From positions 30,581 to 94,580 of IMG/VR virus record IMGVR_UViG_3300021400_000056: 64,000 bases of DNA; one strand, written 5' to 3'. This DNA is from a virus. Taxonomy: Duplodnaviria > Caudoviricetes. Position 1 is the stretch's first letter. The number at the start of each line of letters is the position of its first letter. A program made the position numbers and the translations under genes. The notes beneath the pieces were generated by a model. The model was given only the letters and a program-made list of their open reading frames with translations. It did not search any database and was not told the DNA's origin. Below are positions 1 through 64,000 of this stretch, piece after piece.

Positions 1-396
1 CCATCTTCCTGGCGGGAAGAAATGATCCAAAGCATCTTCTTTGTACCGTTCCACGCTCATATTCACGCCGTCTGTAAACAGACACCATTTCCCGTCTTCC
101 GGCATCCTTTCGGAACATGGAAATGGTATCCACAACTGTTCTGACTGTGCAGAATGAAAATATTTTTCAAGAAGTGCTGTGTCTATTATGCTAAGACCCC
201 GCTTACGGCAGTACTCCTTAACCGCCTCATGGGACGGTTCTTCTGGAGGTGCGGGTGGCACGGTTTCAATCGCAAGCCTGTCTAAATCATACTGATTTGC
301 ACAACCCAACTCGTAATCACCGCCTGTCCATAAATGCGGTCTTTCACCATGAGCCTCTATCGCGTCTTGCCTGCTGATGCAATCGGTATCCGACAC
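1..396 (-). CDS. Partial phage protein (DUF551-like; ISRQDAI...WIPFPCSERMPE), runs off the window edge
   Basis: Manual translation from GTG at 396; typical phage WIP-x-SERxP motif. Confidence 0.6.
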   Translation of the reverse strand, partial: MSDTDCISRQDAIEAHGERPHLWTGGDYELGCANQYDLDRLAIETVPPAPPEEPSHEAVKEYCRKRGLSIIDTALLEKYFHSAQSEQLWIPFPCSERMPEDGKWCLFTDGVNMSVERYKEDALDHFFPPGRW

Positions 397-400
397 GTGC

Positions 401-688
401 TCAATCCGTTCCTTTCCCTTCATTGTTAAGTCGTTCACTGTAATAGTCCTCCTTCTCCCAATACAGTTCTTTTATTACTTCGCCCTCAGTGTTGTAGACC
501 CGGTCCACTTCAAAGCGATCAAAATCCAATTCTGGATACTTGCTTGGCTTGTACTTAGCATGGTTTACGTCAGTTGTATGAGTACATGTCGACAGATTTA
601 ACGGATTCCCAAGAAAACATCCATAGGGATTTTTACAAGCCTTTCCGTCACAAATATACGCTACGGTCTTATGTATCTCACCTGTCAT
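401..688 (-). CDS. Hypothetical Cys-rich phage protein
   Basis: ORF in a tightly packed minus-strand operon. Confidence 0.6.
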   Translation of the reverse strand: MTGEIHKTVAYICDGKACKNPYGCFLGNPLNLSTCTHTTDVNHAKYKPSKYPELDFDRFEVDRVYNTEGEVIKELYWEKEDYYSERLNNEGKGTD

Positions 689-884
689 CTATTTTATGCT
701 CCTTATCATAATATTCTTCTTTAACACCGTACACATGTCTATCCGGATAAAAGCGTTCGGCTATAATATAATAGTCAGTTGTCTTATCCTTAACAAAGCT
801 ACAAACCAATAGAGTGTCGTCGTAATCAACCAAGAATATAAGTTTCTTGATTAGCCACCATAAGAATTTCTTCATCTGTGGCAT
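678..884 (-). CDS. Hypothetical protein
   Basis: AAGGAG RBS; overlaps its neighbours. Confidence 0.6.
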   Translation of the reverse strand: MPQMKKFLWWLIKKLIFLVDYDDTLLVCSFVKDKTTDYYIIAERFYPDRHVYGVKEEYYDKEHKIDDR

Positions 885-1201
885 CTCCTTTTTGTTTTCC
901 AGAGCTTTAGAGTGAAGAGTACAAGATCATCGTAGTCGACAGCTACACCAACGTTTCCGAGATGATGCTCGCCATATGTGCAAGGATCGTACGACTGAAG
1001 CCAACCTTTCTTATGCCATAAAACAACCTTGTGCTCGTATGCTCCAGCTTTTTCGGTTTTTATGTATTCTGTCGAATTTCTGCACTGATTAACATTCCAT
1101 CCACGTCGTGTTAAAGCAAAATCGAAAAAGTCATTTACGCCCGTATCACTATGTTCACGGCTTTGAATCCTTCTCCAATTTAAATAATCAAGAAGTAACA
1201 T
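872..1201 (-). CDS. Hypothetical protein
   Basis: ORF; start moved to MLLLLD to avoid a long overlap. Confidence 0.55.
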   Translation of the reverse strand: MLLLDYLNWRRIQSREHSDTGVNDFFDFALTRRGWNVNQCRNSTEYIKTEKAGAYEHKVVLWHKKGWLQSYDPCTYGEHHLGNVGVAVDYDDLVLFTLKLWKTKRRCHR

Positions 1202-1382
1202 TAATCTCGTTCTCCCTTTCCATTTTAGCAATGAAGCTAAGCACCTCATCATACGTGTTAAGCGCTCTAATATGAGCTAGTCTCTGGGCTGGATCTATTT
1301 CATCAGCGATCTGAAGAGCTACAAATGATCTTCTTCTCTCGCACATTTCCTTTATTCTTATCACGTCTTTACTCAGGCTCAT
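1188..1382 (-). CDS. Hypothetical protein
   Basis: GAGG RBS; operon packing. Confidence 0.6.
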   Translation of the reverse strand: MSLSKDVIRIKEMCERRRSFVALQIADEIDPAQRLAHIRALNTYDEVLSFIAKMERENEINVTS

Positions 1383-1617
1383 CTAATTCCTCCTCGTAAC
1401 GATAGTAGAAGGCCGAGAGCAGCGCTCCGATTACTAGAAGAATAAACCCCATAAATATACATCTTACTGTAAACTCGCCTTCAACTACCGAGAATAAAAT
1501 AAAAACCGTGAAAGCAATTGCTCCCACGGTGTATGGAATAATCTCTTCGCAGATGAAGTTTCGAATCAGGATCCAGATACTTTCAACCTTAAGGCCAACG
1601 TCATTAATCATATCCAA
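1369..1617 (-). CDS. Small membrane protein (2 TM)
   Basis: Two hydrophobic segments; AGGAGG RBS. Confidence 0.6.
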   Translation of the reverse strand: MDMINDVGLKVESIWILIRNFICEEIIPYTVGAIAFTVFILFSVVEGEFTVRCIFMGFILLVIGALLSAFYYRYEEELDEPE

Positions 1618-1623
1618 AATATA

Positions 1624-1788
1624 CTACCTCCTGCTCTTCTTCTCTTCCCTGAGCTCGTACTTCTCAGGTCTTCTAGAGTCTTCCCTTGCAGTTATAGATA
1701 CACAACTCCTGCACGGCTCCTCTTCTTCTGAAACGTTCTCGTGCTTGCATCTGCAGCAGTACTCATCAAATTCTACTATTCTAAGCAT
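1624..1788 (-). CDS. Small Cys-rich protein (MLRIVEFDEYCCRCKH...EPCRSC), 54 aa, not in the ORF track
   Basis: Manual translation; AAGGAG RBS; fills the gap between ORFs. Confidence 0.65.
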   Translation of the reverse strand: MLRIVEFDEYCCRCKHENVSEEEEPCRSCVSITAREDSRRPEKYELREEKKSRR

Positions 1789-1790
1789 TC

Positions 1791-2594
1791 TTACGACTCC
1801 TTACTTAATTCAATAATCTTCTCGGTTATCTGCCCACGGTAATAAGAGTTCGTCATTGAATCTCCAATCTCCTGAAGGGCTTTAAGCGCATACAAATATC
1901 CTTCGTCATTCTCTTCAACGAGATCAACAATCTTTTCTGCGTAGTCGATCTTGTAATAATCAGAAGCTTTTAAAGCAACTGCAAGTATTGCTTTAACGGC
2001 AACGTCTGTCGTGTTGCTGGCATTAAAGACTACATTTGACTGATAGCCATTTACAGTCGGAGCAATACGTCCTTCGTAAGTACGTCTGATTTTATTAATG
2101 GCCTCAAGAGTAGCCTCGTTAATTCCAACAAGCATCTTGTCTCTTGCCGCTGCTACAGCTTCCTCCCTGACTTCCGACGGATCAATATCACCTACTCTCT
2201 TAAGAAGGTCTTTCGTGAGATCTTTCTGCATCTCTTTCCATGTCGACTCTACGGTGTTATCGATCTTTGCGTTCCAGTGCTTAATGCAACTGTTGCATGC
2301 CATCTCTGCTTGCCTTTTAACCTCGGTATCAGCTTTCTGCTTTACCGCTTTATTCACAGACTCCTCAATCATGGAATCATGAATATGGCTTGCGATCTCA
2401 TCAGAGAGTTTATCAGTACCGTCAACGATCATACCGCCAAATCTGTTAACGGTATTTTCGCATTTGCTTACCATGTCACTCGCCTTCTTCGAGACATGCA
2501 CCGCGTATCCAAGAGTTCCTGCAGAGAGAAGAGAAAGGCCAGCCAATGCGATGTTTTTCATAGTGTTCGCGTTCATGTTAATGTTCAGGTTCAT
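1791..2594 (-). CDS. Membrane-anchored coiled-coil protein
   Basis: N-terminal hydrophobic helix, helical Ala/Glu/Lys-rich body; AAAGGAG RBS. Confidence 0.75.
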   Translation of the reverse strand: MNLNINMNANTMKNIALAGLSLLSAGTLGYAVHVSKKASDMVSKCENTVNRFGGMIVDGTDKLSDEIASHIHDSMIEESVNKAVKQKADTEVKRQAEMACNSCIKHWNAKIDNTVESTWKEMQKDLTKDLLKRVGDIDPSEVREEAVAAARDKMLVGINEATLEAINKIRRTYEGRIAPTVNGYQSNVVFNASNTTDVAVKAILAVALKASDYYKIDYAEKIVDLVEENDEGYLYALKALQEIGDSMTNSYYRGQITEKIIELSKES

Positions 2595-2650
2595 AAGTTT
2601 GCTCCTTTCAAGAAAAAAATATAAAGTTTAAGAAAAGAAGATGAGGACAA

Positions 2651-2854
2651 TTAATCCCCATCTTCAAAAAACACATGTTCGAGTCTATTAATGCTTACGC
2701 CGCTTTCAAACAGCTCATCGTCACCGTCAAAATGGATCACTGCACAGGGCTCTCTGGTAATGGATCCATAAAACCCCTTTATAGTTCCTTTTTTACCGTT
2801 GAACCTTATTCTAGATCCGACTTTAAAATCTTCAATTCCGATGTGATCTGCCAT
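2651..2854 (-). CDS. Small SH3/KOW-like protein in a motif-gene-terminator unit
   Basis: FKVGSRIRF..KKGTIKG pattern; RBS; terminator overlaps the 3' end. Confidence 0.6.
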   Translation of the reverse strand: MADHIGIEDFKVGSRIRFNGKKGTIKGFYGSITREPCAVIHFDGDDELFESGVSINRLEHVFFEDGD

Positions 2855-2919
2855 ACAACGTACTCCTTTCTAGAAATCAAATAATATGTTCTATTAAGGA
2901 ACTAATATTTTTACGACTC

Positions 2920-3183
2920 TTATCCGATTTGATGTAGACAGTCGTCTAAGTCGCCTTTCGATACTTTAAGCGGAAACACGCTATCGTTGACGATTCCCAT
3001 CCTTCTCATGCCAAGTGTGGTTCCATCAAAACATTCTTTATCAGTGTGTTCTGCGATATCACATAGTTCTTCGATTTCATCAGTCCGGCCCATAATATAC
3101 AGATTATAGAGACCAAATGCCAACGATCCTACAGTTGCAATCACCTGTGCTGGTTTCGAGTTAAAGATGTTTTTGAGATACAT
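2920..3183 (-). CDS. Small membrane-anchored protein
   Basis: AAAGGAG RBS; one TM segment. Confidence 0.65.
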   Translation of the reverse strand: MYLKNIFNSKPAQVIATVGSLAFGLYNLYIMGRTDEIEELCDIAEHTDKECFDGTTLGMRRMGIVNDSVFPLKVSKGDLDDCLHQIG

Positions 3184-3210
3184 AGAGTTGCTCCTTTCAA
3201 GAAAAAAAAT

Positions 3211-3354
3211 AAGAGTAGAATTGGACGGTTAGATTACCCCATTGCTTTTGCAACGTCTTCGTCTGCTTTCGCAGTGTAACCAGCTAACCCTCTTATATGC
3301 AAGCCGCCAGTCTTGCAAGGCCACTTCCCAAGCAATTGCTTGATGTCTACTCTT
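3211..3354 (-). ncRNA. Candidate structured small RNA
   Basis: AAGAGUAGA/UCUACUCUU closing stem, several internal hairpins, U-tract; directly downstream of a motif copy; no ORF. Confidence 0.55.
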
Positions 3355-3374
3355 CATTTAGGCCTCAAAAAATT

Positions 3375-3569
3375 TTACGAATTGGATGTGCTCGGTTTAG
3401 AAATATCCTGATCCAGCAGATCCTGCATACATACCCATCTAACCGTTTTGTTAGACGCAGATGCACAGTTGCTACAAACTCCGGTGCAAGTACTATTCGG
3501 ATCATTACATTTATACATTAACAGCGGAACTCCGTATATGCAGTCGTTGCAATTTTTATTGCATGTCAT
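3375..3569 (-). CDS. Cys-rich small protein
   Basis: ORF with many Cys; GGAG RBS; its stop codon is part of the TCGTAA motif. Confidence 0.55.
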   Translation of the reverse strand: MTCNKNCNDCIYGVPLLMYKCNDPNSTCTGVCSNCASASNKTVRWVCMQDLLDQDISKPSTSNS

Positions 3570-4128
3570 CAGGATTCTCCTCAACCTCTACATTCTCATC
3601 TTCCTTCTCCATCTCCTCATCAAGTTTCGTGTTAATACGATATAAAATATACTCGACCCTCTTTCTGGTCTTATCGCTGAAGATGATTCGATCTTTTCTC
3701 TTATCGTACCACTTAAAAATCTCATAAAGATCACCGGACCGGAAACTAAAACTCCACCAGTCGCAGATCATCTCGACGATGTACGGGTCTGGCATATCCA
3801 GCGCTTTATATGGCTTATCACCAGTCGGATCGCCCTCAAACAAGATCCAGTGCTGCCAATGATGAGGGTTTGCATGAATATGGTGAAGCCACGCCTGATC
3901 GAATTTCTTCTTGGCTTCATAAGATTTGTTTCCGTAGAAATAGTTATCATATGCATCGTACTCCTCGGTTAAATATTTACTCTCATCATGCTCAAAGCAT
4001 GTATTCCACTTGTACGATCCTGCAAATTCAGGAAGTAGAATATCCGGCAGCTTTTCCTCAATCCAACTAAACGCAGATGCAACAGCTGCCTTGTGCTCTG
4101 CTATATAAGTGTCATATGCGTTACTCAT
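3556..4128 (-). CDS. DUF5662-like HD-type metal-dependent phosphohydrolase
   Basis: HDESK...AWLHHIHANPHHWQHW...EMICDWWS motifs; start at MSNAY after AAGGAG. Confidence 0.7.
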   Translation of the reverse strand: MSNAYDTYIAEHKAAVASAFSWIEEKLPDILLPEFAGSYKWNTCFEHDESKYLTEEYDAYDNYFYGNKSYEAKKKFDQAWLHHIHANPHHWQHWILFEGDPTGDKPYKALDMPDPYIVEMICDWWSFSFRSGDLYEIFKWYDKRKDRIIFSDKTRKRVEYILYRINTKLDEEMEKEDENVEVEENPDDMQ

Positions 4129-4129
4129 A

Positions 4130-4396
4130 TTATCTCCTTCTCTTCTTATATGAATCCCGATGATTGTACTCGAAATCGACTTTTTCAGGAATTTCCCATC
4201 CAGAAATATCATCGATGTCGGCTTCGAGTCTTTTCATTTTACGGATCCTCATCATCTTAGACCTAATCAAGTTCATATACATTCCGTCCGTCCAACATCT
4301 TGTATCATTGCCTCTTGTTCTGACAGTATTCCATTCGCGTCTTGCTTCTGTGAACTGCTTATCAAGAGGCCTTTCGTCGATTTCTAAATGAATCAT
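4130..4396 (-). CDS. Hypothetical protein
   Basis: ORF in operon. Confidence 0.55.
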   Translation of the reverse strand: MIHLEIDERPLDKQFTEARREWNTVRTRGNDTRCWTDGMYMNLIRSKMMRIRKMKRLEADIDDISGWEIPEKVDFEYNHRDSYKKRRR

Positions 4397-4404
4397 CTTT
4401 CTCT

Positions 4405-4578
4405 TTATAGCTCTCCTTTATAAGCTAAATCACAAATATACTCAGTTGCATCGCCCCAACTCATGTCATGGTCTCCGTTTACCAGTTCCTCTACTCTGTC
4501 GACAAGCATCTCATACTCATATCCGGTATCGATCGCCGTTTCATGCAGATCGATTGACAAGTCTCTCATTTTAACCAT
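4405..4578 (-). CDS. Hypothetical protein, paralogue of 5573-5758
   Basis: Shared TGY..E.L...YICD.A pattern; GAGGTG RBS. Confidence 0.6.
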   Translation of the reverse strand: MVKMRDLSIDLHETAIDTGYEYEMLVDRVEELVNGDHDMSWGDATEYICDLAYKGEL

Positions 4579-5272
4579 CACTTTCACCTCGAATTTCTTT
4601 AATGTAAGGAAGAGAGTTAAGAATATCAACGAAGGTGTTCCACTCGTCAAGTTTGTGACCGGTTCTCTGATTGATCATAGACATGACGTTTTCATAGTTC
4701 ATAGTTACTGTACGTCTCTGATTGTATGAGCTCGGAAGCAATTGAATCATCTGCCACCATGCGGCTTTAGACTTCTTTTCTTTTTCTATATACATATTCC
4801 TCGCCACATTTAGAAATTTGATTGTGACTTCCAGACAGTCATTAATGGCGCTATCTGTCAACTCTTCATGGCTGAAGTCATCCAGAGTAAATTCTTTTGC
4901 GTGAATCTTATGCATTGTAGAGCAAGAATTAGCAACCGTGCCAACCTTATAGGTATCAAACTCCTTCCACCAGTACAGTGGCGCCGTAATATCCATACTG
5001 ACAAATATCTGTCTAAGATACTTCCGATGCTCTGTACCCGCTTTATAAAGTCTACGCATAAGGTCTAAATCATTTTTACCAATTTTGATATTCAAATTAT
5101 ATTTATCGTTCCATTCCCAATATTTATCCTGCATTGGATCATCCGGAGCAAAATTTTCAACCACATTGAACGCCACACTACTATCACTCTTACTGTGGCT
5201 ATTCATAGGATTTCGCATACCTCTGATAGCATGCTCAAAACCCCAGACGTCAATGTTTTCTACTTTAATCAT
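4571..5272 (-). CDS. ThyX-like (flavin-dependent thymidylate synthase fold) phage protein
   Basis: AIRGMRNP..S, HRKYLRQI, APLYWWKEFDTY, NSCSTMH, LLPSSY, R..HKLDEW motifs typical of this divergent phage family. Confidence 0.6.
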   Translation of the reverse strand: MIKVENIDVWGFEHAIRGMRNPMNSHSKSDSSVAFNVVENFAPDDPMQDKYWEWNDKYNLNIKIGKNDLDLMRRLYKAGTEHRKYLRQIFVSMDITAPLYWWKEFDTYKVGTVANSCSTMHKIHAKEFTLDDFSHEELTDSAINDCLEVTIKFLNVARNMYIEKEKKSKAAWWQMIQLLPSSYNQRRTVTMNYENVMSMINQRTGHKLDEWNTFVDILNSLPYIKEIRGESDG

Positions 5273-5571
5273 TTACAGACCTCTTCTAATAATTCTTTTC
5301 CTCTTTTAGAACGTGCGAGTTTTTCAGCCATAACAACTGCGGCATTTTCAATAATTTCATCTCTATGCGCTTCAAGAAATTTATCAATCTGCGCTTCGAC
5401 TAAAACTCTCATGCCATCAGAAACTCTATCACCATAATACTTTTTTGCATTATCAGTTAACGTTTTCTTAACATAATCATTTATCATATTAAGAACTTTA
5501 CCTTCATAATCTCGCTGAAGAACTTCTTCCATTTTCTGCTCATCAACCTGTAACGGGATATTAATAATCAT
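5269..5571 (-). CDS. Hypothetical protein
   Basis: ORF from MIINIP with GGGAG RBS. Confidence 0.65.
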   Translation of the reverse strand: MIINIPLQVDEQKMEEVLQRDYEGKVLNMINDYVKKTLTDNAKKYYGDRVSDGMRVLVEAQIDKFLEAHRDEIIENAAVVMAEKLARSKRGKELLEEVCK

Positions 5572-5572
5572 C

Positions 5573-5758
5573 TTAAATGTCTCCCTTCTTAAGCGAGTTC
5601 TTTCTCGCCATGTCACAAATATAATTAATAGCTTCGATGAGATTTCCGCTCACATTATTGTATCGATCGAGAATCTCTTTCTTAAGAAACTCCTCGCTAT
5701 AGCCAGTCTCCTTGACAATCCCATCAAGGTTCAAGTTCATGTCACCGATTGTAACCAT
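5573..5758 (-). CDS. Hypothetical protein, paralogue of 4405-4578
   Basis: AGGAGG RBS before MVTIGD. Confidence 0.65.
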   Translation of the reverse strand: MVTIGDMNLNLDGIVKETGYSEEFLKKEILDRYNNVSGNLIEAINYICDMARKNSLKKGDI

Positions 5759-5759
5759 A

Positions 5760-6635
5760 TTAGTTACCTCCTTTATTATTTCCAAACGCAGCAAACGCTT
5801 CTCTATAAACTTCGATCTTTGCCTGACAGATCTCAAGCATCTGACGAAGAACAATCACATCGTCCGATTCCGTCTTAACTTCGACTGGAACTTCTTTCTC
5901 AACGACCTTTTCGACAACTTTCTCGACTTCAACCGTAGTGCCCTCGATCTTAAGATACTCTGCAAGTTTGTCCTTGACGTTCTTAAGAGGCGTAGCAAGA
6001 ACTTCATTACTGGCCGATAGGAATCTAATCGGAACTGTGGACAGTCTTGAAATATCAATAAAATAGTCCTTAAACAAACTGCCAACCTTCAACGAATAAG
6101 GACTGTCAGATGCTCCTGTCCAAGCTTCACAAAGCCTAAAACCAGTGGCGTTATCCCCATATGAATTAAGAACAAGGAAATCGTATGTGTCGCCGTTTGC
6201 AGTTCTATGCTCGACAATAGATCCGGGAGCAAGGTTTAAGTTCATTTTATCGACCTCCCTTATTGCAGCTGAAGCAGTCGGATCAGAATATCCTTCCGAA
6301 TTCTTACCCTTTGAGAAATTAGTGTCTGACTTGTCCTTAAGTTTTTCTGCCCTATCAATATAAAAGTAGGTAACCCCTTTTGTGTTACCTGACTTTCTGA
6401 TGATGCCTTTATCGATTAGAGCGTTAGCATCGTTCTGAAGAAGCTCTTTTGAATTCCAAAGAGGAACAATATCTTTCTTCATCACACCTTTCTCTCCCGC
6501 ATCCTTAACGATAGAAAGAAGGGTTGCCTGCCTGTCGAAACGATTCATTCCGGAAGAGTCGGTTCTTGTGTCAAGAATCACATCGCATCCACTTTTCTCA
6601 TACTCTTTAACAAGATCATCCATAATTTTGCTCAT
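5760..6635 (-). CDS. Protein with N-terminal winged-helix-like region, KNSEGYSDPTA motif and C-terminal coiled coil
   Basis: LIDKGIIRKSG..KGVTY wHTH wing; NSEGYxDPTA phage motif. Confidence 0.7.
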   Translation of the reverse strand: MSKIMDDLVKEYEKSGCDVILDTRTDSSGMNRFDRQATLLSIVKDAGEKGVMKKDIVPLWNSKELLQNDANALIDKGIIRKSGNTKGVTYFYIDRAEKLKDKSDTNFSKGKNSEGYSDPTASAAIREVDKMNLNLAPGSIVEHRTANGDTYDFLVLNSYGDNATGFRLCEAWTGASDSPYSLKVGSLFKDYFIDISRLSTVPIRFLSASNEVLATPLKNVKDKLAEYLKIEGTTVEVEKVVEKVVEKEVPVEVKTESDDVIVLRQMLEICQAKIEVYREAFAAFGNNKGGN

Positions 6636-6677
6636 ATGTAAGCCCCTTTCATTTAATTAGTCAATTGTCAAATATAC

Positions 6678-7034
6678 TTACTCAGTTTCTTCGGAATGCG
6701 TCTCTGCGTACCTTTCTTTTCTGGATCTCGCCCTCCTACAACAGACACAGCGCTTCGGCGGATCAAGTTTCTTTCCTTCATACCATTCCATGTCTTTCTT
6801 CGTGACTATGAAATATAATCCGCACTCTCTGCATCTAACTACTGATACGTTACCTTCTGCATGCTGAATATTCGCGTTCCAGCACATCAGATTTGCCATC
6901 TGGGCGTTGTTTACGCAGATAGAAGTAAGTCCATCGTTTTCACCTACGAGATTGCTCTTACCCGAGGAGTCTTCCTCATTAACATTCGCCACAGTAAACA
7001 GCTTTTCCTCATCGTTCCAATTAAGCTTGTACAT
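6678..7034 (-). CDS. Zinc-ribbon protein (CxxC-x17-PKRCxxC, zf-trcl-like)
   Basis: CRECGLYF...WYEGKKLDPPKRCVCCR; start MYKL after AAAGGAG. Confidence 0.7.
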   Translation of the reverse strand: MYKLNWNDEEKLFTVANVNEEDSSGKSNLVGENDGLTSICVNNAQMANLMCWNANIQHAEGNVSVVRCRECGLYFIVTKKDMEWYEGKKLDPPKRCVCCRRARSRKERYAETHSEETE

Positions 7035-7134
7035 TTGGTTGCTCCTTTCATTATTTGAAATATAAAAAAAGAGCTTCGAACTGAAGCCCTTTTTCCTTCT
7101 TTGTAATTGATCTAAATTTTTATTGCTCATTGTT

Positions 7135-7377
7135 TTACAATCTTCTTCCACATACAGGACAATAGTTCATTACTATTTCCTGCCTGAAGTTTTTAAGAGA
7201 TACGAAATGATCCCTGGCGAACCATACCTCTGCATGAGGAGCCGAGACTGTGCCCTCTCCAGAAGCTATCCAAAGTTCCACATCGAGACTTGTGTCGCCA
7301 AACGGAATTTGAATCATACCAAATTTTTCCATGTCGTCATCATCACAGCAATAAACGCATTTCTTCTGATCGCTCAT
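7135..7377 (-). CDS. Small zinc-finger phage protein
   Basis: CVYC...NYCPVCGRRL. Confidence 0.7.
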   Translation of the reverse strand: MSDQKKCVYCCDDDDMEKFGMIQIPFGDTSLDVELWIASGEGTVSAPHAEVWFARDHFVSLKNFRQEIVMNYCPVCGRRL

Positions 7378-7387
7378 CTTTGCCTCC

Positions 7388-7825
7388 TCATTCGTCTAAG
7401 TTTACTTTCATAGCTACTTCGAAAATATCATTGCAATCGTCGATGTCATCATCAATGATCAGCCCCTTTTCACGAAGCATCTCTTTATACTCGCTAGCGA
7501 AATTACACTCTTGAGAAACCGGACAGACCGCGCATGTATAGTCTTCTCCGTACTGTTCGTCAACCATGTCTCTGAACAGTTCAAATTCAGATACCTTCTT
7601 ACACTGCTTCCCTCTCGCTTCGAGTTTGATTAATGTTTTTGCATCCATTTCATGAACTCCTTTCTTTCTAAGAAACATGTCATAATCAATCTTTGAAATC
7701 TTGTATCCGGTTTTCTTTGCCGTGATGCTAGCTCTAATCTTGCCAGATCGTATCCAACGTCTAACCGTTTCATGGTCAACGTTTAACATTATCGATACAT
7801 CCCTGACAGTATACCATTCTTCCAT
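7388..7825 (-). CDS. Excisionase-type HTH (HTH_17/MerR-like) protein fused to a Cys-containing domain
   Basis: YTVRDVSIMLNVDHETVRRWIRSGKIRA. Confidence 0.75.
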   Translation of the reverse strand: MEEWYTVRDVSIMLNVDHETVRRWIRSGKIRASITAKKTGYKISKIDYDMFLRKKGVHEMDAKTLIKLEARGKQCKKVSEFELFRDMVDEQYGEDYTCAVCPVSQECNFASEYKEMLREKGLIIDDDIDDCNDIFEVAMKVNLDE

Positions 7826-7826
7826 T

Positions 7827-8111
7827 TCATAAGCTCCTTTCATTGTGCTCGTCTATTAATAGCTCCATGACCATGACTTTATTCGTATCTTGAATCGAGG
7901 AAATATACTGTTCAAACGCAACCCTAAGGGCAATGTATTGAGCTTTTGTCATTCTTGTTCGATGCGATTCCATGTTTGATATAGATTGTTTTGTCAAACC
8001 GATCCAAGAACCAACATTTTCAAGTGTTTTCCCCGCAACACTTCGAATTGTTCTCAAATTCTTTTGAAAATATGCTATGTCTTCATTGGTGATTTTAGTA
8101 ACGTCTTTCAT
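7827..8111 (-). CDS. XRE-family HTH regulator
   Basis: LRTIRSVAGKTLENVGSWIGLTKQSISNMES. Confidence 0.8.
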   Translation of the reverse strand: MKDVTKITNEDIAYFQKNLRTIRSVAGKTLENVGSWIGLTKQSISNMESHRTRMTKAQYIALRVAFEQYISSIQDTNKVMVMELLIDEHNERSL

Positions 8112-8141
8112 AAGCTCCTTTCATTATTTGAAATATACTAG

Positions 8142-8180
8142 AAGAAAAAAGAAAAGAGAAAAGAGCCCTAATTTAGGGCT
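8142..8180 (-). terminator. Rho-independent terminator (one of about 15 similar ones between 2.6 and 14.5 kb)
   Basis: AGCCCTAAATTAGGGCT hairpin followed by a T-rich tract on the minus strand. Confidence 0.8.
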
Positions 8181-8201
8181 ACTTCTCCAGATAAGAAATA
8201 G

Positions 8202-8531
8202 TTACTGAAACAAAGGACGATCAACAAGTTCGTTTAACGGAACCTCAACGACACGTATACTGAAATCCACATTTATGCCTTCTTCATCATCGTATGCCTC
8301 GAAAAACAGATCTCCATTATCTAACCAATTTGATTTCAAATCTAAAAGACCTAATTCCTCTCGCTCAACAACCGAAATCTCTTCAGCGCGTTTAGAGTAA
8401 AACTTTTCAAAATCGAACTCTTTGCATGCTCGCATTGCGTCATCTGCGTTTTCAAAGACTCCAAGCAAAAACGACTCCTCGCCCAAATCGTCAAGACCTA
8501 AAATTCCAGTAATACAATAAACGTTTCCCAT
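8202..8531 (-). CDS. Hypothetical acidic protein, paralogue of 9719-10045 and of the 9187 C-terminus
   Basis: VY.I...LGVF.N.D.A..A...IRV.E pattern. Confidence 0.7.
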   Translation of the reverse strand: MGNVYCITGILGLDDLGEESFLLGVFENADDAMRACKEFDFEKFYSKRAEEISVVEREELGLLDLKSNWLDNGDLFFEAYDDEEGINVDFSIRVVEVPLNELVDRPLFQ

Positions 8532-8584
8532 TTCATTTGCTCCTTTCATTTAAGAAATATACTAGAAGAAAAAAGAAGAGAGGA

Positions 8585-8800
8585 CTATTCGTCCTCATCC
8601 TCTTCGTCTTCAGAATCCTCCTTTTTAAAGATCTGAATTGCCTTATCTCCGATCTTGCAAACGACCCACAGTCCGCCGACAGCTCCGACGAACATCGCTC
8701 CTGTGTAAGTGCCGAGTCTAAAACCCGCCACCATCATAGTACCGACGTTGTTCAGTTCTGCTGCTACAGCTTTTCCTACGTTCATTGCCAGACCCTTCAT
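8585..8800 (-). CDS. Small membrane protein with acidic tail
   Basis: Motif upstream, GGAGG RBS, terminator downstream. Confidence 0.7.
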   Translation of the reverse strand: MKGLAMNVGKAVAAELNNVGTMMVAGFRLGTYTGAMFVGAVGGLWVVCKIGDKAIQIFKKEDSEDEEDEDE

Positions 8801-8864
8801 AATAAGTTCCTCCTTTACTTTATATAGGTCTTCTGTTTCATTAAGGCGTCAGAAATTTTTACGA

Positions 8865-9155
8865 TTATTTCTTAATGTCTTCACAAAGAACCATTGGAAC
8901 GTTTCCGCCAAGTGCATCCGTAACCTGACAAAAACCGTAATCATTAATGCAAGTAACAATATCGTGAATCGTCACATTTTCAGCATTATTGAGATCGTCA
9001 ATAAGCCTATTGATTGTGTTTGCCGAATGTAAAGAGCCCAACTTAATTCCTCTTACATACCCGAAAATAAGTCCAACTCCGAGACACGCTACTCCGACCT
9101 TAACTGTTGTTTTATTCTTATCCCACCAAGCCGATACTTTCTTTTTAAGTTCCAT
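8865..9155 (-). CDS. Membrane-anchored hypothetical protein
   Basis: Start MELKKK after AAAGGAG; one TM. Confidence 0.7.
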   Translation of the reverse strand: MELKKKVSAWWDKNKTTVKVGVACLGVGLIFGYVRGIKLGSLHSANTINRLIDDLNNAENVTIHDIVTCINDYGFCQVTDALGGNVPMVLCEDIKK

Positions 9156-9186
9156 TTCATAAGCTCCTTTCATTTTAAGAAATATA

Positions 9187-9693
9187 CTATTCAAATAGCA
9201 TACGAACAGCTTCGATATCTATAGGTGCATCGATAACGCTTTCTTCCACGAAAAAGTCGAAACTGACGCGGTAATCTGGGAAACCCACATATCGCCAATC
9301 TAGTCTTTCCTTAGTTTCTATTCCATTTTTGTAAATATACTCAGGGACAAGGCTTGACGGAGCAACACCCCTGATTGCTTCGATCGCTTGTTCCAAGCTA
9401 GAATATGATCCAACGATAAAGTAGCCGCTCAAATTGTCATTAAGATCCTCTACAGGAATGTCATATGAGCATTTAACCAAATATACTTTTTCAGGTCCAT
9501 CAACTTTAAGATAACCGACGCTGCAGCCCAACGATTCCGCAAGCTTATCATAGACTTCCTGTTTTCTAGGGCGTACATTTTTCAGCTCATAATTGACATA
9601 CGCTCGTCTAGAAATTCCTATAGACTTAGCGATCTCTGCCTGAGTCAGTCTTTGTTTAAGTCTAAGAATTTTAAGTTTCTTACCAAATTCCAT
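9187..9693 (-). CDS. XRE-family HTH regulator with C-terminal paralogous domain (repressor candidate)
   Basis: FGKKLKILRLKQRLTQAEIAKSIGISRRAYVNYE. Confidence 0.85.
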   Translation of the reverse strand: MEFGKKLKILRLKQRLTQAEIAKSIGISRRAYVNYELKNVRPRKQEVYDKLAESLGCSVGYLKVDGPEKVYLVKCSYDIPVEDLNDNLSGYFIVGSYSSLEQAIEAIRGVAPSSLVPEYIYKNGIETKERLDWRYVGFPDYRVSFDFFVEESVIDAPIDIEAVRMLFE

Positions 9694-9718
9694 TTCATAA
9701 ACCCCTTTCATTTTAAGA

Positions 9719-10045
9719 TTATAATAAGAAATCATTATCAGGATAATAAATGACGTCGGTATTTATCTCGTCGATTCTGACGATGTATGTCCAAGTGGAT
9801 CTTCCCCAATCGGTAGCTTCAACGATTCGCTCTGTCCAGCTATCCCCACTGTTAATTTTATCATCGTTAATTCTTTCCATTTCACAAGGCCATGATTTTG
9901 TGAAGCTGTTAACGTCGAGATTTTTAACAGCTTCAATCGCTTCGTCCAGATTGTGAAATACTCCTAAAAATTTTTGCGCATGAAAATAATCTTCATAATG
10001 CCCATCGTTCTCTACAAAACATTCGACTTTGTACATAGTGGCCAT
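9719..10045 (-). CDS. Hypothetical protein, paralogue of 8202-8531
   Basis: MYKVEC...FLGVFHNLDEAIEAV. Confidence 0.7.
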   Translation of the reverse strand: MATMYKVECFVENDGHYEDYFHAQKFLGVFHNLDEAIEAVKNLDVNSFTKSWPCEMERINDDKINSGDSWTERIVEATDWGRSTWTYIVRIDEINTDVIYYPDNDFLL

Positions 10046-10146
10046 TTCATAAGCTCCTTTCATTATTTGAAATATGCTAAAAGAAAAAAGAAAAGAGCCC
10101 TAAAATTAGGACTCTGCCAACTGCGCGACCAGCGCCGGGCGAGTGC

Positions 10147-10299
10147 TTACGCCCAGAAGTACCAGTCGAGGACCACGTCCCCGGACCGATTGTAGTCGCG
10201 TACAATCATGTCCGGAGTATAGTTCTCGTCATAGTGCTCCTTGACGTCTACAAAATCGCCAGTGACCTGGTCAACGTAAGTTATGTTAATTACTCCCAT
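10147..10299 (-). CDS. 50-aa protein MGVINITYVDQ...DWYFWA, not in the ORF track
   Basis: Manual translation; motif plus AAAGGAG upstream, terminator downstream. Confidence 0.7.
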   Translation of the reverse strand: MGVINITYVDQVTGDFVDVKEHYDENYTPDMIVRDYNRSGDVVLDWYFWA

Positions 10300-10363
10300 T
10301 TCATTTACTCCTTTCTTTTTGTTTCATTAAGGCATCAAAAATTTTTACGAGACAAAAAAAAAA

Positions 10364-10497
10364 GAGAAGCCTAGATCGCTTCTAACGATCGTCTCTTGAA
10401 TTTAGACAAAGTCCAACTCAAGCGTTCTCCAGTTAAACTATTATCGGGGTTGGGCCTCTTCGGCCTCGCCATCTACGCTATTCCCCGTCAGCTTCTC
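10364..10497 (-). ncRNA. Candidate structured small RNA
   Basis: GAGAAGC/GCUUCUC closing stem, internal hairpins, U-tract; follows a motif copy. Confidence 0.45.
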
Positions 10498-10656
10498 ATT
10501 AAAGCATGAAAATTTTTTACGACTTTCATAAAAGAAAAACCCCGGACAAGAATCGTTATCCGAGGTGCATTCATTGTACTTTTCTGAATTATCGTTCACA
10601 CAAATATACTCATCTTCGATCTCAAGATGGTATAGGCAGTCTTTACATGTTTTCAT
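10441..10656 (-). CDS. Small Cys-rich protein (CKDC...C...C)
   Basis: Start MKTCKDC; the C-terminus runs through the motif. Confidence 0.55.
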   Translation of the reverse strand: MKTCKDCLYHLEIEDEYICVNDNSEKYNECTSDNDSCPGFFFYESRKKFSCFNEKLTGNSVDGEAEEAQPR

Positions 10657-10948
10657 CCGCTTCCGATTCCTCCAAAATACGATCAATCGTATCTGCTAAA
10701 TGGTTAAAGTTCTTTCTATCGATCCCGTCTTTAGAAATTAAAAACCCTTCATTAAATTTTTCCTGCAAGAATTTTCTTATAACTCTAACTCCTGAAATAT
10801 ACACAAAAGATCCAACAGCATTCCCGCTCAACTGATAACGCAGACCGTCATACCCTTCGATTTTAATAAGCCCGATCTTTTCAAGAAAATATACCAATTT
10901 CCTCTGCTTGTCATTAACCACCACGATTGTTGTATTCTCGTTCCTCAT
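10643..10948 (-). CDS. Hypothetical protein
   Basis: GAGG RBS; operon packing. Confidence 0.65.
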   Translation of the reverse strand: MRNENTTIVVVNDKQRKLVYFLEKIGLIKIEGYDGLRYQLSGNAVGSFVYISGVRVIRKFLQEKFNEGFLISKDGIDRKNFNHLADTIDRILEESEADENM

Positions 10949-11117
10949 ACATTACCTCTTTATAGTCTTCAACAAATGCTTTAAAATGAATCAGATCATT
11001 TCTCATCTGGTTCATAAGGACTGTTTTTTCAAGTTTACCATATCCAGCAGGCATGTCAATTTGTTTCAGATAAGGCCTTATCTGAGTATAAATCCTAATT
11101 CTTTCATCTTCATTCAT
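10914..11117 (-). CDS. Hypothetical protein
   Basis: GAGGAG RBS. Confidence 0.55.
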   Translation of the reverse strand: MNEDERIRIYTQIRPYLKQIDMPAGYGKLEKTVLMNQMRNDLIHFKAFVEDYKEVMYEEREYNNRGG

Positions 11118-11217
11118 GTCATAAACTCCTCTTCGTTAATCGGAAATATACTTAGAAAAAAGAAAAGAATCATAGGACTGAATTCTTTTTTCTCTTCAAT
11201 CCTATGATCCCTAAAAC

Positions 11218-11403
11218 CTACCGATGTTCGAACCCATTCGCGAGCAGATACCTCTGCTGGGAAAGATCCTTAGCATCAACAATGATACTATCATTCGTGA
11301 CCTCAAACTGATCATTATCGACATCATAGCCGCTAACGATCATCCTTGCCATCAGCATCGTAGTATCATCATCTGTTACTCTAAGCTTCTTTTCCATCTT
11401 CAT
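11218..11403 (-). CDS. Small hypothetical protein in a motif-gene-terminator unit
   Basis: AGGAGG RBS. Confidence 0.65.
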   Translation of the reverse strand: MKMEKKLRVTDDDTTMLMARMIVSGYDVDNDQFEVTNDSIIVDAKDLSQQRYLLANGFEHR

Positions 11404-11463
11404 TGTATTGTCCTCCTTATATGGAAACGTTCATTTTAGTTTCTATTAAAGGACAAGAAATTT

Positions 11464-11706
11464 TTACGATTGGCTGTTTTCGTCTGAAATATCAGCTATG
11501 TCTTCACGAAGAACGTTAAACTTCTCGTTCTCGAACTTTGCTTTAAGCTCGAGATTACGACTAATCAACCGATCTACTGTATTCACTCCTTTCTGCGCGC
11601 TGACTGCATTTTCAAGCGCCTCAGTTACGGCCTCTTCATACTCAGACTTAAGGTTCCTAAGCCTCTTAAGATTTTCATCAAGCAACTTGATCTTCTCTTC
11701 GTACAT
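11464..11706 (-). CDS. Coiled-coil protein
   Basis: AAAGGAG RBS; heptad pattern. Confidence 0.65.
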   Translation of the reverse strand: MYEEKIKLLDENLKRLRNLKSEYEEAVTEALENAVSAQKGVNTVDRLISRNLELKAKFENEKFNVLREDIADISDENSQS

Positions 11707-11798
11707 GAATGCTCCTTTCAAAATATCACTTCAATGCCTATCTCATATAGTTCAATAGGAAAAAGAAGAGAGGACCGATTAAGTCCTCCCATCTTAGA

Positions 11799-11933
11799 TC
11801 ACTTCTTCTTTTCTCTTTCTTTGAGTTTCTTTTCGACCGCATCGTCGATCTGCTTTTCCTGCAGCTTACTCGGGATGATAAAACTCCCGATAGCACACAC
11901 TACTCCGCCGATCATCAGTAATACTGTAGACAT
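11799..11933 (-). CDS. 44-aa single-TM peptide MSTVLLMIGG...KEREKKK, not in the ORF track
   Basis: Manual translation; AGGAGG RBS, motif and terminator. Confidence 0.7.
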   Translation of the reverse strand: MSTVLLMIGGVVCAIGSFIIPSKLQEKQIDDAVEKKLKEREKKK

Positions 11934-11988
11934 ATAAAACCTCCTTGAATTTGAAATTTACTGTGTTCTATTAAGACATCAAAAATAA

Positions 11989-12426
11989 TTACGAATCCAG
12001 AACCTCAATCACATCCGGGTTCCATACGACAATTGAGTCGACATCCCATGAGTAAAACAGATTCGTATCATGAAGCTCGCACCAGTTCTCACTCAGATGT
12101 ACCTCCATCGCATCGAATTCAGAGTAGATTCTGTTAAGATCCAATTTGCATCCGAAAAAGTGTGGATTAAGAGTGGTAAAAGGCTCGACGTCTCTTAAGT
12201 GTCTAACATGAAGGACCCTCGCTCCGTCTTTTAACTTAAATCTAAAATTCATAGCGAGCTGCTCTTCACTTCTAAAATCTTCAGCTTCACACCACTCTCT
12301 CCATCCCCAGTCAGTGTCTTCAGGAGATGCCCAAAGACCGGATGGCTTATCCCATCTGTCGAATTCCTTGACTATAAGTTCAGGCTTAAACACATCGCTC
12401 CCACAATGAATATACACACCTTCCAT
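11989..12426 (-). CDS. Hypothetical protein, possible ADP-ribosyltransferase-like fold
   Basis: YIHCGS...GLWASP...WDVDSIVVWNPDVI. Confidence 0.65.
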   Translation of the reverse strand: MEGVYIHCGSDVFKPELIVKEFDRWDKPSGLWASPEDTDWGWREWCEAEDFRSEEQLAMNFRFKLKDGARVLHVRHLRDVEPFTTLNPHFFGCKLDLNRIYSEFDAMEVHLSENWCELHDTNLFYSWDVDSIVVWNPDVIEVLDS

Positions 12427-12515
12427 TTCATACCTCCATTTAGTACTTACAACTACCCTCGATAACAAAAAAAAGAGAAAAGACCCCTAAGATTTTCTCT
12501 TAAGGGCCTTTCACC

Positions 12516-12665
12516 TCAACTCTCGTCAGTCACCTCCAAGATCGATTCTCCGATCCATCCGCCGAACTTCTCGCCGATCCAACCTCCGATTACCGTTTCC
12601 AGTGTCAGGAAACCGATAAATGCGAAGATCTTACCAACAAGTACCATTTTAGCTTTTGTAATCAT
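12516..12665 (-). CDS. 49-aa Gly-rich membrane peptide (IGGWIGEKFGGWIGE), not in the ORF track
   Basis: Manual translation; AGGAGG RBS, motif and terminator. Confidence 0.7.
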   Translation of the reverse strand: MITKAKMVLVGKIFAFIGFLTLETVIGGWIGEKFGGWIGESILEVTDES

Positions 12666-12729
12666 AATTATCCTCCTAAAAGTATGATCTTCCAATTTGT
12701 TTCATTAAGGGCATAAAAAAAATTACGAA

Positions 12730-12948
12730 TTATTTGAGCAATTTTGTGATTAATAGCTCAAGCTCTCTTCTTTCTATCTCTCCATTAAGACCAACATAAA
12801 CTTTGTACTTTCCGTTATCTGTTGACTCGATTTCGAACGTAGTAAGTTCCGTTGTAATGTCACAGCCGGTTGCTTTTTTGAGCTTTTTGTTTATAAATTT
12901 GCATATAAGCCGTTTTAAAAATATACTTCTAATCCTCAATTCGTCCAT
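12730..12948 (-). CDS. Conserved phage hypothetical protein
   Basis: AAAGGAG RBS before MDELRI. Confidence 0.7.
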   Translation of the reverse strand: MDELRIRSIFLKRLICKFINKKLKKATGCDITTELTTFEIESTDNGKYKVYVGLNGEIERRELELLITKLLK

Positions 12949-12983
12949 TACTGCTCCTTTCATAAAAAAAAAGAAAGAGCCCC

Positions 12984-13217
12984 TTATTCAGGGGTGTCTT
13001 CCTCTTTGCTAGTTCCTACAAAATCGCTTATAAGTGAACTAAATCCTCCACTTATTGTGTATGAGATCCCGTCAAAATGCCCACAGATAGCCTGCTGCAA
13101 TGCGACGTCTAATATCGCTATAACGCCAATTGCGAATAGTATAGCTTTAAGTATCGCCATCACTGCAAACAGCCAAACTGCATATACTCTGTATAAACCT
13201 CTCTTAATAAGTTCCAT
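12984..13217 (-). CDS. Small membrane protein
   Basis: Long hydrophobic segment; motif and terminator. Confidence 0.65.
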   Translation of the reverse strand: MELIKRGLYRVYAVWLFAVMAILKAILFAIGVIAILDVALQQAICGHFDGISYTISGGFSSLISDFVGTSKEEDTPE

Positions 13218-13306
13218 ATAGCTGCCCCCTTTAAGCTTTTTGCTATTAAAGAAAGATAAAAATATACGAAAAGAAAGAGAGGCCGAAGCTTCCCTTTCGG
13301 TTACTT

Positions 13307-13471
13307 CTACCTCCTCCCTAGCCTAGCCATTACGATCCTCGCAAGAATAATTGCTGCTGCAATTACAACAATAGGTACAATGAATTCAAGTATAACTCCG
13401 AGTACGATCAGTACTACAGAAATTATCCCTGCAACAATTGCTGCCAAAATAGTTGTTATTACTGCTAACAT
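13307..13471 (-). CDS. 54-aa highly hydrophobic peptide
   Basis: GGAGG RBS before MLAVITT. Confidence 0.7.
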   Translation of the reverse strand: MLAVITTILAAIVAGIISVVLIVLGVILEFIVPIVVIAAAIILARIVMARLGRR

Positions 13472-13585
13472 ATTTCTACCTCCGTAAAATAATGTTCTAT
13501 GTGCTATTAAAGAGGCAAAAATTTTTACGAAAAGAAAAAAGGGAGAGGAGCCGATCTCATTTCGGTCTCCAATCCCGATCTCCAT

Positions 13586-13663
13586 TTAGTCTCGTTTATT
13601 CCTCCTTTCATCGTGTAAAATTATTAGAATTCCGATCACAATAATGATTAACCCGATCTCCAT
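13586..13663 (-). CDS. 25-aa hydrophobic peptide MEIGLIIIVIGILIILHDERRNKRD (type I toxin-like)
   Basis: Manual translation; AAGGAGG RBS, motif and terminator. Confidence 0.6.
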   Translation of the reverse strand: MEIGLIIIVIGILIILHDERRNKRD

Positions 13664-13799
13664 AAAGTTACCTCCTTTAATTTGAAATATGCCGACTATA
13701 TACTTCCATCTAATGGGCGAAAAAAAATACGAATGACAAAAAAAAAGAGGAACCGGAACTTTTACGTTCCGATCCCAAAGTCGATCCTACAAGTTACAA

Positions 13800-14135
13800 T
13801 CAGAATTTCCATTTCGGAATAAACCCGAGAATCTTGGAAGTTACCGCTCCAACCTCTTCGATTTCTCCGATTCGCTTAGATAGCACAAGTGTCACGACTC
13901 CCCCGATCGCACTGCTTCCCAGTTTTCCGATCATATCTCTGCGAGATTTCTTCTCCTCAGCCAGATTCCGATTGTTTGCATTAACATCATCGGATTCCGC
14001 CCTAAAAGAATCCACCGCCGCATCGTTTAACATCTTAAACTGCTTAACAAGCGATTCTCGAGTTTCCGGATCCTTCTCCGTCCTAAGCTCCTCTAAGATC
14101 TCTCTCATACGTTCCTGTAACTCAGCACTACCCAT
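13800..14135 (-). CDS. Conserved phage coiled-coil protein with C-terminal hydrophobic segment
   Basis: AGGAGG RBS before MGSAEL. Confidence 0.7.
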   Translation of the reverse strand: MGSAELQERMREILEELRTEKDPETRESLVKQFKMLNDAAVDSFRAESDDVNANNRNLAEEKKSRRDMIGKLGSSAIGGVVTLVLSKRIGEIEEVGAVTSKILGFIPKWKF

Positions 14136-14197
14136 AAGTATTTCCTCCTTAGAAATGTGCTTGTATACTTGTTTCTTCATTAGACCCCCAAAAATTT

Positions 14198-14416
14198 TTA
14201 CGGATTTTCTACCGTGTTGATGACTGTTAAATATACGTGTCTCTTAGACGGAATCTCATCCAGTGGAATGTGAAACTCCATCAGGTAACGATCCCTTGCC
14301 GGATCCGATACGTCGACTTTAAGCACTCCGTCCGGTTTTCTCTTCGTAATGAAAATCCCGAACAAAATGCCAAAAAAGGCGCATCCGAAATATCCAGCAA
14401 TAACAATAAGATCCAT
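14198..14416 (-). CDS. Small membrane-anchored phage protein
   Basis: TM segment then G.LKVD.SDP; AAAGGAG RBS. Confidence 0.7.
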   Translation of the reverse strand: MDLIVIAGYFGCAFFGILFGIFITKRKPDGVLKVDVSDPARDRYLMEFHIPLDEIPSKRHVYLTVINTVENP

Positions 14417-14495
14417 ACTTTTTCTCCTTTCTAAAAGTTTTACAAAAATCCCATTAGGGGAAATTTTGGCAAAAAAAAAAAATAAACAAAAAGAA

Positions 14496-14596
14496 AAAGA
14501 GCGAATCGTTGGTTCTGATTTTTTTATCCGTCATTAAACGTCGCTAAGATCGTCTAACACCGATTTCATCAATCAGTTTCATCAACTCTACTCTTT
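14496..14596 (-). ncRNA. Candidate small RNA
   Basis: AAAGAG/CUCUUU closing stem plus U-tract after a motif copy; only a 12-codon ORF. Confidence 0.35.
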
Positions 14597-14617
14597 CTAT
14601 TAAAGGACAGGAATTAT

Positions 14618-14971
14618 TTACGAATACCCTTTTCTCTCACTAAGGAGCCAGAAGAACTTAGCTCTAAGATCATCGAACTCGCCCTTACTCAAAGTCACTC
14701 CTAACTGAGAGAAGCTAACATCTTCGGTTACAGATCTTAAAATATATATACCATACTTCTTGTCTGTATCCACAGCCGTCGTCTCGATCAGCCGGATGCC
14801 ATTTATTAAATTAGTAAGTTCTGTTGCAGTATCACCGACGGGATCCTCGCCGTCAGCAAACACCAATCCACTTAGTCTCCTAACACGATCTCTCATCTCG
14901 TAATACTGCAAACAGAAATGCTTCAGCTCTCTGTATCTGTGCGCGGACAACTGATAATTATTTGTTGCCAT
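14618..14971 (-). CDS. RinA/ArpU-like transcriptional regulator
   Basis: HRYRELKHFCLQY...RAKFFWLLS; start at MATNN. Confidence 0.6.
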   Translation of the reverse strand: MATNNYQLSAHRYRELKHFCLQYYEMRDRVRRLSGLVFADGEDPVGDTATELTNLINGIRLIETTAVDTDKKYGIYILRSVTEDVSFSQLGVTLSKGEFDDLRAKFFWLLSERKGYS

Positions 14972-15206
14972 CCCACAAATATCCTGTTTCTTCATACAGT
15001 TTTTTCGGGGAAATGTAGAAGTTGATTCGGCCAAGACGAGAGTCCATCTTATCAACCTCTGTGATCTTATCGCCATCTCTTGTAGCTACACCTATCGGCA
15101 GCCAACCAGCAATGATACCGGCTCTAACCCAGGTGGCGTCTTTACCATAGACTTTAGCTGCTACTTGAACTGGAACAGAACCAATTGGAAAACTTACTTC
15201 TAACAT
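14958..15206 (-). CDS. Small HTH DNA-binding protein (Xis/Cox-like), divergent from the integrase
   Basis: VPVQVAAKVYGKDATWVRAGIIAGWLPIG...FYISPKKL; AGGAGG RBS. Confidence 0.7.
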   Translation of the reverse strand: MLEVSFPIGSVPVQVAAKVYGKDATWVRAGIIAGWLPIGVATRDGDKITEVDKMDSRLGRINFYISPKKLYEETGYLWDGNK

Positions 15207-15241
15207 TAAAATATACCTCCTAACTTAGCCTTAGGAGATTG

Positions 15242-15270
15242 TTGACGGATGATTTGATATAGACTATAAT
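15242..15270 (+). promoter_or_regulatory. Sigma-A type promoter towards the integrase
   Basis: TTGACG-17 nt-TATAAT. Confidence 0.7.
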
Positions 15271-15332
15271 AAATCTGCTACGATTTTACCCTATATAAGC
15301 CTTACGAACAATCTCCATCTGGCTTGGTAAGG

Positions 15333-15361
15333 ATTATATGGGGTTTGTTTTTTCTTGTCAA
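15333..15361 (-). promoter_or_regulatory. Consensus sigma-A promoter towards the early leftward operon
   Basis: TTGACA-17 nt-TATAAT on the minus strand. Confidence 0.8.
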
Positions 15362-15468
15362 TACTATCAAAAATATACGTTCTGCTAGTATCCACAACAA
15401 AAAGCAACAACCGACTTCTTTACTCGTCTAGTTTCAATTAAGTACTATTAAAAAATTTAGGAGGAAAA

Positions 15469-16677
15469 ATGCTGATAAAATGTATTGAATGTGGCGGAAC
15501 AGTATCCGATAAAGCCGCTTTTTGTCCGCACTGTGGTTTCACTAAAGAAGAACCGATCATTAAGCCTGTAAAACCAAAGCCAAATAAAAGAATGCGACTT
15601 CCAAATGGTTTCGGACAAATATCATTGATTAAGAACCAAAACTTAAGGAACCCATACCGAGTTATGGTTCCAGACGGAAAGACCGAAACGGGAAGGCCAA
15701 AAGCTAAGCTCCTTAAGCCAACTGCGTACTTTAAAACGTATAACGAAGCGTATGCAGCACTAACAGAGTACTGGAAGGATCCCCATCTTAGGCCTGACAT
15801 AACTGCTGAGGAGCTTCATGAGAAATGGACAGAGGCGGCACTTAAAGACGTTCCAAGACATGCAAAATATACCAGAAGCGAGTGGCCTTGGCGTTACTGC
15901 GTATCGGCTTACAATGTAAAAGTTCGCGACATCAGAATCTACCATATAAAAGCCTGTATGGACGGTGAAGGATCCGGAGAAATTCCAACAGCAAGCGCTA
16001 AAGGCCAAATAAAGACCATGTGGAACCAGATGCTTGACTATGCTGTTGAAAATGATTACGTCGATAAGAACTATGCCAGAGCTATGAAGTATTCAGTTCC
16101 CGGCGCAAATAAAGAAAGCGGCATGCATAAATCTTACACCGATGACGAACTAAATATTCTCTGGGCAAATGTATTTAAGAATCCGTACATTGATATGACA
16201 ATTGTTCAATGCTATTCAGGTTGGAGACCGTCCGAAATATGTTCGATCAAACTGTCAGATGTTGACATTAACAACTGGACCATGACCGGCGGCAGTAAGA
16301 CAAGTGCAGGAATAAACAGAACGATTCCGATTCACTCTCTCATTAGGCCGATTATCAAATACTACTATGATCTTTCCACGAGGGAAAATTACAAGACTCT
16401 TTTTATCTCGCCTGGCAATAACGTAGAGATTACGTACAGCAATTTCTACAAATATCTTGAACTGCATTTGGCTAAGATCGGTTTGGCTGATACGCATATC
16501 CCTCATGACGGAAGGAAGTGCTTCGTGACTTTGGCTAAAAGATACGCAGTAAATGAATATGCAATCAAGAGGATCGTCGGGCACGTGATTGACGATCTTA
16601 CTGAAAGAGTCTACACAGAAAGGCCTATGGAATGGCTCTCTGATGAGATCGAAAAGATCAAGTGGGAGAAAAAATAA
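15469..16677 (+). CDS. int: Tyrosine integrase with N-terminal zinc ribbon
   Basis: CxxC..CxxC; SGWRPSE (R), KT (K), HDGR, VGH and VY catalytic motifs. Confidence 0.95.
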   Translation: MLIKCIECGGTVSDKAAFCPHCGFTKEEPIIKPVKPKPNKRMRLPNGFGQISLIKNQNLRNPYRVMVPDGKTETGRPKAKLLKPTAYFKTYNEAYAALTEYWKDPHLRPDITAEELHEKWTEAALKDVPRHAKYTRSEWPWRYCVSAYNVKVRDIRIYHIKACMDGEGSGEIPTASAKGQIKTMWNQMLDYAVENDYVDKNYARAMKYSVPGANKESGMHKSYTDDELNILWANVFKNPYIDMTIVQCYSGWRPSEICSIKLSDVDINNWTMTGGSKTSAGINRTIPIHSLIRPIIKYYYDLSTRENYKTLFISPGNNVEITYSNFYKYLELHLAKIGLADTHIPHDGRKCFVTLAKRYAVNEYAIKRIVGHVIDDLTERVYTERPMEWLSDEIEKIKWEKK

Positions 16678-16679
16678 AG

Positions 16680-16926
16680 TGTAGGAATAATGTACGAAAT
16701 GTGTATGAGTTTACTTAAAGAGATGTATAAGTAGTGTACGAATAAAGGAGACGCAAGTACGTTTTTCTAATGCTAATCATTAAATCAGCATGTTTGAAAT
16801 AACGTAAATACGTCTCCTTTGCACGACCTGCTATCAAGTACTAGCTTCCATAGTCTTATTATATAAAACTTGAAAATGGCGGATTTAAGCCATTTTGAAG
16901 CGGCTAGTGTAGGAGTAGTGTAGGTT
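16680..16926. other. Putative attP with arm-type integrase-binding repeats
   Basis: TGTA(G/C/T)(G/A) repeats phased at 11 bp (16680, 16691, 16702, 16724, 16735; 16908, 16919) flanking an AT-rich core, immediately after int. Confidence 0.65.
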
Positions 16927-17845
16927 ACTGAACCGGGGAAATATAATACAGCCGATTGACGACGCTTGAGACTAAATTTCCGGTATCATACAACACATAT
17001 TGGATCAAACCCGCTTCATTACCATTGGGACCTGTGACTCCGTAAAACGCAATGGCGTTTCCATCAGCGGCAGAAGCTGGTGTGTATAGGTTGCCCCTTA
17101 CATTCAGCACAACGGGTTCTTCGCCATTAGCCGCGTTTGATACTGCTTGTATTACTTCATCATACTCTTTGTCCACGCCCATGGTTCCGTCACCGTTGTC
17201 AACGGCGTTAACAATATAGAATTGACCTGAACCTGAAGCGCTAAATGGATAAAACTCGGTTAACTCCCAAGAGCTAAATGGACTATGCCAGTAAAGTGTT
17301 CCGTCTGGAGTTGGCAATTCATACGGTATAATGCCATCAGCAGGAAGGTCAGCCGGTGCAATAGAATGCGCAAGTATACCATTAGCGCATAATAGTCCAT
17401 CATGAAACAGCGAAACAGCAGCCATTACACGGCCTCTCACGATTGATAGTCTGACGTTCGGATCAAGCATACTAGGTATTGTATAAGCCTGGCCATCGAA
17501 TGAAACACTTAACTCGCCCATCGCTTCGACAATCGTTACAATCATTCTCTTCTTGCTCTCTACTGCTTGCATATACTCATCCGCTGGACGATTTGTGTAT
17601 ATAAGTTTTTCATTGCGAACTTCGTCAGGAACGTCAGAATCTTGAGAAATAACATATCTCGCTGGTACAAAATATAAATCAAGATAGTACGTATCACTGT
17701 CTGCGCTGCCCGATGAAGAACCGCCACTACTTGGCCCAGCAACATCCTCAATCTTATCGATCCATTCCTCTACGTTAGAAGCTCCTGTATTAGGATCTCC
17801 TCCGAGTTTTACATACAGTTTCTGTAATTTATCTGTAATAGCCAT
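16925..17845 (-). CDS. Virion-associated protein, MAITDKLQ-module family (copy 1)
   Basis: Shared N-terminal 37 aa plus Gly/Ser linker. Confidence 0.8.
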   Translation of the reverse strand: MAITDKLQKLYVKLGGDPNTGASNVEEWIDKIEDVAGPSSGGSSSGSADSDTYYLDLYFVPARYVISQDSDVPDEVRNEKLIYTNRPADEYMQAVESKKRMIVTIVEAMGELSVSFDGQAYTIPSMLDPNVRLSIVRGRVMAAVSLFHDGLLCANGILAHSIAPADLPADGIIPYELPTPDGTLYWHSPFSSWELTEFYPFSASGSGQFYIVNAVDNGDGTMGVDKEYDEVIQAVSNAANGEEPVVLNVRGNLYTPASAADGNAIAFYGVTGPNGNEAGLIQYVLYDTGNLVSSVVNRLYYISPVQ

Positions 17846-17864
17846 ATAAATTTCCCCTTTTTAA

Positions 17865-19931
17865 TTAAGCAATTCGGACAGCCGTAATATCGGCAGTGCC
17901 AGATGCAATTGTTCTTTTCTTTCCGGTTTTAAGGTTGAAGTAATAGGTCTCGGCAGTTGTAATCTGCATTAATCTTACTAGCTGAACACGCATATTACCA
18001 ACCTCGCTAACAATATACTCGGCGTCTTTAGCTGCATTCTGATTAGTATTTCTAAAATTCAGCTCGGCATACGTCTCACCTGTTGCTTTCGGAACCGTAA
18101 CCGTGCAAGTGACCGCCCAGGTGCCAATAGGCATCCATATAGATGCGACCGCACGACGTCCCTCATCGCCAACTACGCTTTCATTTGGATCCCCAACAGT
18201 TATGGCAGAAGAATTGCTAGCTGTAATACGCGTTCCGATTGCATTAGTATGACCGGAAACAGTAAAGCTCGTTCCAGTAATTGTGGTTGCAGTAAGAGCT
18301 TTTAGAGATGATGCTCCGCTAACATTAAGTACACTTAAAGACGAAGTACCGGTAACGCTTAGAGTGGTAACATTGACTTTAGGGGTGTGAACTGCTTCGG
18401 TTACAGTTAAAATTCCGCCAGTATAATACATAGTATTAGTTGGAACGGCTCCGCCAGTGTACCCAACAGAAAAATAATCAGGTGTTAATATGCTCTCATA
18501 GCTGCCTGTTTTTACCATGTAATAGTATTGTTTACTGCTAGTATTTGGATTTACTGCTCCATACGCAATTTCCACACCTGCGCTACTATTTCCGGTATAT
18601 GCCTTATCTGCAGTAATATTAAGCGGTCCAATCTTTCCAGTGCTGCAATAAATTTCTCCCTTTTTGTTAACTCCAAAAAGTTTGCCGCATGTTAAAACCC
18701 AATTAGTATCCGGATGTCCATTAAACGTTTTTGATCCGGTAACGCCAAGAGGAATTAAGAATATACTGTCATCGGAGCCAATCGTTTTACCAGTAGTATA
18801 AAGCGATCCGTTAAGTTCATTCGCCGCATTACCGATTGTCCAATTCCCAATTTTTCCGTCTTTAGCAGTTAGAGACCCGTCAGCATCCACAACAAACTTC
18901 TGCTTAATTGATAGCCCACTGTTACCGAAATATAACGAGTTCGCATTATTAAACTCAGGGCTTGTCGTTCCTTTATAAATAGCACTATCAGCTACTTTCC
19001 AAGGTCCAATGGAGCTTCCTGCTTTTGCAGTTAATACTCCATCAATAGTTGCTTCTTTAGCAGTTAAGACGCCTTCGCTTGTGACAGTAAAGCCTTTTGT
19101 AGGCGCTCCAAGAGCAATACCGTCGTCACCTAAATATACACCGGAATTGGAAGAATTAAACGCGTTCTTATTATTCGAGTAGATAGCGCCATTAATATCA
19201 AAGTTGCCGATTTTACCACTTGTTGCGTTTATCTTTCCCGTAATGTTAGCGTCATGCGCATATACAACACCGTTTGCCGAAACACCAAAGTTTGCGCCAA
19301 TAGCAAATCTAAGAAGCTCTCGATTTAAACCTCCAATTGCCCTTGTAAAATCAGTATTACCAAGGGTAATGAAGCCCGTTTTAGCGCTAGTCTTATCGTC
19401 GCCTGAATATATACCGTATTCATCGATCTTAAAACCGGATTTCTCGCTTCCTATGTATCCCTTACTAGCTCTGATCTCACCTTTTATATAAGCATCTTCT
19501 GCGCGAAACTCGCCATTGTTCTTAATATACCAATACTTTCCCTGACCACCATAGGCGCCCATTCCGCCAGCACTAAATGTCAAACCAGTCTTTGTCTGAT
19601 CGTCATAACGAATTCGTTCAGCATTTGTTGTTAAATATCCTTCAACAATAATTCCTGTTGTAGCTTTTAAGATGCCAAGAGTCATTGCCGGATTAGTGAT
19701 GTTAGCCGTAATTACTGCCTTACGGTTTTTAATCATACCCATAACTCGATCACCATTATTTGCGTTTGTCGCGTATATGGCCGGGGTAGGAGTAGTGGCT
19801 CCATCAATTACAACAAAATCACCGTCTGATGTTAACTTAGCAGTGCCATAAAATATAGTGTTTTCTTTTTTCTCTTGCGTGTCATGCGTTACTTTAGCAA
19901 ACTCGTCAAGTAGATCTCCTGGAAGTTTCAT
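17865..19931 (-). CDS. Tail spike/fibre protein
   Basis: Repeated G.I.A.SG.IG.(W/F).I beta-helical motifs; last gene of the tail module. Confidence 0.75.
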   Translation of the reverse strand: MKLPGDLLDEFAKVTHDTQEKKENTIFYGTAKLTSDGDFVVIDGATTPTPAIYATNANNGDRVMGMIKNRKAVITANITNPAMTLGILKATTGIIVEGYLTTNAERIRYDDQTKTGLTFSAGGMGAYGGQGKYWYIKNNGEFRAEDAYIKGEIRASKGYIGSEKSGFKIDEYGIYSGDDKTSAKTGFITLGNTDFTRAIGGLNRELLRFAIGANFGVSANGVVYAHDANITGKINATSGKIGNFDINGAIYSNNKNAFNSSNSGVYLGDDGIALGAPTKGFTVTSEGVLTAKEATIDGVLTAKAGSSIGPWKVADSAIYKGTTSPEFNNANSLYFGNSGLSIKQKFVVDADGSLTAKDGKIGNWTIGNAANELNGSLYTTGKTIGSDDSIFLIPLGVTGSKTFNGHPDTNWVLTCGKLFGVNKKGEIYCSTGKIGPLNITADKAYTGNSSAGVEIAYGAVNPNTSSKQYYYMVKTGSYESILTPDYFSVGYTGGAVPTNTMYYTGGILTVTEAVHTPKVNVTTLSVTGTSSLSVLNVSGASSLKALTATTITGTSFTVSGHTNAIGTRITASNSSAITVGDPNESVVGDEGRRAVASIWMPIGTWAVTCTVTVPKATGETYAELNFRNTNQNAAKDAEYIVSEVGNMRVQLVRLMQITTAETYYFNLKTGKKRTIASGTADITAVRIA

Positions 19932-19935
19932 TTAT

Positions 19936-21003
19936 TCACCCCCATAATTTCTTAGTATAAGTTGCTTTTTCCGTGACCTTACATCCCGTTTCACAACTTA
20001 TCTCTTGAGATTTTACAATTGCTCTAATCCCAACAAGTCCGGCTCTCTTATAATTTAATTCCACGCAATCACCAACCCGAACAGGACAATAGCCATGGGA
20101 ATATGAGATCGTGTATTCAAGCGTTGATAAGTCTCTAAGTAGCTTAGTGGCATACTCATCCATTGTATGCTGATCTGGAGAAATTAAATCTTCCGGATTG
20201 TTAACACGATACATAACCTCTCGGCCTCTGGACGGAATAGATGTTGGAGAGTTTTCATCTGTATTCTCGGCTCTAGCCATAAGAAAGGAATACTCATCCG
20301 AATACATTACCTCAACAACATTTGGAATACCGTAAAGATCTCTATCGATTGAAATTTCGGGATAAAGAATTGAACTGTTATCGTCATTAAACGTCCAAAC
20401 TGGTTTCACTGCATTACTGTTTTGATTTGGAACGAATAAGATCCTTCCGAGTTCATCAACGTCGAACCTATAGTTGATACTGCCTAATAAGTCTGACGCA
20501 TATGACAAAATCGTATCGTTCTCATAATCGGATACATAATCGCCATTTAAAATATCACTAGACTCTGATGAAACAACAGGCGCTCTTGTGTTTTCAGCAA
20601 CAAGGTTTGAAACTGATTTCAGAATATTCACCCCGGAGGAAATTGAGTATCCAAAAGGTGGATTCTTATCCTTTAATTCAAGAAGAGGCGTGTACGCATC
20701 CATTGAAAGACTTTGTACACGCCCGTTATAGCTTTTTCCAGGTGTCTGAACAAGGAGAGTGCCAAGAGGAAACTCGTATTTGAATCCATTTTGAATGCAA
20801 ACAAGATACGTCCTCACATAGCACTCTCCTAATTCTTCAGTAGTTTCAAAAGAACCACTACCAAGAGTCTCGTTTTCCGCGTCTCTTTTAATTGAACTGG
20901 ACGTGATCTCATGCAATTCCCTTTCGTTTTTCCAAGTTCCTGGATGCACGACATAGTACTTGAAAGTCTGCTGCATCGACTTGGTCCAGTCAATATCTGG
21001 CAT
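19936..21003 (-). CDS. Tail tip/baseplate hub protein
   Basis: Position after the large minor tail protein; PNVVEV, HGYCPVRVGDCV. Confidence 0.7.
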   Translation of the reverse strand: MPDIDWTKSMQQTFKYYVVHPGTWKNERELHEITSSSIKRDAENETLGSGSFETTEELGECYVRTYLVCIQNGFKYEFPLGTLLVQTPGKSYNGRVQSLSMDAYTPLLELKDKNPPFGYSISSGVNILKSVSNLVAENTRAPVVSSESSDILNGDYVSDYENDTILSYASDLLGSINYRFDVDELGRILFVPNQNSNAVKPVWTFNDDNSSILYPEISIDRDLYGIPNVVEVMYSDEYSFLMARAENTDENSPTSIPSRGREVMYRVNNPEDLISPDQHTMDEYATKLLRDLSTLEYTISYSHGYCPVRVGDCVELNYKRAGLVGIRAIVKSQEISCETGCKVTEKATYTKKLWG

Positions 21004-21004
21004 A

Positions 21005-24000
21005 TTAGGTTCCTCCTTCTACTCGTGTAATGTCTAATGAAACTGGCACGATAGGCTCAAGATGCGAGATGTCAAAACTGACTTTTACATGTGCCCAGTA
21101 TCCTACTCCTGAAGGTGATCTGACATAACAATCACCAGGCCAGACAGCAAGGCGTCTAAGAGCGTAAATCGTCTCTTTATCAGTTTTAGCAATGTCAGTC
21201 TTCCAAGATGCAGTCTGGCCAACATGTGTTCCAAAGTAACTAACAGGGTGTTTTCTACCAATGTAATTAACGAGCTCGATATCAAGGTCATTAGATTCTG
21301 ACTCATCTATATTATAAGGAAGTCTTAGCATCGATCCTTTATAAGGAGCCTCATCTAAATTCGACGGGAAATCATCAGTATCGAATCCAGACCAGGACTC
21401 GTCCCACTGAATGATGATGTCTGTAATTCCAATCGGCTGAGGAGCAAGGTCTTCGTAGAACATCCTTCCGGTTGATGTATCTATTGCCACGATTCTATAT
21501 CTAGCATAATCAAGTGCTGGATGTGGATCGATAACTGTAATGTTATCCCCATTTGCAAGATCCGTAGCAATCTCAGTTAATCCACCGTCAAACTCTCTTC
21601 TAAACACTGAGAGACTAAAATGGTTAAGATAATAGCCCTGCTCGTTCGTTGCACTAGGATTCAAATATACTACTGCTGCATCTTCATCAATAGTCAACGA
21701 CGCATCAAGCTCAACGTCTGCATCCATATCCCAATCTACGACAAAGTCGCTTGTTGTTTCAGCAGTAAGACCGACATCAGTGTTAACTGTAACGGTTAAC
21801 GTGTAACTACGAAGATTATCAAGATTCAGTTCATTGGCCATAATCAAGGTAATGAAGTCACGTTCATTAGTGTAAATATACCGTTTATAAATCTCCTGAC
21901 CAGACCTGATATGAATAATCCTACCTGTGTCGTCAATGTCGTCATAAGTGTCATTTGAAATGATAGAAAGCACATAGACAAGAGGCTTTTGCGTTGTTGG
22001 TCCTGAGTGAATATCCAAGATCATAGGAAACGTCTCTAGCCTGCCCTCAATCGAGCTTGCCGTGATTGAACCGTTTGTATAGATATTATCTTCCCTGAAC
22101 TCAAAGTCATCAGATAGCCACCTGTAACCGCTTCCAATCGTCACGCGAATTGTAGGCGGCGTGTAGATGTTAATCTGCCTCTCTCCAGAGAACGGACCAT
22201 AATCAGGGAGCACGCCTTTTGTTTTAACTTTCCACGTAATAACAGCTCCGGCTTCATATGTACCAGCAGGAATTAAGTAATAACTAACTCCGCCCCTCTG
22301 GAAGCTGAAATTGTTGGCAAGCGATCTGTGATAGATATCGTCTTTTGAAACTGACAGAATATGCTCAAGAGCAATAGGAGCAGCATCTAGATTGGAGACT
22401 TTGTAAACATAGTGAATCAGCATATCGCCATTTATCTCGTAATTATCGGTATTAGCGGTGACTGACACAGTGCAGTTGAGTAGTGAGTCATCATCTGAAT
22501 TTTTATAGTTAATTGTCATAACGTCGTTCTCAAATGACCACGAGGTAATCTTGTCGTCTGCACTATTGCCCTCTGCGTCAGTTACACTAAGTTTCATATT
22601 GTGTTCGATATCTCTAATTCCATCCGGAAGCATTGTACCATCAAGTTCGATTTTCGAAGAAGATTCGTCTTTCCAGGTGAGCCATAAATAGTGATCAGAG
22701 CTAGTCAAATGCGGGCCGCTTGGGTTAGGATCTGTACCTTGAGGATATTGATATGTAAGAATGTTATTGTTTATAGAAAAATCACATTCTCCTTCAATAC
22801 TTGAGTCGGTTTCATATTCACCGATCGTCCATCCCGATCTTGTCTGACCCATTTCGACTTTATATATTTTATTGTAATCGTCGAGCACATCGCTCAACCC
22901 ACTCACATTAGACAGATCTACAGTTTTATTTTTATACTTTTGATAATCACCGATCATGAGGTTCCAATGTCTAGTTTTATTTAACGTTTTAGTGTAACTC
23001 CATGTATACGGTGTTTCGTTTTTAAGAACCGTCCTTCTTGTTGGATTATACGTAGAATAAAGCTCAGCTAAAAGTCCATTACGCTGATTTTTAGGAATTT
23101 CAGAAATATCCACGGATATGAACTGCGTTCCACTATAGTTGTCGATCGTTTGTGGCTCGGATTCGATCGTAACCGTCTCTGACGAATAGATCATCTCGGT
23201 TGGCTCAGTTATAATAACGTCGTCCTTATAGAATGATAGAGTCGCTGTCGTGTAAAAACCAGTACTGTCTGTCGGAATGTCAAGAACAAAATATACAGTA
23301 TTATCTTCAATCCTGCTCGATACGATCTTAGAGGTATACTCGTCATTATCACCAAGTTTTGTTATTCCAACGTAACCATCTGGTTTGAGAATTGCCGGAA
23401 CTGAGCTGACATCGATCGTATTCTCGACACCAATTAACTGAATGATTAAAAACGCATTACCCCATACGACTTCAGATGTGGAAGATCCGGTAGGGTATTT
23501 AAAGCTTATCTCCGAACCATTTAAAGAAAATTCTCCTTCGCCTACAATCTGTTCGTAGGTTTCGGCGTCTTCCGCATCAGCAATTGCTAAACTGGCAACC
23601 GAGATATTATGCCTCAGATCCTCTGGCACTATGTCTGTAAGGTCGATTGTTCTAGTAGTATACTCTTCGTATTCACCTAACCGAATCACATAAAACGATT
23701 TTTTAATCTCTACAGTGGTTTCGCACAAATACGGCTCAAACAACTCATACTCGTCAACAATTTCGTGAGTCTCTTTAACACCGTTAACTGTCATCTCGAT
23801 AATCGCACCAGACTGAGCGGATCCATCTTCAGAGTTATGAAGCCAATTCAAATATACATCATCGCTTGTTACCGGCGTTGTGGAAGACGACCATGTAGTA
23901 GGTGCATCCGGAACAGTTCCAAGAACAATATACGCAATTTCGCTCCATTCGGATTCTCCGCTGGCATCATTTACAGCTTTAATCCTAAAATACCACTCTC

Positions 24001-27000
24001 CGGTATTACCGTCAGTTTCAGATTTAGGTTCGAGTCCCTGAATTTCTGCTCTTATACCGGAAGTGATAGTCGTCTCTTCAACAAGATCCGGAGCAGCGTC
24101 AAAATATCTTGCTTTTGTAGTCCTCTGAATAACATATGAGGTCGCACCATCAACCTGATTCCAAAGAACCTCAACTGAAGTCGCGCTAAGCGCATTTACA
24201 ACAGGGACTCCTTCAGGTGGAAGAGGAATTGTATAGACAGGATCAGTTGTATACTCCGACCAATCACTAGCTTCGCCATCATCATTAAGCGCTCTAGCTC
24301 TAGCTCTGATACCGTATCCTGCCTCAATATCCTGTACGTATGTTGCTCGGTTAAAGAGGATCTCAGCATTTCCGTAAAACGTATCGTCTGTATCAACATC
24401 GTTAATAAACTCGTATTCGATCATGCTGGCTTTCTCGTCATACGAGTCGACCATGGCAGTGAGTCTGAACTTATTAATAGACAACGATGGAACCGCAGGC
24501 GTTTCAGGGACTGTTGATGAAGGCATTATAAAGATTTCATATTCAGAGTCCTTGCCTTCAAATGCTAACGAGTATTTCGGCACCGGTGTGACTTTAACTT
24601 CCACCATGTCAGCCTGAGCCGGGGCATCGTAAGTGCACACTTTTGATTCGTACGAGGTAGTACCGCTAGATCCGTCATACCAAACAGCGTCTATTTTATA
24701 GCGCCATTTAAACGAGTAGCTGTCGACGTTCCTCTCATCATCAATGCCCCAAGTCGCAACAACCGTTGTCTTACTCCCCCTCTGTAAGAACATCGCAATA
24801 TCCTGAACGCTTCTCGTGCCAGGTTTAAGAGAATATATAAATTCAGAGGAGTACGTGCTAACAAAATATGCGTTAGAACCGGACGTATCATTAGGCTTAA
24901 TTTTAAGACGAATCTCATCGGCATCCGTAGGAGCGTCAATCTCGAATATTTTCTGTGTAACCGTGCCCTCAGTAGGTTCGCTAAGGACACCTCTTACATA
25001 AGTCTGATAAGAATATGTGTAGTCTTTTACATGGCTTTCATTTGAAATTGTGAAGGATACTTTTAGCTTTCTATCTGTCCCTTCAGAATATATGACATTA
25101 AGACTGCCCGAGTTGATAGTTCTGGATGGAACTGAAAACAAGTAGTCGACCCATTCGCTCCATATGCCCTCAAAGTCTAGATCTTCATTATTTGGAACTG
25201 GTCTAACTCTAAATTGAGCATGCTTGGCATTTGCAGGAACGGTGTAATCGTCAGATATAACCTGTTTATCGTTAATCGATTGTGTCTCGCCTTCTCTTAT
25301 TAACGTTCCAAGTTCTTTGGTATAAATAACGTATCGCCATACAACTTCATATCCAGCCACTTTTCCTACTAGATCATCAGTCTGCTTTTTAGTGTCAGGA
25401 TCCCATAAGTGTAGACTCCATGCCGCAGTTAGTGTTTTATCAGTTCGCTCTGCTTCTGGCCAAACAACTCTAATTAGATTATTAGGTATGCTTCTTTTTG
25501 GAAGTGGCATAATTACTTCCGTAGCCGGTGAGCAATATACACCAAGAAAGTCGTTAGTGTGCTTGGGAACAGGCTTTACTCGGAATAGTACTGCCTGAGC
25601 GTTTTCAGGAGCTTCATAGATTGGTGTGTGAAATGCCGGAGCATCTTGAGACAAAGTTCCGGTATCAGCGCCCCAAAATTCCATATTTAACCCAGCGATT
25701 CTATATCCCCATTCATACTCATATGAAGCAACATTTGGATCTTCTATCTTATTCCATTGCGCTACAAAGCTTCGTCTCGTGTTCGGTATCAGAGTAAATC
25801 TAATGCTACTCTGAGCAACCTGCTTCGTATCAATAACCACTTTATAGGGCTCGCTCGTTACTGAGGTTTCAAGATATCCGCTGGTTTCCGCAGATTTAGG
25901 CGTAATTGTAACTCTGATTTCACTAGCTCCTTCAGGAATAGTGTATTCTTCAGAGTAATAGAATTTAGATGGTGTTTCTACATTTTTTGTACCTGTTTGG
26001 TATCTCTCAGTGCCAGTCTGTACTTCTGTTACGGTGCCAGTTGTAACTTTAGCATACGCTTTTGCTTGTTTATCACGCAGTGTCGCAACAGTCTCCATGT
26101 ATTTATTATACAACACAGTGGCTTCGATTTTGTTTTTAGCCTTTCCGTGCTTTATTAAATACGTAATGGGATCTTTTTTATTAATTACTTTCTGCGCAAA
26201 TTTTTCGGCTTTCGTTGGAACGTAAGTTCCATGTTTTTCTACTGTTTTTTCGACTTCTTTAGACCAAGCCCTTGTTGCATATTCCGGCGTCTCGACATAA
26301 ATAGATCCCATCATCCACTGGTCAGGATCAATATCCATGGTGGTCTCATTAGTCCATCTCGCCCCGGATCCAGATCCGTTTCCCTCAGTTAGCGTCTCGA
26401 ACTTACATGTAAAACCATCAAGATTAGCGTCACTAGGAGTAAGTCTCCACTCCGCCATAACCGTATTATCGCCATGAGGATATCTAAATATATGAATACT
26501 ATCAGCAATGGCTTGTCTGATTGTCTTAGTAAGGCTCGAGTCATACTGTTTCTCAACATTCTGAGCAACTACGGAACTATCAGCAGATGTAGGTTTGGTA
26601 ACAACTCTAAGTTTCTCGAACGAATTTGGAATAACGCCAGTATATACAACGGTTGTAGTATCTCTTGGAATGCTGCTTGTAGCGTCTCCGGTTCGCCATA
26701 GCTTTCTTCCACCTTCATTTACGTAAAACTCCCAGGTCACCTCAAAATTGGTAACCCAGGAGAAATTCTTTTTATCAGGAGCTGTGGATAAATGCGGTGT
26801 AACGTCTACCGATAATGGATAGGAGCTAGATGCGTTATAGGTATAGTTTTTAGATAAACTGTAATATCCTTTTTTAACCAGTTTGTCGACCTTTACCGAT
26901 GCTACACCTGCCGATCCCCATTTCGTTGTTGAGAAATAATGCTTGGTCTCTTCAACCTCTTTCTTTTTACCCTTAACAGTTTTTGTTGTTTTGACCTTAT

Positions 27001-27277
27001 GCGTTTTTGATGTTGCTCTAATCTGAAAATCAACACTTACCGCATCGGTTGGCACATCATAGGTCGCTTCTTTCGTCTGACTGGCACTTCCACCATCTGT
27101 TGTGCCATCACTGCCAACGATCCAACCTTTAGCACCACTTCTTTTATACAACCATTTCCATTCGAATTGATCCACATGGTTTTTTTGGCTGCCAGTCACG
27201 GTCCACGTAACGACGAAGGTTCGTTCTGTTCCAGCTTTAAGCGTAATCTTGCTGGGCTTAATTGTAATTTTTGACAA
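21005..27277 (-). CDS. Large minor tail protein with multiple fibronectin type III-like repeats
   Basis: Repeated R.F...W....V..YE..W.Y...P..A..V.FRVKP units; SDWSE and SEWSE; follows the tape measure. Confidence 0.8.
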   Translation of the reverse strand: MSKITIKPSKITLKAGTERTFVVTWTVTGSQKNHVDQFEWKWLYKRSGAKGWIVGSDGTTDGGSASQTKEATYDVPTDAVSVDFQIRATSKTHKVKTTKTVKGKKKEVEETKHYFSTTKWGSAGVASVKVDKLVKKGYYSLSKNYTYNASSSYPLSVDVTPHLSTAPDKKNFSWVTNFEVTWEFYVNEGGRKLWRTGDATSSIPRDTTTVVYTGVIPNSFEKLRVVTKPTSADSSVVAQNVEKQYDSSLTKTIRQAIADSIHIFRYPHGDNTVMAEWRLTPSDANLDGFTCKFETLTEGNGSGSGARWTNETTMDIDPDQWMMGSIYVETPEYATRAWSKEVEKTVEKHGTYVPTKAEKFAQKVINKKDPITYLIKHGKAKNKIEATVLYNKYMETVATLRDKQAKAYAKVTTGTVTEVQTGTERYQTGTKNVETPSKFYYSEEYTIPEGASEIRVTITPKSAETSGYLETSVTSEPYKVVIDTKQVAQSSIRFTLIPNTRRSFVAQWNKIEDPNVASYEYEWGYRIAGLNMEFWGADTGTLSQDAPAFHTPIYEAPENAQAVLFRVKPVPKHTNDFLGVYCSPATEVIMPLPKRSIPNNLIRVVWPEAERTDKTLTAAWSLHLWDPDTKKQTDDLVGKVAGYEVVWRYVIYTKELGTLIREGETQSINDKQVISDDYTVPANAKHAQFRVRPVPNNEDLDFEGIWSEWVDYLFSVPSRTINSGSLNVIYSEGTDRKLKVSFTISNESHVKDYTYSYQTYVRGVLSEPTEGTVTQKIFEIDAPTDADEIRLKIKPNDTSGSNAYFVSTYSSEFIYSLKPGTRSVQDIAMFLQRGSKTTVVATWGIDDERNVDSYSFKWRYKIDAVWYDGSSGTTSYESKVCTYDAPAQADMVEVKVTPVPKYSLAFEGKDSEYEIFIMPSSTVPETPAVPSLSINKFRLTAMVDSYDEKASMIEYEFINDVDTDDTFYGNAEILFNRATYVQDIEAGYGIRARARALNDDGEASDWSEYTTDPVYTIPLPPEGVPVVNALSATSVEVLWNQVDGATSYVIQRTTKARYFDAAPDLVEETTITSGIRAEIQGLEPKSETDGNTGEWYFRIKAVNDASGESEWSEIAYIVLGTVPDAPTTWSSSTTPVTSDDVYLNWLHNSEDGSAQSGAIIEMTVNGVKETHEIVDEYELFEPYLCETTVEIKKSFYVIRLGEYEEYTTRTIDLTDIVPEDLRHNISVASLAIADAEDAETYEQIVGEGEFSLNGSEISFKYPTGSSTSEVVWGNAFLIIQLIGVENTIDVSSVPAILKPDGYVGITKLGDNDEYTSKIVSSRIEDNTVYFVLDIPTDSTGFYTTATLSFYKDDVIITEPTEMIYSSETVTIESEPQTIDNYSGTQFISVDISEIPKNQRNGLLAELYSTYNPTRRTVLKNETPYTWSYTKTLNKTRHWNLMIGDYQKYKNKTVDLSNVSGLSDVLDDYNKIYKVEMGQTRSGWTIGEYETDSSIEGECDFSINNNILTYQYPQGTDPNPSGPHLTSSDHYLWLTWKDESSSKIELDGTMLPDGIRDIEHNMKLSVTDAEGNSADDKITSWSFENDVMTINYKNSDDDSLLNCTVSVTANTDNYEINGDMLIHYVYKVSNLDAAPIALEHILSVSKDDIYHRSLANNFSFQRGGVSYYLIPAGTYEAGAVITWKVKTKGVLPDYGPFSGERQINIYTPPTIRVTIGSGYRWLSDDFEFREDNIYTNGSITASSIEGRLETFPMILDIHSGPTTQKPLVYVLSIISNDTYDDIDDTGRIIHIRSGQEIYKRYIYTNERDFITLIMANELNLDNLRSYTLTVTVNTDVGLTAETTSDFVVDWDMDADVELDASLTIDEDAAVVYLNPSATNEQGYYLNHFSLSVFRREFDGGLTEIATDLANGDNITVIDPHPALDYARYRIVAIDTSTGRMFYEDLAPQPIGITDIIIQWDESWSGFDTDDFPSNLDEAPYKGSMLRLPYNIDESESNDLDIELVNYIGRKHPVSYFGTHVGQTASWKTDIAKTDKETIYALRRLAVWPGDCYVRSPSGVGYWAHVKVSFDISHLEPIVPVSLDITRVEGGT

Positions 27278-27279
27278 AC

Positions 27280-30200
27280 TTACACTCTCCTTTCCGTACG
27301 TGCGGCTCTAATAAGACTTCTAACAGCCGTTGCCACGTTGCTTCCATCGTCATAAGACACATTACCCATACTGTAATTATTAACCGTCTGCGGGTTATTT
27401 ATAAGATCGTCTCTTAGACCATTAATTGCAGAAACAACATCTTCGTTTGTCATGCGATATGTTGCACCAGGAGCATTTCCTGCTACGGCAAGGCCAAGGC
27501 CAATAGACCCATTAGGAAGAAGGCTGTTAATCATGCCGGCACCATTCTCAATATCAGTTAGATCAAGAACGGGTTTGATTGTAGGGTCGAGGTCGAGATC
27601 GCCATTTAATATAGCTCCGGCTCTCTGAAGACCGTCTTTTGTCGACTCAATCGCCATCTTAGCTGATTCTTTACCTGCTTCACCGATACCTTTTATCTTA
27701 TTTCTAAGACCGATGATAAAGCCTTCGCCCATGTAGCCGCCGACCTTCATCATGACTCGTGAAGGCGATTTAATCTTACCGTACTTTTCAGCTTCTTTCT
27801 TATAAGCTTCAGCCGCTCTTCTACCAGCTGCACGAATAGCTGAAAGCTTGCTATCAAGACCTCGAACAAATCCTTCGCCCATATTCTGGCCGGTAGAATG
27901 CATACTTACACCTGACACACCATTTCTTGCTGCTGACGCAAGCCCACTAGCCGCAGATCTAACAGCTCCAGACGCAGATCGAAGTCCCGCTGCAAGGCCG
28001 TTACCCATAGTAACTCCAGCCCTTGAGAACTGAGGAATAACAGTCTGAATGGCTTTAAGCGAATCCATAGCCATCTTTGTCATGGCCGTCTTAACTTTCG
28101 GCGTTGTTTTCTGTATTCCCTGTGCTGTTCCTTCTGGAATGCCAGAGCCAATATCCGCAAATACCTTCGAAGGTGAGTTAATCTGCCAAAGTCCTCTTAA
28201 TTGTTCAGGGAGCATATCACCCATATTATTAATTGGCTCAGTAGCGGCACCAAGATTTGACGTGATACCTTCTCCAGTACCCTCAGTAAGCCCGGCACCA
28301 AGATCCACTCCAGATGCACTGAGATCGATATCAGCAACGCCATTTTGAAGTGCTCCGCCAAGGTTATCGGTTATCATGCTCTGAACATTGCTGAAATCTG
28401 CCCCCGCGACATTTTGCTCAAACATCGCGCCGAGATCTAAGTTCATTTCACCAGATCCAGCAGCGTCATTAATCTGAGCGAGCACATCGTCAACGGCACC
28501 AGTTGCTTCAGCGGAATTATCTTTCACACCTTTTGCCGTCTGATGCATAAATTCTTTACCGTATGTCTCGCCATCTTTGGCCATGTCTTTACCGGTTTTC
28601 TCAGCGGTTTTTCCAAACTTACCAACTGTTCCAGTGAATTTCTTTTCGCCACTCTTTACACCATCAGTAAGGCCGTTTGCATAATTCTGACCGATCTTCT
28701 TTGATTCTTCAGGTTTAAGCTTTTCAGCCATACCAGAACGCCAACCCTCAAGCTTTTCAGTGATCCATTCTGTACCCGGAATCTTAGATATAAGACCTCC
28801 TAACCCGTCTACGATAAGATTGATGAAGCCCATAAGAATTCCTTTCAGAGCATTACCAATTGGACCAGCAGCGGACTGTACTCCTTGAACAACACCTTGC
28901 ACTATACCCTGAAGAAGACCACCAATAAACGCAGGAAGAGCAAGCATCAAGTTGCCTATCGCCGCCATAATCTGAATGAAAAGCGAAACGATACCTGCTA
29001 TAATATTAGGAAGCTGAGATATAAGCCAACCGGGAAGTTGCCCAATTAACTGTAAAATCTTGTCAAGAACAACCGGTGCATACGTAACAATTGCTTGTCC
29101 AATGAAACTAAATATATTACCAATTCCGGTTATGATCTTATCAGCAAGCTCAGGAAGTCTTGACACAAGGTCTCCGATTCCTAAGAATATAGCAGTAACT
29201 GCAGCAATAACCACTCCAACCACTGCTAATAAACCAGCTAAACCGTGAGACAATAACACCATCCCGGCACCGGCCATTAAACAGGCTGCTCCGAATGAAA
29301 GTAATGCACCACAAAGAAGTAACATTCCTGGCATTACCATTCCGGCTAGTGCGGCAACCCCAACAAACGTAAGCAACCCAGCAGCTATAACTACTATACC
29401 CTTCATGGCCGTTTCCGCGGTCTTTCCAAGAAGCAATAATACTGGCGCTAATAGGCCCATTGCTCCAGCAAGAACGATCATTGCAGCAGCACCAACCAAT
29501 GCTTTTGCACCGAATTTATCGCCAACAAGCCCGGCAAGCGCCGCAATACCTGCCATTGCAGCTCCAAGAAATGCAATTGTTACTGCACCAGCCATAGCAA
29601 CTTCGGATAACTGACCGAGCAGCAACACGACCGGAACAAGCAAAATAAGAGCTACCGTAATAACAGCAATACCACTTGCCGCTTTACCGATATTTGATTG
29701 ATTAAGCGCCTTAGCTAAAATCGCGAACATACCAATTAGAGCGCCAACACCAAGTAAACCTTTCCCTATTTCGGCCATGCCCATTCCTGAGAACAGAACG
29801 GCAACAGAGGCAAGCTTAGAAATTGCAGCGGCCATTGCATAAATGGCGACACCAGTGCCGGCGTCTAGGTTTTTAGTGCAATCATTTAATTTCTTTACAA
29901 GAATATACAGAAAAGCGCCAATACCAATCATTAACGCGGTGACTTGAAGAGCCTTATTTGCGTCCATCTCAAGACTAGCTAGTTTTGCTACAACACCTGC
30001 TATTATGCCGACAGCGACCGCAATTAGTGCTATTGCGGCGGCCTTCGAAATAATGCTTAAAGCTTTCTTTATAATTTTCTGAAGACCGGATAAGAAACCA
30101 TCAAGCATGTCCACAAGGGGGTTACTGTCCTCTCCGCCTCCAGCTTTTGCATTAACAATCTTACCAATAACAGCGGCAAGAATAGCTATCATACCTATTA

Positions 30201-32508
30201 TAAGGGCGAGATCGACCGCCACATTTGCTAGCTTCTGAGAGTCAACAAATGTTAAGGCAATAATCGAGAGTGTTAATATACCAATCGCGGCCGCAACTTT
30301 AAGAAGAATATTTGCCCTAAGGTCATTCTGGTATGTCTTAAGCGCTCCAGCGAGATTATTAAGAGACTTGTTAATTCCCTTAGGAATATTACTAATGTTC
30401 TTTACAAACTTGCTGACATCGCCAGATGCTTTCTTAAGGTTTCTAAAAAGTCCTGCAACCTGCATTACAAAATATAAAAGGACGCCTACTTTCGCGCCCT
30501 TAAGTGCTTTGTTAAAATCGATTTTAGCAAGGCCTTCGAGAATTCCATCACCGAGTCCTTTTGTCGATTCTTTTGCCTTGTCTTTTAATTCAGCGGCATT
30601 GCCTAAGAATTTATCATACAGATCAGAAACGGATCCAAGTGCATTTCCAAGCTTTGAGTTTTCGGGAACTGCTTTAAAAATCTTATCAAATGCACTCTTA
30701 ACTCTATCGCCAAGCTCATCTATGGACGGCAAATTCTCGATAAGACCTTTTGCTGAATCCCAAATATACTTGAATACATCTCCAATACTATTGAAACCGG
30801 AAAAATCTGGTGCTGAAATATGCTCAGAGAAGAACTTACTAATAGACTCAAATGCCTGCCCGCCAAGCTCTTTAATTGTATTAAAAATCGGCGTAATAAC
30901 CGACATTAATTTATTAAATGTGGTTTGCAAAATTCCGCTTTGCTTAATCCATTCAACAGTTCCGCTTATTACTCTCCCGATTGCACCGGTAATTGACAAT
31001 ATTACAGATATTACTTTCCCAAGCACAGTTTGAAGAGGGAAAATTAGTTTTGTAGCTAAGCCTAAAACTTTAGCAACTGCTCCAATGATCGTAAAAACAC
31101 CTTTAAACGTGTCCTTGAGATTCCCAGCCTCGGTTTTACCAAGCTTCATCCTCGCTGTGAATTTTTGGAAATCTAAGGACAACTTTTTCAATTTCAATGC
31201 CGTCATAGGCGGAAAGATTTCACGAAATGCTTCTTTTATAGGCTTAATTACACTAAGAAGTCCTTGAAAGGCGTTAGATATACCGTTTAATATATCGGTT
31301 CTTCCGCCCATATCCTTCCAACCTTGAAGAAGGTTATTTCTAGCATCTGACATATCGCCAATAACTCCGCTAAGAACATTGTTAAGAGCTGTCCACATAT
31401 CCTTTGCTTCTTCAAGATTACCAAACAAGATCTCGAACGTCTGAGCCCATCCAGAACCGGCAGCTTCCTGAAGGGAGTCCATCATCTGAGTGAATGTCTT
31501 TACTTCTGTTGCCGCTTTTGAAGCCTGCACACCGAGTTCCATTATCTGCTTTACTTTTTCTTCGTCTTGGTAAATACCCATCAGCTGATCGTGATACGTC
31601 TGCTTTTCGGTTTCGTTCATCTCCTCAACGTTTTTCGAGTAATTAGCTAATGTCTGAGTAAGAACTTCTGAAGTCATCCACTGATGGGCCAAAGAGTCAT
31701 TAAAATTCACTACTGAGTCAAATGCGTTAGAAACTTTACCCTGCATATTTGTTGTCGTGGAAACGTACTTATCTCCTTCTTTAACTAACGTTCCCATGGC
31801 AACGGCAGTGTCGATGAGCTGCTGCTTGAACTCCTTGGTGCCCATATTTGCATTCTCGATTGACCTCCAGTCGAGCAGTTTTACCGAGCCTGACGACAAC
31901 GCTTGCGAGAAGTTATACATAGCTCTAGAGGCTTCTGCGGCACTTGCTCCCGATCGTGCGGCCTCGTTACTAATTCCCTTCATCGCATTAACTGCATCTT
32001 CTAATTTAACTCCGTTATTGGTAAATTTACCAATATTGCTGGTCATATCTTTGAATGAATAAATAGTTTTATCGGAATATGTATTTAAATCGTTTAAGTA
32101 TTTATTGACTGTTTCGACACTTTCGCCAGTGCTAGCCATAATCGTCTGAACAGATCCCATTTTGAGTTCATATTCAGCGAAACCATCTTTAACAGGCTTA
32201 ACCGTAAACGAATCAACCAACTTTTTACCGGCATTAACCGCGGAATTGGTAATGTTAGATAACGCAGTCATAGCGACTACTTCCATGGCCGAGAACTTCA
32301 TCTGCACAGTTTCTGCCGCGCTTCCGAGTCCGCCAAGATTAAAACCCTTAGCCTTTGCGCTTATGTCGTCAATTCCTTTTGCGGCTCCATCAAGTTTAAG
32401 GCCCTGCTTTAATTTATCCAAAGTGCCTAAGCTTGTATTAACGCCTTGCTCGAATTGCCGGTTATCAAAACTTAGTTCTACAACCTTGGAATCAACCGCT
32501 TGACTCAT
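27280..32508 (-). CDS. Tape measure protein
   Basis: 1742 aa, Ala/Gly-rich with a hydrophobic central region; INSPSKVF and IKSPSRVM motifs. Confidence 0.95.
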   Translation of the reverse strand: MSQAVDSKVVELSFDNRQFEQGVNTSLGTLDKLKQGLKLDGAAKGIDDISAKAKGFNLGGLGSAAETVQMKFSAMEVVAMTALSNITNSAVNAGKKLVDSFTVKPVKDGFAEYELKMGSVQTIMASTGESVETVNKYLNDLNTYSDKTIYSFKDMTSNIGKFTNNGVKLEDAVNAMKGISNEAARSGASAAEASRAMYNFSQALSSGSVKLLDWRSIENANMGTKEFKQQLIDTAVAMGTLVKEGDKYVSTTTNMQGKVSNAFDSVVNFNDSLAHQWMTSEVLTQTLANYSKNVEEMNETEKQTYHDQLMGIYQDEEKVKQIMELGVQASKAATEVKTFTQMMDSLQEAAGSGWAQTFEILFGNLEEAKDMWTALNNVLSGVIGDMSDARNNLLQGWKDMGGRTDILNGISNAFQGLLSVIKPIKEAFREIFPPMTALKLKKLSLDFQKFTARMKLGKTEAGNLKDTFKGVFTIIGAVAKVLGLATKLIFPLQTVLGKVISVILSITGAIGRVISGTVEWIKQSGILQTTFNKLMSVITPIFNTIKELGGQAFESISKFFSEHISAPDFSGFNSIGDVFKYIWDSAKGLIENLPSIDELGDRVKSAFDKIFKAVPENSKLGNALGSVSDLYDKFLGNAAELKDKAKESTKGLGDGILEGLAKIDFNKALKGAKVGVLLYFVMQVAGLFRNLKKASGDVSKFVKNISNIPKGINKSLNNLAGALKTYQNDLRANILLKVAAAIGILTLSIIALTFVDSQKLANVAVDLALIIGMIAILAAVIGKIVNAKAGGGEDSNPLVDMLDGFLSGLQKIIKKALSIISKAAAIALIAVAVGIIAGVVAKLASLEMDANKALQVTALMIGIGAFLYILVKKLNDCTKNLDAGTGVAIYAMAAAISKLASVAVLFSGMGMAEIGKGLLGVGALIGMFAILAKALNQSNIGKAASGIAVITVALILLVPVVLLLGQLSEVAMAGAVTIAFLGAAMAGIAALAGLVGDKFGAKALVGAAAMIVLAGAMGLLAPVLLLLGKTAETAMKGIVVIAAGLLTFVGVAALAGMVMPGMLLLCGALLSFGAACLMAGAGMVLLSHGLAGLLAVVGVVIAAVTAIFLGIGDLVSRLPELADKIITGIGNIFSFIGQAIVTYAPVVLDKILQLIGQLPGWLISQLPNIIAGIVSLFIQIMAAIGNLMLALPAFIGGLLQGIVQGVVQGVQSAAGPIGNALKGILMGFINLIVDGLGGLISKIPGTEWITEKLEGWRSGMAEKLKPEESKKIGQNYANGLTDGVKSGEKKFTGTVGKFGKTAEKTGKDMAKDGETYGKEFMHQTAKGVKDNSAEATGAVDDVLAQINDAAGSGEMNLDLGAMFEQNVAGADFSNVQSMITDNLGGALQNGVADIDLSASGVDLGAGLTEGTGEGITSNLGAATEPINNMGDMLPEQLRGLWQINSPSKVFADIGSGIPEGTAQGIQKTTPKVKTAMTKMAMDSLKAIQTVIPQFSRAGVTMGNGLAAGLRSASGAVRSAASGLASAARNGVSGVSMHSTGQNMGEGFVRGLDSKLSAIRAAGRRAAEAYKKEAEKYGKIKSPSRVMMKVGGYMGEGFIIGLRNKIKGIGEAGKESAKMAIESTKDGLQRAGAILNGDLDLDPTIKPVLDLTDIENGAGMINSLLPNGSIGLGLAVAGNAPGATYRMTNEDVVSAINGLRDDLINNPQTVNNYSMGNVSYDDGSNVATAVRSLIRAARTERRV

Positions 32509-32882
32509 ATCTTAGTTACCTCCTTCCACGCTTCCTCAGCTATTTTGTCAAATATAGGCTGAATAGCTGGATTAATATAATCTCTGCCTTCTACCCATCC
32601 TCCGGTCCCTGTGCCATGGCCGTATTGCAGGATAATGGCAATCGGCACTCCGTTATTAATATTCGAATTATGAAACTCGATTGACGATTTTGTTTCGCCA
32701 GGCACAACCTTGTAACTCCACGAAGAAGCAGTCAGACCCGTAGATCTAGGTGTTGCTTGTGATAGCGCCTCAACTCCTTCCTGACCGTATCTCTCAAGAA
32801 CTTTTAAATATTGCGGAGTTTTGTTTTTCATCAAATAGTTTCTAATTCGATCGTAGTTTCCGTGCTCTTTTAAGCGAAACAT
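32505..32882 (-). CDS. HK97 gp10-like tail completion protein
   Basis: ATP..TG.TA.SW, LQYGHGT, GRDYINPA. Confidence 0.8.
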   Translation of the reverse strand: MFRLKEHGNYDRIRNYLMKNKTPQYLKVLERYGQEGVEALSQATPRSTGLTASSWSYKVVPGETKSSIEFHNSNINNGVPIAIILQYGHGTGTGGWVEGRDYINPAIQPIFDKIAEEAWKEVTKI

Positions 32883-32886
32883 ATCG

Positions 32887-33261
32887 TTATTCCTTATTTA
32901 CTTTAATTTCCTCTAAAACACCGTTTATAAACTTTGCCGATTCTTCGGAATTTGATATAAGTTCTGTCATAAGTACAGAATATGCTTCAGTCTCGATGAA
33001 AGATCTGGTGATTTCGTCTGACTTCATAAACCGTCGCCCGTCCTCACTTTTCTTTCCATACGACCTAAGAACAATATCTTTTACCATCTTAATAAGTGCC
33101 GCTTTATCATCTTCTTCGACACATTTCCTTACGTATTCCGTTAAATTGCCATCTATACTTAACGCAAATTCAAGAGCCTCAACTCGGTTAAGATTGAATT
33201 CAAAGTTCTCGGTTCTCTCATTGTCATTGTAGTCAACATATGTAATTCTCTTTGTAAGCAT
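32887..33261 (-). CDS. Tail assembly chaperone
   Basis: ITYVDYN.NER.E.F.FNL, YGKKSEDGRRF; lies between major tail and TMP. Confidence 0.75.
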   Translation of the reverse strand: MLTKRITYVDYNDNERTENFEFNLNRVEALEFALSIDGNLTEYVRKCVEEDDKAALIKMVKDIVLRSYGKKSEDGRRFMKSDEITRSFIETEAYSVLMTELISNSEESAKFINGVLEEIKVNKE

Positions 33262-33270
33262 AGGTCCTCC

Positions 33271-33813
33271 TTATCCTCTACTATGAAGAGCTTTTCTCCT
33301 TGATGCATTAAGAGCGCTTCTCTGTTGAAGAGCGCTAAGTGTATTGCCCTTTTTAGGCGGGGTGTTCTTAATCGAACAAAGCCTAATAAGAGCTAGCAAA
33401 CGGTTAAGATGCCACTTTTGGCACTCCATTGGTATTCCAAGCGTTATCATCCAATAATAAATGAGCTCACTTGTTATGAGCTCACCTCTGCCTCGATTCT
33501 CATCTTCTCTGAATTTTCTTGCAGTCATTGAATCATCTATATATGCATTAATCTCCTCAAACATCTCCGGAGTTATTGCGCTATAGACGAGCGGATTAAC
33601 TTTTTGTGTGAGCGTCATACATCTCACGTAATCTATTGATTCTTCCCAAGTTTTTGGAACATTACTTAAAAACGGTTTATGCCATTTCGCTTCCCATTTT
33701 GAAAGAGAGACCAAAGAGTGCTTGATAACAATTGTTTGCTCTTTGACCTCTACAAACTCATTCTTACGCTCGTCGTAGAATTCTCTGGCGGGTATGGTTA
33801 TCTCTTTTTGCGT
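33271..33813 (-). CDS. Tail assembly chaperone-associated protein, probably starting at a non-canonical ACG
   Basis: Frame is open upstream of the called start: GAGGA-8 nt-ACG QKEITIPAREFYDE...HSLVSLSKWE. Confidence 0.7.
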   Translation of the reverse strand, partial: TQKEITIPAREFYDERKNEFVEVKEQTIVIKHSLVSLSKWEAKWHKPFLSNVPKTWEESIDYVRCMTLTQKVNPLVYSAITPEMFEEINAYIDDSMTARKFREDENRGRGELITSELIYYWMITLGIPMECQKWHLNRLLALIRLCSIKNTPPKKGNTLSALQQRSALNASRRKALHSRG

Positions 33814-33845
33814 TTCTTTGGTCCTCGTGTTGTACTAGTTTGATA

Positions 33846-34307
33846 TCAACTGTTATCCTGAAAACTGTAAACAGGATAATCGTCAAGGGAGGTACAGGAA
33901 AGTTCCATTCCTCTAAACCTGCCGTCATTATCAATGTATGTTGCTAATGCAAAATGCGCATTCACACTTTCTTCAGTATCGCCGGGAAACAAGGTAAACG
34001 ACACAAGATTAGCCGTCATAGCGGTTTGGCCCTCATTCGCTTTAAATGTAACCGTTAGCCCAGCATTTACTGCGGCAATAATTTCGTGTGCTGTTTTTGT
34101 TGCGGTATACAATATATTGCCATGATCTTCAGATACATTTAACGGCACAAAAAACGTTCCACCACCAGAGCCAGATCCACTACCAGAACTACCATTTCCA
34201 GCTACTTCTTCTAACTTGTTAACCCATTCCTCGATGTTAGAAGCCGATGTGTTTTCGTCTCCGCCCATCTTTACGTAGAGGGATTTAAGTTTATCTACTA
34301 TAGCCAT
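33846..34307 (-). CDS. MAITDKLQ-module family (copy 2, MAIVDKLK)
   Basis: Shared N-terminus plus GS linker. Confidence 0.8.
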   Translation of the reverse strand: MAIVDKLKSLYVKMGGDENTSASNIEEWVNKLEEVAGNGSSGSGSGSGGGTFFVPLNVSEDHGNILYTATKTAHEIIAAVNAGLTVTFKANEGQTAMTANLVSFTLFPGDTEESVNAHFALATYIDNDGRFRGMELSCTSLDDYPVYSFQDNS

Positions 34308-34324
34308 TTTGAATTGCTCTCCTT

Positions 34325-34370
34325 ACTTTTTATAAAAAGAAGAGGGAGGATAATTTTTACCCTCCCAATC
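34325..34370 (-). terminator. Terminator after the major tail gene
   Basis: GGGAGGG...TCCTCCC hairpin followed by a T-tract. Confidence 0.6.
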
Positions 34371-34377
34371 CATCCCA

Positions 34378-35058
34378 TCAAGCAGCAAGAATAGAAATAA
34401 CTTCGTCCGGAAGAGGAAGTCTTGCGGCGGTTCCTTCTGCTCCTTCTGCTCCGTCAGTACCGTAAAGGATGTCTTCCAGCGCTTTAAGTTTCGCAGCCTT
34501 ATCGCCAGTGAACTTCGTGGAATCAATGACCAGAGTAGCAGTAGGCTGATGGCCGGTTACAGCAACAGGAGTCGTAGTGACTTCCCAGCTGAAAGTGATC
34601 GCTTCTGGAGAATCGTTCATGGTCTGGTAGCTCTTCTCAGAAGGAGAAGCGGTGCAACCATAGATCAGATGCAGCTTATAACCATAGTTTTCTTTCTGAG
34701 TATCGTTACCAAGAACAGTACGATAGCACAGACCGAAAGGCTGTCTAGCCTGCTGTCCGATGATGACACCGTCAGTAAGCTCAGCAGATCCATCACACAC
34801 GGCAAACTCATCAGGATATGTGTATGCTTCAATCGTAGCGCCAAACTCTTCCTTACTTCTAAGATCCAGATATTTGATATCGTCAGCATAAAGAGGGTTG
34901 GACTCTGCTCCTGAAGGGGACTCAGAAACAGAAGTAAGGCCGTTCCAAGCCACTCCAAGAGGATACGTACCAGAAGCATCCTGAGGATAGAGTACACCCA
35001 TTCTAGTACCAGTTTCATAAAGGCGCTGTCCAACAGCGTCCCATACCAGTTTTGACAT
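34378..35058 (-). CDS. Major tail protein
   Basis: WD..G.R.YETG, GVAWNGLT, YAD.IKY, YKLHLIY. Confidence 0.9.
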   Translation of the reverse strand: MSKLVWDAVGQRLYETGTRMGVLYPQDASGTYPLGVAWNGLTSVSESPSGAESNPLYADDIKYLDLRSKEEFGATIEAYTYPDEFAVCDGSAELTDGVIIGQQARQPFGLCYRTVLGNDTQKENYGYKLHLIYGCTASPSEKSYQTMNDSPEAITFSWEVTTTPVAVTGHQPTATLVIDSTKFTGDKAAKLKALEDILYGTDGAEGAEGTAARLPLPDEVISILAA

Positions 35059-35070
35059 GGCATTTCCTCC

Positions 35071-35379
35071 TTAGAAATAAATCTTGTAAATGTTGTGATT
35101 AAGGTTATCGGAAATAAAGTCCCTTATCCATTCACAATGGGTAAAGGCCTCTTTTAATTCTTCTTTGAAAGTGATGTCGGGATCTTTGGTAATAACGGTA
35201 ACGTCATAGCCGGTGAATGTTAAATAAGCTTTATCGTTAGCTCTTTTAACATCATCTCTTGAAAATTTGTATACGAAACACGGATACTTAAGCTTGACTG
35301 ACTCAGGAGGTTGGAAATAGGTGTTGTTCGAGCCTAATACTTTTTTAAGTTTACGATCAAATTCGTCTCTGTTACTCAT
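35071..35379 (-). CDS. Tail terminator protein
   Basis: YFQPP...LKYPC.VY, ADN/SDNLNH-type motif; synteny. Confidence 0.75.
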   Translation of the reverse strand: MSNRDEFDRKLKKVLGSNNTYFQPPESVKLKYPCFVYKFSRDDVKRANDKAYLTFTGYDVTVITKDPDITFKEELKEAFTHCEWIRDFISDNLNHNIYKIYF

Positions 35380-35692
35380 TGTAAACGCCTCCCAAAGACA
35401 GAATCAATCTTGGATACTGGACTTCGACGCTTTCCACTTTCCATTTCGATCCCATCCATTTGGCATAACGAATCGCATGAAAATTTTCAAATGCGAACGG
35501 ATCGCCAATTATGGAGATTCTATTGCTTACAACGATATCGTCAATGACTTTATTAGAGCCGCTAAATCGTTTAGTGTTCGTTAAAACGTCGCCGTAGTAT
35601 TTTTCCGCTCTTATTTTTTCAACCCATTTCCCAGGATGCTCTTCATCCTCAACAGAAGTAAAGAACCCGATATCATCATAATATTTGTTCAT
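35372..35692 (-). CDS. Head-to-tail stopper
   Basis: YYGDV, ISIIGDPFA, WKV.SVEVQYPRLIL; synteny. Confidence 0.75.
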   Translation of the reverse strand: MNKYYDDIGFFTSVEDEEHPGKWVEKIRAEKYYGDVLTNTKRFSGSNKVIDDIVVSNRISIIGDPFAFENFHAIRYAKWMGSKWKVESVEVQYPRLILSLGGVYNE

Positions 35693-35711
35693 TAGAACCT
35701 CCGAAAATCAA

Positions 35712-35767
35712 AAATTGGAATGGCTAACAAGTCAGGCACCAGAAGAAATTGTCAGCCATTCCATTTT
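35712..35767 (-). terminator. Stem-loop after the capsid gene
   Basis: TGGAATGGCTAACAA / TTGTCAGCCATTCCA inverted repeat. Confidence 0.55.
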
Positions 35768-35783
35768 GAATTACTCAGTTAGA

Positions 35784-37688
35784 TCAAGGATTCTCGGGAT
35801 CCTCTTCGCCGGTCGTGGACGTTGCAGCGCCCTTCAGCACGATTGCAGAGTAAGGACGAATCAGAGCACCGGAGATGCGGGTCTCGATCAGGTATTTCTG
35901 CTGGTTGTAGTCGATATCGAAATCATCGAACATGTTGACTTCGCCGCCCTTATCAGCACCGATGTTATAGTCGTTCAGATTTACGATGATCCCATACACA
36001 GCAGCGCCATCGATCTTGTAGTTGTCAAGAACCGGGCAAGGAACGATACGGGAAACTCTCATTCTTCTAGCCAGAGCTGCCTCGTCAACATACAGCGGAT
36101 GTCCAAGACCATCCTCAAGCAGCATCATCTCGGTGAGAAGCGCCTCGGAAGTGAACATGACCGGCTGACCGGAACCCTTATAATCCTTACGAGCGCGGAT
36201 AGCAGCTTTGATCATGTTCTTCGCAAGATCCTCAGAAGAGGAGCCAGCAGCGACAGCAGCCTTGATGGTGTACAGATCCTTATCAGTAGCGATAGGACGA
36301 ATATGATCCTCTTTGATGTGATCATCGTCAGAAGGGAGACGACCATCACCGATCAGAACCGCACGAGCGATTTCCTCGTCAAGCATCATTCTCATCTCAG
36401 CCTTAAGCCAAGCAACAACATCGAAATCGGTGATGTCCAGAACATCATCACGATCCATCTTCTGTTTCTTGTAGATAGTCTGAGGATCAGTGCTTCTCTT
36501 CAGCAGGCTGAACACCTCGTTCTTCTTCATCTTACCTTTGATGTAACCCTTCGCGCGAGCTTCATCCTCGGTGATGTTTGCGAACACGGATTTGATTCTG
36601 GAGAAAGGAGTATGGTGCGTTCCATCCATAACAACCTTCACCCAGTCATTATCTCTTCTTACAAACTCCGGGACATTGTTGATCGCACGGGCATCCGGGA
36701 ACAGATAGTTCAGGCCGGCAACACCATAATCCATATTCTCAGTGGAAGCCCAGACATCTTCTTCATCGTCTGCATGAGCAAGAACGCCACCCTCAAGATG
36801 GCTCTCAACAGCGTCCTTAAGACTTCCAAGTCTCTTAGCATCGGAGAAGATCATCTCCATATCTTCATGGGACAGATAGTTACCATTTCTCTCAGCGCCT
36901 TCAAATACGTTGTGCTTCATATCTTCTTCGTCTCCTTCATCTTCTTCGTCTTCATCAACACCGGCGTCCTTCAGAGCTTCGCCGATCAGTGCGTATACAA
37001 CAGTCTTCTGCTTGTCGGTAAGAGTGTTAAACACGTCTTCGACAGTCTCATCATCCTCAGTCTTAGGGTTAGAATTAACTTTCTTTTCCTCAGCCATCTT
37101 CTGGTCTCCTTTCGAAGGCGTCTCTTCGGCCTTCATATCATCTTTAGTTTCTTTTTCTTCAGCTTTTGCATCCTGCTCGGTATCTTCCTTCTTCTCATCT
37201 GCATCGTCTTCTTTATCTGCATGAAAGAGATCAAGAAACTCACCGGTAGTGATGATAGCTTCATCATCTGATTCTTCGTACTCATCAGCGCCATGCGCCA
37301 GAAGCAGAGAATCGATAAATGCACCGGGATTCGCCCCAGCCGTAACAAGACTTACTTCTTTAATTACGCCGTGAAGCACATCCCCAGATTTCTGCTTAAG
37401 CTGGTTAGCCCAGATCGAGAGACTTTCAATGTCTCCGTGAGCAACAAGCTTCTTAGCAAGTTCGCCCTTAGGCGTATCGTTAAAATATCCATATGCATAA
37501 ACGCCTTCCGGTCTGTTTTCAAGGATGGCGTGTCCTAAAACCATTTCCGGATCGTTATGAATATGGCTCCATACAATCGGGACTTTGGCTCCATCGCAAT
37601 CTTTAAATGCATCTCTTCTGATAGTACGCCCATCAGAGCATCTAAGATCGTTTTTGGTAGCCCATCCACCAAAGTCATATTTTTTCAT
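35784..37688 (-). CDS. Prohead protease-scaffold-major capsid fusion (HK97 fold)
   Basis: N-terminal protease (W.H.H, LSI, EVSLV..GANPGA), acidic linker, capsid C-terminus (FDDFDIDYNQ.KYL.ETR.SGAL). Confidence 0.92.
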   Translation of the reverse strand: MKKYDFGGWATKNDLRCSDGRTIRRDAFKDCDGAKVPIVWSHIHNDPEMVLGHAILENRPEGVYAYGYFNDTPKGELAKKLVAHGDIESLSIWANQLKQKSGDVLHGVIKEVSLVTAGANPGAFIDSLLLAHGADEYEESDDEAIITTGEFLDLFHADKEDDADEKKEDTEQDAKAEEKETKDDMKAEETPSKGDQKMAEEKKVNSNPKTEDDETVEDVFNTLTDKQKTVVYALIGEALKDAGVDEDEEDEGDEEDMKHNVFEGAERNGNYLSHEDMEMIFSDAKRLGSLKDAVESHLEGGVLAHADDEEDVWASTENMDYGVAGLNYLFPDARAINNVPEFVRRDNDWVKVVMDGTHHTPFSRIKSVFANITEDEARAKGYIKGKMKKNEVFSLLKRSTDPQTIYKKQKMDRDDVLDITDFDVVAWLKAEMRMMLDEEIARAVLIGDGRLPSDDDHIKEDHIRPIATDKDLYTIKAAVAAGSSSEDLAKNMIKAAIRARKDYKGSGQPVMFTSEALLTEMMLLEDGLGHPLYVDEAALARRMRVSRIVPCPVLDNYKIDGAAVYGIIVNLNDYNIGADKGGEVNMFDDFDIDYNQQKYLIETRISGALIRPYSAIVLKGAATSTTGEEDPENP

Positions 37689-37708
37689 TACTAACTCTCC
37701 ATTTTGAA

Positions 37709-39079
37709 TCATCCAGTATCAAGTTCACTAAACTTCTTCTTAAAGAACGGTACGTCATCTTCGTTAGCCTCTTCTTCAGGCGTGAGTTCAGTTTCAAGAC
37801 CTTCTTCTACTGGTTGCTCTTCATCAGCAAATTCATCCTCAGGCATCGCGTAAGGATCCATTAATGAGGGGTCCATTCCGTCATTCGGCTGAGAGATGTT
37901 ACTGTTACGAAGCTCATCGGCCTTCGGATCAACTGACGGCTTCCAACCGATGATCGCTCTAATTTCATTAGACGTTACGACCTCGGCCTGCTTGAAGTTC
38001 GTAGTGATTGTAGAAAGCTGTTCAATAGTTACAAGTTTAAACGAATCTCTAAAGAACCTGATCGCATGGCCCTGCGTTATAGCAGTCTTTGTGAGGAATT
38101 TCCTCTCCATTTCTTCAGTAATAGCTGAAAGAATTGGTTCAATTGTCCTGCTATAATAGTTATTCATCGTCTTTTCGTCTGCTGTACCATCGAATACACT
38201 TTGCGTCAGTCCTAATTGGTTGTATAGCATGCTCATTAGTTCTTTCGCCTGGTTCCAGTAGGTATTTTCGACTGGACGATTAAGCTGGGTTATTCTTTCG
38301 GTTCCATCGGTATAAGCAATACCGTATTTGGATCCGGTTAACTGCATTTCGATTTCTTTTCGTCTCTTTTCAGCTTGTTCTCTTCTCGTCTCTGTCTTTA
38401 CGACATACGGAAGCTGAATGATAAGATCGAGTTTTCCAGAAGCGTTTCTCTCGTTAAATACATCAAGATTTGCAAGAGTATGTTTAAGCCTCTGCAAGGT
38501 TGAGTTCGGTTCGTTCATTACCTCATAGAGTGGATTCTGCACAATCGCCACAAAAGATTTAGGAAGAACCAATTGTTCTCTCTTTCCAGTATTCTCGTTG
38601 TATAGATCCACTTTTACATGTTTAGGGAACCACTGAACAACCTTGCCAACACGTAAGGTTTCAACGTCGAATGCACCAGTGTATGGATTTGTTGATGTGT
38701 CGGTAGGAACAATAGCAATACAACCATCTTCGCAAAGACTTTGAACTGCATCTTGAATAAAAGCCCTTCCCGTCTGATCGATGTTAGCCGATCTGGAAAG
38801 AGCTCTGTTAAGCGCAGAATATACAGTGTCAACATATCTGCCATTATTCTTATCAATTTTTACATGTTTAACATCTATCTGTGCGGCATCTATTGCGATT
38901 CTACAAATTACAGACGCTACAATTGATCTATCTCCGCCGCTAAGACTTAGAATTCTTGATCTATCAGGTCGAAAATATGATCCACTTCCGTAAGACTCAT
39001 AAGTGGTCCTATACGGCGTCGGATCTCGCCCCATGAAGGCGTTCCATCCGTGTTGGAGCCTGGTTATTATTGATGGCAT
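37709..39079 (-). CDS. Portal protein
   Basis: ANIDQTGR, GKLDLIIQLPY, YGIAY.DGTE, NEIR; lies between TerL and capsid. Confidence 0.92.
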   Translation of the reverse strand: MPSIITRLQHGWNAFMGRDPTPYRTTYESYGSGSYFRPDRSRILSLSGGDRSIVASVICRIAIDAAQIDVKHVKIDKNNGRYVDTVYSALNRALSRSANIDQTGRAFIQDAVQSLCEDGCIAIVPTDTSTNPYTGAFDVETLRVGKVVQWFPKHVKVDLYNENTGKREQLVLPKSFVAIVQNPLYEVMNEPNSTLQRLKHTLANLDVFNERNASGKLDLIIQLPYVVKTETRREQAEKRRKEIEMQLTGSKYGIAYTDGTERITQLNRPVENTYWNQAKELMSMLYNQLGLTQSVFDGTADEKTMNNYYSRTIEPILSAITEEMERKFLTKTAITQGHAIRFFRDSFKLVTIEQLSTITTNFKQAEVVTSNEIRAIIGWKPSVDPKADELRNSNISQPNDGMDPSLMDPYAMPEDEFADEEQPVEEGLETELTPEEEANEDDVPFFKKKFSELDTG

Positions 39080-39100
39080 GATTAAGATACCTCCTAGTTA

Positions 39101-39715
39101 TTACTTACGGTAATTGGCAGCTGCCTGTTTACCAATATATCCAGCGTCGAGAACTAATCCGCCATAGCCGTTTAAAAGAAGCGTGTCAACAGTACGAAGA
39201 CCTCGATTAGTTGTTCTTCCACTCATTCTGCTAACCGGTGTTTTCCAACTCTCAACCGGAACAACTGCTTCTAGTGCTCTACGGCCGAGCTTCATCTCGG
39301 ATCTCTTTTTCATGTAATCTGCATTGTACTGATAGTTTACACGTTTTGTATCGTGGTACATCTTTCCAAGTCGGGTTTTAGACGCATTCGTTAAATCTTC
39401 CTGCGCTTTCGCATGAATTTTACTTACGGATCTGGCATGCCTTGAGCCTACAACCGAAGACACTTTCTGACGAAAGCCCTTGGCCTGCTTAAAATCTTTC
39501 GGAATTGTTTTAATACTATCGCCAAAAGCTTTAACACGAATCCCCATCCGTCGTTTAATTCCGGTTTTAGCCTGACCAACATTTTTTCCGGTTTCGCCGC
39601 CCTTCCTAGAATATCCAGTTCCATACGGCTGATACCGCCTAACCCCCCAGTGCATGCCTTGCACACCGTGATGGGCTAAGAATCTATACTGCCCTACCGC
39701 ATAATAACTTGCCAT
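39101..39715 (-). CDS. Basic HHG-motif head-associated protein
   Basis: FLAHHGVQGMHWGVRRYQPY. Confidence 0.85.
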   Translation of the reverse strand: MASYYAVGQYRFLAHHGVQGMHWGVRRYQPYGTGYSRKGGETGKNVGQAKTGIKRRMGIRVKAFGDSIKTIPKDFKQAKGFRQKVSSVVGSRHARSVSKIHAKAQEDLTNASKTRLGKMYHDTKRVNYQYNADYMKKRSEMKLGRRALEAVVPVESWKTPVSRMSGRTTNRGLRTVDTLLLNGYGGLVLDAGYIGKQAAANYRK

Positions 39716-39726
39716 TTTTATATCTC

Positions 39727-41460
39727 CTATTCGAACGCCTCAAGATTAAGTTTATATGCTACGTAGGCGTCCATCATTGCCGCAACATTATCAATCTTTT
39801 GCTCATATCTCTTCTTAAGCAATTTTCTATTTCCATTTGTATCTTCAAGGGTGATGGCGTTTCCCATAGTAAAAGTCATGAGTTCTTCATCAAATAGCAG
39901 GAACCTATCCTCTGCAAGCTTCTTTAGTTCCCCAAGGGGCACCGTTTCAGTTTTAACGCCCTGTATGACCTTAACTACTCCAAATTCTCCGTTCTCCCTA
40001 CACCATCTTTCAACGAATCCTTTAGCGTTATACGGGTCATATCCAAAGCACTCGACAGTATACTCCATTCTACTAATATGCTCATCGAGATCATCATAAA
40101 CATCCATCATGTTGAGAACTACACCATCAAACACGATAAGGCTTCCTTCAGCAATGAATTCATCGTATTTAAGCCTCATAGCGGGTGGGCATTTATCAAG
40201 TGTTCTACTAGTTATATAGCTTCTAACTTTGACACCAAACTTATGATCTGGAAGAGGAAATAAAAATGTAAATGCACAGAAGTCATCACCCTGCGAAAGG
40301 TCAGCACCAAGTGCACAGCTCATTTGCCAAAAGTCTCGTTTTCTATGGGGCTGAATTTCTTCAAAAGTAAAGAAATATGTGTATCCTTCTTTTGGTATTC
40401 CAAATCTTTTAGCCAAGATATCGTTTCTCGCCGCAGGCGCTTTCTCAGCTCTTTCGACATCTAGCTGGTAAGTCTCATAAGTAACTGTCTTTCCAAGGTT
40501 TGGATTTGCTTTTACCCACATAGCGGGGTCAGCTACTTCAGAAACGTCATCGAGCTTGTAATACCAAATCGATACATGCGGATTGATGTATTCTCCTTTA
40601 AGAATGTCCATCAATTCCATTTTGATTGTATCGCCAGCACCGTTTCTGACAGTTCCTTCTGAACTCGTTGCAACGATTAGATAGTCAGGAAGTTTGGAAG
40701 CACCCTGCTCAAGAGCACCGATTGGGTCTTCTCTAAGATCTCCTGACAGCCACTCATCTACCGATGAAATCTTAGGTCTAAATCCCTGAAGTTTATTAAT
40801 GTTCATCGGAAGAACTTCAAGAAGGGAATTCGTAAGGAAGTTCTCGATTCCTTTCTTTGTCGATGCAAGCTTCACTCTTTTAGCCTTTGATCCGGTTGTG
40901 TTCTGAATCGATCCTTCTGTTAGAAATTTAAAAAGAGGCCCACGAGCTCTGACAATACTTGTTCGTATCGGAGCTAAGACCTCTTCTGACTGTTTCATTG
41001 TAGGTGCTGTTGCTATTTGATGAGTAGTTGAAGTATCGATGTTTAAGAAGTACGAATGAATCGTTGACGCGTACATTGATTTAGCGGCGCCTCTGGCAAC
41101 GATCAAATATTGCTTATTAATTAGCCGCTTCTTAATCATTCTTGTTTCGTATCTCTTTGTTTCAGGATTGTAAATACTTCTCTCAACAAAGTAATACCAT
41201 CCGAAAATCTGTTCCCCCCAGAGTTTGAACGTATCTAGTAAGAACAGATCAGACCCATCGGTAAGGGTCAGCTCGTTCTCGCAGTAAGCCACCCATCCTT
41301 CAACCGCTTCATCATCATAGAATATGTTTGGGTTTCTAATTAGGTTATCGATCCTGTTCATCTCCATAGAGATCTCTTTGTTAACTGGGATCTCACCTCT
41401 AAGAACCTTATCCCGAAATTCGCCATAATATATCGGGATAGCATTGTTAGATAGAGACAT
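39727..41460 (-). CDS. terL: Terminase large subunit
   Basis: Walker A ARGAAKS, Walker B SSVDEW, nuclease GADLS.GDD and KID. Confidence 0.95.
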   Translation of the reverse strand: MSLSNNAIPIYYGEFRDKVLRGEIPVNKEISMEMNRIDNLIRNPNIFYDDEAVEGWVAYCENELTLTDGSDLFLLDTFKLWGEQIFGWYYFVERSIYNPETKRYETRMIKKRLINKQYLIVARGAAKSMYASTIHSYFLNIDTSTTHQIATAPTMKQSEEVLAPIRTSIVRARGPLFKFLTEGSIQNTTGSKAKRVKLASTKKGIENFLTNSLLEVLPMNINKLQGFRPKISSVDEWLSGDLREDPIGALEQGASKLPDYLIVATSSEGTVRNGAGDTIKMELMDILKGEYINPHVSIWYYKLDDVSEVADPAMWVKANPNLGKTVTYETYQLDVERAEKAPAARNDILAKRFGIPKEGYTYFFTFEEIQPHRKRDFWQMSCALGADLSQGDDFCAFTFLFPLPDHKFGVKVRSYITSRTLDKCPPAMRLKYDEFIAEGSLIVFDGVVLNMMDVYDDLDEHISRMEYTVECFGYDPYNAKGFVERWCRENGEFGVVKVIQGVKTETVPLGELKKLAEDRFLLFDEELMTFTMGNAITLEDTNGNRKLLKKRYEQKIDNVAAMMDAYVAYKLNLEAFE

Positions 41461-41484
41461 TTTGGATCACCTTCCTACTTATTA

Positions 41485-42066
41485 CTAATTCTGATAACTT
41501 TTACGATATTCTTCGGTGTCATACTTTATTTTTTTAGCATATACGGGATTGTCCACCATTTCCTTAAACGTTCCTTTAATAGTTTTTCTAATAAATTTTT
41601 CGTCAGCGGATTGCTTACGATACGGTGTATCTCCATATTTTTCCATTGCGACCTGAACCGCCTTATAACCACGGAGGGCAATAGCATATTCGAGTTCAGA
41701 TTTTTTCTGAAGCTCCATCCTACGCTCTTTGCTAACATTTGGCCCCAACGAATAATTGTATCTCTTATACTCGTTTGATGTTAAGTGGTGTATCTGCGCG
41801 TTCTCCTGAATTCTTCTCGCTTCATAGGAGACAGTTTCCCCGCTAATTTTAGAAGCTTTCTTCATTAATTTTGCAGATTTATATCCGTCTCCACTGTAAG
41901 CCGCTCGAAGTGCTTTTTTGCGAACTCTGTCTAATTTTGCTTTTTTAAATGTTCCGGTTTTTCCACCTTTTCTATCATATCCGGTCCCATACGGCTGAAA
42001 ACGACGTATTCCCCAATGCATACCACGAACACCGTGATGTGCTAAAATATACTGTTTCATCTCCAT
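41485..42066 (-). CDS. Basic HHG-motif head-associated protein
   Basis: ILAHHGVRGMHWGIRRFQPY. Confidence 0.85.
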   Translation of the reverse strand: MEMKQYILAHHGVRGMHWGIRRFQPYGTGYDRKGGKTGTFKKAKLDRVRKKALRAAYSGDGYKSAKLMKKASKISGETVSYEARRIQENAQIHHLTSNEYKRYNYSLGPNVSKERRMELQKKSELEYAIALRGYKAVQVAMEKYGDTPYRKQSADEKFIRKTIKGTFKEMVDNPVYAKKIKYDTEEYRKSYQN

Positions 42067-42299
42067 TTAAGTTGTCTCCCTCGAGCAGCGTTCCACTTAT
42101 CTATGTCGTCCATTGGGCAAAAATACGTTACTTCACCAGTCTTTTCGTTAACGGCATAAAACGGATCGTTATAATCAACTTTTTCGCCACGCCTCAATGC
42201 TGTAAATATATAGTACTTTTCGTCATACAAGCAGCATTCTTTAACGATTAAATCTGGATGCTTCTTTTTAAAAAGTTTATATGCGTCGTTTACCGTCAT
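42057..42299 (-). CDS. Small protein, candidate immunity partner of the upstream papain-fold toxin
   Basis: ATGA overlap with the toxin gene; YAVNEKTGEV pattern seen in PepSY/YrhB-like immunity proteins. Confidence 0.6.
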   Translation of the reverse strand: MTVNDAYKLFKKKHPDLIVKECCLYDEKYYIFTALRRGEKVDYNDPFYAVNEKTGEVTYFCPMDDIDKWNAARGRQLKWR

Positions 42300-43261
42300 C
42301 CTTTAATCACCTCCGAAACTGCCTTCTTGTCTACACGAACGTTATCGAGTCTGGTGTATTCGGCTGATGTGCAGCTATCTAAAATTTTAGATACTTTATC
42401 GCCTTTATATGTTTTATTAGTCTGACAATCTCGTATTATAACCTGCCTATTCTTAACTTCATAAACGACACTATGCCCACCACCAGCGCCCCATGTAACC
42501 GTAAGATTACCACGTGCACCATCGGGTTGCTTTAAGATGGCTTTTACAGTTTTTTGGGTGCATTCAGTATTTTTACCTCGAGCTGCTTTTAAAACGTCAT
42601 CATATGTCGAAGCAGTGTACGCGTTCTTTGTCTTAGCATCCGGATACCATCGTCTAATTTCATTTGTGTAATATCCGCTGCTTGCTTTTTCAGCTGTAAC
42701 ATCGTAACCTCTTCTTCTCAAATCATATGTCGTTGTGCAAAGCATACAATTCGACTTTGTATTTGCATCAAAGTTTCTATATGAAGGGTTGACCGCCGCC
42801 ATATCTTCTTCCTCTGTCCAATGACGATCTTTAATTTTTAACTCTTCATTTTCTGCATCACTTTCAAGCTCTGAAATTCGTCGATCGTTCATAAATGTCT
42901 TCGTGTACGCAATGGCTGCTTCTCCAGCACGAATAGCGTCTTTTGCTAATTCTAAACGATTAACTTCCAGATCATCTCGAACCGTTTTTCTGATGAATTT
43001 AAATAACTCTCTTTTATCCGATTTCTGATGCTCTTCCTCGCTAGTCTGAAACTGATACGGGCTATATACGTTAAACTCCGAATCCTCGTTCGGATCGACA
43101 AACTCAGGATCTGCAAGGCTGCTGTCTCCGGCAATTCGTTCGATTCCTCTTTTCCCATCTTTGCGAATATAACCCGTGCCATAGGGCTGAGAAGTTCTAA
43201 GCCCCCAGTTCATTCCTTTCTTGCCAAAATGAGAAATATACTGATTATTCATCGAGCTCAC
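42296..43261 (-). CDS. HHG-motif protein with C-terminal papain-fold toxin domain (Tox-PL/glutamine deamidase-like)
   Basis: YISHFGKKGMNWG; NCMLC...LRRRGYDVTA...GGHSV...DCQT (Cys-His-Asp/Gln). Confidence 0.75.
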   Translation of the reverse strand: MSSMNNQYISHFGKKGMNWGLRTSQPYGTGYIRKDGKRGIERIAGDSSLADPEFVDPNEDSEFNVYSPYQFQTSEEEHQKSDKRELFKFIRKTVRDDLEVNRLELAKDAIRAGEAAIAYTKTFMNDRRISELESDAENEELKIKDRHWTEEEDMAAVNPSYRNFDANTKSNCMLCTTTYDLRRRGYDVTAEKASSGYYTNEIRRWYPDAKTKNAYTASTYDDVLKAARGKNTECTQKTVKAILKQPDGARGNLTVTWGAGGGHSVVYEVKNRQVIIRDCQTNKTYKGDKVSKILDSCTSAEYTRLDNVRVDKKAVSEVIKG

Positions 43262-44910
43262 CTCCGGCCACTAAGCAGATCTCTAACAAGGTCTTCGCCG
43301 AAGTCAATATTGCTAGTCTGTCTTGTAAGATCACTTGCTTTCTTAGAATAGGCTTTCAGATTCTCTGTAGCTGTCTTATTATAATTTCTTGCTTCAGCAC
43401 TCGGATTAAGAGTTAAAGGACCGGTGCTCGATCGTCTTGACGAAGAACTTGACGTAGGACCCGGAAGAGCCGCTCTAGAACTTCCGCTAACGGGAATTGC
43501 TCTGCCATTTACGACTTCAGCATCAATAACTCTTGGTCTATTCGAGGACGATCTGTCGTTTCTGCTATTCATGGTAAGCCGAGGCTGATTGTACTGAGAA
43601 CCGCCGAGTTCTTTATTAGAAGACGCTCTTTCTGACGACGCATCTTTCCTGTAACTCTTAGCGTTCAAATCAGAATTTCCCCATTTTGAACCAACTGAAG
43701 CGGACATCCTTCCGTAATCTCTTCTTAGCATCGCCTCTACCTTATCTTTGGGCTGCGTAGAGTAAGGAGAGGTTCTATTCGCCCCCTGAAGACCTAGATT
43801 CGTCCATTTGTTATTAAACGTTTTCGTAGACGAAGAAGAATCACTGGACTCTGATTTATTTTGTGAATCTTCCTTCTTAGAATCTTCTTTAGGAATTGAC
43901 TTATCAATTGTGGCTTTCTTAGTAACAGAATCAAATGCTTCTTTCTTCTCGGAAGAAGACATACTTGACCAAAGATTCGAGATGGACTTTGCGTCTGCAC
44001 TATTGATAGCTTTCTCAATCTCTGTAGGATCGCGCTTGATCATTCCTTCAATATTTTTCTGGTTATTAAGTCGATTGAGGGCTTTCTGAGTTTGATCAGC
44101 GTTCAAAGATCCTTCTCTTGAACCTCTTAGAACTTCTTCAGCTGAGCCAGAGTTAACTAAGCGATTAGCTGCCTCCTCCGCCGCTTTCTTTCCTTCATCA
44201 AGGATCCTATTCTCAATATTAGCCTGATTATCAAGTCTGTTCTTAGCGGTTTGGACCTGATTAGCGTCAAGCTTCCCGTTCCGAATTGCGTTAAGAACTT
44301 CTTCGGCTGAACCAGAGTTAACAATTCTATCTGTTTCTTTACCCTTTTTCTTCTCAAACCCAAGCGCTTTAGCGGCATCGTCAATGTTACCTTTAAGTTT
44401 AACGCCCTGACTAACCAATTCATTAGCAGTGCCAATATACCCTGCAATCTTCTTAACTTTTTCCTGAATCTGATCTGCTTTCTGAAATCCAGCGTCAATC
44501 TGTCTCTGCCTAAGTTCAGCTACTTTGGTTTCTTTTCCGGCTCTCTCAAGGAATTTATCAATGTCATCATTCGAGAATAGTTCTTTTCTTGCAAGGAGCT
44601 TCTCAGCATCGCCGGACTTCATAATTTCTTCTTTTTCTGCTTTTACTTTTCGTGCTTTTTCAAGACTAGCGGCTCTCTTCTTAGCTGCTATCTTCCTTTT
44701 ATGCGCAGTCCTAATCCCTTTAACGCCTTCACTAATTTTGTTGCCTACTCGTTTGGCAAGGCCGACTTCTTTACCGGTTTTGCCACCTTTTCTGGGACCC
44801 GTGGTGGAATACGGCTGAAAACGACGTATTCCCCAGTGCATTCCTCTTATCCCAAAATGGGCCAAGCAGCAATCTCTCCAATCGTTATTGCCGTAGTAAT
44901 TAATCTCCAT
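43258..44910 (-). CDS. HHG-motif protein with internal ~52-aa repeats and low-complexity tail
   Basis: CLAHFGIRGMHWGIRRFQPY; VNSGSAEEVL twice. Confidence 0.85.
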   Translation of the reverse strand: MEINYYGNNDWRDCCLAHFGIRGMHWGIRRFQPYSTTGPRKGGKTGKEVGLAKRVGNKISEGVKGIRTAHKRKIAAKKRAASLEKARKVKAEKEEIMKSGDAEKLLARKELFSNDDIDKFLERAGKETKVAELRQRQIDAGFQKADQIQEKVKKIAGYIGTANELVSQGVKLKGNIDDAAKALGFEKKKGKETDRIVNSGSAEEVLNAIRNGKLDANQVQTAKNRLDNQANIENRILDEGKKAAEEAANRLVNSGSAEEVLRGSREGSLNADQTQKALNRLNNQKNIEGMIKRDPTEIEKAINSADAKSISNLWSSMSSSEKKEAFDSVTKKATIDKSIPKEDSKKEDSQNKSESSDSSSSTKTFNNKWTNLGLQGANRTSPYSTQPKDKVEAMLRRDYGRMSASVGSKWGNSDLNAKSYRKDASSERASSNKELGGSQYNQPRLTMNSRNDRSSSNRPRVIDAEVVNGRAIPVSGSSRAALPGPTSSSSSRRSSTGPLTLNPSAEARNYNKTATENLKAYSKKASDLTRQTSNIDFGEDLVRDLLSGRR

Positions 44911-44929
44911 TTTGAATCCCTCTAAATGC

Positions 44930-46264
44930 TTATCTAGCAAGTCGATTTATCAACTTTCTTCCACTCATAATTTCTTCATAATTAGCATTCGCTCTGGTGT
45001 AATTGTATTTAACACTTTTACGTTTTCGCGAATTCTGCTTCTTTCTGGCGTCTAAGCTTCGTAATACGGCTTCGGTTCTACGAGCATTTCTCGCCCTGCT
45101 GCTAGAATCTTTTGAATGTGCAGAACTTCTTCTCTGACTATTTTTAGCCATCTTACTTCTAGCTGAGGCTTCTGCTGCTCTTGCAGATTTTTCAGACTTG
45201 CTCATCGACTTGGATTCGCTAGATTTAGATTTTTCGCTTTCGTGTCGTTTAGACGATCCGAGTTTCTCATTAACTAAATTCTGAATCTCAGCATAATCAT
45301 AACCTTCTTTAGCAAGTCTCTTTTTTCGCTCTTCGCCGTTACCGTAATTTCCGTTAATTACACTTTCAACGAGTTTATCGACTTTTTCCTTATCCGCCTT
45401 CGACTTTGTTTCGGTCTTCGGCGCATTAATGTTTTTCTGCTGCTGATCGGATAATGTAGAACGCGTTGCCGCTCCATTTTTAGCCTGCTGATCAGACAAG
45501 GTAGAACGCGTTGCCGCTCCATTTTTAGCCTGCTGATCAGACAAGGTGGATGCCCCGTTTCTCTGAGCTGCTGGGTTCGTAGGTCTAGCGGCATTGATAT
45601 TCCTTCTCTGCTGATCTGAAAGGTTTGAATTTGCGGCTTTAATGTTCGCTGCTTGCTGATCGGTAAGCCAGTACTGTGTCGACGCCTTTAAATGCTTATG
45701 CCATTTCATTCCTTTAACACCAGAATGCGTTAAATATCCGGTTTCAAAAGCACTAGAAAATGCGCTCTGTTCCAACGTGTCAAGCCGTCTAATGTACTTG
45801 TCAACTTTTCGTTCAAGTTTCATATTCCTGTACTCCAACTTACTAACCTTCATTTTCCAAGCGTTTTGCTTTTTAACAATTCTGGCAATTCGTTTATCGA
45901 GTTTGTATGCTTTTTTCATCGCTCTTGACTCACGTCTTGTTGGTTCAAGATTGTAAAGCATTTTTCGTGTTCGTGCGCCTTCAACTCTTTTTGTCAGCTT
46001 CGCACGTCTTCTTTCAAGGCCAAGCCTCTTCATCTCTCGCCGTTGATTTCTAGTAGAATTAGAATAATTATTCAGTTTATCCAGTTTATTGTTATTCTTT
46101 TCTATCTTCCCTTTTGTTTTTTCAATTTTCTTTTCTAACCGAACTTTTTTCGGAGAATATCCTCCTTGCCCATATGGTTGAAATCGTCTAACGCCCCAAT
46201 GCATTCCCGAGATGCCGTGATGCGAAACGAAGAACTCGTTATCACTTATTGCAAAGTAGTCCAT
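44930..46264 (-). CDS. Protein with two HHG-type motifs, LSDQQ repeats and a CW_7 (Cpl-7) cell-wall-binding repeat
   Basis: VSHHGISGMHWG, LTHSGVKGMKW; VINGNYGNGEERKKRL...YDYAEIQNLVN. Confidence 0.85.
   Translation of the reverse strand: MDYFAISDNEFFVSHHGISGMHWGVRRFQPYGQGGYSPKKVRLEKKIEKTKGKIEKNNNKLDKLNNYSNSTRNQRREMKRLGLERRRAKLTKRVEGARTRKMLYNLEPTRRESRAMKKAYKLDKRIARIVKKQNAWKMKVSKLEYRNMKLERKVDKYIRRLDTLEQSAFSSAFETGYLTHSGVKGMKWHKHLKASTQYWLTDQQAANIKAANSNLSDQQRRNINAARPTNPAAQRNGASTLSDQQAKNGAATRSTLSDQQAKNGAATRSTLSDQQQKNINAPKTETKSKADKEKVDKLVESVINGNYGNGEERKKRLAKEGYDYAEIQNLVNEKLGSSKRHESEKSKSSESKSMSKSEKSARAAEASARSKMAKNSQRRSSAHSKDSSSRARNARRTEAVLRSLDARKKQNSRKRKSVKYNYTRANANYEEIMSGRKLINRLAR
45456..45545. repeat. 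Two exact 45-bp tandem repeats (coding TLSDQQAKNGAATRS)
   Basis: Direct comparison of 45456-45500 with 45501-45545. Confidence 0.9.
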
Positions 46265-46267
46265 GGA

Positions 46268-46900
46268 TTAACCTCCAATCAACCGCCTAATTGCTTTTGA
46301 ACTGGAAAGCGAGGAAGACCGTGTGACACTAGTACCGCGACTCATTCCGCCAGATCTAATAGATCTTCGATTTGCATTTGCCAACCGTTTATGTTTAAGT
46401 CCGGCTCTCCTATTCGTGGAAATATCCTGATCCGTGCGCTTTCGTACTCTAGTGGACAAAGATCTATTTCCGAAACGAAGGGCTTTTCTTGCCGCCATCT
46501 CTTTATAGACGCTATTTGACGCAAAAGAATTTGCAGCATCGTCATGTCTTTCAATGGAGGCTTTGTGTTTCTTCCATTTCATTCCTTTCTTACCGTAATG
46601 AGCAAGATACTCTCCGCCTTTGTAATATCTAAAATCGTTATTTGAATACATAATCTGATCCTCATTGTGAGACAAATACTTCTTAGGAACGTATTTAATA
46701 AACCGATTCTCTTCTCCTACTGTAAAATCAGAGAAGCTCATTCCATACTTTCTCATTCTCTTAAGTATTGCTTTTGCAAGTTCTTTTTCATTTGCCGGCG
46801 ATACATAATTAAAAAACCTTATGGCGGATCTAACGTGCCTCTTATCCGGCATTGGATACTTCTTTAACTTTGGAAGACCGTACTGCTTATTGTCTTTCAT
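46268..46900 (-). CDS. DUF6582-like domain plus internal HYG motif, basic protein
   Basis: YGLPKLKKYPMPD..HVRSAIRFFNYV; YLAHYGKKGMKW. Confidence 0.8.
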   Translation of the reverse strand: MKDNKQYGLPKLKKYPMPDKRHVRSAIRFFNYVSPANEKELAKAILKRMRKYGMSFSDFTVGEENRFIKYVPKKYLSHNEDQIMYSNNDFRYYKGGEYLAHYGKKGMKWKKHKASIERHDDAANSFASNSVYKEMAARKALRFGNRSLSTRVRKRTDQDISTNRRAGLKHKRLANANRRSIRSGGMSRGTSVTRSSSLSSSKAIRRLIGG

Positions 46901-47118
46901 GACTTATCTTCTTTCATCGAATCAAGAAAATAGCCAAAAGCCGTCTTCTCACCTTCAAGTTTTTTACCAGCAGGAATTCCTGTTCCGACACCATGTTTAA
47001 CACGATCACGCTCTTCGGCTTTCTTTGCGTTATTCCATTTATCCATTGTCCCGACTAAATAGCCAGTAATCCTTCTAATTCTCTCGAAGCGAATTCCTTC
47101 GCCCATCTTCATATCCAT
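46897..47118 (-). CDS. Stand-alone C-terminal glycyl-radical domain of class III ribonucleotide reductase (NrdD)
   Basis: RIRRITGYL...WN.AK.AE..DRVKH. Confidence 0.85.
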   Translation of the reverse strand: MDMKMGEGIRFERIRRITGYLVGTMDKWNNAKKAEERDRVKHGVGTGIPAGKKLEGEKTAFGYFLDSMKEDKS

Positions 47119-47654
47119 TATAGTGCGGTTCCTCTCATTTTACTCATAGCTGCAAATACTGATTTACTACGTGCCTTTCCTTTTACGGATTTAAACGATG
47201 AGTCAATCATCTTAGCTATTTTTTCTTTGGCTTTCTTTTGTCCAAGTTTAACTGATTTTTTAGCAGATCCCTTTTTAGATGATGCCGGCTTTACATCACT
47301 GGCGCTTATTGGCTCATACTGTCCTCTATTAGCTTCTACTCTAAGACCGCTCGTTGTAGCAAGCATTCGATTTCTTCTGTAAATATCCTCAATCGTTCCG
47401 CCTTTTGCACTTTTTCCGCCGCCAGCTCCACCAGACTTAGACCTAGCTTTTTTATTTAGCATTTCGGCCCTGGCTCTGTTTCTGGCGTCAGCGTCCATGT
47501 CTCTTGCCATCTGCTGCCTGAGTCTGTTTCTTCTAATAGCTTTAATCTCGGCTGCGCTAAAGCCTCCCCTTTTCTTCTTCCATTTCATTCCTTTGACACC
47601 GTAATGAGCAAGATAGTCTCTATAATCGTTACGGCCAAAATAATCATTACCCAT
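47118..47654 (-). CDS. Basic HYG-motif protein
   Basis: YLAHYGVKGMKWKK; Lys/Arg-rich. Confidence 0.85.
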   Translation of the reverse strand: MGNDYFGRNDYRDYLAHYGVKGMKWKKKRGGFSAAEIKAIRRNRLRQQMARDMDADARNRARAEMLNKKARSKSGGAGGGKSAKGGTIEDIYRRNRMLATTSGLRVEANRGQYEPISASDVKPASSKKGSAKKSVKLGQKKAKEKIAKMIDSSFKSVKGKARSKSVFAAMSKMRGTAL

Positions 47655-47681
47655 TTTGATGTCTCCTTTTTAGTTTTCATC

Positions 47682-48021
47682 CTTTATAAAATTCATTTGG
47701 CAGAACCATATTAGCTATGCCAAGCGTATTAGCCATGCCAAGCGCGTTCACTTATTGCCTACTTTTGGCTAGCTATCCCCTCGAACAAGTGCCCTAATTA
47801 AACCTAATCGATTACCCGTTGGCATAAGGTTTGTTTTCACATGCTTGAACCCCTTATCTGTACATCGTATTAGAAAGGAGGTATTACGTAACGAGCAGAA
47901 AACCCGGCATGATAAACATTTGATAATCGATAGTCGTTACTTCGCGACGACCTACGCTTAGTCCGCTGGAATAGCCTCACCAATACACCAAACTTTCAGA
48001 CACCAAATGAACTTTATAAAA
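47682..48021 (-). ncRNA. Candidate ~340-nt structured non-coding RNA
   Basis: 19-bp closing helix fully paired on the minus strand (2 G-U pairs), internal stems, no ORF. Confidence 0.55.
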
Positions 48022-48069
48022 GACCCGAAGAGGAAAGGTGTTATCCAATCCTCCTCGGAGCTTTAATCA

Positions 48070-48366
48070 TTAGAAAATTCCAAGTTGCTTCAGGGCGTAT
48101 CCAATAAGAATTCCGACAATGCCAGTAATTACTGTCTTTACAACATCCTGCCACATCTTTGCATCCTTATCTTCAAGCGCGTCAAGACGTCTGGATTGTT
48201 CTTTTTGTGTGTCGACCATATTTTTAACAGTCATAGTCAATCTCTCAACAGAAATCGTCAACGCATGTATTTCCTCTTGAATTGTCTCGATCTTGTCGAC
48301 ACGTTCTTCTAATCTTTTCATTCTCTCACTACATACAGCTTCTGTAACCATTGCGGAATCGCTCAT
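48070..48366 (-). CDS. Coiled-coil plus C-terminal TM protein (XhlA-like, lysis-associated)
   Basis: Heptad repeats followed by W..VV...ITGIVG.LIG. Confidence 0.7.
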   Translation of the reverse strand: MSDSAMVTEAVCSERMKRLEERVDKIETIQEEIHALTISVERLTMTVKNMVDTQKEQSRRLDALEDKDAKMWQDVVKTVITGIVGILIGYALKQLGIF

Positions 48367-48404
48367 TAGATTTACCTCCGATTAACTTAAAAATATATGA
48401 GGCA

Positions 48405-48839
48405 TCATCTGTTCATCCGTTCGGCTTCATCAAGCCATCTAGCGTACATATTGCGCTCATTCTCATTAGTACTCTGATTCATGAGATTCCGAATGTTGTT
48501 TGCGGCGCTGTTCATCTCGGTCCCGTATGAGGATCCACCATAAGAAGAACCTCTGCGTCCGCCCATGCTTCTTACGCCATAACTATCGTAATCGGGATAT
48601 ATGCCATGGCTATTGCCCATCCCGTTGCCTCTACGATAATATCTAGCAGACTCACCCATATCCTCATCGGGATACTCTTCTTTCATAGCTTTGATCGTCG
48701 CAATATCCTTGATAATGTCGACAGCCTCTCCAGCAGTATTCCATTCGGCAGGGGTGATGTCATCTTTTACAAGCAGTTTTTTAATATCTTTGATAGCCCG
48801 CTCTTCGAACTGGCATAAAATATCCATATTATCTTTCAT
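48405..48839 (-). CDS. Conserved hypothetical protein (last gene of the five-gene cassette)
   Basis: AVDIIKDI; Gly/Arg/Tyr/Ser-rich middle. Confidence 0.75.
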   Translation of the reverse strand: MKDNMDILCQFEERAIKDIKKLLVKDDITPAEWNTAGEAVDIIKDIATIKAMKEEYPDEDMGESARYYRRGNGMGNSHGIYPDYDSYGVRSMGGRRGSSYGGSSYGTEMNSAANNIRNLMNQSTNENERNMYARWLDEAERMNR

Positions 48840-48851
48840 ATCTTGCTCTCC

Positions 48852-49295
48852 TTATCCAACCCGATTAATAGTAAGGTTCGAGTTCCTGACAAGGATCGGC
48901 TCGGCAGTCTCGGAGTTGTTCTCGATAGCAACCGATACACAGCATCCCTTCGGAACATCGATAGTAGCTGTAGAGGTGACATTACCGTACGCGTCTACTA
49001 CAGTCGGTGTGTAAGCGGCAAGACTTGTAGCAAGCGCTTCGCCACCGATAGCTACTGCAAGGGAAATCTCCCCAACAGTTCCACCTGTAGGAACAGCAAT
49101 GTTACCGTTAAACACAACCTGATACTTTGCGTAATTAGCGCACGGGTTGTTCACGATCCCACGGAGAGTAAGCACACCAGATCCGTCACGATGCATGATA
49201 TAGCCTTTTCTGCAAGGGTTCGAACCGGTGAGTAATACATTCTGTCCATAAGCAACGGTCTGCTCAGCAGCGTATACATACTCAGCCATGATCAC
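48852..49295 (-). CDS. Beta-sandwich protein (BclA-C/C1q-like)
   Basis: QTV..GQNV, HR.GSG..TLRG, Y.V.FNGNIA, CC..V..EN. Confidence 0.65.
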   Translation of the reverse strand: MIMAEYVYAAEQTVAYGQNVLLTGSNPCRKGYIMHRDGSGVLTLRGIVNNPCANYAKYQVVFNGNIAVPTGGTVGEISLAVAIGGEALATSLAAYTPTVVDAYGNVTSTATIDVPKGCCVSVAIENNSETAEPILVRNSNLTINRVG

Positions 49296-49301
49296 GCCTC
49301 C

Positions 49302-50135
49302 TTACATACCGCAGCCGCAGGTATTCCAACCAGCGTTCGTGCAGCAGTTGGGATTCTGAACCACGTAAGCGGGTCTGGGAGTAGGAGCAAGATACTGTTC
49401 GAGCGCCTTGGTCTGTGCGAGATTGTCGGTAAGGATAGAAGCAGTCTGCGCGTTCTGAGATGCGGCAAGATTAGCCATTGTAAGCTGATTCTGAAGTTCA
49501 GCAATCTTCTCGTCCTTGGCGTTGATCTTATCCTGACACATCTGATCCAGAATTCTCTGGGTATTCGCATTGTTCTGCGCGGTTACGGCCTGAAGAGCTT
49601 CTGTTACAGCAGCTCTATCACTGCATGCTTCATTAGCAACAGTGTATTTAAGATCGGCTGTCGCAGCTCTGTTCTCACAGCAGCAGTTTGCAAGTGCAGC
49701 GTTAAGCGTGTTCATACCAGTAAGCATCGCGGTCTGATTCGCGAAATTCTGCTGCATGTCTGCCATCTGTCTAGCATTAGCGGAAGCCTCTGCCGCAGCA
49801 AATCCGGAATTAAGAGCAGTGTTCACTCCAGCAAAACCATTGCAAAGAGCCTGGTTAACACCAGAGAAACCGTTTACAACAGCGGAATTGATTCCAGTCA
49901 CACCGCTCATAACGGACTGCTGATCAAATCCTCTCTGGATCTCTCCACCTGTACCATTTCCGTTGCCATAACCGAAACCATTGCCCCAATTGCCCATCAG
50001 AGCAAACAGGAACAGAACGATGATCCAGAAAGATCCGTCGCCCCATCCAAATCCGCCATTACCAGCACCATAACCGCCCATAGGAGATACGGGCATAACC
50101 ATTCCGTTACCGTTTGTGTTCTCGCTAAAAGACAT
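49302..50135 (-). CDS. Gly-rich TM plus long coiled-coil protein with CCC motif
   Basis: GGFGWGDGSFWIIVLFLF; NCCCENR; Cys-rich C-terminus. Confidence 0.8.
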   Translation of the reverse strand: MSFSENTNGNGMVMPVSPMGGYGAGNGGFGWGDGSFWIIVLFLFALMGNWGNGFGYGNGNGTGGEIQRGFDQQSVMSGVTGINSAVVNGFSGVNQALCNGFAGVNTALNSGFAAAEASANARQMADMQQNFANQTAMLTGMNTLNAALANCCCENRAATADLKYTVANEACSDRAAVTEALQAVTAQNNANTQRILDQMCQDKINAKDEKIAELQNQLTMANLAASQNAQTASILTDNLAQTKALEQYLAPTPRPAYVVQNPNCCTNAGWNTCGCGM

Positions 50136-50228
50136 GTTTCATTCCTTCTTTCTGTCTATAAAGCTAAAACTATAGGGTTACTATCTTCAAAAATAGAACA
50201 GGCGCCGTTCGTTCCATTTTGAATTCAC

Positions 50229-50447
50229 TCAATTGATTTTTGTTGGATCGTTCTCGTAGTTCTTCGTAGAGATCCCAAGACACGCTCCAAGGAACGCGTC
50301 AATCGCTGTAATAGTTCCGACAATCTGCTCTCCATAAGGAAGTCCCCAGATAGATGCAAGGGCGAAATAGAGAGTTCCAAGTGCCGGAAGAATAATCTGC
50401 GCGATGAATTTCAGTCGGTCATAGGTTTCATTACTCATCTTAAGCAT
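50229..50447 (-). CDS. Holin, Dp-1 type
   Basis: SN.TYD.LK.IAQI.LPALGTLYFALA.IWGLPYGEQIVGTI.A.D.FLG. Confidence 0.9.
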   Translation of the reverse strand: MLKMSNETYDRLKFIAQIILPALGTLYFALASIWGLPYGEQIVGTITAIDAFLGACLGISTKNYENDPTKIN

Positions 50448-50457
50448 ATCTTTCTCC

Positions 50458-50733
50458 TTATCTTCTCCAACCAAATGGGGAATTAGCAGGACCGGGCTGA
50501 GGCGGATTTCCGTTTAGCTGATTCTGCTGATACTGATTTGCAAGGTTCATGATTTGATTAATCTGATCCTGACTCATGTTCGAGTTACTAAGAAGGTACC
50601 TCGCAGCGGCTTCTGGAGAATTCATATACTGCTGCGGGATGTTAAAACCTTGATTTAGAAGAGCCTGCATCGGGTTCTGTCTAAACTGGTTTATCATAGG
50701 AGCCATCTGAAGAAGCTGCATAAGATTAATCAT
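50458..50733 (-). CDS. Gln/Asn/Met-rich small protein
   Basis: NPMQ.L...NIPQ....P.....L....MSQ.Q.NQ. Confidence 0.75.
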   Translation of the reverse strand: MINLMQLLQMAPMINQFRQNPMQALLNQGFNIPQQYMNSPEAAARYLLSNSNMSQDQINQIMNLANQYQQNQLNGNPPQPGPANSPFGWRR

Positions 50734-51136
50734 GGCTTGGCTCCTTTACTGAAAAGATTGCCGCCATTTTAGCCGATACCGCTTTTTCAACTTCGGATGA
50801 GATCAGATTCTGAATCTCTTCAGAAGTCATAGAAGGAGCAGCTGGTTCAGGCTTGACTTCTTCTGCTGGTTTTGCTCTAACAATGTCGTATTCTTCAGGG
50901 TCAAACGGCCGTCCGTATGGATCGGCTTTCTTAATCCAGAGTTTCATTGCATCAGGATCGATAAACGTCATCTGTCCATTTGCAACGATAGGCCATGCAT
51001 CAACCATTGCTCTTCCGTTCACCCAGATAAACTGGTTGCTCTGTGCCGGAACAGTCGGATTAGGAGCGTATGAGGGCTGAGCGGTAGTCGGTCTCATAGC
51101 CTGATTCTGATTAATTGTGTTTTCCCATACATTCAT
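50726..51136 (-). CDS. Conserved hypothetical protein (first gene of the five-gene cassette)
   Basis: WVNG...AWP......F.D......IK..D..G.P. Confidence 0.75.
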   Translation of the reverse strand: MNVWENTINQNQAMRPTTAQPSYAPNPTVPAQSNQFIWVNGRAMVDAWPIVANGQMTFIDPDAMKLWIKKADPYGRPFDPEEYDIVRAKPAEEVKPEPAAPSMTSEEIQNLISSEVEKAVSAKMAAIFSVKEPSHD

Positions 51137-51162
51137 TGTTTAAGCCTCCTTTACTATTTTTA

Positions 51163-51645
51163 TCAACTTACAGTGTACATCAACGGGTCAGTCTTTGACG
51201 AAGACATAAAATTTAGTTGCGTACGGTTAAGTGTGACGGAAACTCCATACACCTCAGACCCCTCGGTATCGTCACTCGTAGGCGTATTGATTACTTGCGC
51301 AATCTCTGTGACAAATCCGGTCACCGTAATGTCTTCAACTGCATTGTCATAATCATTTGACGTATGCCGGCGAATTACAACGTTTAAACCACTATTGACC
51401 GCCTGTTCAATCTCTGCCCAATTTTTATCAAGGACATGCTGCTCCGACGATAAGTCGTATCCTGGTTTAGGAGGTACTATTGTTACTGTGTCAGTCACAA
51501 TTAGAACTCCACCGCCAGTACCTGAACCCCCGGATCCAGCCACATCCTCAATCTTATCGATCCATTCCTCTACGTTAGAAGCTCCTGTGTTAGGATCTCC
51601 TCCCATCTTTAAATAGAGTTTCTGTAATTTATCTGTAATAGCCAT
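51163..51645 (-). CDS. MAITDKLQ-module family (copy 3)
   Basis: Shared N-terminus plus GSGGSGTGGG linker. Confidence 0.8.
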   Translation of the reverse strand: MAITDKLQKLYLKMGGDPNTGASNVEEWIDKIEDVAGSGGSGTGGGVLIVTDTVTIVPPKPGYDLSSEQHVLDKNWAEIEQAVNSGLNVVIRRHTSNDYDNAVEDITVTGFVTEIAQVINTPTSDDTEGSEVYGVSVTLNRTQLNFMSSSKTDPLMYTVS

Positions 51646-51659
51646 TTTGAATTGCTCCT

Positions 51660-51712
51660 AAAAAAACGTCATAGCCTAAGCGAAAGCAGGAAATAAAAGC
51701 CTAGGCTATGAC
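51660..51712 (-). terminator. Terminator after the glycosyltransferase
   Basis: GTCATAGCCTA / TAGGCTATGAC inverted repeat followed by a T-run on the minus strand. Confidence 0.75.
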
Positions 51713-51730
51713 TTACATTTGGAGGATGTC

Positions 51731-52861
51731 TTACATATCAAAGGGCCTATTGGTATACCCTTCTTTACAAACACCACATTTAATATTGTTATCGATTAGT
51801 TTCTTTGTTTCTGGATTGGCCTCCATCTCCGCCCATACGTCATAGATATGGTTAGGATCATAATCTTCGTTTCTAAGCTTCTCCATAAACTCGTAAATGC
51901 CTATATGCGGCACAATTCCAAACAGGGTACCAGATGCCCACTTTTCTTGAGAACACATCGAATACATCTGCGAGAAGATCTCATCAGAGATGTCAGGTTC
52001 AATCCGTTTATAGCATTCGTGATAGAACTTTTTAACGTACTCCCAATTCTGCGGAGCAAACACTGGCTTTCTAGCAACTGTCTCTACATAATAATAGTAG
52101 AGGTTTAGCATACAGTTGACTGTCCACTGCATAGAAGCTCCTGAGAATGGTTTAAACTTTCTGACGTGATCGATTGCATAGATCATGTTGTCAGTCCATC
52201 CACATAAGCTCTGATCGTATGAATACTGACTGTCATTGATCCTTGTGATGGAATCTTTCTTGTTATGCCAGTAATATACACACTCTGTAATGAATCGTAC
52301 CTGCTCACCAGGATTATCGCAAAGAAGTTTTACCATGGTATTAAAACCGGTATCTTCATTCGCTCTGGTATCGTTAAACCTGATTTTGTACTGCTCAATA
52401 AACTGCCGTCTATAAAGTTTACCGAACATCCAGACCATGTCGTTTGCATGCGGAACTAACGATTGCAAATCGTCGCCTAGCTGCATAAATACGGCTGAAC
52501 AGCATTTAATAACGTCATTCGCTTTTATGCCTTCTCTTAATGTTTCAAGCGCAATTGCTCCGCAAAGCGTGTCGTCAGCATCCATACACGTAAAGAACTC
52601 GTTTTCCGTGTTATCAATACCAAATTGTCTAGCAACTCCAGGACCGCCGTTCGTATCAAGCCTAATCTCCCTGATCGAAATATACGGTGAGAACATCTTA
52701 ACGAACTTACTATAATCTCCTTCCGGACAACAATCATTTACAATCGTCACGTCTACATCAGCTACGACTGTCTGTTCAACTATTGAAGAAAGAGTTCTAA
52801 GAATCGTTCCATGAGCTTTATAAGCAGGAATAATAACGTCTATGCGATTATTCTTGTTCAT
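51731..52861 (-). CDS. Glycosyltransferase family 2
   Basis: VIIPAY, VND, NGGPGVARQ.G, DADD, ED motifs. Confidence 0.9.
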   Translation of the reverse strand: MNKNNRIDVIIPAYKAHGTILRTLSSIVEQTVVADVDVTIVNDCCPEGDYSKFVKMFSPYISIREIRLDTNGGPGVARQFGIDNTENEFFTCMDADDTLCGAIALETLREGIKANDVIKCCSAVFMQLGDDLQSLVPHANDMVWMFGKLYRRQFIEQYKIRFNDTRANEDTGFNTMVKLLCDNPGEQVRFITECVYYWHNKKDSITRINDSQYSYDQSLCGWTDNMIYAIDHVRKFKPFSGASMQWTVNCMLNLYYYYVETVARKPVFAPQNWEYVKKFYHECYKRIEPDISDEIFSQMYSMCSQEKWASGTLFGIVPHIGIYEFMEKLRNEDYDPNHIYDVWAEMEANPETKKLIDNNIKCGVCKEGYTNRPFDM

Positions 52862-54603
52862 GTTCCCTCCTCAAAGACAGTGTTTGTGTAGATGTAGCAG
52901 TTGTATAACGAGTTGTAGTATCCATTCGGAATTGTCTCCCAAGTTGATGCAGTAGTTGTGTTTTGAAACAATGCAGTTGTGATAAGATTTGCCGCGCTTG
53001 TTGGATCCGTCCAGATGTTAAGGCTCTGCGAATTGTTGTTGCGGAAGGCTTGGTAGAAGATATTGTTTCGTGCGCGAGAGCCTATGGTAATATTTGAAAG
53101 TTTATTGACATTACAAAAACCTCTAGTGAAGCCGTATATAGATGTCCATATAAACATATTCTGGTTTAAGTTGCTGCAGCCTTCGAACATGCTGTTCAAA
53201 TGCACAAGATCTTTTGGGAGCCTAATGTTTTGGTTTAGACTTGTGCAGTTTTTAAACATACCTGTCGCAATATAGGCATTTTCCGGAATTATAATATTTT
53301 GATTTAAACTAGTGCACCGAGAAAATGTATGCTCAAGTCTAAGGCTGCCGTTTCCATTTCCCGTTGGTAATTGAATGTTTTGATTTAAACTAGCACAATC
53401 TTCAAAAAAGCTTGCCATATCCCGTATGTCGCTCGAAACCTTTATATTTTGGTTTAAATTGGTACATTGTGCAAACACTCCGGCTGTATATGCACCCGGA
53501 TTACCAAGAACAGACGGAAACTGAATATTTTGGTTTAGACTAGTACAGTTTTTAAATAGCCAAGTAATGGAGTTAAAATTTGCCGGAATTTTAATGCTTT
53601 GATTTAGACTATTGCAATAGGAAAACATACTCGACATTGCCGTAACAGTGTCTGGTATACTTATGTTTTGATTAAAATTATTGCAATTGAAAAACATTGC
53701 AGAAGTATCAGTCACGCTATCTGGAATTTTAATGTTTTGATTAAAATTTGTGCAATCCCGAAATACAGATTTAGCTGTTATAACGCTATTTGGAATTTTA
53801 ATGTTTTGATTAAAATTTGTGCAACCAGTGAATATATTATCGATTATCAACAAATTATTATGTAGCTGCAAATTCGTGTTAAAACTATTACAGCGATTAA
53901 AAATGTTATGAACTACGGTTACGCTGTTCGGTATTTTAATGCTCTGATTTAATTTATAACATTCGTAGAACATATCGTTCATGTCCACTACACTTTCTGG
54001 AATTTGGATATTTTGATTAAAATTCGGGCATCCAGAAAACATGTTAGATATATTAACAACGCCGTTATCTATTATGATCGGAGCATTTAAGTTATAGCAC
54101 CACTTGAACGCCTCTTGAGCATTTACAACGCTTCCTGGTATTTTAATGCGCTGATTTAATTTATAACACTCTCTAAATATACCGGTAGCTTCTGTTACAC
54201 TATTAGGTATTTGAATATTTAGGTTTAAATTTCTACATAATCGAAACATTTCGACCGCATTTGTCACACTCTCCGGAATTTTGATATTCTGATTAAAAAA
54301 ATTATTACAATAGAAAAACATGCTCGAAGTATCATGAACATTATTCGGAATGCTAATATTTTGATTAAAATTAGCACAGTAAGCGAACGCCGCACTTGTA
54401 TTGACAACACTGTTCGGAAACTCGATCATTCGGTTTAACTTACTTGAGTAAAGGTTAGCTTTACTAATACCACTCGGAAACCTAAATCTCCCGTTCCAGT
54501 TATAACCGCGAACACTCATCTCATTATTCGATATTCTGTAATTACCATTTAGATCGAAAATCACAGAGCAATTAGTTACTGATGTTCCAAAATTTATTTC
54601 CAT
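52858..54603 (-). CDS. BspA/DUF285-like leucine-rich repeat protein (22-aa repeats)
   Basis: About 18 repeats of (F/L)NQNIxIPxSVxxxxxMFxxC. Confidence 0.85.
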   Translation of the reverse strand: MEINFGTSVTNCSVIFDLNGNYRISNNEMSVRGYNWNGRFRFPSGISKANLYSSKLNRMIEFPNSVVNTSAAFAYCANFNQNISIPNNVHDTSSMFFYCNNFFNQNIKIPESVTNAVEMFRLCRNLNLNIQIPNSVTEATGIFRECYKLNQRIKIPGSVVNAQEAFKWCYNLNAPIIIDNGVVNISNMFSGCPNFNQNIQIPESVVDMNDMFYECYKLNQSIKIPNSVTVVHNIFNRCNSFNTNLQLHNNLLIIDNIFTGCTNFNQNIKIPNSVITAKSVFRDCTNFNQNIKIPDSVTDTSAMFFNCNNFNQNISIPDTVTAMSSMFSYCNSLNQSIKIPANFNSITWLFKNCTSLNQNIQFPSVLGNPGAYTAGVFAQCTNLNQNIKVSSDIRDMASFFEDCASLNQNIQLPTGNGNGSLRLEHTFSRCTSLNQNIIIPENAYIATGMFKNCTSLNQNIRLPKDLVHLNSMFEGCSNLNQNMFIWTSIYGFTRGFCNVNKLSNITIGSRARNNIFYQAFRNNNSQSLNIWTDPTSAANLITTALFQNTTTASTWETIPNGYYNSLYNCYIYTNTVFEEGT

Positions 54604-54613
54604 GATTTCCTCC

Positions 54614-57600
54614 TTATCCGATAATCACATGATAGCCCTGAATCGTATCGGGAATTGTAATGAGGTTAAGATTATCCGCAATAATAGCGGCTGTATTAAG
54701 TCCAGTAATCGTCATTGTCTTATTAGTTTCATCAAGCGTATAGACTAGATACTTAAGATCCGGTTCGACCATGACGATGTCAAAGAACGCATAGGTGTCA
54801 AAGCTCTCCTGTACGTTAGTGAGATCTCTATCCCATCTGATAAACTCACCGTCTGTACTTGTAGGAGTCTCTCCAGTATAGACAGCATCCTGACCCTGAA
54901 TAACGTTACTCGTCTGAAGAAGTGTATCTCCATTATAGAATCGTACCGTATAGACAGGTAAATACTTAGCATTAATTGTCATATCATGCGTGATAGGCTG
55001 GGTAAGATCATAGTCCCACGCATTAGCTACCTGTCCGCTGCTACGTCTAGGCATATCCTGTCCCCATGTTACAGTACTACCCCAAATAACGTTAAGATCA
55101 GTTCTAATAACCGTACCATCATTTCTCCACGTTACCGTGTACTTGGCGATCGCTTTGCTATACGCAGCATATACAGATGTATCGGTATTAATGTTCTTAA
55201 TGCAATCCGGATCGTTTTCTTCTGCGTCCATGGCAAGATTCCAACCGATCGGAGTATACGCATACTGTCCATCCGGGCTATTAGTTCTTGCGGGAACTGC
55301 AGGCGACGTATCACTAGTTACACCATTAATATACTTAACCGTCTTAACTGTACTCTCGCCGTTCCATGTCTTATATGACAAGAAGCTCTCGACATTATCC
55401 GCAATAACCTCAAGATACGGGTACCTGGTCTTATACCATTCAATCTTTGCTGAAGTAATCGTAGCAATGTGAATCGTACCAGAAACTTGAGCAGTGTCGT
55501 ACTCTCTGTAGACCCATTCTCCGTCAGCACTCTTTTCTCTCGAAACACCGATCATCGTGTCAAGAAGATCAAGAAACTCCTCAATTTCTTCAGTACTTTC
55601 CATTTCAAAAGCTAGACCCTCGATGTTGACCTGAGAGCCGGGTTTGACCGCTTTAAGAATTGTGATAGGATCGACAATCTCAGTGTCAATGTTGGCAAGC
55701 ATTAGCCTTGAAATGTTAGAGTAGTCAGCGACGACAAACTCGGTTAATTTCTTAAGATTAAGTAGTGTTAATGTAGTGATCGTACCAGGAAGATGAAGTG
55801 TAGTAATATCTCCGCCATCAGCAAGTTCAATACCGGTTATTGCACTTCCCTCAAACAGAGCGGTCTTAACTCTTGGTGAGTTCTCAAGATTGATCGTCAT
55901 CGCAAGGTTAGGACAGTTCCTAACGTCAATCGTCTCAAGAAGTGCACAGTTTCTAACGTCAAGAACTTTCATGTTAGCGTTAGAATATCCAGCAGCTCCG
56001 TCACCAATCTTAAGGTTCTTAAGTCTTATTGCTTTAGAGAAATCAAGTTCGTTCGGGTAGAATACCGACAGATCACCAACATCCGTAATAACATCTGCAG
56101 AGTAGATCCAGGTTTCCATTTCGGTAACGCCACTAGGCGCAACGTAAGTAAAGGACACCGGAGTATTCGCTTTTGTTCGGCTAAGCGAAACTGTTGTGCC
56201 GCCACCGAAACTAACGCCAGCATAAAGATCAATTGCTGATGTAAGTGTAAGCGTGCCAGAGTTAAACAGTCGCATACTGATCGTTGAGCTGGCTGCGTCT
56301 CCGGTTACATACTTGCTATCCATGTATTTAAACCGGTTAGAAAGCCACCATTTTCTCTGCTCGGTTTTGGCTCCCTGCATCATCGTCAGATATCTGTCAG
56401 TTCTGATAAGCTCGCCTGTTGTTTCGTCAACCGTAACAGGATTAGTAAGAGGTGTTAAATACTTAACCTCTGAGTCTTCGTTATAGACCGCTTCTCCCCA
56501 TTTTGATTGATGATCTTCATATCTGGCTTCAATTTCCTTATACGAGAATTCTTTATTAGTTCTAAGATTCCTGTACATCAGAGTAATCTCAGATCTAAAC
56601 GAGTCACGAAGGTTAACCCAAAGCACTGAATCCTGAGCGTTAAACACCGGAGCGTTTGAACTGCCAGATGTATCTCCACTGATAACACCACTAACAGTAT
56701 CCGTATCTTCAAGCGTGTAATCGAACATCAGCACGCCAGAGTTGTTTGTACCGATAGCAGTATCTGCATCGTAAATCTCAATAGCGGCTTTCCTGTCGAT
56801 TGCGCTTCCTTCAAGAGTTACCGGACTGCCTTTAAAACCAATGAACATGTTCTTCGCTCTTGAGTCGATCATGAGGAAGAACTCAGTGAAGATGTAATAG
56901 AACACTGCAGAATCTACTTCAAATCGATCAGCAAACTCCGCTCTGAACTTTGTAAGCCTATACGCCGGCGTGTCTTTAGTAAACGTAAAGATCTTATTAC
57001 CAGTGCTCTCTCCGCCAACTACTTCATCCTCAACTGTATAGCTCGTATCATCGGAGTAGTTATTGACGGTAATGGTTGTGTTAAGCTTATACACAACTGG
57101 TTCAGGAAGAGCCTCGTTAGTCGCCTGATTTCTATCGGTAGATTTAACCCAACTGATAAGCTCCTTAAGCATTGTGTAATCACGCCACTCGTCGCTGGGC
57201 ATTCTGGCCTCAAAGTCGTCATACCAAGTCGGATAATATTCCTGCTTGATCTCATCCCAAGAGGTCGATGTAAAGTCATCGTCTTTAAACTTTACATTGT
57301 CGCTATTGTTTCTCTCCCACTCCCATGACTGCATATTGTCATGGTAGCCAAGCGGCGCCGGAGCACGTTTCGGTAAGTTGAAATTGTACTTACCCATGAA
57401 CTTCGTTTCCGCTGTTGTAGGATTGTACCAGAACATGACAATCGGAATACCCTCGATGCCATGTCTGACTTTTGGATTCGCCTTCATCTCGTCGTTCTTC
57501 CAAGGAGAGATGTCGTTAAAGAGCATCGCCAAACCGACGTTATTATAAGATTCGGATGAGGCAACGTCAGCTTTTAAGACGAATCTATTAAAGGGTATCG

Positions 57601-60460
57601 AACCATCTCTAAGTGCGTAGCTATCTACATTACCTTTAGATGTTACGAAACCCTGTTTAAACTGCATGTCAATGTTCTTGACATAATATACTGATGAGCT
57701 TGTTCCCTGAACATTGATCTGGCATCCAGTAAAGGTGAACGATTTCGAAGGAAACAACGGATTCGTGTAAGATCCACTTGCTATCTTCTTATCACCTTTA
57801 TACTGAGGCAGCTCCTCACACTCAATGATCATGTAAGGCAGGTAACTAGGAAGAAGCTCTTTTGTGATTGTACCGTACTCATTATAGACATTGTTTCTCT
57901 GATATCGCTCGAGCATTATTGATCCAACAGGTGTATCAGCAATGAAGTTCTCAAGCATCTGCTGCATCGTAAGGTTATGGTCGTATACTCTAATTGTATA
58001 AATATCCACGCCACAACTATTTGACCCGATACTAATGCCAACCGGATTCGGCTGCGAGAATCTTTCACCGCTAGCATACTGAATTGCTCTTGACGCGATA
58101 CCGTTAATATAAATAAGGACTAATCGATACTCTGTCTGTTTGGAAACGGTTATTCCAAGACGAATATGCTCATTGTCCTTGTAAAGTGTTGTGGTTTCTG
58201 TCTGAGCGCCTCTAAAGGTGATCATCTGAGGTGTGATCTTAAACCCAATATTATCAGCAAAGCACGAGATAATTTCTGCAGTGTAATCCGAAACCTCTCT
58301 TGTTGAAAACTCGATTTCAAAAGTGAAACCGGTCTGTTTAATGTCTTTGCCGAAGATGTTATACGGAATTGTAAGTCTGGCATCTCCAACGGTTCTAAGA
58401 ACATCGATACCATCCGAATCTTTCTGCCAGCCATCTCGTCTAAACGCAAAATTAGTAAACTCAGAAGAAACACCATTATTCGTCCAGATTGCAGGATTCT
58501 CTTCGTTATTACTTCTGCCAAGCGCAGTAAGATGAAGTGCAAGTCCTTCAGTCTCTGGAGAAACGTTGATCTCAGACTCTGATACAACAAATGTAAACTC
58601 TTTTGACTTGCCATTTGCAGTAATCTTAAGTGTCTGATTTCCAACAGTATTCGCTCTAAACGTGTATCTTTGCTCAGTTCTATCTACAGACTGAGTGGAG
58701 ACAAGCTCGTTATTCACGTAGATCGATACGTCAGTTGAGCCACTGTTTGGTGTGTAAACTCTAAACGGAACAACAGCAGATGTGTACTGTTCTATGTTAA
58801 AATCGTTATACGACGAAATGATAATTGTTTCGTTGTTTCCGATTTCAGCAGACATGTATTCGAAATAGAGCTCGTTGGACCTTACCAGTTCATTATTAAT
58901 AGTGGTCTCAAAGTAAACCTTTAACGTATGCGCACCATGCTTCTGCGCCGGGATGTTAAACGACAACTGCTTGTTGGACACCGCTGTCTGCTGAACTCCG
59001 ACTTCGCTGCCATCGCCAATGAAGTGCACAGTTTTCTCAACAGCACCCGTAGGAACATACGGGAATAAAATATCGCCATAATACGGATTTGATGTATCGA
59101 ATGGTGAGCTTATACTTAATAGCAGAGAAGAGATAGTAAAAGCATAAGTTTTACCCTGATCGTATACATCAGAAATCCTAACTTTTACTTTATTAACACC
59201 ATTTTGAATGTATGGTGTAAGATCTACCGTAAGATTTCCCTGTGGAACCTGATACGAATTTCGTACGACTTCATTAACGGTGATTCTTACATTACCGTCT
59301 CCAGTCGGACTTTCGTTTTCGATTGAGGACCAATTAAAGTAGACTTTAACTTCGCCGCCATCGCGTATAGCAGTTGTACTCCAACCAGTAAGATTATCTG
59401 CTGTAAACTTAGCGTCGATAACTTCTCCACCGCCGCCTCCGCCACCGCTACTAGCAAGCGGAATGCCGTTCTCGCTAACAACATCACGGTATGTCGGATA
59501 CACATAATACGTATCCGGATTCTGATAAAGACCAAGATCGTTAGGATTAATCGTGACGTTATCAAGAGCTGCTTCAAGTTCGGAAACCTTTGCGTCAATA
59601 GACGAAAGCTGATTATCGGTTTCATTGCTTCGCTGCGAAAGCGCTCTTATAGCATCGCCGGCGGCTTTAGAATCAGCTGGCACTCCTGCAACAAGAAGAG
59701 TGGTATCAGTATTCTGTACAGTTGCATTATAGGCTGCGCCTTCCGTCCAACCAGATGCGGTATGATAGTACCAGTATCCAAACTTATAGTCGGCTTCGTC
59801 GCCAACGTAAACGTAAATGCGATCGCTATCGACCATATCGCTGGCAGTAGCGGCAATTAGAGGTGCACCTACGAACATTTTAGCGGTCTGCGCTGATGCT
59901 TCGGCATTTTCGGCGGCTTCAATTGCTCGATTAGTATACCACTCCACAGCATCTTCATACTGCTGCATCTGAACGAGTATGCTGTACTGTTCTGGATTGT
60001 TTATGTCTTCAACTTCAAGTCCCGGTAAAACCGTTGCTAATCCTTTAGTTGTGTTAAACTCGCGAATGATTCTTCCTGTATCGGTATCTACTTCTCTAAG
60101 GCATACAGAGAACGTAACACTTCCCGCATAAGTGAAAACACCAGCTCCAAGAAGCCATTCAAAAATTATCTCCGAATCAGACGTTGTCTTATCTTTGACA
60201 TCGTAGATCGATGAAATTCCTCCTGCATTTACATAATTAACTCTAACAGCAAACGTTGAGAGATCTACACCATCATAATATCGTGGCATTTTGAATGGAA
60301 CTGATAAAACATCCTTATCGTTGTATACGCCAAAGACATAATTACTAGGAACACGTAATGTTCTTAAATCATTGTCTATTACAACAGGAGCCCTGCCGGA
60401 CTCAACTTCAGTGCTATCTCCGGCTGCTGCCAAAGCTTCCTCTAATGCATTATCCGGCAT
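54614..60460 (-). CDS. Giant virion protein: BppU-like N-terminus, LamG-like region, CotH-kinase-like domain, LRR and C-terminal repeats
   Basis: QGTSS..Y..KN, F.LKAD..SS, GKYNFN..K, D.RAKNMF, YDADTA.G..N.G; LxxLDVRNC repeats. Confidence 0.75.
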   Translation of the reverse strand: MPDNALEEALAAAGDSTEVESGRAPVVIDNDLRTLRVPSNYVFGVYNDKDVLSVPFKMPRYYDGVDLSTFAVRVNYVNAGGISSIYDVKDKTTSDSEIIFEWLLGAGVFTYAGSVTFSVCLREVDTDTGRIIREFNTTKGLATVLPGLEVEDINNPEQYSILVQMQQYEDAVEWYTNRAIEAAENAEASAQTAKMFVGAPLIAATASDMVDSDRIYVYVGDEADYKFGYWYYHTASGWTEGAAYNATVQNTDTTLLVAGVPADSKAAGDAIRALSQRSNETDNQLSSIDAKVSELEAALDNVTINPNDLGLYQNPDTYYVYPTYRDVVSENGIPLASSGGGGGGGEVIDAKFTADNLTGWSTTAIRDGGEVKVYFNWSSIENESPTGDGNVRITVNEVVRNSYQVPQGNLTVDLTPYIQNGVNKVKVRISDVYDQGKTYAFTISSLLLSISSPFDTSNPYYGDILFPYVPTGAVEKTVHFIGDGSEVGVQQTAVSNKQLSFNIPAQKHGAHTLKVYFETTINNELVRSNELYFEYMSAEIGNNETIIISSYNDFNIEQYTSAVVPFRVYTPNSGSTDVSIYVNNELVSTQSVDRTEQRYTFRANTVGNQTLKITANGKSKEFTFVVSESEINVSPETEGLALHLTALGRSNNEENPAIWTNNGVSSEFTNFAFRRDGWQKDSDGIDVLRTVGDARLTIPYNIFGKDIKQTGFTFEIEFSTREVSDYTAEIISCFADNIGFKITPQMITFRGAQTETTTLYKDNEHIRLGITVSKQTEYRLVLIYINGIASRAIQYASGERFSQPNPVGISIGSNSCGVDIYTIRVYDHNLTMQQMLENFIADTPVGSIMLERYQRNNVYNEYGTITKELLPSYLPYMIIECEELPQYKGDKKIASGSYTNPLFPSKSFTFTGCQINVQGTSSSVYYVKNIDMQFKQGFVTSKGNVDSYALRDGSIPFNRFVLKADVASSESYNNVGLAMLFNDISPWKNDEMKANPKVRHGIEGIPIVMFWYNPTTAETKFMGKYNFNLPKRAPAPLGYHDNMQSWEWERNNSDNVKFKDDDFTSTSWDEIKQEYYPTWYDDFEARMPSDEWRDYTMLKELISWVKSTDRNQATNEALPEPVVYKLNTTITVNNYSDDTSYTVEDEVVGGESTGNKIFTFTKDTPAYRLTKFRAEFADRFEVDSAVFYYIFTEFFLMIDSRAKNMFIGFKGSPVTLEGSAIDRKAAIEIYDADTAIGTNNSGVLMFDYTLEDTDTVSGVISGDTSGSSNAPVFNAQDSVLWVNLRDSFRSEITLMYRNLRTNKEFSYKEIEARYEDHQSKWGEAVYNEDSEVKYLTPLTNPVTVDETTGELIRTDRYLTMMQGAKTEQRKWWLSNRFKYMDSKYVTGDAASSTISMRLFNSGTLTLTSAIDLYAGVSFGGGTTVSLSRTKANTPVSFTYVAPSGVTEMETWIYSADVITDVGDLSVFYPNELDFSKAIRLKNLKIGDGAAGYSNANMKVLDVRNCALLETIDVRNCPNLAMTINLENSPRVKTALFEGSAITGIELADGGDITTLHLPGTITTLTLLNLKKLTEFVVADYSNISRLMLANIDTEIVDPITILKAVKPGSQVNIEGLAFEMESTEEIEEFLDLLDTMIGVSREKSADGEWVYREYDTAQVSGTIHIATITSAKIEWYKTRYPYLEVIADNVESFLSYKTWNGESTVKTVKYINGVTSDTSPAVPARTNSPDGQYAYTPIGWNLAMDAEENDPDCIKNINTDTSVYAAYSKAIAKYTVTWRNDGTVIRTDLNVIWGSTVTWGQDMPRRSSGQVANAWDYDLTQPITHDMTINAKYLPVYTVRFYNGDTLLQTSNVIQGQDAVYTGETPTSTDGEFIRWDRDLTNVQESFDTYAFFDIVMVEPDLKYLVYTLDETNKTMTITGLNTAAIIADNLNLITIPDTIQGYHVIIG

Positions 60461-60477
60461 AATACCGCTCCTCCTAT

Positions 60478-61050
60478 TTACGAATCCAAATAATTAATTA
60501 ATTCGTTAAGCTGCAAAAGGGTGAAATGTGTAAATCCAACGTACACACCTTCTGCAACCGTAGCTCTATCGCGCAGTTCTCTTAGTCTATAAAGTACAGA
60601 CTGCGTGCTCACATCATCCACTTCGAGACCTTCAAGAACTGTTCCGGTCGCGATGGTGGAATTAAGTTCTTTTACCAATTCACCAGATGCGTTAAAACGT
60701 TTAAGACAGACACTGAACTTAATAGTTCCTGCCTTTTCAAACAAAATTCTTTTAAGCGGCCAATCAAACTTGATCACATTATCTTGCAACTCTACATTGC
60801 TGACTTCTTCTGCACTCCTAACGCCATTTGCATTCTGAATGTTAATCCTTATCTGAAAATTCTTAAGATCTATCGAATCGTAGTATCTTGGAATTTCAAA
60901 TGATAAGGTGTGAACGCTTTCATCGTTATAAACACCAAATAGAATATTGCTATTAGGTTTGAGCGTTCTAAAATCAGTGTCAAGAATAATCACATCGTCC
61001 TGATCATATGTGGCATAATCGAGAGCCGCTTCGAGATTCTCATCAGCCAT
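60478..61050 (-). CDS. BppU-like baseplate protein, paralogue of the N-terminus of 54614-60460
   Basis: FGVYND....L.F..PRYYD..DL..F..R.N shared. Confidence 0.7.
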   Translation of the reverse strand: MADENLEAALDYATYDQDDVIILDTDFRTLKPNSNILFGVYNDESVHTLSFEIPRYYDSIDLKNFQIRINIQNANGVRSAEEVSNVELQDNVIKFDWPLKRILFEKAGTIKFSVCLKRFNASGELVKELNSTIATGTVLEGLEVDDVSTQSVLYRLRELRDRATVAEGVYVGFTHFTLLQLNELINYLDS

Positions 61051-61051
61051 G

Positions 61052-61375
61052 TCACGTGTTTCCCTTCTTCTGAAGTATGACCGCTTCATTTGTAGTTAGA
61101 TAAACCGACGAACCTTTCCCAATTAGCGATACATGAATTCTAGTATCTCCTGTTACCTCATCTGGTACTTGGCACTTATCGTCAATAACTGGTTTATAAA
61201 CTACGTTATCGCCTGTCTTAAACTGAACTGCTTTCCTTAAAGGTTTCCATTCGCCAGAGAAGTTGAAGTGACATTCAAGATACCCCTTTGACCCGCTGAC
61301 GATTCCAGAAAAGTTTGACGATGGATCTTTCCTCAAACGCTGGCCTTCTACAATGAATTCTAATGTCCTCTTCAT
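61052..61375 (-). CDS. Small BppU-like/Ig-like virion protein
   Basis: L.F.V.GQ, GS.GYL...F.FS.EW, C.VP.EV. Confidence 0.65.
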   Translation of the reverse strand: MKRTLEFIVEGQRLRKDPSSNFSGIVSGSKGYLECHFNFSGEWKPLRKAVQFKTGDNVVYKPVIDDKCQVPDEVTGDTRIHVSLIGKGSSVYLTTNEAVILQKKGNT

Positions 61376-61386
61376 TTTGATTTTCC

Positions 61387-61767
61387 TTAAGAATAGTAAT
61401 ACTCCACTACTTCATCTCCTGAATCCCAAGAGTCGTAGTAGTCGCCATCGATTAGTGTTACAACATGCCCACTAGTTAACCCATCAATCCTAAGAAGATA
61501 CATTCCATATGGATGCTCATAGGCAAAGTCTTTAACCGTATAGCAGTTTAGACATTCATTTGGAATAAAGTGCTTTGTAAACCCGTTCATGACCAGAAAG
61601 TCGCCCCAAACATGATTCTTTTCTAAGTTGTCTTTCTTATAGTAAGCCATAAACGAAAGCCTGATAAAGGCTTCATCCCAGCTCATGCCCATTAATTTAG
61701 AGATGGCTCTCACAACACAATCGGTTGTGGTTCTCCTTCTTGGATTAGGATTGTAGTAGACATACAT
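61387..61767 (-). CDS. Papain-like cysteine peptidase-fold phage protein
   Basis: NPNP.....DCVVRAIS...GHVV..IDG.YYDSWDS. Confidence 0.7.
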   Translation of the reverse strand: MYVYYNPNPRRRTTTDCVVRAISKLMGMSWDEAFIRLSFMAYYKKDNLEKNHVWGDFLVMNGFTKHFIPNECLNCYTVKDFAYEHPYGMYLLRIDGLTSGHVVTLIDGDYYDSWDSGDEVVEYYYS

Positions 61768-61773
61768 AGCTAT

Positions 61774-62193
61774 TTACCTCACCGGCGGAGCAGGAATATT
61801 GGGTCGATTCTGCTGAGCCTGCATCTCATTTGTGATCTTCTGAGGAACAAGACCGTTAACAAACGCTGCAGCAGCCTTCTCATCAGTGAGAAGTTCCATG
61901 TAAAGAACGTTGTAGGCTTCGGTCTCCGAGAAAGCTTTAGAAATCTCAGGAGACTTCATGAATCTCTTACCGTCCGCACTCTTCTCACCATAAGACATTA
62001 AGATGATCTTATCGAAAAGCTCTCCAATTTTCTTGGAATCTTTCTCGTCGATAATCTTGTTAATAAGAGCTTCCATTCCACCAGCAGTATCGAACTCCAT
62101 CTTCATGAGCTCAGATTCTGAGAGATTGAACCTGAAATCTTCTTCTCTCTCATTTCCATCATAATCGGTGTACTTAATTCTTTTTACGATCAT
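61774..62193 (-). CDS. Tail assembly chaperone paralogue
   Basis: Clear similarity to 32887-33261 (YGEKSADGKRFMKS.EI..F.ETEAY). Confidence 0.75.
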   Translation of the reverse strand: MIVKRIKYTDYDGNEREEDFRFNLSESELMKMEFDTAGGMEALINKIIDEKDSKKIGELFDKIILMSYGEKSADGKRFMKSPEISKAFSETEAYNVLYMELLTDEKAAAAFVNGLVPQKITNEMQAQQNRPNIPAPPVR

Positions 62194-62217
62194 AATTGTT
62201 TGCTCCTTTGCTTTGTT

Positions 62218-62601
62218 TTATTCCTCAATCATAAATGCAAGTGTGTCCATATCAGAATCAGAGATTACAATGTCTCCGATTTCTTCGATCTTCACTTTCT
62301 TGATCTCAATTTCTGTTTCCTGCTCAAGGACCTCGGCACGGAGTTTTGCGAATTCTTCAAGGAATTCGGGTTTAACTCGTCTAAGATCCGAATCAGGGTC
62401 CTTCGTTGAATGATCATCGTCAAAGAATCTCTCGCTCACGTCATCGAGCGCTTCAGATATGACTGAATTCGCCTCTAAGAGCTTTCTGAGGTTAAGTCTC
62501 CTCTTCCAAGCTACAGAAGCCGGAAGAAGAGGCCCGATTTCGTTTGAGGTTTTAAGTTTTTCGAAAGCATTTACTATAGACACGATTTCATAGTTCTTCA
62601 T
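62218..62601 (-). CDS. Hypothetical helical protein
   Basis: AAAGGAG RBS. Confidence 0.7.
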   Translation of the reverse strand: MKNYEIVSIVNAFEKLKTSNEIGPLLPASVAWKRRLNLRKLLEANSVISEALDDVSERFFDDDHSTKDPDSDLRRVKPEFLEEFAKLRAEVLEQETEIEIKKVKIEEIGDIVISDSDMDTLAFMIEE

Positions 62602-62634
62602 GTTAGGTTTGCTCCTTTACTAGATGTTTGGTTC

Positions 62635-63138
62635 TTAGCGGCCATCGCTAGGTTGTTCTGCGTATAGTCTAGGGTTATTAGTAAAATGTTCAGGATAGTA
62701 CGAAGTTCCATTCGTTGATGTGCTTAACTCATATTCATTAGTATAGGTCCTTAAGGTAATACGTACTTCATCAGTAAAACCGTCAAATAGTATGTCATGA
62801 GAATCCAGTGTCGTCTTTTCGATAGCACCAACATGGAGTAGATTGTACGCAGTAGAATTTTCACCTAGATTTTCTGGATTTTCTTCGTCTAACCTAACAA
62901 AAATAGGAGTATTGTTATTAAACGCATCGACTATCTCTTTCGCTGAACGATTAAGGATTTTGTCATCTTTTGGTCCGTCCGCAATGCTTAGCACTAATAC
63001 ACCTGACGCTCCGGAACTACCGCTATTTCCAGCCACGTCTTCGATTTTATCAATCCATTCCTCTACGTTAGAAGCTCCTGTATTAGGATCTCCTCCGAGT
63101 TTTACATACAGTTTCTGTAATTTATCTGTAATAGCCAT
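62635..63138 (-). CDS. MAITDKLQ-module family (copy 4)
   Basis: First 86 nt identical to copy 1. Confidence 0.8.
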   Translation of the reverse strand: MAITDKLQKLYVKLGGDPNTGASNVEEWIDKIEDVAGNSGSSGASGVLVLSIADGPKDDKILNRSAKEIVDAFNNNTPIFVRLDEENPENLGENSTAYNLLHVGAIEKTTLDSHDILFDGFTDEVRITLRTYTNEYELSTSTNGTSYYPEHFTNNPRLYAEQPSDGR

Positions 63139-63153
63139 TTTGAATTGTTCTCC

Positions 63154-63963
63154 TTACTTCTTATAAACCTTAGCTGCCTCAAGAGATTTGGGTCCGAAGT
63201 TGCCGGCTGGTTTATCAGATACTTTAAGAATCTTCTGCGCTCTCTTAATTGAGGCAAGCGTCACCTTTCCGAGAATTCCATCAACAGCAATCTTATCTCC
63301 GGTAATCCAATTAACAAGCTTCTGAAGTTTCTTTACCTCATCTCCACGATCGTTAAGCTTAAAGTATCCTCTTTCTGGAATTACAGGAAATTCTCCGGAA
63401 TAGGTTTTCTTCTTCGTCTTGGTTGTGGGGACTTCTTTAGCCGGAACGGAATAGACCCACTCGACGTGGCCAATCTGTTTAGGTCTCTTTGGATCGTTTC
63501 CGATGTAAAGAATTGCATCGCCTACTTCAAGAATTTCAGGATTCATGATGTGACCATCTTTAATCTTAACCGGAACATCTTCGAAGTAGTCGTCTTCCGT
63601 GTAAATAGCAGCTGTGTTAAAAAGCCAAGGGAACGCATAACCGATCTTCTTGTAGGCCTCGATGCCTGAGGAAGAACAATCGGAATAGTATCTTCCATTC
63701 TTGTACTTCTTAAAACAGAACGCACGAAGAGGCTGGGAATAGTAGTTTCTTCCAACAATAGACTTGTAAGTGTCATGGAATTTCTTCCGTTTCGCGTCGG
63801 TAAGACCTTTAAGTCTTCTTACTGCGACTACGCCTTTTCGTACTCCGTTCTTGGCCTTGCATGCATAACGGCTTGCTGAATATGTGCAAAGGTTTTTAAT
63901 TGACGGATGCTTAGATCCATGACCCGCAATTGTAATATCTTTATCTGTAATTGTGATCGGCAT
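63154..63963 (-). CDS. Endolysin (NlpC/P60-CHAP-like peptidase plus peptidoglycan-binding domain)
   Basis: YSQ..R, DCSS, GHVE; C-terminal G.EVKKLQ.L....VDG..G..T...K..Q. Confidence 0.8.
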   Translation of the reverse strand: MPITITDKDITIAGHGSKHPSIKNLCTYSASRYACKAKNGVRKGVVAVRRLKGLTDAKRKKFHDTYKSIVGRNYYSQPLRAFCFKKYKNGRYYSDCSSSGIEAYKKIGYAFPWLFNTAAIYTEDDYFEDVPVKIKDGHIMNPEILEVGDAILYIGNDPKRPKQIGHVEWVYSVPAKEVPTTKTKKKTYSGEFPVIPERGYFKLNDRGDEVKKLQKLVNWITGDKIAVDGILGKVTLASIKRAQKILKVSDKPAGNFGPKSLEAAKVYKK

Positions 63964-64000
63964 GGTTTGGTTCTCCTTTACGTATTATCTTTAGCAACAT

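Follow-up and report, generated by a model that had tools for sequence, protein, structure and literature searches.

A short DUF7211 tag on unrelated head-region proteins of a Gram-positive siphophage lineage and its probable role in head loading

In the head region of the genome of a gut-type tailed phage, seven genes around those for the large terminase subunit (TerL) and the portal encode proteins with one short motif in common and otherwise unrelated sequences. The question raised by this locus is what such a motif does. The window, i.e., the whole stretch of DNA analysed (64,000 nucleotides), is part of a complete 94.6-kb tailed phage, which belongs to the 1706-like/FP_oengus/actinophage (AM, AU, DJ, BI and others) lineage. 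The motif, DUF7211, most likely marks cargo for loading into the head and for trimming by the head protease. The genes concerned are listed in Table 1.

Table 1. Head-region genes of the window. A slash within a motif marks the position after His.
Position	Strand	Product	Size; pI	Tag position	Profile matches and other features
35784..37712	-	Capsid polyprotein (protease, acidic spacer, major capsid domain)	642 aa; 4.6		Net charge -56
37709..39079	-	Portal protein			Phage_portal 63 bits; N-terminus with R-L-Q-H/G-W-N-A-F
39101..39715	-	Tagged protein between TerL and portal	204 aa; 10.6	39644-39679	DUF7211 39.3 bits
39727..41460	-	TerL			TerL_nuclease 124 bits, TerL_ATPase 30 bits
41485..42066	-	Tagged protein	193 aa; 10.0	42010-42045	DUF7211 27.6 bits
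42057..42299	-	Untagged gene product	80 aa		4-base overlap with toxin stop
42296..43261	-	Tagged toxin	321 aa; 8.4	43202-43237	Papain-like Cys-His domain, Gln_amidase family
43258..44940	-	Tagged protein	560 aa from TTG	44830-44865	DUF7211 26.5 bits; long basic, internally repeated helical body
44930..46264	-	Two-tag protein	444 aa; 10.5	46193-46228 (His 15), 45698-45733 (His 180)	DUF7211 44.4 bits, two stretches
46268..46900	-	Two-module protein	210 aa; 10.6	46571-46606 (internal, His 101)	DUF7211 22.5 bits, below cut-off
46897..47118	-	NrdD C-terminal glycyl-radical piece, stand-alone, untagged	73 aa		PF13597 33.1 bits, profile positions 533-562
47118..47654	-	Tagged protein	178 aa; 10.8	47577-47612 (LAHYGVKGMKW)	DUF7211 35.3 bits; basic body without known domain

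The tag and its bearers in the window

Six-frame translation of the 64-kb window yields eight copies of G-x-x-G-M-x-W, at 39647, 42013, 43205, 44833, 45701, 46196, 46574, and 47580, all on the minus strand and distributed over seven ORFs between 39.1 and 47.7 kb, against an expectation of 0.06 copies (mean of 50 shuffles; maximum 1). Every copy is directly preceded by [LIV]-x-H-x. One ORF (44930-46264) holds two copies, another (46268-46900) holds its copy internally, and TerL is flanked on both sides by tagged genes. The original observation of eight L-x-H...GM-x-W copies in seven genes flanking TerL and portal is thereby confirmed, except that what it gave as motif positions are actually gene ends.

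The motif corresponds to Pfam DUF7211 (PF23847), a model of 25 positions with a gathering score of 27 bits; the Pfam entry gives no function, context, or partner, and a literature search found no papers mentioning it. At the protein level, four of the seven window proteins pass the cut-off (44.4, 39.3, 35.3, and 27.6 bits), and the three that fall below it (26.5, 22.5, and 16.5 bits) align to the same profile positions. A six-frame search of the 94.6-kb genome places five of the eight copies above the cut-off and finds no further ones. DUF7211 matches or passes in 132 of 137 representative tagged proteins. Among the eight window copies, identity is 0.51 at third codon positions and 0.73 at positions 1 and 2; because synonymous positions differ among the copies, the repeat is kept at the protein level and not as DNA. 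Conservation of the motif at the amino-acid level spans actinophages to Firmicutes phages.

The tag is a linear motif of about 30 residues in two halves: acidic residues followed by L-x-H, and then [HYF]-G-[VI]-x-G-M-x-W-G-x-R-R, which is seen on cargo only. The His has residue 13 as its median position, is always preceded by at least four to five residues, and is followed by about 25 strongly conserved ones. A model of the tag (pLDDT 62) lacks secondary structure, which points to the absence of a fold of its own; in the toxin model, the tag has pLDDT below 50. The tags of one phage are more alike than chance at every variable position, which could reflect duplication instead of a shared receptor.

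With the tag masked, the seven cargo bodies fall into seven separate BLAST clusters with no pairwise match, and six of the seven tagged proteins have a pI of 9.8-10.8 and a net charge of +23 to +61, the exception being the toxin protein (pI 8.4). The downstream sequences had been described as unrelated and mostly very basic, including a papain-fold toxin (PF15644; phrog_5234 at 1e-14) and a CW_7 domain (2e-16), and all of this holds. The CW_7 cell-wall-binding repeat lies at aa 296-335 of the two-tag protein (59.7 bits), which also contains short tandem peptide repeats; such a domain is unexpected inside a head. The product of 46268..46900 is composed, in order, of a DUF6582-like N-domain (22.1 bits, below cut-off), a spacer-type site, Y-L-S-H/N, at residue 78, the tag, and a basic tail. 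For 43258..44940, the ATG at 44910 is a more likely start than the TTG. The gene at 46897..47118 encodes the sole NrdD-like sequence in the genome and, despite sitting among tagged genes, lies outside the tag system. Of the seven tagged bodies, five are basic and domain-less, with no homologues in about 270 related loci, and may be structural internal proteins. The label "effector", originally applied to the whole set, suits only a minority.

The toxin matches PF15644 at 24.3 bits (cut-off 24.1). Its papain-like domain (aa ~140-320), in which N171-C172, H263, and D278 are invariant in the alignment, is modelled with pLDDT 83-96, and the first ~110 residues are disordered (pLDDT below 50 for aa 1-109). 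The best Foldseek matches are AvrPphB, SpvD, OspI, and a papain-like toxin/immunity pair, with E of about 1e-3 to 5e-2. The 80-aa product of 42057..42299 is a candidate immunity protein for this toxin; its sole homologue (30% identity, E 1e-5) directly follows a toxin homologue in another locus (L095).

Cargo and capsid polyprotein across the lineage

The tag is linked to one head lineage. Among 106 IMG/VR loci found by the tag DNA pattern alone, using the M-K-W-G form that favours the lineage of the window phage, 98 hold homologues of the window's TerL (63-78% identical), portal, or protease-capsid fusion, and of the 50 long prophage or MAG loci to which the fusion alone led, 48 bear tags. 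All but one of 556 tags are on the same strand as the head genes; 256 are located upstream of TerL and 240 in the interval from TerL to portal, in a tally with some double counts, as certain contigs were retrieved twice by different routes. A catalogue of the motif across related phages, which had been suggested as a check, comprises 189 tagged proteins in 110 unrelated cargo clusters (95 singletons). The C-termini are variable across relatives, as anticipated, and not conserved, and they include polymorphic-toxin domains. The Pfam domains found in cargo are Gln_amidase (glutamine-deamidase; at least 10 loci), Ntox50, ADP-ribosyltransferase, GNAT, 2H-ligase, and CW_7, and more than 110 of the 137 representatives have no domain.

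The tag profile matches 53,527 protein clusters, and the top matches bear from two to five tags each, at a spacing of about 212 aa; such multi-tag proteins are common. In the TerL-portal slot of relatives, multi-tag ORFs, with at most four tags at the loci examined, take the place of a series of separate genes, and in one case (L031) portal, tag, and cargo are fused. The multi-tag proteins fit the earlier idea that the genes with internal motifs encode polyproteins.

In the record of Lactococcus phage 1706 (EU081845), the depositors labelled two proteins "structural protein": ORF7, which bears two tags, and ORF75. The family phrog_35934 is likewise named "virion structural protein". Garneau et al. 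(2008) are said to have based the 1706 labels on virion mass spectrometry. ORF75 is an RNA-polymerase homologue with the leader S-L-Q-H/Y-G, and 25 of the 26 polymerase homologues bear an L-x-H-Y-G leader, among them the window phage's own polymerase, which is encoded outside the window. This leader is a half-match, and the genome search gave no DUF7211 hit for it at E<=1. The YonO-like polymerase of the lineage is treated in bioRxiv 10.1101/842583.

The head of this lineage is built from a single protease-spacer-capsid polyprotein. In the window, one reading frame encodes three parts. The first is a prohead protease domain of the HK97 type (aa ~26-134), which TIGR01543 matches over aa 26-134 with 32 bits and E 1e-7, short of its equivalog cut-off of 59, and which PF04586 matches weakly. 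An acidic spacer (aa ~135-336; nt 36705-37310) follows, and the third part is the major capsid domain with the HK97 fold (TIGR01554 28.5 bits, cut-off 27.5; Phage_capsid 31 bits). Proteins carrying the annotation "major capsid and protease fusion protein" share 52% identity with this polyprotein. The hydrophobic-x-His sites noted earlier in this fusion are present as described, together with a fifth, MKH/N; the spacer sites are at His 140, 164, 267, 282, and 313. In fusions of both Firmicutes and actinophage origin, His 140 and His 282 do not vary. There are 4-10 such sites per fusion spacer (273 unique sites), and 307 of 324 spacer His (95%) have L/I/V/M/F at -2, compared with a hydrophobic background of 21.6%; these counts, drawn from related sequences (50-60% identical), are not independent events for that reason.

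The proposal that L-x-H is common to tag and spacer agrees with these figures. The best local matches of the tag HMM within the fusions are spacer sites, e.g., E-L-Y-H/S-D, and tag and spacer sites have an acidic P5/P6 pattern in common. However, tags and spacer sites differ at the position that follows His: 93% of tags have H/Y/F/W there, with an invariant Gly next, and 86% of spacer sites have S/A/G/N. Consequently, the tag may be cut slowly, elsewhere, or not at all. No covariation between tag and spacer at P2-P6 was found within phages. Cargo bodies are poor in His (1.2%) and not enriched in the hydrophobic-x-His site (16.6%).

Proposed pathway and its alternatives

That the tagged proteins are loaded into the head is a well-supported proposal; their docking, cleavage, and delivery are what we infer in addition. 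The best explanation of the whole, with a probability of about 0.6, is a set of tagged head-internal cargo proteins that are docked, cut after His by the fused protease, and delivered with the DNA. In this pathway, the seven tagged genes would encode head-internal ("cargo") proteins, and the tag would dock the new protein to the assembling prohead, the candidate partners being the protease groove, the spacer, and the portal. The very acidic spacer (pI of the fusion 4.6) would additionally attract the strongly basic bodies (pI 10-10.8). The HK97-type protease domain would cut after the tag His, removing a short leader and separating the modules of two-tag proteins, and would meanwhile chop up the spacer. 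The cargo would remain with the DNA and exit with it at infection. For the window phage, it would consist of one papain-fold toxin, likely with its immunity gene adjacent, one cell-wall-binding protein, and the five basic domain-less proteins.

A broader reading is offered more tentatively, as possible rather than probable: DUF7211 might be a portable head-loading and processing signal of a very large lineage of Gram-positive siphophages, with exchangeable modules delivered with the DNA and polyproteins cut at hydrophobic-x-His. If so, the modules would be toxins, modifying enzymes, ejection or membrane proteins, and the lineage's own YonO-like RNA polymerase with its half-tag, and the hosts of the tag-using lineage would be gut Clostridia, lactococci, and actinobacteria.

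The cargo may instead be structural in function, comprising fast-evolving basic proteins that build the head or neutralise and condense DNA without any role in the next host, with toxins and enzymes as occasional passengers. This is unlikely as a full account, although the lack of domains in five of the seven window bodies and in most representatives, the positive charges facing a capsid polyprotein of -56, and the lack of homologues of the five basic bodies, typical of sequence selected for composition and not for fold, all favour it. What it does not readily accommodate is the recurrence in the same slot of toxin and enzyme domains with cytoplasmic targets (Gln_amidase, Ntox50, ADP-ribosyltransferase, GNAT), the immunity-like gene adjoining the toxin, and the leader on the RNA polymerase. 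It is also compatible with the explanation preferred here, since it concerns the role of the cargo and not its loading. Quite unlikely is an anchor without cleavage, in which the tag, as a pseudo-substrate or simply for docking, would bind the portal, the inside of the capsid, or the groove of the protease; L-x-H would mimic the substrate, the bulky residue after His would block hydrolysis, and the cargo would stay tethered until the head matures. The systematic difference in the residue after His, a conserved stretch longer than a cleavage site needs, the unfolded linear nature of the tag, and the natural portal-tag-cargo fusion are in line with such an anchor. Because an anchor would be needed only once per protein, the internal tags every ~200 aa in proteins that replace separate genes argue against it in pure form, as do the residues always found before His and the acidic pattern common to the spacer sites.

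A cytoplasmic pro-protein switch, in which the leader holds toxins and enzymes inactive until a late cut at L-x-H and nothing is packaged, is very improbable. The L-x-H site in the protease's own polyprotein and the toxin cargos with an adjacent immunity-like gene would suit it, but the protease is part of the capsid polyprotein, and proteases of the HK97 type do their cutting within assembled proheads. Moreover, a leader of 5-25 residues beside a disordered region is an unlikely inhibitor of a distant domain, most cargo has no enzymatic domain, and 1706 ORF7 and ORF75 are annotated as structural. Practically no probability attaches to chance or to a translated DNA-level repeat, such as a recombination site or regulatory element. 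Apart from the shortness of the motif, nothing speaks for this, and it is refuted by eight copies against 0.06 expected, by the 51% third-position identity, and by conservation from actinophages to Firmicutes phages; the number of protein clusters matching the profile also tells against it.

Comparison with known systems

Temperate Firmicutes phages reportedly carry MuF-domain polymorphic toxins (attributed to Jamet et al. 2017). Like these, the tagged toxins are encoded by portal-adjacent genes of the head module, with variable C-terminal toxin domains and, next to them, putative immunity genes, and are presumed to be delivered by the phage particle. In the window, one of the seven tagged proteins has a C-terminal toxin domain, and its 80-aa neighbour has one syntenic homologue. 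The carrier differs, being a 30-residue linear tag and not a folded head protein; the MuF domain (PF04233) has no match in the window's tagged proteins or the 137 representatives.

RNA polymerases packaged in virions include the N4 vRNAP and the crAss-like gp66, for which we know of no targeting signal. The DxDGD polymerase of the present lineage may resemble them, with its L-x-H-Y-G leader and a 1706 homologue annotated as structural. In the giant phages phiKZ and SPN3US, ejection proteins with propeptides are cut by the prohead protease at S/A/G-x-E (PMC5694885, PMC7411985, PMC10052503). The pathway proposed here would likewise process head-internal proteins at one consensus common to capsid or scaffold and eject the cargo into the host. 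However, the protease family and the site are different, the giant-phage propeptides are long and do not amount to one conserved tag, and their processing was shown by mass spectrometry, whereas that of DUF7211 proteins is proposed from sequence.

The closest parallel is T4, in which the capsid-targeting sequence (CTS) on IPI-III and Alt is removed by the prohead protease gp21 at L/I-x-E. The CTS of the T4 internal proteins is reviewed in PMC3012670 and PMC9958956. In both systems, a short N-terminal peptide (here with its His at median residue 13, on seven separate clusters) is common to otherwise unrelated, mostly basic proteins, the hydrophobic-x-X site has the same form as in scaffold or capsid precursors, and the cargo varies between relatives; like Alt, the cargo of the window phage's relatives includes an ADP-ribosyltransferase. 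In contrast to gp21, the protease is of the HK97 type and part of the capsid polyprotein, with His and not Glu at P1. Most of the conserved motif follows the presumed cut and would stay on the mature protein, cargo and spacer differ in the residue after the site, and multi-tag proteins resemble beads on a string. The bearer is a siphophage of Gram-positive hosts. The tag has no sequence similarity to the T4 CTS, and nothing found indicates common descent with the CTS or gp21. The tag system would be a variant of the T4 capsid-targeting principle, an analogue without common descent.

The tag and its cargo

The window covers bases 30581-94580 of a virus record that is complete at 94,580 bp and carries direct terminal repeats. 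Its six-frame translation contains eight copies of G-x-x-G-M-x-W, whereas shuffles give an expectation of 0.06; every copy is on the minus strand, within 39.6-47.6 kb. The original prediction of eight motif copies in seven head-region genes is thus confirmed: the copies are spread over seven ORFs, located on both sides of the large terminase gene and ahead of the portal gene, and each copy is directly preceded by [LIV]-x-H-x. The motif matches the Pfam family DUF7211 (PF23847), a 25-position model with no assigned function, and a search of the entire genome returned this domain only at the same eight copies. The window's large ORFs (the tape measure, the 2090-aa ORF and the 1948-aa CotH protein) lack an L-x-H-x-G leader. 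When the tag is masked, the seven cargo bodies, i.e., the remainders after the tag, show zero BLAST similarity to each other, and six of the seven have a pI of 9.8-10.8 and a net charge of +23 to +61, in agreement with the earlier description of the cargo as unrelated and mostly very basic. The capsid polyprotein, with a net charge of -56, is acidic, as are TerL and the portal. Because the motif is too short, a whole-protein tblastn search with the 204-aa tagged protein against GenBank phages gave no match at E<=0.01; PDB sequence searches gave none for the capsid fusion or for a tagged protein.

The lineage set comprises 80 IMG/VR loci collected via the capsid fusion, four GenBank phages and the window, and in it the tag is carried by 189 distinct proteins. 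Its consensus is (D/N)-E-L-Y-H-[HY]-G-[VI]-[KL]-G-[MQ]-K-W-G-V-R-R-[YF]-Q-N-x-D-G-S-L-T. The median position of the tag His is residue 13, counted from the first possible start, and this His never has fewer than four or five residues ahead of it. After tag masking, these proteins fall into 110 clusters, including 95 singletons; the C-termini are therefore variable among relatives, as had been proposed. Among 137 representative cargo proteins, Pfam identified Gln_amidase in four, GNAT acetyltransferases in two, and Ntox50, an ADP-ribosyltransferase toxin, a 2H RNA-ligase-like domain and CW_7 in one apiece, while no domain was found in most. The tag is common to at least 13 PHROG families, the sole named one being 'virion structural protein'. 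Inside one phage, tags are more alike than chance at every variable position, which fits a common partner and, equally, duplication. In cultured actinophages, the tagged proteins gp9 and gp10 of Truckee and gp13 of Petito are annotated as 'membrane protein', 'acetyltransferase' and 'RNA ligase', the tag being absent from the annotation. The annotated start of Truckee gp6 (M-R-W-G) falls within the tag, so this gene has probably been called too short.

When a 62-residue peptide containing the tag is modeled by AlphaFold2 from a 144-row alignment, the mean pLDDT is 62 and the tag has no secondary structure; in the toxin, a 321-aa tagged protein, residues 1-109 remain below pLDDT 50. Lacking a fold of its own in these models, the tag would act as a linear motif and depend on a partner. 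The C-terminal domain of the toxin is predicted with a confident fold (pLDDT 83-96) and has invariant Asn-Cys, His and Asp; in Foldseek it resembles, with marginal E-values, papain-like effectors and toxins that include AvrPphB, SpvD and the deamidase OspI. The gene of an 80-aa protein overlaps the stop of the toxin gene. Its single homologue in ~270 related loci, in L095, lies directly after a toxin homologue, and this synteny fits a toxin-immunity pair in which the 80-aa protein is the candidate immunity protein.

Features of the window, its full genome and two related loci
Feature	Position	Strand	Description
2090-aa ORF	21005-27277	minus	Directly after the 1742-aa tape measure gene; D-W-D-M-D-A-D near C-terminus
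Capsid polyprotein	35784-37712	minus	Protease, spacer and capsid domain in one reading frame
HK97-type prohead protease domain of polyprotein	aa 26-134		TIGR01543, E 1e-7, below equivalog cut-off
Spacer of polyprotein			~200 residues, very acidic
HK97-fold capsid domain of polyprotein			TIGR01554, above cut-off
Portal	37709-39079	minus	
TerL	39727-41460	minus	
80-aa ORF	42057-42299	minus	Candidate immunity protein
Toxin	42296-43261	minus	321-aa tagged protein
73-aa ORF	46897-47118	minus	Only the C-terminal glycyl-radical segment of anaerobic ribonucleotide reductase NrdD
1948-aa protein	54614-60460	minus	CotH kinase-like domain aa 1138-1336 (PF08757, 30 bits)
918-aa RNA polymerase candidate	genome bases 1878-4634, outside the window	minus	YonO/QDE-1-like, single-chain; D-F-D-G-D catalytic loop; HTH domains at both ends
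80-aa homologue in L095	6127-6318		
Portal-tag ORF in L031	1536-3323	plus	Portal aa 1-393, DUF7211 tag (His 416), ~180 aa cargo

Association with the head module and virion annotation

IMG/VR was scanned with a degenerate DNA pattern representing only the tag. Of the 106 loci obtained, 98 contain a homologue of the window's capsid fusion, portal or TerL (the last 63-78% identical), and the remaining eight are short. In the reverse direction, tags occur in 48 of 50 long bacterial-assembly loci retrieved through the fusion alone. Across all loci, which include some duplicates from contigs fetched by two routes, strict tag matches lie on the head-gene strand in 555 of 556 cases, and tags are positioned upstream of TerL (256), between TerL and portal (240) and only rarely elsewhere (10). 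The most tags in any one locus is eight, the window's own number.

The head proteins share 40-52% identity with their counterparts in Arthrobacter phage Truckee, Gordonia phage Petito and Lactococcus phage 1706, all three from GenBank. Actinophage clusters AM, AU, AW, DJ, CC, EL and BI, together with 1706-like and Faecalibacterium phages, form one supercluster (preprint, bioRxiv 10.1101/842583). Relatives in bacterial assemblies come mainly from gut Clostridia (Ruminococcaceae, Oscillospiraceae, Lachnospiraceae and Christensenellaceae), and a true prophage relative is present in a complete Faecalibacterium prausnitzii chromosome.

ORF7 of phage 1706, located directly upstream of the terminase gene, is labelled 'structural protein' in GenBank and contains two tags, I-L-Q-H-R-G-V-I-G-M-R-W-G and I-L-L-H-K-G-V-K-G-M-K-W-G. 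The 918-aa RNA polymerase candidate of the window's genome begins with M-S-D-L-M-H-Y-G-T-P-R-H-S-G-R-Y-P-W-G-S-G. Of 28 related records, 23 contain a homologue of it, among them every one of the 13 near-complete records, and the leader [LIVMF]-x-H-[YI]-G ... S-G-R-Y-P-W-G-S-G, a half-tag, is found in 25 of 26 N-termini. The homologue in 1706, ORF75, is also annotated 'structural protein' and lies at the opposite genome end from the structural genes. The 'structural protein' labels of this phage reportedly come from mass spectrometry of purified virions by Garneau and colleagues in 2008.

The 73-aa ORF located among the tagged genes contains the R-I-T-G-Y motif (PF13597 profile positions 533-562), and no other NrdD sequence was found in the whole 94.6-kb genome; it looks like a stand-alone 'spare part' comparable to GrcA for pyruvate formate-lyase. 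The gene of the 1948-aa protein is upstream of those of glycosyltransferase-like and repeat proteins, and its CotH domain is unusual for a phage protein of structural size. The 2090-aa ORF has no Pfam match.

Hydrophobic-x-His sites and multi-tag proteins

Site statistics were derived from an alignment of 55 full fusions, in which the spacer has a mean length of 163 residues, 21.6% of them L/I/V/M/F. One of these five residues occurs two positions before 307 of the 324 spacer His (95%), with 4-10 sites per protein and 273 distinct 12-mers. His 140, just past the protease domain, and His 282 are invariant from Firmicutes phages to actinophages, and an additional site always lies 7-30 residues ahead of the conserved L-F-P of the capsid domain. 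With the His taken as P1, positions P5 and P6 are mainly acidic in spacer sites and tags alike, and the best local matches of the tag HMM on the fusions are spacer sites, e.g., E-L-Y-H/S-D and N-Y-L-S-H/A-D (the slash follows the His). In the cargo bodies, His makes up just 1.2% of residues, and 16.6% of these His are in a hydrophobic-x-His context. By analogy with the L/I-x-E of T4 gp21, the spacer pattern would be expected if hydrophobic-x-His were the maturation-protease site. Within phages, no covariation between tags and spacer sites was found at the variable P2-P6 positions.

The portal N-terminus, x(4-8)-R-L-[KQR]-H/[AGS]-W-N-A-F, is a hydrophobic-x-His site with a small next residue. 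Of 71 distinct portals, 51 keep this site, and the remainder carry N, K or Q in place of His, which is consequently not essential. Trimming of the portal N-terminus is possible. In the fusions of three related loci (L018, L019 and L030), the start of the capsid domain, just before L-F-P, reads L-A-H/A-E-D-Y-G-I-D-G-L-E-W, an acidic look-alike of H-G-V-K-G-M-K-W. That the tag copies the N-arm of the mature capsid is a weak idea, as just 2 of 42 fusions have the top tag-HMM match at this junction.

The window's 444-aa protein has two tags (His 15 and His 180), and its 210-aa protein contains, in order, a DUF6582-like domain, a spacer-type site Y-L-S-H/N and an internal tag. The top 150 tag-profile matches, a list skewed to multi-tag proteins by the additivity of scores, have 2-5 tags each at a median spacing of 212 residues, which is about the size of a single-tag protein, and the acidic leader and L-x-H are retained at every internal tag. 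Multi-tag ORFs occupy the slot before the portal in three relatives; the gene order in the related locus L309 is TerL, a 1156-aa ORF with four tags, portal and capsid fusion. Petito gp13 consists of a ligase-like domain, the tag and then a tail. In the related locus L031, the portal runs in frame into tag and cargo, both at the portal C-terminus, the end facing the head interior; this ORF is either a natural portal-tag-cargo fusion or the product of a lost stop codon or assembly error. As a mere address, one tag per protein would suffice; that tags are kept at the boundary of each module fits either a cut site or per-module docking. The multi-tag proteins of relatives support the suggestion that proteins with internal motifs are polyproteins.

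Proposed loading, cleavage and delivery

In the preferred reading, to which as a whole a probability of about 0.6 is assigned, the tag would dock newly made proteins onto the assembling prohead, the acidic spacer would additionally attract their basic bodies, the capsid-fused protease would cut after the His, and the cargo would remain with the DNA and exit together with it. Head loading is the best-supported of these steps. Delivery into the host may take place, as suggested by analogy and by what some of the cargos are. Cleavage after the tag His has roughly even odds because the residue after His differs systematically, being S/A/G/N in 86% of spacer sites versus H/Y/F/W in 93% of tags, and in the tags an invariant Gly comes next. 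It is unlikely that the tag serves as an uncut anchor or pseudo-substrate.

The cargo could be made up mostly of structural or DNA-condensing internal proteins rather than effectors, which is doubtful to a slightly lesser degree and would be compatible with the preferred reading. A cytoplasmic pro-protein switch is highly improbable. Chance and a DNA repeat are refuted. Third codon positions of the eight tag copies share just 51% identity, so selection acts on the tag peptide and not on the DNA; a repeat or regulatory element is rejected on the same value.

If the tag is a loading signal, it would explain the role of many small, fast-changing genes around terminase and portal. The lineage concerned is abundant in gut, rumen and soil, and a search of 1.84 billion representatives with the tag profile matched 53,527 protein clusters, including 21,362 at E<=1e-10. 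The preferred reading, if true, would provide a simple sequence rule to spot phage-delivered proteins, including toxins, host-modifying enzymes and possibly a virion RNA polymerase, as well as a short peptide with which foreign proteins could be packed into phage heads, and hydrophobic-x-His would be the specificity of the capsid-fused HK97-type protease. Culturable relatives include Lactococcus phage 1706, the Arthrobacter and Gordonia SEA-PHAGES isolates and Faecalibacterium phage FP_oengus.

The capsid-protease fusion was noted in an Arthrobacter phage paper that does not mention the tag. No paper mentioning DUF7211 or the motif was found in the literature searched, in which the tag is thus undescribed; in Pfam it is just a DUF. 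MuF-toxin fusions have a MuF domain, whereas the tagged proteins described here do not. Among known systems, the T4 capsid-targeting sequence of IPI-III and Alt comes closest in principle. However, the two are not homologous: the protease here is of the HK97 type, with His at P1 where T4 has Glu. In addition, the bulk of the conserved motif is downstream of the presumed cut. In further contrast to T4, the tag occurs in multi-tag polyproteins and in siphophages of Gram-positive hosts.

Follow-up and report, generated by a model that had tools for sequence, protein, structure and literature searches.

A predicted structured RNA in the late region of a rumen phage belongs to a phage RNA family outside Rfam 15

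The gap between the XhlA-like gene and the head and packaging operon

The window, i.e. the whole stretch of 64,000 nucleotides analysed here, comes from a 94.6-kb phage contig with terminal repeats, and between positions 64000 and 16925 nearly all of the genes lie on the minus strand. An earlier note, written from the sequence alone, had drawn attention to the largest ORF-free gap of the late region. This gap (47655-48069, 415 bases) is indeed the longest stretch of the window that is free of minus-strand ORFs of at least 45 aa. It is bordered by the XhlA-like gene and a hairpin, P0, on one side and by the first DUF7211 gene on the other. The latter opens the head and packaging operon and is followed 3' by a mini-ORF corresponding to the C-terminus of NrdD, by more DUF7211 proteins, by TerL and by a likely portal gene, the portal being called by gene position and the TerL domains being read in relatives. 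The relatives point to rumen and gut Firmicutes phages. A cassette protein was 57% identical to a protein of Butyrivibrio virus Ceridwen, and a CW_7 repeat was detected in the window with Pfam. The features of the locus, in the direction of transcription, are:

48070-48366, minus strand: upstream flanking gene, 98 aa, XhlA/hemolysin-like (PHROG 937, E = 3.9e-12)
48025-48058, minus strand: P0, hairpin 3' of the XhlA-like gene, with a 10-bp stem rich in G+C and then UCUUUU
47679-48024, minus strand: structured RNA bounded by the two arms of P1 and including them, 346 nt (alignments A4 and A6, consensus fold, covariation)
48002-48024, minus strand: 5' arm of P1, 23 nt, taking in the U-run 3' of P0
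47978-48001, minus strand: 5' block GUCUG-AAAG-UUUGGUGU, family-wide; GUCUG is the 5' strand of P2
47872-47882, minus strand: ACCUCCUUUCU; its first bases form P7 with GGGGU
47837-47855, minus strand: AAGGGGUUCAAGCAUGUGA, with SD-like GGGG, a 7-nt spacer and AUG, then UGA; GCAUG lies in P6
47740-47766, minus strand: 3' block AAAAGUAGGCAAUAAGUGAACGCGCUU, invariant core, family-wide; UAGGC (47757-47761) is the 3' strand of P2
47709-47744, minus strand: 18-nt tandem duplication in a region of variable length
47702-47712, minus strand: conserved AAUAUGGUUCU block beside the 3' arm of P1
47679-47701, minus strand: 3' arm of P1, 23 nt, ending 24 nt before the DUF7211 start codon
47652-47666, minus strand: GGAG Shine-Dalgarno (47663-47666) and ATG (47652-47654) of the DUF7211 gene, from the alignment
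47118-47654, minus strand: downstream flanking gene, 178 aa, N-terminal DUF7211 motif (Pfam PF23847, E = 7.7e-9)

A promoter scan found no sigma-70-type promoter in the gap, and the phage early-promoter motif TCGTAA-N14-TTAAT was absent from it. The structured RNA has no terminator of its own; across lineages, P1 ends 10-33 nt before the start of the next gene. ARAGORN detected no tRNA or tmRNA in the window, and the only tRNA of this phage lies far off, at G000:18731-18801. Elsewhere in the genome, a likely attP gap is found beside the integrase.

The terminator-like hairpin that the note had placed at 48025-48058 was predicted by RNAfold with a pair probability of 0.98. It starts 11 nt past the stop codon of the XhlA-like gene and abuts P1, with zero nucleotides between the two. 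With a G+C-rich stem-loop and a U-run on the transcribed strand, past a stop codon, as expected of an intrinsic terminator, the modelled hairpin looks like one. It was kept in the relatives described below, 5 of its 10 pairs having changed on both sides. A consensus terminator scan that allowed loops of 3-8 nt did not call P0, probably owing to its oversized apical loop and inner mini-stem. Because this terminator-like element lies upstream, the 5' arm of P1 would be transcribed on read-through only.

P1 and the conserved, strand-specific fold

According to the note, the gap was closed by a 19-bp helix. The inverted repeat (47682-47700 and 48003-48021) is present, and both of its non-Watson-Crick positions are G-U on the minus strand only. 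The automated repeat search did not list it, and it was confirmed by reading the sequence and by folding, RNAfold lengthening it to the 23-bp P1 (48002-48024 with 47679-47701, pair probability 0.97). The minimum free energy (MFE) of the minus strand was -126.7 kcal/mol (z = -3.86; 0 of 100 shuffles as stable), and a separate control with 40 shuffles gave z = -4.58 for the window sequence. The plus strand gave z = -2.25, but since folds of the minus strand are about 15 kcal/mol more stable than those of the plus strand throughout this genome, the strand asymmetry of a single sequence carries little weight. On a GC regression the gap stood at -2.35 SD, which is high without being the extreme of the genome. 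As to the inner stems put forward in the note, the GUCGU/ACGAC hairpin is part of the MFE structure, whereas the CACUUGUU/AAUAAGUG stem, the two strands of which are complementary, was neither used in the MFE structure nor kept in relatives. A decayed palindrome was rejected, the DNA-level alignment of the two arms being gapped and poor.

Relatives were reached via homologues of the two flanking proteins, both poorly conserved, in a large protein collection. A syntenic gap of 316-407 nt with the same gene order was found in five rumen phage lineages, the loci coming from sheep-rumen and other assemblies:

Lineage A: window, L160, L162, L163
Lineage B: L164, L178, L192, L185
Lineage C: L175, L179
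Lineage D: L171-L174
Lineage E: L194, L195

These gaps are homologous to that of the window (nhmmer E from 1e-129 to 1e-46). Their conservation is similar to that of the upstream coding DNA and exceeds that of the downstream gene, and invariant blocks of 9-27 nt survive where the flanking coding DNA is 61-79% identical. The first downstream gene encodes a DUF7211 protein in lineages A, B, C and E; in lineage D, an NrdD-like ORF comes directly 3' of the RNA. TCAAAATG, at the start of the downstream gene, is invariant even in lineage D with its different gene. No tRNA was found in the rumen relatives examined. No conserved reading frame was found either, each of the six frames containing 3-17 stops in every lineage. 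As read from alignment A4, a GUG frame on the sense strand covers 5-30 codons, depending on the lineage, and the longest antisense open stretch is out of frame in L160, L178 and lineages C and E. A small antisense ORF behind a perfect plus-strand AGAAAGGAGGT was rejected, as it had no start codon at a usable distance and its frame was not conserved.

Searching GenBank phages with the gap DNA itself gave no match, and searching IMG/VR with the two flanking proteins gave no relatives. The element was present in none of 72 loci found via the 147-aa cassette protein and in none of 80 loci with a 76-80% identical TerL. The tandem-repeat unit, used as a search pattern, gave one chance match only. 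The 5' 20-mer retrieved two true members (L179 and L185), its other matches being coincidental and in coding DNA; a locus of a Lawsonibacter MAG in which a terminator precedes the 20-mer (L191) was judged to be a chance occurrence. The rumen-specific 20-mer gave chance matches only in a 185,579-species genome collection.

A consensus fold was computed with RNAalifold on ten rumen-clade sequences. Besides P0 and small hairpins, it comprises the following helices:

P1: 23 bp, begins directly after P0
P2: GUCUG with UAGGC
P3: short helix
P4: AUUAUC with GGUAAU
P5: short helix
P6: CAUGC (47907-47911) with GCAUG
P7: ACCUC with GGGGU

Of the consensus-pair cells, 96.6% were paired. Changes on both sides were observed at 21 pairs, as compared with 8.6±1.9 in shuffles (0 of 500 reached 21), a control made without correction for relatedness on sequences that amount to about five independent lineages. 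When the partners were slid, 2-12 pairs were changed on both sides. The both-side changes were found mainly in P1 (7 pairs in alignment A4), P0 (5) and P4 (4), and their number in P1 rose to 13 in alignment A6. Those in P1 were checked by eye in L175, L171 and L194; they include the replacement of AUA/UAU by CAU/AUG, two positions at which U-A has become C-G, and a change of G-U to C-G. Good covariation was confined to P1, P4 and P5, P2, P3, P6 and P7 being almost constant in the rumen clade. The pair probability of P1 was 0.89-0.99 in every lineage, and the helix had no indel or bulge in any of them and one mismatch each in lineages D and E. Single-sequence z-scores ranged from -3.3 to -4.6 across the ten sequences. 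In single-sequence folds of lineages B-E, P0 and P1 were robust and the inner consensus helices were not recovered.

The P1 cells contained 40 G-U as against 2 A-C, and the consensus alifold energy was -57.9 kcal/mol for the sense strand versus -21.9 kcal/mol for the reverse complement. The one-sided G-U pairing, taken with the energy, speaks for an RNA made from the strand of the genes; the asymmetry speaks against a palindrome of the DNA, an inverted repeat bound by protein or the end of a transposon. The structured minus-strand RNA proposed in the note is thus borne out by helices that were kept via compensatory and G-U changes in five lineages and by a strand-specific fold. At the level of comparative sequence analysis, we have established that 47679-48024 of the minus strand encodes a conserved, strand-specific structured RNA.

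A phage RNA family of three sizes

Rfam 15 models at gathering thresholds, those for GOLLD, ROOL, 6S, RNase P, tmRNA, T-box, group I and II introns and YrlA included, gave no match in the 64-kb window. When 47500-48200 was compared with Rfam, three chance-level matches were obtained (E of 4-7), and five relatives gave none at an E of 1 or less. In the compact loci described below, the matches were to tRNA, RAGATH-21 and skipping-rope only, beside the element and never on it. The note had been unable to assign the RNA to a known family, and the Infernal/Rfam check agrees with this, both for the window and for its relatives. tmRNA, RNase P-like RNA, retron, DGR and T-box were rejected, as no model matched, and no adjacent reverse transcriptase was found among the flanking genes scanned with Pfam. 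Judged against Rfam 15, the RNA family is new; large screens list thousands of unnamed candidate phage RNAs (PMC10690425, PMC8040213).

Used as a pattern, AAGTAGGCRAYAAGTGAACG matched 39 IMG/VR contigs, i.e. 36 human-gut phage contigs, L208, L179 (already known from lineage C) and L225, the last being a chance match in coding DNA. The aligned copies from the human-gut contigs are nearly identical and represent a compact form of about 153 nt, while that of L208 is intermediate (about 193 nt). A variant with 76% identity is present in MT838775 (L234), a gut-phage fragment from GenBank. The family thus comes in three sizes (about 153 nt, about 193 nt and 255-346 nt), and was met here in phage and metagenome contigs only. 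In 401 Clostridia genomes, the pattern of the 3' block gave one match with 1 mismatch, which is the level of the control patterns.

The core of the family consists of P1 stacked on the 5-bp P2, a 5' block (GYCUG-AAAG-UUUGG-YG) and a 3' block (AAGUAGGCAAUAAGUGAACG...AUGGUUCU). The central domain between the two blocks varies from about 60 to about 230 nt through large insertions and deletions. The 5' block is nearly invariant in the rumen lineages and is common to L208 and the compact human-gut forms. The other forms are collinear with the window RNA, with a short P1, P2, CUGAAAGUUUGG, AAGUAGGCAAUAAGUGAACG and, beside the 3' strand of P1, AUGGUUCU. All 17 aligned sequences share P2 (GYCUG with UAGKC), CUGAAAGUUUGG and AGUAGKCRAYAAGUGAACG...AUGGYUCU in the same order, and the rumen-clade profile matched both blocks of L208 (E = 2e-12 and 6.5e-6). 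Across the three size classes, 14 pairs of P1 and P2 were changed on both sides (versus 6.0±1.5). The covariation in P1 concerns its inner 7-8 bp: pair 19/357 is U-A in 10 sequences and C-G in 7, pair 16/360 is U-A in 7, C-G in 6 and U-G in 4, and pair 23/353 shows four pair types. In P2, pair 25/295 is U-G in 10, C-G in 6 and A-U in 1. GUUC of the AAUAUGGUUCU block can pair with GAAC of the 3' block; this helix appears in the consensus of the compact form, and is invariant, so that covariation is uninformative about it. The compact form also has a covarying central hairpin of its own (8 pairs changed on both sides in its consensus fold); compact forms were not more stable than shuffled sequences (z = 0.12 and 0.14). 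Taken together, these alignments identify the window RNA (about 346 nt) as an enlarged form within a phage RNA family not contained in Rfam 15. Its conserved blocks provide simple patterns for searching metagenomes for further members.

All compact loci checked have the RNA within a tRNA array. The RNA of L196 comes 2 nt after the end of a tRNA and about 8 nt before the start of tRNA-Met(CAU), with RAGATH-21 nearby; in L208, the RNA stands between tRNA-Gln and a skipping-rope RNA. The g277-g147 gene cassette lies about 1.1 kb upstream in 22 compact loci, as in the window, but other compact loci with ample flank are devoid of it, so that the link is partial. The contigs that carry the compact form measure either 40-46 or 74-80 kb, and the cassette was confined to one of these size classes. 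The long P1 is restricted to the rumen clade, which has no neighbouring tRNAs.

The match to the 3' end of 16S rRNA reported in the note (ACCTCCTTTCT) is found on the minus strand at 47872-47882; the full ACCUCCUUUCU is, as we assume, identical to the 3' tail of Firmicutes 16S rRNA. Within it, CCUCCUUUC is invariant in all five rumen lineages amid variable surroundings, in the apical domain. L208 keeps no more than CCUCCU of the block, and the compact human-gut form lacks it. Among the members aligned here, it is a rumen-clade-specific expansion and not a family-defining feature, and the note's idea of a translation sponge finds no support as stated in view of this reduction and loss. AAGCAUGUGA, too, is invariant in the rumen clade and lies exactly 7 nt after the GGGGU of P7, its start codon being followed directly by a stop. 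L208 has CUUGUGA at this place, and L234 does not keep the start-stop. In E. coli, retapamulin ribosome profiling has revealed such start-stop sites (bioRxiv 10.1101/520783).

The tandem repeat mentioned in the note is real (2 exact copies versus 0.03 expected), but among the aligned lineages it is found in the window's own phage only. A role of its units as activator binding sites was rejected, since they are not conserved.

Proposed release from the late transcript and possible roles

Regular, uninterrupted double-stranded RNA of about 20 bp or longer is the substrate size class of RNase III, the cuts of which leave 2-nt 3' overhangs. With 23 bp, no bulge and at most one mismatch, P1 fits this enzyme in both length and regularity. 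The regular P1 and the lack of neighbouring tRNAs in the rumen clade lead us to infer excision by RNase III, a possibility raised in the note. The explanation that we favor, with moderate confidence, is that the conserved RNA, as a member of the new family, is excised from the late transcript, probably through cleavage of P1 by RNase III, and has its effect in trans. The RNA would be made by read-through of P0, within a long late transcript, and host RNase III would most likely cut at the unbulged, two-turn P1, thereby freeing it. The cut would leave a stable RNA, and the head and packaging mRNA would acquire a new 5' end. In the compact relatives, where the core is 2-8 nt from tRNA genes on both sides, tRNA-processing enzymes could free the RNA. 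The long double-stranded stalk and the tRNA flanks may thus represent two release routes for the same RNA, which, once freed, would act in trans. As the family offers the same core in three sizes and with two apparent release systems, the minimal core and the processing route are directly testable.

Similar arrangements are known. RNase III stalks are found in the precursor stems of rRNA, at intercistronic sites of phage T7 and in the N leader of lambda. They resemble P1 in that a long-range helix some two turns long surrounds a functional RNA or stands between the cistrons of a polycistronic phage transcript; the T7 sites, in contrast, are local hairpins of about 60 nt, while P1 encloses a conserved structured domain of 300 nt and its cleavage is putative. 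In the tRNA cluster of T4, two stable RNAs without explained function, 'species 1' and 'species 2', are co-transcribed with the tRNAs and freed by the tRNA-processing machinery. This is the arrangement proposed here for the compact members; T4, however, has a proteobacterial host, and is not known to have a counterpart of the 23-bp stalk or of the 16S-tail block.

GOLLD (RF01998) and ROOL (RF03087), large ornate RNAs of Firmicutes phages and prophages, are, like the present RNA, phage-borne and highly structured, with a biochemical role that is unexplained; the discovery of ROOL was made in rumen data. They measure about 580-800 nt, as compared with 153-346 nt here, and their covariance models matched neither the window nor its relatives. 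Both are reported to occur often near tRNA genes and in prophages (PMC5737381). They share the context of phage tRNA arrays with the compact members, unlike the window RNA, which sits between protein genes of the late operon and not beside tRNAs. Skipping-rope (RF02924) and RAGATH-21 (RF03097) are small, conserved orphan phage ncRNAs that occur in the same tRNA arrays (L208 and L196, respectively), but they are separate, non-overlapping elements that differ from the present RNA in sequence and structure. The skipping-rope class has its own terminator (PMC5737381), whereas the present RNA is without one. Large conserved phage RNAs (GOLLD, ROOL, the stable RNAs of T4) are functionally unexplained, and the family described here adds a case.

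Instead of being released, the RNA might stay in the late mRNA as a cis-acting leader or intercistronic regulator that sets the translation or stability of the first head/packaging gene, which we regard as possible, if rather unlikely. This could occur if the CCUCCUUUC strand switched between the internal GGGG...AUG site and the real downstream Shine-Dalgarno, or if P1 were a processing site defining a stable 5' end of the mRNA. Such a role would fit with the fact that the rumen-clade RNA always immediately precedes the gene that opens the cluster, whatever the identity of this gene, and that in lineage C the 3' arm of P1 supplies the ribosome-binding site, 10 nt before the ATG. The absence of a 3' terminator and the invariance of TCAAAATG fit a leader as well as they fit an excised RNA. 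The anti-SD-like block is complementary to the downstream SD region (10 nt, 90%), but since every SD is complementary to the anti-SD, this is uninformative; besides, the downstream SD is unpaired in both the MFE and the consensus structure, and P7 shows no compensatory change. The compact homologues are followed 3' by a tRNA gene or another ncRNA and not by an ORF, which argues that the family core is not a 5' UTR device. Known leaders that sequester an SD (riboswitch platforms, RNA thermometers) do resemble the present RNA, in that CCUCC pairs with GGGG/GGAG 7 nt before an AUG. Unlike in these, the 'start' meets an immediate stop, 170 nt upstream of the real gene start, the real SD is predicted to be free, and no ligand-binding family matches.

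A role of the gap as DNA appears to us very unlikely, be it as a cos or pac site, as a boundary where modules recombine, as an origin or as an insertion of the MITE kind. Non-coding DNA of about 350 bp is conserved directly upstream of packaging and head genes, where the cos sites of many Firmicutes phages sit; it has terminal inverted repeats of 19-23 bp, and downstream genes were swapped between lineages exactly at its 3' edge. Yet on the opposite strand the G-U pairs would turn into A-C mismatches, and the energy of the consensus strongly favours one strand. Homologues occur in tRNA arrays, the compact form being on contigs of two size classes, and phages with a 76-80% identical TerL do without the element, the likely attP gap being beside the integrase. 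As the compact members are stand-alone genes between tRNAs, the core is unlikely to be a DNA site, or a 5' UTR switch for that matter. An origin from a MITE or an IS was rejected, since there is one copy in the 94.6-kb genome, without target-site duplication, and its syntenic site is constant in the rumen clade. Very improbable too is a functionless remnant, a decayed passenger of tRNA arrays moved by recombination, with a long helix due to an accidental inverted duplication. A remnant would account for the highly variable central domain with its large insertions and deletions, for the tolerance of a recent 18-nt duplication and for the lack of a thermodynamic signal in compact forms. It does not account for blocks of 9-27 nt that are invariant amid flanking coding DNA of 61-79% identity, nor for the compensatory changes that maintain P1, P4 and P5 and the freedom of P1 from indels.

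As to what an RNA released from the late transcript would do in trans, three features point, speculatively, to translation: the link with tRNA arrays, always close to tRNA-Met(CAU); the copy of the 16S tail, invariant in the rumen clade; and the pairing of this copy with an SD-like GGGG 7 nt before AUG-UGA. The rumen-clade RNA could be a phage effector on translation initiation that holds the 16S-tail copy against a mock initiation site, but we consider this improbable. In such a role it would either lure away, as a decoy, a host factor or defence nuclease recognising the anti-SD tail, or bind SD sequences. In its SD-binding version, it would shift ribosomes between host and phage messages late in infection. 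If this reading were true, the constant company of tRNA-Met(CAU) in other phages would belong to the same theme. The 16S-tail copy, if functional, would give phages a new means of disturbing, or sensing, the initiation of translation. Finally, the element marks the boundary at which these phages swap head and cargo gene modules.

Genes and repeats flanking the RNA

The helix that closes the structured RNA contains an inverted repeat (47682-47700 / 48003-48021) of 19 nt, 89% complementary and with a 9-nt exact seed. The automated repeat search missed it in both runs, and the repeat listing is not exhaustive. [quoted passage not shown]

46897-47118, minus strand: 73-aa NrdD-like ORF (Pfam PF13597, E = 3.3e-8)
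47118-47654, 46268-46900, 44930-46264 and 43258-44940: proteins starting with a DUF7211 motif
48852-50135, also in the L196-L234 loci, which carry shorter forms of the RNA: cassette g277-g147 (PHROGs 16490 and 20016, function unknown)

The 73-aa ORF resembles just the C-terminal glycyl-radical end of NrdD, and this small stand-alone gene is conserved beside the RNA in all lineages of the rumen clade, the phages with the long form. Upstream of TerL, several proteins that show no other relationship share the DUF7211 motif at their N-terminal start. The DNA encoding it is repeated (47575-47620 versus 46569-46614, 91% identical) and may be a recombination point for the exchange of downstream cargo genes.

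In the rumen clade, in 22 loci with the compact form and in MT838775 (L234), the g277-g147 cassette and the RNA share a strand, with the cassette about 1.1-1.7 kb upstream. The association is incomplete, as many phages with g277-g147 have no RNA and some phages with the RNA have no g277-g147.

tRNA genes near shorter forms and a bacterial near-match

A tRNA-Met(CAU) gene was found near the RNA in five of the fetched loci.

L196, 3061-3134: tRNA-Met(CAU)
L197, 1072-1145: tRNA-Met(CAU)
L222, 7819-7892: tRNA-Met(CAU)
L234, 2662-2735: tRNA-Met(CAU)
L208, 3825-3898: tRNA-Met(CAU)

It follows the compact RNA by at most about 8 nt in four of them (L196, L197, L222 and L234); in L208, which carries an intermediate form, a skipping-rope RNA is found between the family RNA and the tRNA. 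The acceptor end of the L234 tRNA could be read with a C1xA72 mismatch, a trait of bacterial initiator tRNAs, but its anticodon stem had just two of the three G-C pairs.

AGTAGGCAACAAGTGAACC was also found in a Clostridia genome, L237 (G310:C42), at about 388-406 on the minus strand, approximately 115 nt downstream of a tRNA gene. No other block of the family was present at this site, and we judged the match to be due to chance or to a very remote relative.

Other ORF-poor regions and a promoter-like motif

Human-gut phages related through TerL (76-78% identity) share a conserved ORF-poor region.

L080, 7636-7947
L094, 7639-8151
L101, 7595-8071
L129, 7721-8056
L085, 7748-8143

It spans 300-500 nt, about 2 kb upstream of TerL, and differs from the gap that holds the RNA in the window. 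A 26-bp long-range complement, in which GGTGCAGTATTTGA... pairs with ...TCAAATACTGCACC, encloses two CTCCTTTC motifs, and a tRNA then follows in some of the loci. Rfam gave a tRNA as the sole match in this region, and the protein of an antisense small ORF was not kept among the loci. The region may represent an analogous RNA in a position equivalent to that of the window's RNA.

The motif TCGTAA-N14-TTAAT occurred in 14 copies at ≤1 mismatch, versus 2.6 expected, with no copy at this threshold in or near the RNA gap. Because ten minus-strand copies are grouped in the early region (3356-14623), the motif suggests a phage-specific promoter.

The second-largest ORF-free gap of the window directly adjoins the integrase gene and is likely the attP region.

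15469-16677, plus strand: integrase gene
16585-16924: ORF-free gap of 340 nt
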